Positions 1 through 25,175 of a DNA stretch of 25,175 nucleotides are shown here, piece by piece. The notes below the pieces were generated by a model. It did not search any database. It was not told the origin of the DNA and worked only from the letters and a program-made list of their open reading frames with translations. Source of the DNA: a virus (Duplodnaviria > Caudoviricetes); IMG/VR virus record IMGVR_UViG_3300016471_000446, positions 1-25,175 of that record, one strand, 5' to 3'. Both the position numbers and the translations under genes were made by a program. Numbering within the stretch: position 1 is the stretch's first letter; every line of letters begins with the position of its first letter.

Positions 1-2
1 TG

Positions 3-137
3 ATCGAGCTGGACTGCAGCGTGACGAAGTACCTGCAGCCTGGCGAGATCAAGGTGGAAGCCTACGCTTTTGGTACTGGCAACGTGACGCTGCTGCCTGG
101 CAGCGAGAACTGGTTCTCGTGCGCCCTGGTGGGCTGA
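3..137 (+). CDS. 3' end of an upstream gene, probably a tail fibre/receptor-binding protein (C1q-like beta-rich C-terminus)
   Basis: Frame 3 is open from the window start: IELDCSVTKYLQPGEIKVEAYAFGTGNVTLLPGSENWFSCALVG*. It ends in an FS-x-x-L-V pattern like C1q-type domains and lies directly before tail genes. Confidence 0.5.
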   Translation: MELDCSVTKYLQPGEIKVEAYAFGTGNVTLLPGSENWFSCALVG

Positions 138-162
138 TCCTTATGACCCTCGCAAGCTGACC

Positions 163-864
163 ATGCCACTCGAACGAATCTCTAGCCCGATGGTGACCGA
201 CGCCAGTCTCACTGGCGTTGACATCCAGGACGGCAGCATTGCCACCGTCGACCTGGCGGATGCTGCGGTCACGACGGCGAAGATAGCCGACAGCAACGTC
301 ACGACGCCGAAGCTGGCGGATGCTGCTGTGACCACCGCCAAGCTGGCCGACAGCAGCGTCACACGGGCGAAGGCCGGCGAGTCGATGGTCCGTCTCGCCA
401 CCCTCCAGACCACCACCAGCGGCGCCACCAAGGACTTCACCGGCATTCCCTCCTGGGCCCGCCGGGTCACGATGCTCTTCAACGGCGTCTCGACGACCGG
501 CGCGAACGACATCCTGCTGCAGCTCGGCGTCAACACCACTCCCACCACCAGCGGCTACGTCAACAGCCAGTCGACCCTTTGCTACCCCAGCGGCATCGTC
601 AACACCACCTCGACGGCCGGCATCCCGATCTTCAATAACCTCGGCACCTACGTCTTCACCGGCCAGATCGTGCTTGAGCTGCTCGATCCGACCGCCAACA
701 CCTGGATCATCACCGGCACTCTCGTGTCGACGGCCACGACACTCGGGACAGTCGTCTCCGGTGGTCTCATCACCCTCTCCGGTGCGCTGGGAATGGTGCG
801 TCTGACCACCACCACTGGCACCCCAACCTTCGACGCCGGCTCCGTCAACATCTCGTGGGAGTGA
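163..864 (+). CDS. Tail fibre-related structural protein with DxxVTTAKLA decapeptide repeats
   Basis: 233 aa, Thr/Gly-rich. Repeats DGSIATVDLA/DAAVTTAKIA/DSNVTTPKLA/DAAVTTAKLA/DSSVTRAKAG are typical of phage fibre shafts. The C-terminus is beta-rich and the gene is just upstream of the sheath. Confidence 0.7.
   Translation: MPLERISSPMVTDASLTGVDIQDGSIATVDLADAAVTTAKIADSNVTTPKLADAAVTTAKLADSSVTRAKAGESMVRLATLQTTTSGATKDFTGIPSWARRVTMLFNGVSTTGANDILLQLGVNTTPTTSGYVNSQSTLCYPSGIVNTTSTAGIPIFNNLGTYVFTGQIVLELLDPTANTWIITGTLVSTATTLGTVVSGGLITLSGALGMVRLTTTTGTPTFDAGSVNISWE
229..378 (+). repeat. About five tandem 30-bp coding repeats (fibre decapeptide)
   Basis: ctggcggatgctgc occurs at 253 and 313, and the protein shows 10-residue periodicity. 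Confidence 0.7.
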
Positions 865-908
865 GGCCACGACCGGCCTAGAATCGACCCAACAGGAGGA
901 CCCTCCAC

Positions 909-2324
909 ATGACCACCACCTTCCTCCACGGCGTGGAGGTGCTCCAGATCGACACTGGAGCACGGCCGATCCAGACCGTCCGCTCCAGCGTGATCGGCAT
1001 CGTCGGCACTGCACCTGATGCTGACGCCACCGCCTTTCCCATCAACACCCCGGTGCTGGTGACCAGCAAGAGCGAGTACGCCAGCATCGGATCGACCGGC
1101 ACTCTGAAGAATGCGCTCGATCTGATCTACGCCCAGGCGGGTGCTGTCGTGGTGGTCATTCGCGTCACAGCCGGCGCCAACGATGAGGCGACGATCACCA
1201 ACGTCGTCGGTGGCGTCAACGCCACGACCGGCGCCTACGAGGGGGTCTACGACTTCCTGGCGGCCGAAAACGCCGTCGGCTTTGCTCCTCGCATCCTCAT
1301 CGCCCCGGGCTTCACACATCAGCGGCACAGCAACGGGATCCTGACGATTCCCATCAGCCAGCAGGGCAGCGGCTACACCACCGCTCCTGCCGTCACGATC
1401 TCAGCCCCGGCTGCTGGTGGTGTCCAGGCCACGGCGATCGCGGTGCTCGGCACCGGCGCCAATGCCGGCAAGGTCGTGAGCATCACGGTCACCAACCCCG
1501 GCACCAACTACACCTCGGCGCCGACCGTCACCATCGCCAACCCGCCGTCAGGTACCACCGCCCAAGCCGGCACCGCCACCCGCGGCACCGTCCGCAACCG
1601 GGTCGTCGCCGAGCTGCTCGGCATCGCCCAGCGTCTTCGTGCCGTCATCGTCGCCGACGGGCCCAACACCACCGACGCTGACGCCATCGCCTATGCCGGT
1701 GACTTCGGCTCCGATCGCGTCTACCTCGTCGATCCCTGGGTCGTCGTCGGTGGCGTCACCATGCCGTCGTCCCCCGCCGTCGCCGGCATCATCAACAAGG
1801 TCGACAACGAGCTCGGCTTCTGGTGGTCGCCCTCCAACAAGGAGATCAGCGGTATCGAGGCCACCAGCCGCGCCATTGACTTCGCCCTCGGCGATTACAG
1901 CTCCAGGGCCAACCTGCTCAACGAGAAGGACGTCACCACGATCATCCGTGAGCAGGGCTTCCGCCTCTGGGGCAACCGCACCCTCGCCACCGATCCCCTC
2001 TACTCGTTCCTCTCTGTCCGTCGCACCGCGGACATGATCAACGAGAGCATCCTCCGCGGCCACCTGTGGGCGGTCGATCGCTGCATCTCCGCCGTCTACC
2101 TCGAGGAGGTGATGGAGTCGGTCCGGGGCTACCTCCGCACCCTCAAGGCCCGCGGCGCCATCCTCGGTGGTGACGTCTGGGTTGATCCGGCCCTCAACAC
2201 CCCGACCAGCATCGCCGCCGGTCAGGTGTTCTTCGACTTCGAGTTCACCCCCCCTTACCCCGCTGAGCGTGTGACCTTCCGGTCCCACCTGGTCAACACC
2301 TACGTGGTTGACCTTCTCGCCTGA
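909..2324 (+). CDS. Contractile tail sheath protein (P2 gpFI-like) with an inserted beta-rich domain
   Basis: N-terminus FLHGVEV...VIGIVGTAPDAD; motifs PRILIAPGF, GFWWSPSN, GFRLWGNRT, FTPPYPAERVTF. RBS caggagga is upstream. Confidence 0.95.
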   Translation: MTTTFLHGVEVLQIDTGARPIQTVRSSVIGIVGTAPDADATAFPINTPVLVTSKSEYASIGSTGTLKNALDLIYAQAGAVVVVIRVTAGANDEATITNVVGGVNATTGAYEGVYDFLAAENAVGFAPRILIAPGFTHQRHSNGILTIPISQQGSGYTTAPAVTISAPAAGGVQATAIAVLGTGANAGKVVSITVTNPGTNYTSAPTVTIANPPSGTTAQAGTATRGTVRNRVVAELLGIAQRLRAVIVADGPNTTDADAIAYAGDFGSDRVYLVDPWVVVGGVTMPSSPAVAGIINKVDNELGFWWSPSNKEISGIEATSRAIDFALGDYSSRANLLNEKDVTTIIREQGFRLWGNRTLATDPLYSFLSVRRTADMINESILRGHLWAVDRCISAVYLEEVMESVRGYLRTLKARGAILGGDVWVDPALNTPTSIAAGQVFFDFEFTPPYPAERVTFRSHLVNTYVVDLLA

Positions 2325-2347
2325 ACCATCACCACGAGGACTGACCC

Positions 2348-2854
2348 ATGGCCCAGATTCCCCGCATCCTGAAGAACTTCAGCCTGTTCGTCGATGGTCG
2401 CGGCCTCGCCGGCACCATCAACACCCTCACCCTCCCCACCTTGGCCACCAAGATGGAGGAGGTCCGCGCCGGCGGCATGGACGCTCCGGCCGAGGTCGAC
2501 ATGGGAATGGAGAAGCTCGAAGCCAGCTTTGATCTGCTCGAGTACAACCCGGACGTCATCGCCCTCTACGGCCTGGCCGGGGCCGACAAGCAGCTCACCG
2601 CCCGTGGCGCCATGCGTCGCGATGCGGAAGATGCTGTGCCGGTGGTGGCGAACATGACCGGTGTGGTGAAGCAGCTGGAGACCGGCGACTGGAAGGCCGG
2701 CGACATGAGCATGCCGAAGTTCAGCGTGGCGCTGCGCTACCTGAAGCTGACGATCGGCGGCACTGAACTGGTTGAGATCGACGTGGTCAACATGATCCGT
2801 CGGATCAAGGGTCAGGATCAGCTGCAGTCCATCCGTAGCGCGATCGGAGCTTGA
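2348..2854 (+). CDS. Major tail tube protein (P2 gpFII-like)
   Basis: 168 aa with IPRILKNFSLFVDG, RAGGMDAP, DMGMEKLE and EIDVVNMIRRI; follows the sheath gene. Confidence 0.95.
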   Translation: MAQIPRILKNFSLFVDGRGLAGTINTLTLPTLATKMEEVRAGGMDAPAEVDMGMEKLEASFDLLEYNPDVIALYGLAGADKQLTARGAMRRDAEDAVPVVANMTGVVKQLETGDWKAGDMSMPKFSVALRYLKLTIGGTELVEIDVVNMIRRIKGQDQLQSIRSAIGA

Positions 2855-3138
2855 TGATGGCGATCGACAAGCGGGCGACCGTGAAGGTCGTCCTCGACTT
2901 TCCCATCACCGTCTCTGGGGTGGAGGTGAAGCACCTCACGATGCGTCGGCCGAAGGTGCGTGACGAGATGGCCTTCAGCAAGGCCAGCGGATTGACCGAG
3001 GACAAGGTGATGCAGCTGATCAGCAGCCTCACCGAAACGCCGATCGAGGATCTGATGGAGCTGGATGCGGCCGACTGGTTCAAGCTCGAGGAGCAGTACC
3101 AGGCTTTCAAGGGGGCCAGGCCACAGGGCGAGGGCTGA
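2854..3138 (+). CDS. Tail assembly chaperone (P2 gpE / FluMu gp41-like)
   Basis: LDFPITVSG...LTMRRPKVRD...LMELDAADW; located between tube and tape measure genes. Confidence 0.9.
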   Translation: MMAIDKRATVKVVLDFPITVSGVEVKHLTMRRPKVRDEMAFSKASGLTEDKVMQLISSLTETPIEDLMELDAADWFKLEEQYQAFKGARPQGEG

Positions 3139-3278
3139 GGCGGGCAGTGCTGAGCCTGTCGCTGCTCACCGGCTGGGGCCTGGCGGACATTGAGGGGATG
3201 GAGATCGATGACTTCTGGGCGTTCCTCGAGGATGCCCAGGTGCTCCAGAATGAGATCAAGGAGGGGATGGTGCAATGA
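3111..3278 (+). CDS. gpE'-like -1 frameshift extension of the tail chaperone
   Basis: The -1 frame reads ...LRRAVLSLSLLTGWGLADIEGMEIDDFWAFLEDAQVLQNEIKEGMVQ*, with the gpE'-type GW-x3-I-x2-M-x5-W pattern. Its TGA overlaps the tape measure ATG (ATGA). A G5 run is at 3111-3115. Confidence 0.75.
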   Translation, partial: GGQATGRGLRRAVLSLSLLTGWGLADIEGMEIDDFWAFLEDAQVLQNEIKEGMVQ

Positions 3279-5362
3279 TCGGCGGCGGGCCCCAGAAGAT
3301 CACGGTCGAGATCGGGGGCAAGATCGCCGCCAGCCTCGGGGCCGCACTGCGTGGTGCGCAGATGCAGGTCAGCTCGTTCGGGCGGAACGTGACCCGGACG
3401 ATGAACGATGCGGCGACGGCAGGCCGGAAGGGCTTCAAGGGCATGTTCGACAATGCCCTCTGGCAGCAGGCGGCGATTGGTGCGGCAGCGATCGGCACCG
3501 GCCTGGCGGCCAGTGTGCGCGTCGCGGCCCGGTTCGAGTCGGTGCTGTCCGACATCGGCAAGACCGCGAACATTGGTGAAGGCGAACTGAAGAAGCTCAG
3601 CGGCCAGATCCTGCAGCTCTCCGGCCGGAACGTCACCAACCTGGCGCCGGAGAAGCTGGCCGCCGGCATTCAGGATCTGGTCGCCCAGGGCCTGGAGCTG
3701 AAGGACGCCGTCGCGTCGATGGAGGCCCTCGGCAAGGTGGCGACCGCCACCAACTCAGATCTGCTCGACGTCACCAAGACTGGCTTCCAGCTGCAGAACG
3801 CACTGAAGATCCGACCGACGGAACTGAAGGCCACCTTCGATGCCCTGGCCTACGCCGGCAAGCAGGGCGCCTTCGAGCTGAAGGACATGGCCCAGTTCAT
3901 GCCCACCATCGCCGCAGCAGCGGGGACGATGGGCATCCAGGGCAAGAAGGGAGCGATCGCCCTGGCGGCGATGATGCAGATGGTGCGGAAGGATGCGCCA
4001 GACGCGGGCCAGGCCGCGACCCGGATGACGGACGCGATGCTGAAGATGACCGCGCCAGACGCGGTGAAGAACTTCAAGAAGTTCGGCGTCAACATCGAGC
4101 AGGTGCTGAAGAACGCCAAGGCAAAGGGTGTCAACCCGATGGAGGCAGCGCTCAGTGAGCTGCAGCGGGTGACCGGCGGCGACGTCTTTAAGCTCGGCCA
4201 GATCTTTGGCGACAAGGAGGCCAAGCTGGGCCTGATGTCGCTGATGAAGTACCGGAAGGAGTACGAGAAGCTGAAGGCGGATGCTAGTGGTGCGGCTGCC
4301 GCCGGCACCGTCGACAAGGACTACCAGCGGTCGCTCAAGACCTTCCAGGGGACGCTCACCAGCTTCCAGAACAGCAGCCAGCGGCTGGGCATCGCCGTCG
4401 GCAATGCACTGCTGCCTCCGCTCACGCGCCTGGCCGAGCTCATCACGCCGTTGGCGGAGGGGATCGCCGACTGGGCATCGAAGAACCAGGGCCTGATGGC
4501 TGGCATCGTCGGGATCGGCGCTGCCCTCGCCGGCCTGGTGGTGGCGCTGCCCGTCATTGCTGGTGTCGTCTCGGCAATCGGCACCATCGGGGCTGCCATC
4601 GGCGCCGTTATGGCTGCCGTGCCCCTGCTGGCCGGCATCGGCACCGTCTTCGCGCTCGTCGTCCCACCCATCGGCATCGCCGCCGCGGCCATCGGTGGTG
4701 TCGCGGCCCTGGCCTACGTCGTCATCCGCAACTGGCGACCGATCAGCGGATTCTTTGCCAACCTCTGGGGCCAGGTCGTCGCCGTCACCCGCCAGGTCGG
4801 GCCACAGATGCTGAGCATCTTCGCCCCCATCCCTGCCCTCATCATCCGGCTGTTCACCAGCAGCGGCATTGGCCAGCGGCTGATCACCTCGATCATCGAT
4901 GGCCTCAAGGCCAGGGCTGGTGCACTGTTTAGCTGGGTGTCGAGCGCGGTCAGCAGGATCGGCAGCATGATCGGCTCCGTGCGTCCTGGTGCGCCCCCTG
5001 CGGCGCCGCCTGCCACCACCCCGGCCAGCCCCCCTGCAACGCCGCCAGGTCGCGCGCGCGGGGGCCCGGTGCGCGCGGGCATGCCCTACCTGGTGGGCGA
5101 GCGCCGGCCAGAGCTGTTCGTCCCCGGCATGGATGGCGGCATCATCCCCCGCGTCGCCGCCCCGGTCACCGCCGCCGCCCTCGCCGCCGTTCTTGCTGGC
5201 CCAGCACCTGCTGCTGCAGCTCCCGCCATCACCATCAACGCTCCGGTCACCATCAATGCCGCCGGCGGCGATCATGGCGACATCCGCCGCCAGGTCGAGG
5301 ACGCCTTCGTCGACATCCTCCGCCGGGTCGAGTCCAGCCATCGCATGCTCCTCAACGACTGA
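3275..5362 (+). CDS. Tail tape measure protein (TP901-type core)
   Basis: 695 aa, Ala/Gly-rich and helical, with AGKQGAFELKDMAQ core, hydrophobic segments and C-terminal RARGGPV...YLVGERRPELFVP motif. Confidence 0.95.
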   Translation: MIGGGPQKITVEIGGKIAASLGAALRGAQMQVSSFGRNVTRTMNDAATAGRKGFKGMFDNALWQQAAIGAAAIGTGLAASVRVAARFESVLSDIGKTANIGEGELKKLSGQILQLSGRNVTNLAPEKLAAGIQDLVAQGLELKDAVASMEALGKVATATNSDLLDVTKTGFQLQNALKIRPTELKATFDALAYAGKQGAFELKDMAQFMPTIAAAAGTMGIQGKKGAIALAAMMQMVRKDAPDAGQAATRMTDAMLKMTAPDAVKNFKKFGVNIEQVLKNAKAKGVNPMEAALSELQRVTGGDVFKLGQIFGDKEAKLGLMSLMKYRKEYEKLKADASGAAAAGTVDKDYQRSLKTFQGTLTSFQNSSQRLGIAVGNALLPPLTRLAELITPLAEGIADWASKNQGLMAGIVGIGAALAGLVVALPVIAGVVSAIGTIGAAIGAVMAAVPLLAGIGTVFALVVPPIGIAAAAIGGVAALAYVVIRNWRPISGFFANLWGQVVAVTRQVGPQMLSIFAPIPALIIRLFTSSGIGQRLITSIIDGLKARAGALFSWVSSAVSRIGSMIGSVRPGAPPAAPPATTPASPPATPPGRARGGPVRAGMPYLVGERRPELFVPGMDGGIIPRVAAPVTAAALAAVLAGPAPAAAAPAITINAPVTINAAGGDHGDIRRQVEDAFVDILRRVESSHRMLLND

Positions 5363-5364
5363 CC

Positions 5365-6294
5365 ATGGCACGCCCCCTCTTCCAGCTCGGCAGCTTCCAG
5401 TTCGACCTGCAGAACGGGGCCCCGCAGACCCTCGACCGGACGGCGGAGTACCGGTGGGAGGAGCAGCCGCGCATCCTCCGTGATCCCGCCAACCAGTTCC
5501 TTGGCCCTGGCTCCCAGCAGATCACCCTCGACGGCACCCTCTACCCGGGCTTCACCGGCAAGGTCACGACCATCGAGTCGCTGCGCTCCCTCGCTGCGAA
5601 AGGCGAGCCGCAGATGCTCACCGATGGCATGGGCAAGGTGCATGGAAAATGGGTGATCAAGCGGGTCCGGGAGGGCCAGGGCAGCTTCCTCCAGGGCGGC
5701 GCCCCTCGTCGCATCGACTTCACCCTTGACCTGCTGCGCTACGCCGAGGACAACCCCGGCGCTGCGGCCAGCCCCACCAGCGTCTCCGCGGTCTCCGGCC
5801 TGGCCGGCGACTACGCCCAGATCATCAGCAGCCTGGATCCGTTCACCGTCGACGAGTCCGCCTTCGACTTCGCCTCCTGGGCCAACAGCGCCGAGTTCAG
5901 TGTCGTCGCCGAGGCCGCCCGTGGTGCTGGCTTCAACCTTGGACAGCTCGCTGGCATCGCGCAGGCGATCGGCAACCAGAACTACGTCCAGGCTGCCCTC
6001 AACGCCTTCGGTCTCGCCAGCCTCAACATTGACCAGAGCAACACCTGGGTGCAGCTCGGCATCAATGCTGCTCAGATGGCGCAGCAGTTCGCCGCCGGCC
6101 GCGGGCCGGAGGCCACCGGCATCGCCCTCGAGGCCCTTCGTCCTGCCACCACCGCCATGCTCCAGACCCTCGGTGGTGGCGTCGGTGGCGGCCAGGCCCT
6201 GGCCGACATGATCGGCAGCGCATCGACCATCATGACGATGCTGGACGTCGATCCCTACGTCACCGACACGATCCGAAGCCTGATCCGACCATGA
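5365..6294 (+). CDS. P2 gpU-like tail protein with a long C-terminal extension
   Basis: The first ~127 aa match gpU (LFQLGSFQF, QFLGPGSQQITLDGTLYP, GKVHGKWVI, IDFTLDL), followed by ~180 extra residues. Confidence 0.85.
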   Translation: MARPLFQLGSFQFDLQNGAPQTLDRTAEYRWEEQPRILRDPANQFLGPGSQQITLDGTLYPGFTGKVTTIESLRSLAAKGEPQMLTDGMGKVHGKWVIKRVREGQGSFLQGGAPRRIDFTLDLLRYAEDNPGAAASPTSVSAVSGLAGDYAQIISSLDPFTVDESAFDFASWANSAEFSVVAEAARGAGFNLGQLAGIAQAIGNQNYVQAALNAFGLASLNIDQSNTWVQLGINAAQMAQQFAAGRGPEATGIALEALRPATTAMLQTLGGGVGGGQALADMIGSASTIMTMLDVDPYVTDTIRSLIRP

Positions 6295-6503
6295 GCCAGG
6301 TCTACGTCACCCGCCAGTTCGACATGGTCGACCTCATCTGCTGGCGCTACTACGGCCGCACGCAGGGAACGGTCGAGGCGGTGCTGGCGGTGAACCAGAA
6401 CCTGGCGGACCTGGCCCCGATTCTGCCCGAGGGCCTCCGCATTCTGCTGCCGGACCTGCCAGCACCTGACACCACCGAGACCCTCAGGATCTGGAGCCCA
6501 TGA
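6291..6503 (+). CDS. Tail protein X (P2 gpX, LysM-like)
   Basis: 70 aa with DMVDLICWRYYG...VEAVLAVNQNLA...LPEGLRILLP. Confidence 0.93.
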   Translation: MSQVYVTRQFDMVDLICWRYYGRTQGTVEAVLAVNQNLADLAPILPEGLRILLPDLPAPDTTETLRIWSP

Positions 6504-7960
6504 CCACCCCGGCGTTCCGCATCGTCGTCGATGGCAGCGACGTCACCGCGCAGATCAAGGATCGACTCGTCAGCCTGCGCGTCACCGACGAAGCCGGGCA
6601 GGTGTCGGACAGCTGCGAGATCACGCTGGATGACCGCGAGAAGCGGATGCCGATGCCCAGGACTGGCGCATGGGTGCGGGTGTGGATGGGCTACAGCACC
6701 GGCGGGAAGCTGCCGGTCTACATGGGCGCCTTCGCCGTTGATGACTGCGACCTCAGCTGCGGCCCACGGTCGATGGTGATCCGCGCCACTGCTGCTGCCA
6801 CGGCTCCAGAGCTGGTGAAGGAGCAACGAACCGAGGCCTGGCACAACACCACCCTGGGACAGATCGGGGCCAAGATCGCGCAGCGCAACGGACTCCAGCC
6901 CGTGTTCAAGGGCAACCTGGCGAGCATCGAGATCAAGCACGAAGACCAGACGAACGAGAGTGACCAGTCGTTCCTCACCAGGCTGTCGGAGAAGATCCGA
7001 GCGACGATCAAGCCGGCCGACGGCAAGCTCGTCTTCCAGCCGCGCGGCACCGGCGAGGGGCTGCAGCAGGACTTCACCGTGAAGGAGACGGAAGTGTCGA
7101 CTTGGCGGGCGAACGTGAAAAACCGCGGCGCCTACGGTGAGGTGGAGGTGCGCTACCTGGACCGCCCGAGCCAGAAGGAGAAGACGAAGAAGGCGGGGCA
7201 GAAGGGGAAGCTGCCGACGTACCAGGAGAAGCAGCTGGCAAAGAATGAGGAGGAGGCACAGAAGCAGGCCGAGTCGAAGTTGCAGAGCCTCCAGTCCGGA
7301 GAGGTGCGGATCAGCCTCACCATGCCTGGCCGGCCAGACATCAGCGCTGAGGGGCTGATCACGCTCGAGGACTTCCGGCCGGAGGTGAATGGGACGTGGA
7401 ACGTGAAGCAGATTGAGCACACCATCGACAGCCAGGGGTATCGCACCTCGATCGAATGCGGAACGAAGGGAGAGGAGAACGACGACTGGACGCTGGGTGA
7501 GGTTGGCGGCGGCAGCGGCACCCTCGGCACGCCAGGGCAGAACAACGGCAAGCCAGCCGGCGTGAAGTCGAACCTCATCGCACGGTCGGCCGAGCAGCTG
7601 CGTGGGATGAACACCAGGGGCGGGCCTGACGGCGGCAACAATGCTTGCCTCTTCGCCGTGAACCGGGTACTGAGGAACGCCGGCATCACGCCGCCGTGGG
7701 GCAACAGCAACTACGTCCCGACGGCGCAGCAGGTGCTCGCCGGTGGCGCCGGCACACTGCTGTCGGGCCCCGAGCCTGGCGCGATCGCGATCATGCGTGA
7801 CTACGGCAACCCTCCCTACCCCCACGTTGGTGTCGTCGGAACTGATGGCAGCACGATCATCAGCAACAGCTCCTCCCGCGGCACGTTCTCCTGGGCCGCC
7901 GGCGAAGGCAGCTACACCTCCACCTACGGTCGAACCCCTCTCTACTACCGACTCCGGTAG
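6500..7960 (+). CDS. P2 gpD-like baseplate hub fused to a C-terminal CHAP/NlpC-P60-like peptidase domain
   Basis: N-terminal gpD motifs (RLVSLRVTDEAGQVSD, DQTNESDQSFLTRL), then a Gly-rich linker, then NACLFAVNRVL...PEPGAIAIM...PHVGVV with Cys/His as a candidate catalytic pair. Confidence 0.85.
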   Translation: MTTPAFRIVVDGSDVTAQIKDRLVSLRVTDEAGQVSDSCEITLDDREKRMPMPRTGAWVRVWMGYSTGGKLPVYMGAFAVDDCDLSCGPRSMVIRATAAATAPELVKEQRTEAWHNTTLGQIGAKIAQRNGLQPVFKGNLASIEIKHEDQTNESDQSFLTRLSEKIRATIKPADGKLVFQPRGTGEGLQQDFTVKETEVSTWRANVKNRGAYGEVEVRYLDRPSQKEKTKKAGQKGKLPTYQEKQLAKNEEEAQKQAESKLQSLQSGEVRISLTMPGRPDISAEGLITLEDFRPEVNGTWNVKQIEHTIDSQGYRTSIECGTKGEENDDWTLGEVGGGSGTLGTPGQNNGKPAGVKSNLIARSAEQLRGMNTRGGPDGGNNACLFAVNRVLRNAGITPPWGNSNYVPTAQQVLAGGAGTLLSGPEPGAIAIMRDYGNPPYPHVGVVGTDGSTIISNSSSRGTFSWAAGEGSYTSTYGRTPLYYRLR

Positions 7961-7969
7961 CATCCGACA

Positions 7970-8257
7970 GTGAGCACCGCGGCGATGCCTGACCACGACA
8001 CGACGCACGGTGACATCCTGCGTGCGATCGGCAACCTCGAAGGGAAGCTGGATGCCATCCACTCCACGATGGCCAACAACCGCGCCGACATCGTCGAGGC
8101 CTTCAGGCGGTTGAGCCAGGCGGAGCAACGCATCGCCCAGGGCGTCATCCTGGCTGTCGTCGTGTCGCTCGTCATGCCTGTCGTGGTGGTGATGGTCGCG
8201 CCGCGCCTAGAGTTAGGTCCGGAGCATCCCGTCCCTCACTCCAGCACCAGGCCATGA
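7970..8257 (+). CDS. Small coiled-coil protein with one C-terminal transmembrane helix (possible holin/lysis accessory)
   Basis: HGDILRAIGNLEGKLD coiled coil followed by hydrophobic GVILAVVVSLVMPVVVVMVA. Confidence 0.6.
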   Translation: MSTAAMPDHDTTHGDILRAIGNLEGKLDAIHSTMANNRADIVEAFRRLSQAEQRIAQGVILAVVVSLVMPVVVVMVAPRLELGPEHPVPHSSTRP

Positions 8258-8763
8258 TCGGTCCCACCAAGCGCCCACAGGATTTCGGCTTCCGTCCCAA
8301 CGACAGCCACATCCTCGTCAACGACGTCACCGAGCGGGCCCGCGCGTTCTCGGCCGCCGGCAAGCTCCTCTGGGACGTTCCTGCCCTCGGCCGCGGCCAG
8401 GGTGCCGACACTGACTGGGCTGGCGTCGGCACCGACACCCCGCCAGGCCTCTACGTCATCGGCCAGATCTACCGCGACTACGAGGCCGACCCCACCCCGC
8501 CCTACTCCCGCACCGCCATCGCCTACGGCTGGTACTCGTTCGACCTCGAGGAGCTCGAAGGCCAGGAGGGCCGCTACGGCAGGGCCGGCATCATGATCCA
8601 CGGTGGTGGCACCGCCTGCGGGTGGCCCGGGGCCTGGGAGCCGAAGCAGCCGCTGGTCCCCACCCTCGGCTGCGTCCGGATGTACAACCAGGACCTGCGC
8701 GATCGGCTGTTGCCCCTCACCGCCGCCGGCAAGGTGTTCGTCTCCGTCTACCAGGAAGGCTGA
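8254..8763 (+). CDS. L,D-transpeptidase (YkuD)-like catalytic domain protein
   Basis: DTPPGLY, GIMIHGGG and TLGCVRM give the His...Cys signature of the YkuD fold. Confidence 0.8.
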   Translation: MIGPTKRPQDFGFRPNDSHILVNDVTERARAFSAAGKLLWDVPALGRGQGADTDWAGVGTDTPPGLYVIGQIYRDYEADPTPPYSRTAIAYGWYSFDLEELEGQEGRYGRAGIMIHGGGTACGWPGAWEPKQPLVPTLGCVRMYNQDLRDRLLPLTAAGKVFVSVYQEG

Positions 8764-8764
8764 G

Positions 8765-9310
8765 GTGGAGCTGCGTGACTTGATTCGGATCTACCCCGGC
8801 ACCCTCTCGCCGGATGCGTGCCAGCAGCTGATCGACGGCTTCGAGGCCCGGTCGGATCGGCACGTCATCCACCAGGGCGACGGCCCCCGCTTCGCTGAGC
8901 TAAACCTGACGCAGGAGTGGCTGGACGGCCATGCCATGGCCTTTGGCGCCATCCTCCCCCAGTTCGAGGCCTACTCGAGGGAGCTGCAGATCGGCCCGCA
9001 GCAGTGGCCCGCTGAGCTGGCGTTCGAGGAGCTGCGGCTGAAGCGCTACCGGCCTGGTGGTGATGACCGGTTCGATGAGCACGTCGACGTCCAGGACCAC
9101 GCGAGCGCGCGGCGGTTCCTTGCCGCACTGCTCTACCTCAACGACGTCCAGGACGGGGGCGAGACCGACTTCCCGCTGTGGCGACAGGCGATCCGACCGA
9201 GCGCCGGTAGCCTGGTGGTGTTCCCCCCGCTCTGGCCCTGGCTGCATGCCGGCCGGCCCCCGCTCAGTGGTCCGAAGTGGATCCTGAGCACCTACCTCCA
9301 CTACACCTGA
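8765..9310 (+). CDS. 2OG-Fe(II) oxygenase (prolyl-4-hydroxylase-like)
   Basis: HVD (HxD), LLYLNDV-x-DGGETDF, distal HAG and KWILSTY. GTG at 8765, just after the upstream stop, is preferred to the ORF-track start at 8603. Confidence 0.9.
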   Translation: MELRDLIRIYPGTLSPDACQQLIDGFEARSDRHVIHQGDGPRFAELNLTQEWLDGHAMAFGAILPQFEAYSRELQIGPQQWPAELAFEELRLKRYRPGGDDRFDEHVDVQDHASARRFLAALLYLNDVQDGGETDFPLWRQAIRPSAGSLVVFPPLWPWLHAGRPPLSGPKWILSTYLHYT

Positions 9311-9321
9311 GGATCATCACC

Positions 9322-9474
9322 ATGGAGCACTATCTCAAGCCCGAGTACATCGGCTTCGCCCTGTTCATCGTGTCCGAGATCATCGGCATGGCGAAGGTGC
9401 GTCCCAACAGCGTCACCCAGCTGGCTCTTCAGCTGCTCCGCCGGGCCTTCCCCTACCAGCCCGGCCGGTTCTGA
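9322..9474 (+). CDS. Small membrane protein, putative holin
   Basis: 50 aa, MEHYLKPEYIGFALFIVSEIIGMAKVRPNSVTQL..., coupled to the lysozyme gene by a TGATG overlap. Confidence 0.55.
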   Translation: MEHYLKPEYIGFALFIVSEIIGMAKVRPNSVTQLALQLLRRAFPYQPGRF

Positions 9475-9908
9475 TGGTTGATCGCAATGCGATGGTGCGG
9501 CAGCTGCGCCTCCATGAGGGGGAGCGGCTGCGGCCGTACCGCTGCACCGCTGGGAAGCTGACGATCGGCGTCGGCCGCAACCTGGAGGACCGCGGCATCA
9601 GCGCCGAGGAGTCGGCCATGCTGCTGTCAAACGACATCAGCCGAGAGGAGCGTGAGCTGCTGGCGGCGCTGCCGTGGGTGGCGAAGCTGTCGGAGGTGCG
9701 GCAGCGGGTGCTGCTCGACATGAGCTTCAACCTGGGCCTGCAGGGCCTGCTGGCGTTCAAGCGGACGCTGGCCGCGATCCAGGCGGGGCAGTACCAGCAG
9801 GCGGCGGGAATGATGCTCGAGTCGCTGTGGGCCCGGCAGGTGGGGCAGCGTGCGCAGCGGTTGAGCGAGATGATGGCGACAGGCCAGGTGCCGAAGGAGC
9901 TGGCCTGA
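9474..9908 (+). CDS. Endolysin, GH24 (T4-type) lysozyme
   Basis: LRLHEGERLRPYRCTAGKLTIGVGRNL (catalytic E...T), DMSFNLG, and SLWARQVGQRAQRL. Confidence 0.92.
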   Translation: MVDRNAMVRQLRLHEGERLRPYRCTAGKLTIGVGRNLEDRGISAEESAMLLSNDISREERELLAALPWVAKLSEVRQRVLLDMSFNLGLQGLLAFKRTLAAIQAGQYQQAAGMMLESLWARQVGQRAQRLSEMMATGQVPKELA

Positions 9909-9914
9909 TCGCGG

Positions 9915-10106
9915 TCAGGCCGCCAGCATCCGCCGGACGGTGGTGCGGCTGACGCCGAGGCGGTCAGCAATGGCCTGCTGGGTCATGCCAGCGCGGCGCC
10001 ACCGGCGGGCCCGCTGCTCGCGTGACTCGGTCAACAGGTAGATCACCAGCAGCGGGATGGTGAGGATGGCCAGGAGAGTGGCCAGGAGGCAGGTGAGGGT
10101 GGTCAT
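9915..10106 (-). CDS. Small HTH protein with an N-terminal transmembrane helix
   Basis: About 25 hydrophobic residues, then GMTQQAIADRLGVSRTTVRR (canonical HTH). Confidence 0.8.
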   Translation of the reverse strand: MTTLTCLLATLLAILTIPLLVIYLLTESREQRARRWRRAGMTQQAIADRLGVSRTTVRRMLAA

Positions 10107-10156
10107 TGTGTGGAGTGCGGTGGGGTCGGCGGCGCGCTCGGCCTGCCGATTGGCCC

Positions 10157-10210
10157 AAGGTAGAGCCGCGGCATGGCGCCGCGCCGGTGCATGTCACAAC
10201 TCGTTACACG
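10157..10210 (-). promoter_or_regulatory. HLR1-like box plus -10 (TACCTT) upstream of the TM-HTH gene
   Basis: Box TGTCACAACTCGTTACA at 10192-10208; 29-nt spacer; TACCTT at 10162-10157 on the - strand. Confidence 0.6.
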
Positions 10211-10221
10211 AGCGGCGATGG

Positions 10222-10372
10222 AATCGTTGGGGTCAGGTGACGCCCGACCCCCGAGGCGACCAGCCCTTGTCGCTGGTGGGAGGATCCGGCCCCTGCATCC
10301 GGCTTGTGGGTGGTGGCTGACCCTTGTCGTCAGCGGGAGGATCCGGGCCTCAGCTATCCGGCTTCTGGGCTG
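10222..10372 (-). ncRNA. Candidate structured ncRNA: two tandem ~57-nt units plus a terminal hairpin
   Basis: Hairpins accagc-CCTTGTC-gctggt and gctgac-CCTTGTC-gtcagc share the loop but have different, fully paired stems. Each is followed by gggaggatccgg...atccggctt. A further hairpin ggggtc...gacccc lies at ~10229-10251, and a -10 box is just upstream on the - strand. Confidence 0.55.
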
Positions 10373-10377
10373 CGCAG

Positions 10378-10431
10378 AACATAGCGCCGGTGGATCACAC
10401 CCAGTGGGTGGCTGTTGCAATCCGTCACACA
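10378..10431 (-). promoter_or_regulatory. HLR1-like box plus -10 (TATGTT) upstream of the candidate ncRNA
   Basis: Box TGTTGCAATCCGTCACA at 10413-10429; 29-nt spacer; TATGTT at 10383-10378 on the - strand. Confidence 0.6.
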
Positions 10432-10437
10432 CCCACT

Positions 10438-10617
10438 TCACCCACGACGCACCCCCCGCCGCACGGCGCGATGGATGCGAACGGTGGCAGTTACCGGCCA
10501 GATGGCGCCGGCCAGGCTGGCGCGGGCCCATTCGGCTAGTTCGTTGATGTGGTCCATGCGGACACAGGCGACGGTCGTGATGACCATGGCCCAGACGTAG
10601 ATCTCAATCAAGAACAT
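10438..10617 (-). CDS. Small hypothetical membrane protein (59 aa)
   Basis: MFLIEIYVWAMVITTVACVRMD...LAGAIWPV... is the C-terminal part of the 10438-11124 ORF, with a plausible ATG at 10617. Confidence 0.55.
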   Translation of the reverse strand: MFLIEIYVWAMVITTVACVRMDHINELAEWARASLAGAIWPVTATVRIHRAVRRGVRRG

Positions 10618-10666
10618 GTTAAGAATGCAATGGAAGGCCCGGATAGGCTCCGGGCGGGCCATGGGC

Positions 10667-10768
10667 TCAGATGACTCTGAAGTCGGCGGCGGTGGTGCTG
10701 TTCCGAGTCCACTGCAGCGTGCAGAGAATCTGAGCGTTAGCGCCGCGGGTGCCAGTGAAAGAAGCCAT
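10667..10768 (-). CDS. Possible 33-aa peptide
   Basis: MASFTGTRGANAQILCTLQWTRNSTTAADFRVI* is the first ATG ORF downstream of the 10844 promoter. Confidence 0.3.
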   Translation of the reverse strand: MASFTGTRGANAQILCTLQWTRNSTTAADFRVI

Positions 10769-10809
10769 GATGTCCAATGGTGAAGGGCGGCCAGGTCGGC
10801 CGTGGCCCC

Positions 10810-10878
10810 ATCATCGCGCCACCACCCACCACCACCATCAACCTGTCGCAATCCTTCACACTCAGCCCGCCCTAGACT
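10810..10878. promoter_or_regulatory. Divergent promoter region with an HLR1-like box
   Basis: Box TGTCGCAATCCTTCACA at 10844-10860; GATGAT 28 nt away on the - strand (10815-10810); TAGACT at 10873-10878 on the + strand. Confidence 0.55.
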
Positions 10879-10902
10879 GGCCCATCTCTTGACGCACTCT
10901 CC

Positions 10903-11163
10903 ATGGGTTGGATCGACTGCGCTCTTCCCCTCCACCGGCAGCTCGATGTCGAGCAGGAGGTTCGCACCATCCTCGCCTGCAACGACCTCGAGGCCGTTCG
11001 CAACCTCGCCGCCTTCCTCCTCCGCTACGCCGCACTCCAGACTCACACCTCTGCTCAGCTGGTGAAGCAGCTCGCTGCCGCTGAACACCAGAACGGCCCA
11101 CAGCCGCCGACCGATGAGCACCACCGCTGGGCGCAGGAACTGATGGCAGAACTGCGACCATGA
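10903..11163 (+). CDS. Small helical protein, possibly NblA-like (phycobilisome degradation adaptor)
   Basis: 86 aa; LPLHRQLDVEQEVR...DLEAVRNLAAFLLRYAALQTHTSAQLVK resembles the NblA two-helix pattern by eye. It is the only convincing + strand gene in the - strand arm. The ORF is likely real; the function is tentative. Confidence 0.4.
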   Translation: MGWIDCALPLHRQLDVEQEVRTILACNDLEAVRNLAAFLLRYAALQTHTSAQLVKQLAAAEHQNGPQPPTDEHHRWAQELMAELRP

Positions 11164-11191
11164 AAAAACCGCCGGTGTCTTACGCCGGCGG
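11163..11191 (-). terminator. Rho-independent terminator
   Basis: The - strand reads ccgccggcg-taaga-caccggcgg-tttttt, located between convergent genes. Confidence 0.85.
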
Positions 11192-11217
11192 CTCGGTCCC
11201 TTGCACCTCTTCCTGCG

Positions 11218-11328
11218 TCAGCGTAGCAGGGCCTCAACCGACCGCGCGCGCTGCACGGTCGGGCCATGGTCATAGATCACGGTGGCAATCACCAGGACAG
11301 GGATCAGGAAGGTCAGGAAGCGGATCAT
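11218..11328 (-). CDS. 36-aa membrane peptide
   Basis: MIRFLTFLIPVLVIATVIYDHGP...; ATGA overlap with the upstream gene; ends just before the terminator. Confidence 0.55.
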   Translation of the reverse strand: MIRFLTFLIPVLVIATVIYDHGPTVQRARSVEALLR

Positions 11329-11519
11329 GGGTAGATGGCACGGATGAGTTCGGCGGTTTCGCTGCTGCCGCCAAAGCGCTGGTACAGCCAGGTGGCCAGC
11401 TCGTCGCAGACGGCACGTGCTTCGCGCCTGCACAGCTTGCAGGGTGTTGAGCATTGGATGCACCCACCAAATGGGCACAGCCTGAGGGCCAGGCGCTCGG
11501 AGATCGGACGGTCAGTCAT
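11325..11519 (-). CDS. Cys-rich hypothetical protein (64 aa)
   Basis: CPFGGCIQCSTPCKLC cluster; overlaps both neighbouring genes. Confidence 0.7.
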   Translation of the reverse strand: MTDRPISERLALRLCPFGGCIQCSTPCKLCRREARAVCDELATWLYQRFGGSSETAELIRAIYP

Positions 11520-11757
11520 AGATCAGCTCCGCTCCGGTGTCGTGGGACCAGCAGAGTGCATCGGTGAGGACGTCGTCTGTTGTAACTGTGGAGCCCAGCT
11601 CGCCCCTGCTGGTGCTGTCCAGCAGGTAGAAGCCGTTGCCGCTGAGGCCGAGGATGAGGCCGGTGCCTGTTTCGATGTCAGCGCTTTTGCTGAGGGCGAT
11701 CTCATCGCCAGGGTTTGCGGTGTCGAGGAAATGCTCGACTCGTTGTTGAAGGGTCAT
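11512..11757 (-). CDS. Hypothetical protein (81 aa)
   Basis: MTLQQRVEHFLD...; ATG downstream of the 11834 promoter. Confidence 0.6.
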   Translation of the reverse strand: MTLQQRVEHFLDTANPGDEIALSKSADIETGTGLILGLSGNGFYLLDSTSRGELGSTVTTDDVLTDALCWSHDTGAELIYD

Positions 11758-11799
11758 CGGAGAAGGGGTGGGGTGGGGGCCCGGGTGGGCCGTGGACAC

Positions 11800-11852
11800 A
11801 TCATCACCGCCGCCGCCCCTCACGGCTCCGACCTGTCACAATCCTTCATCAT
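11800..11852 (-). promoter_or_regulatory. HLR1-like box plus -10-like GATGAT
   Basis: acc-TGTCACAATCCTTCATC with the box at 11834-11850, near-identical to the 10844 box; GATGAT at 11805-11800 after a 28-nt spacer. Confidence 0.55.
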
Positions 11853-12006
11853 CCGATGGCAGGTGGAGCTCCGCCTGCCATCGGTCCTCGCACCACCGGC
11901 ATCGCTCCCCCACGCACGCGCGGTAGGCCAGCTGCCCATCAGGCAGCTGCAGCAGCTCGATGCTGCCGCCGTCCTCTCGGTCGATCCGGTACGCCGTCGT
12001 GGTCAT
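11836..12006 (-). CDS. Hypothetical protein (56 aa)
   Basis: MTTTAYRIDREDGGSIELL...YRACVGERCRWCEDRWQAE; ATGA overlap with dcd. Confidence 0.65.
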   Translation of the reverse strand: MTTTAYRIDREDGGSIELLQLPDGQLAYRACVGERCRWCEDRWQAELHLPSDDEGL

Positions 12007-12521
12007 CCCTTGCTTCCCTGCACGCCGCCATCGCCGTTGTACCGGCCGGTCTCGGCATAGCTGCGGTCTGGTTCCGCCGCCAGCTGCATGAACACCATCT
12101 GGCCGATCTTCATTCCAGGCCACAGGCTGATCGGATGGAGCTGTCGGATGTTCCTCAACTCCAGCGTCAGCCGGCTGCCGTGCCACCCGGGGTCGCACCA
12201 GCCGGCCAGCAGGTGTTGCAGGCCCTCTCGTGCCCTGGAGCTCTTCAGCACAAACTTCGCCGCCACCCAGTTCGGCAGCGCGAACGTCTCCTGCGTGCTC
12301 GCCAGAACAAACTGCCCCGGCTGCAGCAGGTACGGCCGCTCCTGGCTGTGGCCCCCCAGGGGGTAGGGGGCCATCTCCAAGGTTCCGGCCCGCTCGATCA
12401 GCAGGTCATCGCCCAGCAGCAGGTCATAGCTCGCTGGGTTCAGCTGCTCCCTCCGAAACGGGCTGATCATCCCCCGCTCCGCTGCTGCTGCGATCATCCA
12501 GTCCGGCAACACTGCTCCCAT
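12003..12521 (-). CDS. dcd: dCTP deaminase
   Basis: QLNPASYDL, LQPGQFVLASTQE, LKSSRAREG, AGWCDPGWHG, LTLEL, GMKIGQMVF and Y...GRY. The start at 12521 (MGAVLPDW) fits the family length. Confidence 0.9.
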   Translation of the reverse strand: MGAVLPDWMIAAAAERGMISPFRREQLNPASYDLLLGDDLLIERAGTLEMAPYPLGGHSQERPYLLQPGQFVLASTQETFALPNWVAAKFVLKSSRAREGLQHLLAGWCDPGWHGSRLTLELRNIRQLHPISLWPGMKIGQMVFMQLAAEPDRSYAETGRYNGDGGVQGSKG

Positions 12522-12663
12522 CGTTCTCCGTGGTGGTGGTGGTGGTGTGGGTCGCCCACAGCCCGGTGTAGAGGCTGTGAAGCGGATGGGACGGGTCATG
12601 CCGTCCGTCGATCTCATAGAGGTGCTCCAGCCTGTCCTGGCGCTCCTGGTCGTCGTGTCTCAT
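12424..12663 (-). CDS. Hypothetical protein (DGR..P.HP.H..YTGL type)
   Basis: MRHDDQERQDRLEHLYEIDGRHDPSHPLHSLYTGLW; ATGA-coupled to the upstream gene. The tail overlaps dcd by 98 nt. Confidence 0.6.
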   Translation of the reverse strand: MRHDDQERQDRLEHLYEIDGRHDPSHPLHSLYTGLWATHTTTTTTENDGSSVAGLDDRSSSGAGDDQPVSEGAAEPSEL

Positions 12664-12869
12664 GCGGCCTCGATCCTGCAGCTCCAGCCGTGAACAGCCC
12701 GCAGGATCAGCTGGCGGTTGAGGGCCACGTCAATCGACTCCGCCAGCCAGGCTCGGTCGCGATCGGTTCCCCACTCCAGACCCTCGATCCATGGCGAGGT
12801 CTCATCCTGCCGCGCTGGCAAGGGGGCGCAAAGCCAGCAGGCTCCGCGGCGCAGAACGAACTTCCTCAT
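12660..12869 (-). CDS. Hypothetical protein (69 aa)
   Basis: MRKFVLRRGACWL...; ATGA overlaps at both ends. Confidence 0.65.
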   Translation of the reverse strand: MRKFVLRRGACWLCAPLPARQDETSPWIEGLEWGTDRDRAWLAESIDVALNRQLILRAVHGWSCRIEAA

Positions 12870-13069
12870 CGCCACCTCATGATCAGCTTCGTGCTCAGGT
12901 GGATCCGCGGCATGGCATAGCGGTCGCCGTTCTCGGCTTCGACTTAGTAGTACGGGAAGCCGCCATGAGCCGCCGGCAGTTCACGGATGACCTTGAACTC
13001 CACGTCCTCGGGCCAGTTGTAGGAGAAGACCTTCTGGCCGACGGTGATCGGGATGGTGCGGCGTGCCAT
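12866..13069 (-). pseudogene. 67-codon gene interrupted by an in-frame TAA
   Basis: MARRTIPITVGQKVFSYNWPEDVEFKVIRELPAAHGGFPYY*VEAENGDRYAMPRIHLSTKLIMRWR*. The TAA is at 12946-12944, and the distal TGA overlaps the next ATG. Confidence 0.65.
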
Positions 13070-13341
13070 CACTCGTCCTCTCCTTCGAGGCGATTGCAGA
13101 CGAGCATGGGCTAACCGGCGATGTCGCGCCAGCTGTCGGCATAGTTGGGGTCGCCATTGATAATCCGGCCGATCTTGTGGCAGATCATGTCGAGGGCTTC
13201 ATGTTGATCAGGAGCCAGGAATTGGCCACTGGGCATGCTGGTGGCAATCACCTGCTTTAGGGTCTGGCTGAGTTCAGCGTGGGTGGTGAACCTGCCATAA
13301 CGCTGGCCGCGCTCGGCGAGGGTTTCGTTGATGTCAGTCAT
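13069..13341 (-). pseudogene. DUF6378-like protein with a premature TAG in the DIAGY motif
   Basis: TLAERGQRYG...EALDMICHKIGRIINGDPNYADSWRDIAG*PMLVCNRLEGEDE*. The TAG is at 13113-13111, and the distal TGA overlaps the next ATG (TGATG). Confidence 0.75.
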
Positions 13342-13431
13342 AGTGGCGAAGGGTGGATTGCAAAGGAACATGCCTGACCCACAAGAAGGGTCATAGATCT
13401 GCAGATTAGGCGGTGAATACCAGGTAGTCAC
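13342..13431 (-). other. 30-codon methyltransferase-motif remnant in frame with DUF6378
   Basis: VTTWYSPPNLQIYDPSCGSGMFLCNPPFAT; its GTG overlaps the methyltransferase stop (GTGA). Confidence 0.6.
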
Positions 13432-14816
13432 AACTGGGCCGGCAGGACCTGCCCTTTGATCTTGGCGTAGCGGCGGTTCAATGCCGCCCAATCGTCACGA
13501 TTCTTAAAGCGGAAATGCACGGTGCCCTTCTTGTGCGCCTTGAACTCGAAGAACCCCCAGTCGTACCACTCAGCAGGCACCAGCGGTTGCGGGGCCTTGG
13601 GCTGGCCCATCTCCTCGTACCGCTTGCCAGTGATGAAGCACAGCGCCTTGATCAGGTCCTGGATCTCATCGGCCTGCTTGCCATAGGTCTGCACTCGCAC
13701 CCCACGACCATCCCAGCTCAGCTCCGCCAAGTACGCGCGGATGAACCTCTGGTTGATCATGTAGCCGCTGTTCGTCACCCAGCCCTCAACCCCGTAGCGG
13801 TTCTCCTTCGTGTGCATGGTCAGGTTGTCGATGGCCTGCTCCACCGCACGATCAACGCGCTGCTCCTGCGTGCCGGCGACGATCTGCAGCATCCGCCACA
13901 GGTTCCGCTCGGTGAACGGGATCTTGGACTGCTCCTCAACGAAGGCGTTGATGTCCTTGGCCAGCTGGCTGGTGGCCATCTGTACCGGCAGGAACTCGGC
14001 GCACACGTGCTTCCATGCCGCCTTCTGCAGATTCTTCCGGAACCGGTTGCGGGTGACCGCTGCACCATCGACGGTGACCTGCAGGCCCAGGTCTTGGCCG
14101 AAAAACCCGTCGAGCACGGTGCGCAGCCTGGTGCCGGCCTCCACCTGTTCATCGAAGATCCGGCAGGCCTCGACGTAGCGGTTGACGATGTCGCGGCTGC
14201 GGCGGTAGGGGATGATGCCCTCCCCCTGGGCCTCGATGTCGTCGGGGCCCAGGTAGAAGCCGTCGAACTCTCCGGAATCTCCGGATCGTTGCCCCGGCTT
14301 GCGCAGCCGCACCAGGCCGACGCTGACCCGAGTCGGGCGTTCGGCAGTGCTGAAGCACTCGCCCAAATCTTCGAGGCTGCCGTAGGCCTCGATCAGCTTG
14401 GCCAGCTGCAGCTGCAGGCCTCGGAACTGACCCGAGACGGTGTTCCAGTTCGCCAGGGCCACGATCTCGCAGCCTGGCGGGGCGATCTCCCAGGCGTGGA
14501 GGATGTGGGCCTCATCCGCCGAGAACGGCGGGTTCATCACGATGAGGTCGATGTGGCTGACGGCCTCGGGCTGCACCTGCATGAAGTCCGGGCAACGGTG
14601 AGACGGCACCGCGCCTCTGATGCTGGTGAGAATGTCCCGCAGGTGGGGCTCCTTCTCGCACCACAGCACCTCCGCTGCGCCGCGGTCCAGGCACTCGCGC
14701 ACCAGGTTTCCGCTGCCGGCGCTGGGCTCCAGCACCGTCTTGCCCCGCAGGTCGAGCGGGTCGAGCATCTCGGCCGCCACCTCCGGCGGGGTGGGGTAGA
14801 AGTCGGGGTTGAACAT
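13428..14816 (-). CDS. DNA N6-adenine methyltransferase with a DUF4942-like C-terminal domain
   Basis: DFYPTP (motif X), VLEPSAGSGNL (motif I), IVMNPPF (motif IV) and C-terminal FEFKAHKKGTVHFRF. Start MFNPDF at 14816. Confidence 0.88.
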   Translation of the reverse strand: MFNPDFYPTPPEVAAEMLDPLDLRGKTVLEPSAGSGNLVRECLDRGAAEVLWCEKEPHLRDILTSIRGAVPSHRCPDFMQVQPEAVSHIDLIVMNPPFSADEAHILHAWEIAPPGCEIVALANWNTVSGQFRGLQLQLAKLIEAYGSLEDLGECFSTAERPTRVSVGLVRLRKPGQRSGDSGEFDGFYLGPDDIEAQGEGIIPYRRSRDIVNRYVEACRIFDEQVEAGTRLRTVLDGFFGQDLGLQVTVDGAAVTRNRFRKNLQKAAWKHVCAEFLPVQMATSQLAKDINAFVEEQSKIPFTERNLWRMLQIVAGTQEQRVDRAVEQAIDNLTMHTKENRYGVEGWVTNSGYMINQRFIRAYLAELSWDGRGVRVQTYGKQADEIQDLIKALCFITGKRYEEMGQPKAPQPLVPAEWYDWGFFEFKAHKKGTVHFRFKNRDDWAALNRRYAKIKGQVLPAQL

Positions 14817-15220
14817 CAGTCCGCCCCCGCCTCGATCACCGCACCCCGGCGCACCCGCGGGACGCTGGGCTTCCGGGGTGGCTCGGTTTTCATCTCCGCC
14901 ACCACCTGGCTCCATGCCTCCAGGCGGTCAGGAGCCATGGCCTCGCCAGACTGCAACCCGGCAAACTCCGCATCCCAGGCCTTGGCAAAGCCCACGGCGC
15001 GGTCCAAGCTGCCCATGCAGCAGCCCATGGACAGGCCTGTGGCAATGTGAGTCAGCCGCCAGTAGCCCTGGACCTGGCCGAAGCTCACTTCGCCATTGTC
15101 TGGATCAACGTGCAGCGGCTTGTGAATGGCGATGCCTTTGCCGGCCCAGTGCGGCTTGATGTTGATCACCCGCTCACCGTGGTCGCGGGTCATCATGCGG
15201 ATCGGAATGGTGCGGGTCAT
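14816..15220 (-). CDS. Hypothetical protein (134 aa)
   Basis: Coupled at both ends; contains WRLTHIATGL. Confidence 0.7.
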   Translation of the reverse strand: MTRTIPIRMMTRDHGERVINIKPHWAGKGIAIHKPLHVDPDNGEVSFGQVQGYWRLTHIATGLSMGCCMGSLDRAVGFAKAWDAEFAGLQSGEAMAPDRLEAWSQVVAEMKTEPPRKPSVPRVRRGAVIEAGAD

Positions 15221-15501
15221 GGCTGCACCCCGCGCATGTGGTCCTCAACCTTCCGGATCAGCCACTGCGGCACGGTCGGCGACTTCGGCACCCAGCGCCT
15301 GTGGTTCCAGACGCCTGCGCGAGTCACGGCAGCGGGATCGCGCGGCAGCCACTCGGCGATCTGATCCACGAGCTTGCGCTTGCTGGTGCGGCGCAGGAAC
15401 CGCACCAGCCTGGGGTTGCCGCTCATCAGCGGATCCTGCATGACGATCCACTCAGGGCCGCCAGAAGGATGTGGCTCGGAGCGGTAGATGATGCTGGCCA
15501 T
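15217..15501 (-). CDS. Hypothetical protein (94 aa)
   Basis: MASIIYRSEPHPSGGPEW...; start and stop overlap the neighbours. Confidence 0.7.
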   Translation of the reverse strand: MASIIYRSEPHPSGGPEWIVMQDPLMSGNPRLVRFLRRTSKRKLVDQIAEWLPRDPAAVTRAGVWNHRRWVPKSPTVPQWLIRKVEDHMRGVQP

Positions 15502-15716
15502 CACTCCACCTCCAGCGCGATGCCGCGCTTGGCCAGGTAGCTGACGCAGGCGGCTGCGTTCTGGCTGGCGGTGCCGGCTGCCCACTGGATGACGAGGGTG
15601 CCGCTCCGGCGGCGAATCTGCCAGTCACTACCGCTGGTCTGAAGGTGTAAGCCGGTCTGTTGCTCGAGGCGGTTGCTCAAGGCCAGCATGTCGATGCCGT
15701 TGAGGATGTAGTCCAT
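15501..15716 (-). CDS. Hypothetical protein (71 aa)
   Basis: MDYILNGIDMLAL...; first gene after the 15795 promoter. Confidence 0.65.
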   Translation of the reverse strand: MDYILNGIDMLALSNRLEQQTGLHLQTSGSDWQIRRRSGTLVIQWAAGTASQNAAACVSYLAKRGIALEVE

Positions 15717-15760
15717 GGTCAAGAGGTGAAAGGGAGAAGGCGGGCTGCCCCGCTGATGCA

Positions 15761-15813
15761 ATCATCGGGCGCCACGCCCCTCCCTCCCATGACCTGTTAC
15801 AGATCTTCACGCG
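15761..15813 (-). promoter_or_regulatory. HLR1-like box plus -10-like GATGAT
   Basis: acc-TGTTACAGATCTTCACG with the box at 15795-15811; GATGAT at 15766-15761 after a 28-nt spacer. Confidence 0.55.
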
Positions 15814-16063
15814 GTCCGATCTGCCACAGCCAGTAGCCCGGACGCCCCTGGCCGCCGCGGTCGTACTCCACCAGTCCTGCCCGCTTCAGACGGCTCATTC
15901 GCCAGCTGACCGACCCGTAGCTCACACCCCATCGGGCCTGCAGCTCCTCGAACGTCACGTGGCGGGGGATCTCACCCCCCACCAGCAGCGCCAGCTCCAG
16001 CACGTCCAGCACCGTCGTGTCGGTGTGCTGGGCCCGGAGGCCCAGGATCTTCGTGAGCTCCAT
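15797..16063 (-). CDS. Winged-helix DNA-binding protein
   Basis: TFEELQARWGVSYGSVSWRMSRLKRAGLVEY followed by a beta wing. Confidence 0.75.
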   Translation of the reverse strand: MELTKILGLRAQHTDTTVLDVLELALLVGGEIPRHVTFEELQARWGVSYGSVSWRMSRLKRAGLVEYDRGGQGRPGYWLWQIGPREDL

Positions 16064-16065
16064 GG

Positions 16066-16467
16066 TCAGAACGGGATGTCGTCGTCGTCCAGCGCATCGG
16101 CCGCAGCTGCTGGGGCCGCCTGCTGCGCTGGCAGCTGCTGCGCTTCACCTTCCTCATCCCGCTTGCTGCCCAGCAATTGCAAGCGGTCCACAGCGACCAC
16201 CATCTTGCTGCGCTCTTCGCCCGTCGACCGATCGGTCCACTTCTCCATCTTCACCGAGCCGGTCACACCGATCAGGCTGCCCTTGCGCACGTAGTCGACA
16301 ACTACCTGGGCCTGCTTGCCCCAGATCTGCAATGGGAACCACACGGTCTCCGCATCTCGCCCTCGGCCATTGACTGCCAGGTTCACGTTCGCCACCATCG
16401 TGCCGCTCTCGAAGTAACGCGCCTCAGGATCGCGGCCTGCGCGTCCCACCAATGTGATGCTGTTCAT
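16066..16467 (-). CDS. ssb: Single-stranded DNA-binding protein
   Basis: MNSITLVGRAGRDPEARYFESG (cyanobacterial-type N-terminus), YVRKGSLIGVTG, and acidic tail DDDDIPF. Confidence 0.95.
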   Translation of the reverse strand: MNSITLVGRAGRDPEARYFESGTMVANVNLAVNGRGRDAETVWFPLQIWGKQAQVVVDYVRKGSLIGVTGSVKMEKWTDRSTGEERSKMVVAVDRLQLLGSKRDEEGEAQQLPAQQAAPAAAADALDDDDIPF

Positions 16468-16685
16468 GTTCCAGATTGCGATTGAACATTGTCGGAAGAC
16501 AGCCAGCCAGGGGCTAACCTCTCCCACGCTTGAATCCCATCGAATGGGTACAACACCCGGCTGCCAACACGGATGAACGGCGGGCCCTTGCCCGCACTTC
16601 GCCAGTTCGCCAGCGTCTGATCACTCAGACGCCAGCGATCTGCCACCTCTTTGCTCGTCAAGTATTGCCTCTCACTACTACTCAT
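16464..16685 (-). CDS. Xis/AlpA-like HTH protein
   Basis: YLTSKEVADRWRLSDQTLANWRSAGKGPPFIRVGSRVLY. Confidence 0.88.
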   Translation of the reverse strand: MSSSERQYLTSKEVADRWRLSDQTLANWRSAGKGPPFIRVGSRVLYPFDGIQAWERLAPGWLSSDNVQSQSGT

Positions 16686-16696
16686 GACTCCTCTCC

Positions 16697-17416
16697 TCAG
16701 AATGGATCTTCACGGACCAGTTCGGCCTGGATAGGCTGTTCCTCGACAACTTCCGGCTCTGACACTGCTGCGGTCTCGGTCGGGGGCGCAGCTGCCGCAA
16801 TCTGGCGGTTGAGGTCCGCCACCACGCTGCCGCTGCTCACCGGTGCCTTCGTGTCGCGCACCGTCACCTGCTCCACCTCTTCCTTCACCCCCAGGCCGAA
16901 CAAGACTTCAGGGATGTAGAGGTTGATCAGGCGCGTCGCGGCACGCCACCGCAGCATCTGCTCCGGGATCGACTTGTACTTCGGGTTTCGAGTCCAACCG
17001 TCGGCTGCGGCCTCCTTCATCGTCACTGTGGCAGTGATCACCTCCCCGGTCTCGCGCAGCGACGCGCTAGCGGTCACCTCCAAGGCATCGCCCTGTCCCT
17101 TTGACTTCCAGGTGATCGGGCCCTGGAGCAGGCCGCTCTTGTTGGCGCGGCTGATCGCAAACCGGCTGCTGGTGTTCGGCCGGCCGTTGATGACGCTCAT
17201 TTCCTGGAACAGCAGCATCGGGTGCTCACCCAGCTGCTCGGCATAGAGCATGGCCACCAGGCACGCCTCGGGCTTGCCCTGGAAGTGGGGCGGCACCATC
17301 CCGGACATCGAGAACGCCTTGGCCAGTCGGTAGCGGTGGTCGAGGGCGGCACCATCGTGGAGGAAGGCCAGGGCCTGGTTGTTGGTGGTGGTCGTCAGGG
17401 CTGTGGATTCGGTCAT
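16697..17416 (-). CDS. RecT/Red-beta-like single-strand annealing protein
   Basis: SGMVPPHFQGKPEAC, MSVINGRP and PEQMLRWRA...YIPEVLFGL; lies between a RecE-like gene and ssb. Confidence 0.8.
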   Translation of the reverse strand: MTESTALTTTTNNQALAFLHDGAALDHRYRLAKAFSMSGMVPPHFQGKPEACLVAMLYAEQLGEHPMLLFQEMSVINGRPNTSSRFAISRANKSGLLQGPITWKSKGQGDALEVTASASLRETGEVITATVTMKEAAADGWTRNPKYKSIPEQMLRWRAATRLINLYIPEVLFGLGVKEEVEQVTVRDTKAPVSSGSVVADLNRQIAAAAPPTETAAVSEPEVVEEQPIQAELVREDPF

Positions 17417-17814
17417 GGAGTGTCTCCGGGGATGACCCGGGGTGAGGGGGACTGGGGCTTGACTGATTCACCAGTGAACGGGTTGGTGGGCCGCCGATCA
17501 GGCGATGGGTCGGGGTAGTTGATTGAGCGAGTGTCACGGGGGATAAGACGTGGCTTTGGTGCGACGGGGCCGTGCCTACTGGTGTTGCGGGCAGTGGGGC
17601 CTTCGTCGAAACGGACGGGGCGCCATACGGCCACGCTGTCAAGCCGGTGGTCGTCTCGGTGGATGTCGCGGAACTTGCGCGGACGTGCTTCGCTGCTGTC
17701 AGGAGCAATGTTTTTGTGGCTGAACCGGCTGAATCGTGGATGCCACGGCCAGCCGCACAGCACCGCGCTGCAGGTGGCGCCGATGGCGAACCATGCGAGG
17801 CGGGGATCAATCAC
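17413..17814 (-). CDS. Hypothetical protein with a hydrophobic N-terminus and Pro-rich C-terminus
   Basis: GTG at 17814 (MIDPRLAWFAIGATCSAVL...); fills the RecE-RecT gap with an ATGA overlap. Confidence 0.55.
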   Translation of the reverse strand: MIDPRLAWFAIGATCSAVLCGWPWHPRFSRFSHKNIAPDSSEARPRKFRDIHRDDHRLDSVAVWRPVRFDEGPTARNTSRHGPVAPKPRLIPRDTRSINYPDPSPDRRPTNPFTGESVKPQSPSPRVIPGDTP

Positions 17815-18616
17815 GGCACCACCCCGGCAGCTCGATCGGCTCCTGCACCAGGTCGCCGTAGCCAGGCCACACGCCGGTCGCCCAGCACTCCGCCAGCAGC
17901 GCCATCGCGGCCTCGATCCGGCGCTGGCCGGCGGCAATCATCGCCCCGGAGGCGGGATAGACGGCCACCGCAAACGGTCGCACGTTCTCGACCGCGATCG
18001 TCAGGAACTGCTCCGCCTCCAGCGCACCCTGGTTCCAGGCCGCCTGCACGTGGTAGTCCAGGTTGGCGATCGACTTGGCGAACTCCACCCTCGAGGCGTC
18101 CTTCGTGGTCTTGACGTCGACCACCAGCCGCCGGTCTTCGCTGTGCCAGTCCGGTCTGGTCTTGCACGCCAGGCCCGTCACCGGATCGGTCCACGTGTAG
18201 CTGGCCTCCCGCCGGCCGGGGAGCTCCAGCAGGAACCGCGCGGCTGGATGCTTCCGCACCGCATCGGCCATCCGGCGCACTTGGTCGGCATCCTCGGGGC
18301 TGAGCACCAGCTTGCCGGCGCTCTCGCGCTCAAACTCCGCCGCAAGCTCCTTGCCGACCCTCGTCCGACGGTCGAACGCATGCGGCGGCACTGCGATGGT
18401 GCTGTCCCAGAGCTCCGGCTCCAGCACCGCGGTGTGCAGGGCGGTGCCCAGCTTCATGGGGTCGGTCGGCTCGCGCTTCTCGCGGTCCTCCGCCAGGAAC
18501 TGGTCGGAGTAGTGCAGCGGCGATCGGCCGAGCACCTTTATCTGGCTCGGCGAGACCGCTTTGAGCGCGTGGTAGGCCTCGTTCGTGAGGCCGGGGTGAT
18601 GAGTGAGGTCAGGCAT
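17807..18616 (-). CDS. RecE/exonuclease VIII-like PD-(D/E)XK nuclease (DUF3799 type)
   Basis: NEAYHA...SPSQIK, LGTALHTAVLEP, CKTRPD, VDVKTT and YHVQAAW. Confidence 0.92.
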   Translation of the reverse strand: MPDLTHHPGLTNEAYHALKAVSPSQIKVLGRSPLHYSDQFLAEDREKREPTDPMKLGTALHTAVLEPELWDSTIAVPPHAFDRRTRVGKELAAEFERESAGKLVLSPEDADQVRRMADAVRKHPAARFLLELPGRREASYTWTDPVTGLACKTRPDWHSEDRRLVVDVKTTKDASRVEFAKSIANLDYHVQAAWNQGALEAEQFLTIAVENVRPFAVAVYPASGAMIAAGQRRIEAAMALLAECWATGVWPGYGDLVQEPIELPGWCRD

Positions 18617-18660
18617 AGGCCATACCCTGTGAATAGCGGGGGTCAGGCATCACCCTAAAC

Positions 18661-18732
18661 ACCTCCCCGCACTTACCGATGCTTCCCGCTGCTTCCCGCA
18701 ACATACTGTCATAATCCTTTGATTTCGCGGGA
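18661..18732. promoter_or_regulatory. Divergent control region with 10-bp-phased repeats
   Basis: acctccccgc/acttaccgat/gcttcccgct/gcttcccgca, plus an inverted gcggga at 18727, between the leftward recombination and rightward replication operons. Confidence 0.45.
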
Positions 18733-18782
18733 TATTCAGGCATCCTTCTGTCACGGTCAACCCCCTCTTCACAGGCATTCGC

Positions 18783-20183
18783 ATGCCAGTCTCGCTTCGT
18801 CCCTATCAACAGCAGCTGCTCGAGGACATCCGCTCACAGATGCGCCTCGGTCATCGCCGCATCCTCGCCGTCATGCCCACAGGCGCTGGCAAGGGCACGA
18901 CCATCGCATTCATGGTCAGCGAGGCCGCCCGCCGCGGCCATCGCGTCCTGATCCTTGCGCACCGCGCTGAGCTGATCGCCGACCTCTCACAGCGCATCCA
19001 CGGCCTCGGCATCAACCACGGCATCCTCGCCAACGGCTACCGCGAAGATCTTCGCCAGACTGTGCAGGTTGGATCAGTCCAGACCGTGGTCCGACGCCTC
19101 GACCGCATCCCGCCGCCGTCCATGGTGATCCAGGACGAGGCCCACCACCTCGTGGCGGGCAACATGTGGGGCCGGATCATCGAGACGTGGCCCAGCTCCT
19201 TCCTGATCGGGAAGACCGCCACGCCTGAACGGCTTTCAGGTGAAGGCCTTGGGCAGGGTCATGGCGGCTTCTTCACCACCATGGTGCTGGGCCCCGACGC
19301 TGCCTGGCTCACCGCGGAAGGCTTCCTCGTCCCCGCCCGGATCTTCGCCCCGCCAGGCATTGACCTCTCGGCGGTGAAGCGCTTCGACACCGCCAAGGGC
19401 CGCCACGACTCCGGCACCATCCTTCGCCAGGGCCAGGCCATGGGTGATGCCGTCTTTCACTACCGCCGCACCATCGAGGACCATCACAACGGCACCGCCA
19501 TCGCCTTCTGCTGCTCCGTCGATGACGCCGATGCTCTCGCCGAGGCCTTCCGCTCTGACGGCATCGCCGCCGCCCGTCTCGACGGATCCATGGACCGTGG
19601 TGAGCGTCGCCGGCTGATCGCTGACCTGGGGGCCGGCGTCCTGAAGGTGCTCACCAGCTGCGACATCATCAGCGAGGGCACCGACATCCCATCAGTCACC
19701 GGCGCGATCCTGCTTCGCCCCACCGAATCGCTGGGCCTCCACCTCCAGCAGGTGGGCCGCGTGCTGCGCCCCTGCCAGGGGAAGACGCACGCGATCATCA
19801 ACGACCACGTTGGCAACAGCCTTCGCCATGGCCTGCCGACCGATCCACGCGAGTGGTCCCTCAAGGGCCGACCCAAGCGCAAGCGGGCCGCCAGCGACGC
19901 CCTGCCGGTGCGCGTCTGCCCTCGCTGCTTCGTCACCCTGGCCTCGACGGTGCCCGTCTGCACTGAATGCGGCCACGCCTTCGAGTCGCAGCGGCGTAAG
20001 CTCACGGTCGTCGATGGCAACCTCCAGGAGCTCACTCCACAGCAGCTCGCACAGCAGCGTCGCCGCGCCATCGGCCAGGCGCGCACTCGCGAGGAGCTCG
20101 AGGCCATCCGCTTGGAGATGGGATACAAGCCAGGATGGGTCGATCACATTCTGAGGGAACGCGGTGCCAGCTTGTTCCGATGA
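18783..20183 (+). CDS. Superfamily 2 DEAH helicase (RadD/YejH-like) with a C-terminal zinc finger
   Basis: LRPYQ, MPTGAGKG, DEAHH, TATPER, SEGTDIP, QQVGRVLR and CPRC...CTEC. Confidence 0.95.
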   Translation: MPVSLRPYQQQLLEDIRSQMRLGHRRILAVMPTGAGKGTTIAFMVSEAARRGHRVLILAHRAELIADLSQRIHGLGINHGILANGYREDLRQTVQVGSVQTVVRRLDRIPPPSMVIQDEAHHLVAGNMWGRIIETWPSSFLIGKTATPERLSGEGLGQGHGGFFTTMVLGPDAAWLTAEGFLVPARIFAPPGIDLSAVKRFDTAKGRHDSGTILRQGQAMGDAVFHYRRTIEDHHNGTAIAFCCSVDDADALAEAFRSDGIAAARLDGSMDRGERRRLIADLGAGVLKVLTSCDIISEGTDIPSVTGAILLRPTESLGLHLQQVGRVLRPCQGKTHAIINDHVGNSLRHGLPTDPREWSLKGRPKRKRAASDALPVRVCPRCFVTLASTVPVCTECGHAFESQRRKLTVVDGNLQELTPQQLAQQRRRAIGQARTREELEAIRLEMGYKPGWVDHILRERGASLFR

Positions 20184-20511
20184 ATCCGCGATCCAGCAGG
20201 CGATCCGCCTCCTCTCCCGCGGGCCCGTCCGCCTCTTCCGCAACAACACCGGTGCTCTCAAGGACCAGACCGGCCGCCTCGTGCGCTACGGCCTCTGCAC
20301 CGGCTCCAGCGACCTCATCGGCTTCCGCACCATCACCATCACGCCCGACATGGTCGGCCAGCGCATCGCCGTCTTCACCGCCATCGAGGTCAAGGACCGC
20401 GGCCGCGCCACCCCCGAGCAGCAGGCTTTCATCGCCATGGTCCAGGCCGCCGGTGGTCTTGCCGGCATCGCTCGCTCCGTCGACGACGCACGCTCCATCC
20501 TTGGCATGTAA
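20164..20511 (+). CDS. VRR-NUC domain nuclease
   Basis: ESAIQQAI, LFRNNTG, GSSDLIG and AIEVK..GRATPEQQAF. Confidence 0.9.
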   Translation: MPACSDESAIQQAIRLLSRGPVRLFRNNTGALKDQTGRLVRYGLCTGSSDLIGFRTITITPDMVGQRIAVFTAIEVKDRGRATPEQQAFIAMVQAAGGLAGIARSVDDARSILGM

Positions 20512-20558
20512 CCGAGTGTTACAACCCACGGATTTGCCCGCCACCCTCGGGCTACGGT
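20505..20558 (+). promoter_or_regulatory. HLR1-like/palindromic box plus -10 (TACGGT)
   Basis: TGTAACCGAGTGTTACA at 20507-20523; 29-nt spacer; TACGGT at 20553-20558; upstream of the operon leading to PrimPol. Confidence 0.6.
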
Positions 20559-20581
20559 CCCTCTGCCACTCCCACCCACCC

Positions 20582-20818
20582 ATGGCGCCCTACTCACCCC
20601 TCGAGGCCCTCATCCGCCTCCGGGCCCTCTACATCAGCACCCACAACGAGCAGATCCCCACTGACGACGACTTGCGCGATTTTGCCACCAGCCCTCACGA
20701 ATGGGCTAAGCACATCATTCGCCACGGCGGCTGGTCGTTTTCCGCCGCCGAGGCCTGCGTCCGATCGGTTCGCATTCTCCGCAAGCGCGCCCTCCAGGCC
20801 CTCGACGCTGCCGCATGA
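20582..20818 (+). CDS. Hypothetical protein (78 aa)
   Basis: MAPYSPLEALIRLRALY...; first ATG after the promoter. Confidence 0.65.
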   Translation: MAPYSPLEALIRLRALYISTHNEQIPTDDDLRDFATSPHEWAKHIIRHGGWSFSAAEACVRSVRILRKRALQALDAAA

Positions 20819-20988
20819 CCATGCAGCGCTTCCAGCTTCGTTGCCACCGCCTGGGCCAGTCACCCTTCCTTTGGGACTGCATCGCCAAGCACCCAGGCCA
20901 AGCCATCAAGATCGCCGCCTTCACCTGGCCCGGTCACCTCTTCACCTTTGTCGATCACCACGACGACCACCCGCAGTTCCTCGCATGA
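20815..20988 (+). CDS. Hypothetical protein (57 aa, not in the ORF track)
   Basis: MTMQRFQLRCHRLGQSPFLWDCIAKHPGQAIKIAAFTWPGHLFTFVDHHDDHPQFLA*; ATGA overlaps at both ends. Confidence 0.65.
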   Translation: MTMQRFQLRCHRLGQSPFLWDCIAKHPGQAIKIAAFTWPGHLFTFVDHHDDHPQFLA

Positions 20989-21167
20989 TGCTCTTCCCCT
21001 TCTCCTCGAGCTCCACATTCAACGCCGGTGTCGAGCACGAACGCCAGCGCATCGCCGGCATCCTCCTCTCGCGTCGTGACCTCCTCGGCCACAGCCCCGT
21101 CGCCGGCAACCCCTTCCGTCGTGACGAGATCCTCCTCCTCCTCGCTGCCATCCAGGAGGCGGACTGA
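20985..21167 (+). CDS. Hypothetical protein (60 aa)
   Basis: MMLFPFSSSSTFNAGVEHERQRI...; TGATG coupling to PrimPol. Confidence 0.65.
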   Translation: MMLFPFSSSSTFNAGVEHERQRIAGILLSRRDLLGHSPVAGNPFRRDEILLLLAAIQEAD

Positions 21168-23383
21168 TGACCGCGCAGCTGCTGCAGCAGCTTCAGCAGC
21201 TGCCTGACGACTGGGCCCTTGTCGCCGTCGGCAACAACAAGCGCCCTTACCAGTCTTCCTGGCAGGACATTCCCCTCACCAAGGACCAGGTCGCTGATGA
21301 GATCACCGCCGGTCGCGCCAAAGCCGTCGGCGTCCTCGCTGGCCCACCATCAGGTGGTCTCCTCTTCGTTGATCACGACGGCATCTCCGCCACTGAGGTC
21401 CTCGAGCGCATCGGCGCTCCGCTCCGTGACCTGCCCAAGTCCATCGCCGTCACCTCCGGCCGCGACGGTCGCTTCCAGATCATCTACCGGGTCCCATCCG
21501 ACTACTGGCCCGCCATGGTCGGTCGACGCGTCATCAAGTCCGGCAAGACTGACACCGACGGCAAGGCCGAACAGCTCGAACTTCGATGGATCGGCCATCA
21601 GTCCGTCGTCATCGGTGCTCACCCCACCACCAACGGCTACCGCTGGCTCAAAGGCCGCAGCCCCGCTGAGCAGCCCCTCGCCGATGCGCCCTTGGTGCTC
21701 ATCGAGCAGCTGCTCGATACTCCCGAACCTGAACCCACACCACTTCTCAGTCAGGCCACACCACCACCAGCAGCAGCACCACCGCCGTCCACTGGCACCG
21801 TCCCACTGCTCGACTTCGTCACCCGCGACTCTCGCGCTCTCATCGAGACCGGTGGCACCCCCGGCTCATGGAACGATGATCAGCTGCGCCTCTCACTTGA
21901 TCTTCTTGGCACCGAGGCCTGGATCCGTGCACAAGGCCACACCCCAGACCTCACCGCCTCTCAGGCTTTCGCACTCCACATCACTGCCGCACGGCCCAAG
22001 GCCAGCGACTTCGACGAGAAGAAGTCGTGGCATCGGTTCAACGGTGCAGAGTCCCGCCACCCCACCCCAGGCACGCCAGACGACAAGCTCCACGACCGCC
22101 TGCGCTTCCACACCCGCGCGCAGCGGCCCCTCCTGCCGCCACCACCACCTCAGCCATCTGCCCCACCGCCTCCACCGCCGCAGGCCCCCACGCCGCCGCC
22201 CGAAGCCCCCTACGCTCCTTCCTTCGCCAAGCCGCAGAAGCTCGAGGCCGGGGAGTTGCTCGCCATGCTGCGCACCCAGGCCCAAGGTGGTCGCATCCGC
22301 TTCAACACCTTCTCCCAGCAGCTGGAGATTGACGGCAGCGTCCTCGAAGGTTCCGAACGCTTTTACCTCTCCCTCGCAGAGCAGGGTTTCAAGGTTTCAA
22401 AGGACCTCGCCCTTGACTGCCTGATTCAGGTCGCCCGCGAGAACCCCTACGACCCGGTCGCGCTCTACCTCGACCACGTCGCCGCCACTGTCCCGCCCAC
22501 CTACATCGACGGTCTCGCCACCGCCTACCTCCGCCCCGAAGACGCCGCCACAGCATCTGGGCCTACCCTCTACGACCACATGCTTCGCTGCACCCTCATT
22601 GGTGCCGTCAGGCGGGTCTACGAGCCCGGCAGCAAGCACGACACCGCCACCGTGCTCATGGGTGATCAGGGCGCCCGCAAGAGCTCCTTCTGGTCTGCCC
22701 TCGGCGGCCCCTTCTTCTCCGATGCCCTCGGCGACTGCACCAGCAAGGACGACCTGATGGTCCTCCATCGCTCTTGGATCATGGAGTGGGCTGAGCTGGA
22801 CCACATCATGGGCCGCCGCCACGCCGGCCAGGTCAAGGCCTTCCTCTCGCAGTCCACCGACCTCTTCCGCGTCCCCTACGGCAAGGCCACCGAAGCCTTC
22901 CCACGTCGCGGCATCATCGTCGGCTCGACCAACCGCTCCACCGGTTTCCTCCAGGACGACACCGGCAACCGTCGCTTCTGGGTCATCCCCACCACCCGGA
23001 CTGAAGCCGATCCCATCGACACTCCCACCCTCCTGGCCGAGCGTGACGCCATCTGGTCCGCCGCCGTTCACGCCTACCGCGCCGGCGCACCCAACTACCT
23101 CCCCATCGACCTTGCACAGCAGGTCACCCGCGAGAACGAGTCCTACCAGGTTGACAACCCCTGGAAGGCTCCCATCGAGGCCTGGCTTACGGCCCCCACC
23201 AACCACGGCAAACGCATCACCAGCGAACTGCTGCTCTCGGAGGCCATTTGCAAGCCGGTCGAGCGTCAGTCCAGGGCCGATCAAATGCAGGTCGGCACCA
23301 TCCTCCGGGAGCTCGGATACGAGAAGAGGCGCACCACGGTCGACGGGACCCTCAAGTGGGTGTTCTTCCAACCTCAGGCCTGA
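21167..23383 (+). CDS. Primase-polymerase (AEP) fused to a VirE/VapE-type P-loop helicase
   Basis: N-terminal LLFVDHDG, TSGRDGR and GHQSVVIGAHP; Pro-rich linkers; C-terminal GDQGARKSSF (Walker A), WIMEWAEL, FRVPYG, GSTN and DDTGNRRFW. Confidence 0.92.
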   Translation: MTAQLLQQLQQLPDDWALVAVGNNKRPYQSSWQDIPLTKDQVADEITAGRAKAVGVLAGPPSGGLLFVDHDGISATEVLERIGAPLRDLPKSIAVTSGRDGRFQIIYRVPSDYWPAMVGRRVIKSGKTDTDGKAEQLELRWIGHQSVVIGAHPTTNGYRWLKGRSPAEQPLADAPLVLIEQLLDTPEPEPTPLLSQATPPPAAAPPPSTGTVPLLDFVTRDSRALIETGGTPGSWNDDQLRLSLDLLGTEAWIRAQGHTPDLTASQAFALHITAARPKASDFDEKKSWHRFNGAESRHPTPGTPDDKLHDRLRFHTRAQRPLLPPPPPQPSAPPPPPPQAPTPPPEAPYAPSFAKPQKLEAGELLAMLRTQAQGGRIRFNTFSQQLEIDGSVLEGSERFYLSLAEQGFKVSKDLALDCLIQVARENPYDPVALYLDHVAATVPPTYIDGLATAYLRPEDAATASGPTLYDHMLRCTLIGAVRRVYEPGSKHDTATVLMGDQGARKSSFWSALGGPFFSDALGDCTSKDDLMVLHRSWIMEWAELDHIMGRRHAGQVKAFLSQSTDLFRVPYGKATEAFPRRGIIVGSTNRSTGFLQDDTGNRRFWVIPTTRTEADPIDTPTLLAERDAIWSAAVHAYRAGAPNYLPIDLAQQVTRENESYQVDNPWKAPIEAWLTAPTNHGKRITSELLLSEAICKPVERQSRADQMQVGTILRELGYEKRRTTVDGTLKWVFFQPQA

Positions 23384-23558
23384 TCCTTCCTACCTGTTGG
23401 CAAGGTTGGAAAGCTGAAACCCCAGTCAGGGGCTGGCTTTCTCTATCCTTTCTAACCTTTCCAACCTAAAAGGAAGAATAGAAAGAGAAGGGGGGAGAGG
23501 GGTATAGGGCAACTCTTGGAACTGGGATGTCAGGTTGGAAAAGGTTGGAAGGTTGGAA
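23366..23558. repeat. AGGTTGGAA iteron-like cluster, putative replication origin
   Basis: Plus-strand copies at 23403, 23532, 23542 and 23550; inverted copies at 23366 and 23459; one-mismatch inverted copies at 23387 and 23450; central purine tract; located at the 3' end of the primase-helicase gene. Confidence 0.7.
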
Positions 23559-23589
23559 GCCCCTACCCTGGACCCAGGAGGTGCACCCC

Positions 23590-24201
23590 ATGGCTCAGAT
23601 CGACATCTCTGCCCGCGTCCTCGGGGACACCGAGCTCTCCAAGGCCCTTGCGCAGCTCTCCTCCCACGACATCCCCAAGGCCATCGCACACGGTGTCCGC
23701 CTGGCTGGTCAAGGGGCCAAGACCATTCTTGGGAAGGAGATCTCAGCCATCACTCCCATCCCTTCTGCCCGCATCAAGCAGGACGTCTTCGTTGCCATCG
23801 CTGCCGATGGTCAGTCCGCCAAGGTCTACACCGGCTCCACACCGATCTCGGCTCTGAAGTTCAAGCCACGTCAAACCCGCAGCGGTCTGCAGCTCACCCT
23901 CTACAAGGGCGAGCCCACCCTCATCCGATCGGGCTTCATGCAGACCAACCGATCACAGGCTCACCGCGGCAAGCTCCCCTTTAAGCCCGATCCCTCAAGG
24001 CCATACAGCTACGACGCCAGACGCAAGACCAAGCGCAAGGGCATGCAGTTCGTCTTCGGCCTGTCCATCGCTTCCATCTACCTCGGTGGTCGTCACAGCA
24101 GCAGGCTTCAGGCTGCAACCGAAGCACGTGTTGCAGAACGCCTCGCCACTGGCATCCTCCAGCGCCTCGGCGCTATGGGTCGTGGGTTCGGTCGCGCCTG
24201 A
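23590..24201 (+). CDS. Lambda gpZ-like minor tail / neck protein
   Basis: Basic 203-aa protein; N-terminal IPKAIAHGVRLAG..AKT...EIS.....PSARIK and C-terminal FGLSI pattern resemble the gpZ family. Confidence 0.55.
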   Translation: MAQIDISARVLGDTELSKALAQLSSHDIPKAIAHGVRLAGQGAKTILGKEISAITPIPSARIKQDVFVAIAADGQSAKVYTGSTPISALKFKPRQTRSGLQLTLYKGEPTLIRSGFMQTNRSQAHRGKLPFKPDPSRPYSYDARRKTKRKGMQFVFGLSIASIYLGGRHSSRLQAATEARVAERLATGILQRLGAMGRGFGRA

Positions 24202-24243
24202 GACAATCCGTTACCCTGTGACCGTCCTCGGCCCACCTCGACC

Positions 24244-25116
24244 GTGGCGAAGCACTCACAGCCCAGGCTGATTCGGCACTCGCCTGAGCTCCTTGAGATC
24301 CGCATCCAATACTCCGCCTGCCAGCCCTTCGACTTCTTCCTCGCTTCCGACATTCACCTCGATAACCCTCACTGCGACCGCAACCTCCTCGCCCGCCACC
24401 TCGACCAGGCCAAGGCCCGGAACGGGCACGCGCTCTTCTTCGGTGATGTCCTCTGCCTCATGCAAGGCAAACTCGACCGCCGCGCCAGCAAGGGGGCCAT
24501 CAGGCCTGAGCACTTGGGCTCCAACTACTTCGACCTGGTCTTTCGCGAATGCGCTGACTGGCTCTCGCCATGGGCCCAGACGATCCTCATGATGTCCGAT
24601 GGCAACCACGAGACCGCCATCATCACCCACAACGAGATCGATCCCCTCGGCAATCTTGTCCGCCTGCTTCGTGACTCGCACGGTGCTTTCACTGAGCACA
24701 TGCGCTACCAGGGTTTCATCTGGTTTACTTTCCACCAGACCAGTTCTGACCGCGAACACAAGATCCGCCGCACCACCCTCTTCTTCCACCACGGGGCATG
24801 GGGGGGGATCATCACCAAGGGCACCATGGGTGGTGGCCGCTATGCCTCCATCGCTCCTGACGCTCGCATCCTGATCAACGGCCACAACCACGAGCGGACC
24901 ATCGTCTCCCATCCCTGCTACCGCCTCAACTCCTCAGGCAAGCAGCACATCGAGCAGCGCTGGCATCTGCAGACCGGAACCTACAAGGAAGAATTCCATG
25001 GTGGTGGTGGCTGGGCTGTGGAGCGCATCGTCATGCCCAAGTCCCTTGGCGGCATCTGGCTCCGCCTGAAGCCCACCAAGCACGGTGTCGACGTCACCTG
25101 CGAGCCTGCCTGCTGA
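24244..25116 (+). CDS. Calcineurin-like metallophosphoesterase
   Basis: SDIH, FGDV, GNHE, HHG and GHNH motifs in the canonical order. Confidence 0.88.
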   Translation: MAKHSQPRLIRHSPELLEIRIQYSACQPFDFFLASDIHLDNPHCDRNLLARHLDQAKARNGHALFFGDVLCLMQGKLDRRASKGAIRPEHLGSNYFDLVFRECADWLSPWAQTILMMSDGNHETAIITHNEIDPLGNLVRLLRDSHGAFTEHMRYQGFIWFTFHQTSSDREHKIRRTTLFFHHGAWGGIITKGTMGGGRYASIAPDARILINGHNHERTIVSHPCYRLNSSGKQHIEQRWHLQTGTYKEEFHGGGGWAVERIVMPKSLGGIWLRLKPTKHGVDVTCEPAC

Positions 25117-25137
25117 CCCCCCCACCCCCACGGCTTT

Positions 25138-25144
25138 GGGTCCT
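25138..25144 (+). other. Lambda cosQ-like heptamer GGGTCCT, probable start of the packaging site
   Basis: Exact GGGTCCT in the intergenic DNA after the last gene of the rightward arm. Confidence 0.4.
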
Positions 25145-25175
25145 CCACCCGCCGGTTGACCGCGCGCACCCGTGT

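Follow-up and report, generated by a model that had tools for sequence, protein, structure and literature searches.

HLR1-type boxes at predicted early promoters of a freshwater cyanobacterial virus and their probable activation by host RpaB

Predicted promoters of the non-structural arm

Which protein, of the phage or of its host, switches on the early genes of a freshwater cyanobacterial virus was examined in a stretch of 25,175 nucleotides, analysed as a whole and called the window. Seven predicted promoters were found in its non-structural half, each with a common box and without a −35 element; the boxes were confined to this arm of the phage. The features were as follows.

Box 1, 10192..10208, minus strand: predicted −10 TACCTT (10157-10162) at 29 nt; target, a small membrane-anchored HTH gene, 9915-10106.
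Box 2, 10413..10429, minus strand: predicted −10 TATGTT (10378-10383) at 29 nt; target, a stretch of a two-unit repeat of ~59 nt at about 10210-10371, possibly a non-coding RNA.
Box 3, 10844..10860, minus strand: predicted −10 GATGAT (10810-10815) at 28 nt; targets, ORFs 10667-10768 and 10438-10617.
Box 4, 11834..11850, minus strand: predicted −10 GATGAT (11800-11805) at 28 nt; targets, small ORFs 11512-11757 and 11325-11519.
Box 5, 15795..15811, minus strand: predicted −10 GATGAT (15761-15766) at 28 nt; targets, ORF 15501-15716, then a methyltransferase-like gene (13428-14816) towards dCTP deaminase (12003-12521).
Box 6, 20507..20523, plus strand: predicted −10 TACGGT (20553-20558) at 29 nt; targets, ORF 20582-20818, two small ORFs and a primase-helicase gene, 21167-23383.
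Box 7 (new), 18697..18713, minus strand: predicted −10 TAGGGT (18652-18657) at 39 nt; target, a recombination operon (exonuclease VIII, RecT-like, excisionase-like HTH, SSB, HTH 15797).
Excisionase-like HTH gene, 16464..16685, minus strand: downstream of box 7.
Conserved dyad GATTW-N7-WAATC, 18721..18737, plus strand: one mismatch in the window copy; overlaps the predicted helicase −10 GATATT (18731-18736); a candidate second operator.

All six 17-mers of the initial annotation were present, and the hexamers claimed for them were confirmed (TACCTT, TATGTT and TACGGT at 29 nt, GATGAT three times at 28 nt). The six boxes were real, but the count was incomplete, as the conserved seventh at 18697-18713 had been overlooked. 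Box 3 also lay 12 nt upstream of TAGACT (10873-10878), which belongs to the divergent ORF 10903-11163, and one half-site of box 7 coincided with the −35 position of the divergent helicase promoter. Two further window matches, at 13493 and 24199, were not accepted, both being inside coding sequence; a box at the position equivalent to 24199 was found in 0 of 22 relatives. Most of the small early ORFs belonged to no family. A search of 9800-21200 against Rfam gave one snoRNA match (E 0.3), which was taken as chance.

Recurrence, spacing and symmetry of the box

When each of the six sites was left out in turn, it ranked 3rd to 8th among 50,318 positions. A matrix trained on relatives, with no training site identical to any of the seven window sites tested, gave nine window matches scoring at least 12, and all nine had a −10-like hexamer at 28, 29, 39 or 40 nt. 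The box was thus more frequent than in shuffled sequence, as 150 Markov shuffles of the window yielded a mean of 0.03 and a maximum of 1 against the nine real matches, in a comparison that is partly circular because the training sites were chosen by the six-site matrix. Six complete relatives carried 4-8 sites per genome (0-1 in shuffles). The distribution of offsets in relatives is free of this circularity: among 259 distinct matches, 59 had xAnnnT at offset 28 and 115 had it at offset 29, and no other offset from 0 to 59 was used by more than 17.

The spacing was conserved. In 95 related phage loci (L001-L095), a −10-like hexamer followed 220 of the 252 distinct boxes at 28/29 nt (188) or at 39/40 nt (32), and the two classes differ by one helical turn. 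The orthologous exonuclease promoter had the box in 41 of 45 distinct relatives, at a spacing of 39 (30), 29 (9), 28 (1) or 40 nt (1). The identity between sites was 0.65 for the box and 0.33 for the spacer, and the first genes of the 186 sites with an ORF belonged to 66 families. The pairing of TAnnnT with 29 nt and of GATGAT with 28 nt was correct for the six window boxes but did not hold as a rule (in relatives, GATGAT stood at 29 in 31 cases and at 28 in 17). The lack of a clear −35, noted before, was borne out: at that position, none of the 188 boxes of the 28/29-nt class had a 5/6 match to TTGACA, and 12 had a 4/6 match. A scan for consensus sigma-70 promoters found one site (1.2 expected), and none at the boxes. 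The units of box and hexamer are predicted promoters; counted from the −10 hexamers, the 18-mer would lie at about −43 to −60 or −53 to −70, with centres at about −51 and −61.

The consensus over 220 sites was GT(A/C)ACAAT-CC-KTCACAAW. It fitted the HLR1 consensus KTTACAWW-N2-KTTACAWW (two imperfect 8-bp direct repeats, 2 nt between) at every position except 3 and 13; position 3 of the half-site was mostly C or A, where HLR1 has T. Mismatches to HLR1, of 16 positions, numbered 3-5 in the window sites, 3-4 in most sites and 5-9 in the host psa boxes. The initial annotation had read the boxes as HLR1-type repeats and had also called them quasi-palindromic. Over the 220 sites the divergence was 0.07 as a direct repeat and 0.22 as a palindrome, which agrees with the former statement and overturns the latter: the box is a reverse-oriented 10-bp direct repeat of HLR1 type and no palindrome. 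A palindromic operator of a dimeric regulator (NtcA, CRP or TGTNA-N7-TNACA type) was rejected for want of dyad symmetry; the NtcA and CRP patterns matched 0 of the 220 sites each, TGTNA-N7-TNACA 54 and the direct-repeat pattern 142.

The box at host photosystem I promoters and in other phages

The host is likely a member of Cyanobium/Synechococcaceae, as judged by phage contigs binned in such MAGs and by likeness to S-LBS1; two other binning matches were in non-cyanobacterial MAGs. Host promoters were scored with the phage-trained matrix and counted when box plus −10 exceeded the 95th shuffle percentile, with loci left out if they were low in GC or had no located start. In the likely host family, the box was recorded at 28/29 nt for psaA (25/27), psaE (22/23) and psaK (16/17), and at 39/40 nt for psaD (18/22) and psaF (24/27); wrong offsets gave at most 3/27. 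The control genes gave 1/23 and 0/23 (rpsL) and 1/20 and 0/20 (groES). The phage-type box was present at the expected spacings in 5/5 psa genes and 0/2 control genes, and since these promoters are orthologues, the test amounts to five genes against two controls rather than 116 independent cases. Only 9 of 30 hli-family loci (paralogues unsorted) scored above shuffles. The position-3 variants of the phage half-sites were also present at host photosystem I promoters. In the likely host, an RpaB was identified (genome G001; L338, 396 bits; NCBIfam cut-off 330).

In Synechocystis, minus-strand HLR1 sites have been mapped at psaK1 (−62..−45), psaE (−69..−52) and psaC (−70..−53), and the cas10 site at −53..−70 activates in low light. 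The predicted phage box positions agree with both activating classes.

In Syn9, the top match of the phage-trained matrix in 177,300 bases scored 23.8 (next, 15.2) and was placed after the −10 of hli gp209. No 28/29-nt peak was present among 79 Syn9 matches to this matrix, and the half-site pattern gave 42 matches against 44 in a reversed control. The upstream element of Syn9 early genes, ascribed to Doron et al. 2016, is reportedly a longer inverted repeat, in which it differs from the window box; at one Syn9 site it likewise ends 29 nt before a −10 hexamer. Neither S-LBS1 nor S-H1 had a set of boxes followed by hexamers; S-LBS1 has a 68% identical primase and a sigma factor of its own. In IMG/VR, the exact pattern occurred in 33 stretches at 28/29 nt and in 12 at 33/34 nt, of which 7 coincided with places of the first group, a modest contrast between right and wrong spacing. 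No likeness to the family of the window phage was seen in 15 of the 33 loci with box and spacing. Among these unrelated records, one protein was closest to cyanophages and two were ambiguous.

The probable activator and its alternatives

Since the boxes and distances of the phage promoters recur at photosystem I genes of the likely host family and no −35 is present, it was proposed that host RpaB probably activates these phage promoters. The symmetry, the positions, the psa promoters, the Syn9 hli site and the host RpaB, all read from sequence, argue for the HLR1/RpaB reading of the initial annotation. RpaB would likely bind the boxes and recruit host RNA polymerase, presumably through the alpha-subunit tail, as the one-turn spacing step suggests. 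In low light, with RpaB phosphorylated and attached to the boxes, the accessory, recombination and primase operons would be expressed; in high light RpaB would come off and their expression would drop. At the divergent pairs of 10844 and 18697, the same dimer would also lie across the −35 region of the promoter facing the other way, and might repress that promoter. Activation of primase together with repression of helicase, however, makes no simple switch.

It is improbable that the main binder is instead a high-light-induced paralogue of RpaB, presumably SrrA-like in the likely host, in which case stress, and not low light, could turn the phage on through the boxes. G001 does encode a second RpaB-like protein, which scores 361 bits against the RpaB cut-off of 330 and has a similar recognition helix, and half-site position 3 differs from the Synechocystis consensus. 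According to PMC13421787, high light relieves the repression of SrrA, and NblS phosphorylates SrrA preferentially in vitro. However, host photosystem I promoters show the identical position-3 variants and spacings, and RpaB activates this class in both model strains, one of which lacks SrrA. A slightly smaller chance was given to another host factor (RpaA or a further OmpR-type regulator) or to RNA polymerase using the box as an upstream element, in either case without switching by light; five host-family genomes hold 9-14 OmpR-type domains each, and RpaA and RpaB have some promoters in common, but the matrix picks photosystem I promoters and an hli operator, the textbook activating and repressing classes of RpaB, and the NtcA and CRP patterns failed at all sites.

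It is also a slim prospect that the phage encodes the activator itself, with 16464 or some small protein that escaped recognition as the most plausible candidates, and that the box resembles HLR1 by convergence. Excisionases bind direct repeats, most of the small early ORFs have no family, and 16464 is the only phage DNA-binding candidate common to all six complete relatives, with homologues in 56 of 103 sequences scanned. Against it, 16464 lies downstream of box 7, under a promoter without a −35, so its first expression would need a factor already present; the box and spacings are also found at host genes and in the unrelated IMG/VR loci, and the box at the Syn9 hli promoter. No 16464 homologue was found in five unrelated box-bearing IMG/VR records, a blank of little weight; four of the records are <90% complete. 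The initial annotation had offered a phage regulator as its alternative, and this is weakened for HTH 9915 and HTH 15797, both absent from three of the six complete box-keeping relatives (G044, G045, G047). That the boxes match by chance, or are passive leftovers carried along with gene cassettes, is scarcely credible: recombination could spread cassettes, so that the sites are not fully independent, but the counts far exceed those of shuffles, and the spacing is kept although the spacer has diverged.

The putative sites resemble the activating HLR1 of the Hik33/NblS-RpaB regulon (photosystem I genes, Synechocystis cas10) as 18-bp imperfect direct repeats of 10-bp period, with predicted centres near −51 or −61 and frequent minus-strand placement, and at the spacings of host-family psa genes. 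They differ in that they belong to a phage and precede genes of recombination and replication and small unknown genes, and in that position 3 is mostly C/A. Published work already covers HLR1 in cyanophages, as well as the control of phage genes by host two-component systems. As far as the excerpt of Riediger et al. 2019 tells, HLR1 occurs in cyanophage genomes (citing a 2018 list of 83 sites), a likeness met here at the Syn9 hli promoter. That site follows a full −35/−10 promoter, a repressor position, at a host-derived photosynthesis gene, whereas each genome of the window family has 4-8 non-photosynthetic units headed by sites that lie upstream and take the place of the −35. In the excerpted text of PMC10976474, control of cyanophage S-PM2d genes, replication genes included, by host PhoBR is experimentally supported; this too is a host OmpR-family two-component regulator, acting there on a phosphate signal and modulating few genes of a T4-like lytic phage. 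Here, by sequence-based prediction, a light/redox signal would reach most of the early arm of an integrase-bearing family. The literature searched gave no case of activator-type boxes along an entire early arm.

Among five complete relatives, an integrase was present in four, an S24 domain (CI-like repressor) in none, and sigma-70 region 2 was absent in all. It was considered unlikely, though conceivable, that in such a family host RpaB acts as master switch for the early programme, with the dimer at the exonuclease/helicase junction turning recombination on and helicase off, in a proposed likeness to a lambda-type divergent switch, and the photosynthetic redox state of the host deciding between replication and lysogeny or dormancy.

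The light dependence of cyanophage infection is usually ascribed to energy supply or adsorption. Should RpaB be the activator of most early promoters, the phage would sense the photosynthetic state of its host directly at transcription. The box may also help to link uncultured phages to cyanobacterial hosts, and the comparison shows what form and spacings are peculiar to the lineage in the probable RpaB site of picocyanobacterial photosystem I genes.

Gene arrangement and likely host

Matches in PHROGs were obtained for 40 ORFs of the window, a phage fragment arranged as follows:

1-9908: contractile-tail genes and endolysin
9915-18616, minus strand: small accessory genes, dCTP deaminase, methyltransferase-like gene, SSB, excisionase-like HTH, RecT-like protein and exonuclease VIII
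after 18616, plus strand: helicase, endonuclease and primase-helicase

The late genes also included a 2OG-Fe(II) oxygenase and a phosphoesterase/exonuclease-like gene (8768-9310 and 24244-25116). The best-matching cultured phages were Synechococcus phages S-H1 and S-LBS1. Five exonuclease matches were recorded in the genome collection, three in Cyanobium/Synechococcaceae MAGs and two in non-cyanobacterial MAGs; the Cyanobium match was a 59.5-kb contig, apparently entirely phage. Based on the cultured matches and the MAG placement, a picocyanobacterium was considered the likely, although unproven, host.

Conservation of the boxes and their spacing

The six 17-bp boxes of the initial annotation (10192, 10413, 10844, 11834, 15795 and 20507), together with their distances to the predicted -10 hexamers, were all found as described. 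The boxes were more frequent than in shuffled sequence, the six-site matrix giving 367 hits in 102 related loci and 80 in one Markov shuffle. The spacing was also conserved in relatives: among 259 distinct hits, the xAnnnT counts rose to 115 at 29 nt and 59 at 28 nt, over a background of at most 17. When the matrix was retrained on 165 sites from relatives, 252 distinct boxes were detected in the related loci L001-L095, with a hexamer at 28/29 nt in 188 and at 39/40 nt in 32 more. No -35 of the consensus type was seen across these boxes.

The boxes were kept while the spacers diverged (identity between sites of 0.65 and 0.33, respectively), and the first genes behind the 186 sites with an ORF represented 66 families. 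Six complete genomes carried 4-8 box-plus-hexamer sites each, compared with 0-1 in five shuffles of each, and these were confined to the non-structural arm, save one weak site. A seventh site of the window (18697), 39 nt from TAGGGT, was located upstream of the exonuclease operon. The orthologous promoter had a box in 41 of 45 distinct relatives, at 39 (30), 29 (9), 28 (1) or 40 nt (1). Such a step of one helical turn would be expected of an activator obliged to face RNA polymerase.

A tyrosine integrase was found in four of the five complete relatives, and none of the five had an S24 peptidase. In G043, G044, G046 and G047 the accessory arm ended in the integrase, followed closely by a box (without a hexamer in G044). 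No integrase was present among the scanned ORFs at the matching place in the window, where the excisionase-like gene was kept.

Immediately behind the 10413 box, two repeat units of ~59 nt ending in a hairpin were observed (10210-10371, minus strand). No clear ORF was apparent and an Rfam search gave no match; the stretch is a candidate non-coding RNA. Its core pattern occurred in just two IMG/VR stretches, one of which (L069) was 84% alike.

Identity of the box and its possible binder

Across 220 sites the motif, taken on the strand opposite the gene, was GT(A/C)ACAAT-CC-KTCACAAW and had the symmetry of a direct repeat: comparison of its halves gave a difference per column of 0.07 as a direct repeat and 0.22 as a palindrome. 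The NtcA and CRP patterns matched none of the 220 sites. The reported consensus of HLR1, the RpaB site, is KTTACAWW-N2-KTTACAWW, with activation from centres at -45 to -66 and repression from -38 to +23 (PMC13421787; PMC6525291). Counted from the predicted hexamers, the phage 18-mers were at about -43 to -60 and -53 to -70. Minus-strand sites tabulated for Synechocystis include psaK1 (-62 to -45), psaE (-69 to -52) and psaC (-70 to -53), and a tested cas10 site at -53 to -70 activates in low light (bioRxiv 2023.12.07.570523). The box is a real and conserved element that would act like an activating HLR1 site and very probably is one.

Further, the phage matrix was applied, with the hexamer at fixed offsets, to the family of G001, the likely host: 41 genomes supplied the 30 best loci per gene for five psa (photosystem I) genes and two controls. 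Loci were kept if their start could be located and their upstream GC was 0.55 or more. At 28/29 nt the 95th shuffle percentile was exceeded by psaA (25/27), psaE (22/23), psaK (16/17), psaD (8/22) and psaF (2/27) and by the controls rpsL (1/23) and groES (1/20), a comparison amounting to five genes against two because the loci are orthologues. At 39/40 nt it was exceeded by psaD (18/22) and psaF (24/27), with 0-1 for the remaining genes, and at the wrong offsets of 33/34 and 23/24 nt by at most 3/27. The phage and the likely host family had a promoter architecture in common. GAAGAT/GATGAT was found at the phage-like offset in host psaK promoters, psaF scored better in the opposite orientation, and just 9 of 30 hli-family loci exceeded the shuffles. 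Near-invariant boxes preceded psaA, psaD, psaE, psaF and psaK throughout the family (L110-L260), at two spacings one turn apart. Both RpaB, at 396 bits against a cut-off of 330, and a paralogue scoring 361 bits are encoded in G001.

A phage-encoded DNA-binding protein was weighed as the binder instead of host RpaB. Of the HTH genes named in the initial annotation, those at 9915 and 15797 were both missing from the complete genomes G044, G045 and G047, each of which kept 4-5 boxes, which argues against these two. The excisionase-like 16464 was common to all six complete genomes and stays a candidate, but is itself downstream of the 18697 box. The small HTH protein at 9915-10106 has a hydrophobic N-terminus; in relatives it adjoins the endolysin, is patchy and has a box upstream.

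Other phages and proposed control by RpaB

In Syn9 (NC_008296, 177,300 bases) the top matrix hit (about 163352-163370) directly followed the TTGACA-17-TATAAT promoter of hli gp209, the position of a repressor. A weaker match (11.3) was noted at 165846, ahead of psbA by ~100 nt. When IMG/VR was scanned for the exact pattern, 33 stretches were returned; 15 had no likeness to the phage family of the window over the fetched flanks, and their hosts were mostly unsettled. No such set of sites was found in S-LBS1 or S-H1. S-LBS1 carries its own sigma factor. A sigma-70 region 2 was found in none of the five complete relatives.

HLR1 occurrences in cyanophage genomes have been mentioned (PMC6525291), host PhoBR control of cyanophage genes has been demonstrated (PMC10976474) and NtcA sites have been predicted in T4-like cyanophages (PMC3037559). 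Activator-type HLR1 sites at phage early promoters were not found in the literature searched (RpaB/HLR1 with cyanophage, psbA promoter and phage/lysogeny), a coverage with most subscription journals outside it.

We propose that, once the phage has entered or been induced, the cell's existing pool of phosphorylated RpaB would bind each box head-to-tail and recruit host RNA polymerase to the weak -10 elements. No phage activator would be needed to switch on the accessory, recombination and primase operons. In model strains under high light, RpaB loses its phosphate and is released (PMC13421787); phage output would therefore fall under that stress.

At 18697, a site of the 39-nt class, a half-site of the box coincided with the -35 position of a conserved GATAAT on the helicase side, 17 nt off (28 of 41 box-bearing relatives), and the 10844 box was 12 nt from TAGACT of a divergent ORF. 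Due to this overlap or closeness, a single dimer could activate transcription in one direction and repress it in the opposite one. Gating of lysis versus lysogeny by RpaB boxes would be speculative. A conserved dyad, GATTW-N7-WAATC, overlapped the predicted helicase -10 in the window (18721-18737, single copy) and in the helicase upstream regions of relatives; it is a candidate operator of a second, perhaps phage-encoded, regulator.

Follow-up and report, generated by a model that had tools for sequence, protein, structure and literature searches.

The 25,175-nt stretch of virus DNA analysed here (the window) carries, on its minus strand, two tandem pseudoknot-plus-hairpin units at a predicted transcript start. 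Judged by comparison with their relatives, the units belong to a real phage leader RNA family that is absent from Rfam 15. Our preferred reading, held tentatively, is that they form a 5′-end shield that slows decay of the transcript by the host. Small lake and estuary cyanophages keep the fold at an early transcript start across tail types, which would make it a conserved contact point with the host RNA machinery. The reading is testable, because a cultured phage-host pair carries the unit (phage S-CBS1 and Synechococcus CB0201).

Genome setting

The 25-kb virus record has a contractile-tail gene block and a lysozyme on the plus strand, and recombination genes and small genes on the minus strand. 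The host is likely a picocyanobacterium, because the primase-helicase is 68% identical to its counterpart in Synechococcus phage S-LBS1, the best matches of exonuclease VIII are Synechococcus phages, and the sequencing runs containing most of the window are freshwater metagenomes. None of the runs containing the window is listed as RNA, and two labelled RNA-Seq are probably DNA. The contractile-tail block (909-7960) is closest to Pseudomonas and Xanthomonas phages (~60%) and is joined to the Synechococcus-phage-like replication genes. The tandem units sit at the far end of the leftward (minus-strand) region, 260 nt upstream of a gene of 63 amino acids. The features are as follows.

10414..10431, direct repeat resembling HLR1, predicted RpaB site (10-nt period; on the plus strand, 10 of 12 core positions match)
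10378..10383, minus strand, predicted −10 hexamer TATGTT; predicted start A10371
10371-10316, minus strand, unit 1, pseudoknot and P2 hairpin
10343..10371, minus strand, unit 1 pseudoknot: A10371; GCC 10370-10368 pairs with GGC 10349-10347; P1 pairs CCGG 10361-10358 with CCGG 10346-10343
10316..10342, minus strand, unit 1 pyrimidine linker and hairpin P2 (10334-10316, 6 bp, 7-nt GACAAGG loop)
10311-10259, minus strand, unit 2, pseudoknot and P2 hairpin
10286..10311, minus strand, unit 2 pseudoknot: A10311; CCC 10310-10308 pairs with GGG 10292-10290; P1 pairs 10302-10299 with 10289-10286
10259..10285, minus strand, unit 2 linker and hairpin P2 (10277-10259, 6 bp, sequence other than in unit 1, identical loop)
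10229..10251, minus strand, third hairpin (9 bp, 5-nt loop; folding z −3.1)
10157..10210, minus strand, second predicted promoter (HLR1-like box 10193-10210, 11 of 12; −10 TACCTT 10162-10157)
10126..10150, minus strand, second leader hairpin, beginning one base after the predicted start A10150
9915..10106, minus strand, 63-aa gene (hydrophobic N-terminal helix and helix-turn-helix), the sole downstream gene before the convergent lysozyme gene
9474-9908, plus strand, lysozyme gene, converging on the 63-aa gene

Architecture of the two units

Much of this layout agrees with the initial annotation: TATGTT at 10383-10378 and the direct-repeat box at 10414-10431 lie upstream of the units, the two 6-bp stems differ while staying fully paired and closing an identical 7-nt loop, and the third hairpin is present at 10251-10229. 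The two minus-strand units are likewise there, but their spacing is 59 nt rather than the ~57 nt given, and the annotation saw the P2 hairpin of each unit while missing the CCGG/CCGG helix and the pseudoknot in its first half. Two open reading frames do mechanically overlap the element (10103-10531, minus, 142 aa; 10173-10547, plus, 124 aa), but PHROG gave no match to either of them, and the sense-strand frame, open across the window element, is closed in several two-unit relatives (e.g. L002 and L192). The third hairpin is retained in two-unit relatives, and other hairpin modules take its place in one-unit relatives.

A covariance model built from the relatives recovered only two copies in the window, at 56 and 42 bits (both in the training set), with the next match at 9 bits. 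The whole 150-nt element is not unusually stable (folding z −0.28), and the folding energies of the single units are not significant (z 0.15 and 1.71); the pseudoknot is short (3–4 plus 4 bp) and is not predicted by folding. Because folding energy is unremarkable, the case for an RNA structure rests on covariation in the relatives.

Covariation of the three helices

All three helices of the unit (pseudoknot, P1 and P2) covary, including at positions that were left free in the searches. The pseudoknot forms between the 5′ triplet and the bases that end the P1 loop. A fixed-register test of pseudoknot and P1 used 20 long-loop sequences hand-picked from 47 rows (no insertions, one register); in this alignment 140 of 140 cells were paired and 11 were changed on both sides, vs. 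1.9 in shuffles (0 of 500), with only 3 of the 7 pairs varying. Slid controls of the alignment were 13–52% paired. We use the fixed-register counts because a flexible-register test of pseudoknot length did not discriminate, with at least 3 bp in 27 of 28 observed cases and also in 51% of 600 flank swaps. In a metagenome scan, neither the 5′ flank nor P1 position 3 was constrained; among the matches listed, that position was G-C (32), A-U (19) or C-G (8) in 62 distinct modules, and the remaining 3 look like chance matches. Anchoring a scan solely on the linker and loop returned the P1 forms CCCG/CGGG, CCAG/CUGG and UCAG/CUGG, and the unselected metagenome set includes pseudoknot forms such as GGU/ACC, GGUU/AACC and GGUC/GACC.

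Of 41 distinct modules, 32 can form a P2 stem of at least 5 bp, compared with 5.1% of 1510 arm swaps. In fixed register, 152 of 181 P2 positions are Watson-Crick, 14 G-U, 2 A-C and 13 other. Because G-U exceeds A-C by 14 to 2, the fold is assigned to RNA of the sense strand, which is the minus strand of the window. Taken together, the comparisons support the earlier picture of a non-coding RNA element close to a promoter, folded on the sense strand and with loops that are conserved.

The same data bear on a DNA-level element (protein sites, a restriction decoy or a single-stranded DNA hairpin), which the initial annotation had named as a refuting outcome and which we consider very improbable. 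The window copy does have repeated CCGGA words and palindromes, but the palindrome is lost in the covarying forms, the spacing ranges from 13 to over 20 nt, the G-U excess lies on the sense strand, and the orientation to the promoters is fixed.

In some relatives the P1 loop contains an extra hairpin; others have the pseudoknot but no P2. The base directly 5′ of the pseudoknot is A in 106 of 106 long-loop units and in 24 of 38 short-loop units. Of 144 distinct units, 102 have UUCUC as the linker and 13 contain CCUCC, on which the earlier suggestion of an anti-Shine-Dalgarno or antisense segment was rejected, although the window copy can pair in silico with the sheath ribosome-binding site at −13.7 kcal/mol. 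A CsrA/RsmA sponge was rejected, since the four GGA words have their GG inside the P1 helix and not exposed in hairpin loops.

Distribution of the family

A pattern scan of viral contigs yielded 109 stretches, with 100 of the new loci carrying the unit in 72 distinct contexts, and the metagenome scan yielded at least 120 loci (~180 estimated) with 85 distinct units among the matches listed; these are counts of sequences, not of independent events, because the two sets overlap in source and include near-identical contigs. Loose pattern scans gave mostly chance matches. The linker and loop were absent from all genome-collection loci among the matches listed (120 of ~360 estimated).

Forty-three of the 44 carrier records searched whole have a single locus, with one unit or a tandem; one record also has an extra, weak 14-bit match. 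Most relatives carry one unit; tandem duplications are independent, with spacings of 57, 59 and 82 nt. The unit crosses tail types, because a relative of the tail-sheath protein is present in 0 of 5 near-complete carriers and the window has a contractile tail. In contigs from other studies the element is nearly unchanged (0–2 differences), and the flanking genes differ more.

A blastn search with a fourth variant found a cultured carrier, Synechococcus phage S-CBS1 (NC_016164.1, a siphovirus); searches with the window element and two other variants found no cultured phage. S-CBS1 has an unannotated copy at 26163-26233 on the minus strand (43 bits, model R1). Its −10 spacing is identical to that of the window and it has an HLR1-like box, but it consists of one unit, in which P1 position 3 is A-U and the loop contains an inserted hairpin, and it heads a long operon with exonuclease VIII, with at least 4 kb of co-directional genes downstream. 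At L923 4430-4750 in S-CBS1, an unannotated reading frame of ~99 codons on the element's strand matches genes located downstream of the unit in metagenomic relatives; what the record annotates there is a short reading frame on the opposite strand. The unit is absent from the related cultured cyanophages S-LBS1, S-H1 and KBS-S-2A, so the element is dispensable. A weak match in S-LBS1 falls within coding sequence and was rejected as chance.

The 63-aa protein belongs to a family of membrane-anchored helix-turn-helix proteins with 560 relatives, often encoded by the first gene of early cassettes, and has no match in cultured phages. Among the matches listed, most of 80 loci with relatives of this protein lack the unit, and it is absent from 6 of 6 records with such relatives, each searched whole; the unit and the 63-aa gene are therefore not a fixed pair. 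At L002 1866-1880 a truncated copy (the first 11 bases of the unit) stands right after the stop codon of the helix-turn-helix gene and before a two-way terminator-like hairpin.

Predicted promoters

HLR1, to which RpaB binds, is described as an imperfect octamer repeat with a 2-nt spacer whose activating position is ~50 nt upstream of the start (PMC6525291). Both predicted promoters of the window match this layout, with 10 and 11 of 12 core matches at the right distance; the box at 10414..10431, centred ~51 nt upstream of the predicted start, is one of 12 sites scoring at least 9 in the window. The second promoter repeats the layout of the first, with one A and then a helix. It is missing in some close relatives: contigs of 6 of 8 runs join 10150 to 10221, and L002 lacks it. 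A simple sigma-70 scan found no promoter in 9800-11000 because there is no −35 hexamer.

In 23 of 55 clusters of upstream sequences from relatives, the end of a TAnnnT hexamer lies exactly 7 nt ahead of the pseudoknot. The distance is 5–6 nt in 10 more, and no other distance up to 80 nt accounts for more than 2. When the hexamer is defined more loosely, 41 of 61 clusters count as start-type, and their promoter sequences vary widely; the other clusters are internal, mostly after a hairpin and an unpaired linker. An HLR1-like box precedes the unit in 10 of the 41 start-type clusters vs. a shuffle mean of 0.8, and 4 of 41 have one in the next interval downstream. Elsewhere in the window, boxes at 15796-15813 and 20505-20525 have 10–11 of 12 matches, one with a −10 hexamer 29 nt on, which suggests further phage promoters of the RpaB type.

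A probable leader rather than a free RNA

In the window no intrinsic terminator was found in 9800-11000. Because no terminator follows the element and close relatives lack the second promoter, a leader is a better reading than a free small RNA. The initial annotation had taken it for a self-standing RNA of ~150 nt; this fits poorly with the missing terminator and with the start of a gene soon after the last hairpin in most relatives. In relatives the unit is followed by one or several further hairpin modules together with C/A-rich sequence and small genes of unrelated kinds, or in some cases by a second promoter. By a crude gene caller, the element heads or lies within a co-directional gene run of 1.3–7 kb in 19 of 20 fetched relatives. 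In the window and L002 a single small gene separates the element from the convergent lysozyme gene (450–470 nt).

A sponge acting through repeated loops had also been proposed. The repeats lose weight as an argument now that most relatives prove to have one unit; we retain as a rather unlikely rival the broader idea that the leader releases a stable RNA that neutralizes, in trans, a host protein that binds RNA or acts against phages, at a dose that tandem copies would increase. Such a decoy would suit the gene-like behaviour of the element, which keeps one locus per genome while its neighbours change, was duplicated in tandem independently, and is near-invariant beside more divergent flanking genes. 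In ~6 of 60 downstream clusters (read by eye), including that of the window, promoter, element and promoter follow one another with no gene between, and phages are known to make pseudoknot RNAs that mimic type III antitoxins. However, the 3′ end is not set by a terminator, single copies directly before a gene predominate, and the listed genome loci (120 of ~360 estimated) include no host copy to mimic.

An effect on translation, with the unit as an enhancer or operator for leader-proximal genes without a Shine-Dalgarno sequence, is improbable. It would explain the pseudoknot-only copies, which lie inside operons 15–16 nt before AUG, and the C/A-rich leaders of downstream genes; the unit is usually 70–160 nt from AUG behind other hairpins, though, the downstream genes are mutually unrelated, and in the window the second promoter intervenes.

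Comparison with known RNA families

Rfam 15 gave 0 gathering matches in the window and 3 weak, unrelated matches at E≤10 in 10050-10500, 1 unrelated terminator-like match across 20 relative loci, and 0 matches at E≤10 around the S-CBS1 copy. The initial annotation had recognized no named family, and this search of the window, the relatives and S-CBS1 bears it out. No published description of the motif was found at the level of titles and abstracts. The same database was mined by Fremin 2023 (PMC10690425), with 8,495 unnamed candidates reported; the motif was not found in the searched part of the supplement, and the unit family quite possibly sits unnamed among those candidates.

The guanidine-III riboswitch (RF01763) has a CCGG/CCGG stem, a pseudoknot and a GGACAAG stretch, as does the unit (10.1101/2025.04.15.648854). 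In the unit, however, it is the 5′ end that pairs in the pseudoknot, GACAAG belongs to the loop of a hairpin, the loop opens in a different way, and no transporter gene follows; the model matches nothing at the element and has one 7.6-bit match elsewhere in the window, and with its differing topology this identity was rejected. A likeness to twister, HDV-like, hairpin and pistol ribozymes was rejected on topology, and Rfam, which includes them, gave no match. A new self-cleaving ribozyme or ligand-binding aptamer is quite improbable. The compact pseudoknot, the conserved unpaired bases, the invariant A just 5′ of the first helix and the surface likeness to guanidine-III would suit one, but no Rfam ribozyme or riboswitch matches, the pseudoknot pairs with the 5′ end and not the 3′ end, and there is no expression platform or common downstream function.

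Antitoxin repeats of type III toxin-antitoxin systems and phage pseudo-antitoxins consist of a promoter followed by tandem pseudoknot units of about 35–60 nt. The window element shares this order of promoter and tandem pseudoknots but has no toxin gene or terminator downstream, is mostly single in relatives, and has no Rfam match; a type III antitoxin array was rejected, as no terminator is present and the downstream gene encodes a membrane-anchored helix-turn-helix protein.

A proposed 5′-end shield and competing readings

We favour the 5′-end shield because a single base would stay unpaired at the predicted start, the second promoter repeats the layout, half copies precede operon genes, and the relevant RNases are present: besides RNase E, cyanobacteria possess a single RNase J that seems to be essential and attacks RNAs without a 5′ triphosphate (PMC10989914), and RNase J1 can be blocked by an xrRNA (PMC5760640). 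Comparison of relatives also shows the fixed position one A downstream of the predicted start, the one locus per genome and the interchangeable neighbouring genes and hairpin modules. Host RNA polymerase would start at A10371, probably aided by RpaB at the HLR1-like box. The 5′ triplet would then pair into the loop of the CCGG helix, leaving a single unpaired base at the 5′ end, and the conserved unpaired bases (AAG, AU, the pyrimidine linker and the GAC loop) may be engaged in tertiary contacts or in binding a protein that steadies the fold. So folded, the unit could block trimming by RNase J and 5′-end-dependent entry of RNase E; once the RNA is cut upstream of them, internal copies (unit 2 among them) would form fresh 5′ ends that are likewise protected.

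Several observations weigh against the shield. A generic stabilizer could recur at many promoters, yet 43 of 44 carriers are single-locus; the conservation of loop and linker exceeds what a simple protective hairpin needs; and the spacing from −10 to start is partly set by polymerase geometry and shared cassette ancestry. The shortness of the pseudoknot, which folding does not predict, and the absence of the unit from three related cultured cyanophages count against it too. The long co-directional runs in 19 of 20 relatives also fit antitermination.

Antitermination is a possible though less likely function: by analogy with the put sites of phage HK022, the nascent RNA would bind host RNA polymerase and make it resist pausing and termination through the early operon. 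HK022 putRNA is 73 nt, with two stems, a first paired base at +3 and a triplex in stem I, and binds the β′ zinc-binding domain (PMC9378689). The unit resembles it in being an early phage leader (by its predicted promoters, promoter-proximal in the early transcript) of about 60–75 nt with two structural domains and pairing from +2/+3 (PMC9378689). One locus per genome, long downstream runs (with a crude hairpin-plus-U match in 11 of 20 relatives, and at least 4 kb in S-CBS1) and a conserved host target, which would explain conservation across tail types, all suit this function. It is harder to reconcile with the window and L002, where one small gene precedes the convergent lysozyme and, in the window, no terminator was found to be overcome, with the second promoter that often follows at once and would bypass the element, and with the pseudoknot-only copies. 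Moreover, put has two long stems with a triplex in place of a pseudoknot and hairpin, the put paper, in which the word “pseudoknot” does not occur, describes none (PMC9378689), and the unit has a cyanobacterial host and tandem or half copies. If true, a put-like role would extend RNA-only antitermination to cyanobacteria.

A bolder version of the shield, unlikely as a whole, is a phage-encoded, protein-free exonuclease-resistant RNA, in which the pseudoknot would mechanically stall cyanobacterial RNase J and tandem or internal copies would carve stable RNAs from early transcripts, as flaviviral xrRNAs do in animal cells, the unit being one member of an interchangeable kit of 5′-end modules shuffled between cyanophage genomes. 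Bacterial RNase J1 is blocked in vitro by a tandem flaviviral xrRNA and by xrRNA2 (PMC5760640). The unit shares with xrRNAs and 5′-terminal mRNA stabilizers a compact pseudoknot engaging the 5′-most bases, tandem copies and conserved unpaired bases. It differs from xrRNAs in having two interlocked helices and a separate hairpin, as supported here, in place of a three-way junction ring, and in lying at a bacterial transcription start in a DNA phage with no Rfam match; its resistance is proposed by analogy. A block of RNase J, if true, would give access to a cyanobacterial enzyme that is essential yet poorly understood, and would supply a 30–60 nt stabilizer for cyanobacterial engineering.

Other hairpin modules in the leaders

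Other recurrent hairpin modules precede or follow the unit in varying order, as at L923 4125-4200 (S-CBS1) and in L855, L825, L591 and L600. They comprise a hairpin with a GAGCWGCGAUC apex, a hairpin pair with a UUGGC loop and a longer GAUC-stem module, none with an Rfam match, and together they look like a shuffled kit of leader RNAs. The second leader hairpin of the window, with a GGC-CGAG.G.-GCC apex, recurs before many relatives of the 63-aa gene (e.g. L260, L262, L300 and L319). Upstream of the helix-turn-helix gene in L249, L259, L266 and L269 stands a different compact motif, compatible with a classical H-type pseudoknot of 3 bp plus 7 bp.
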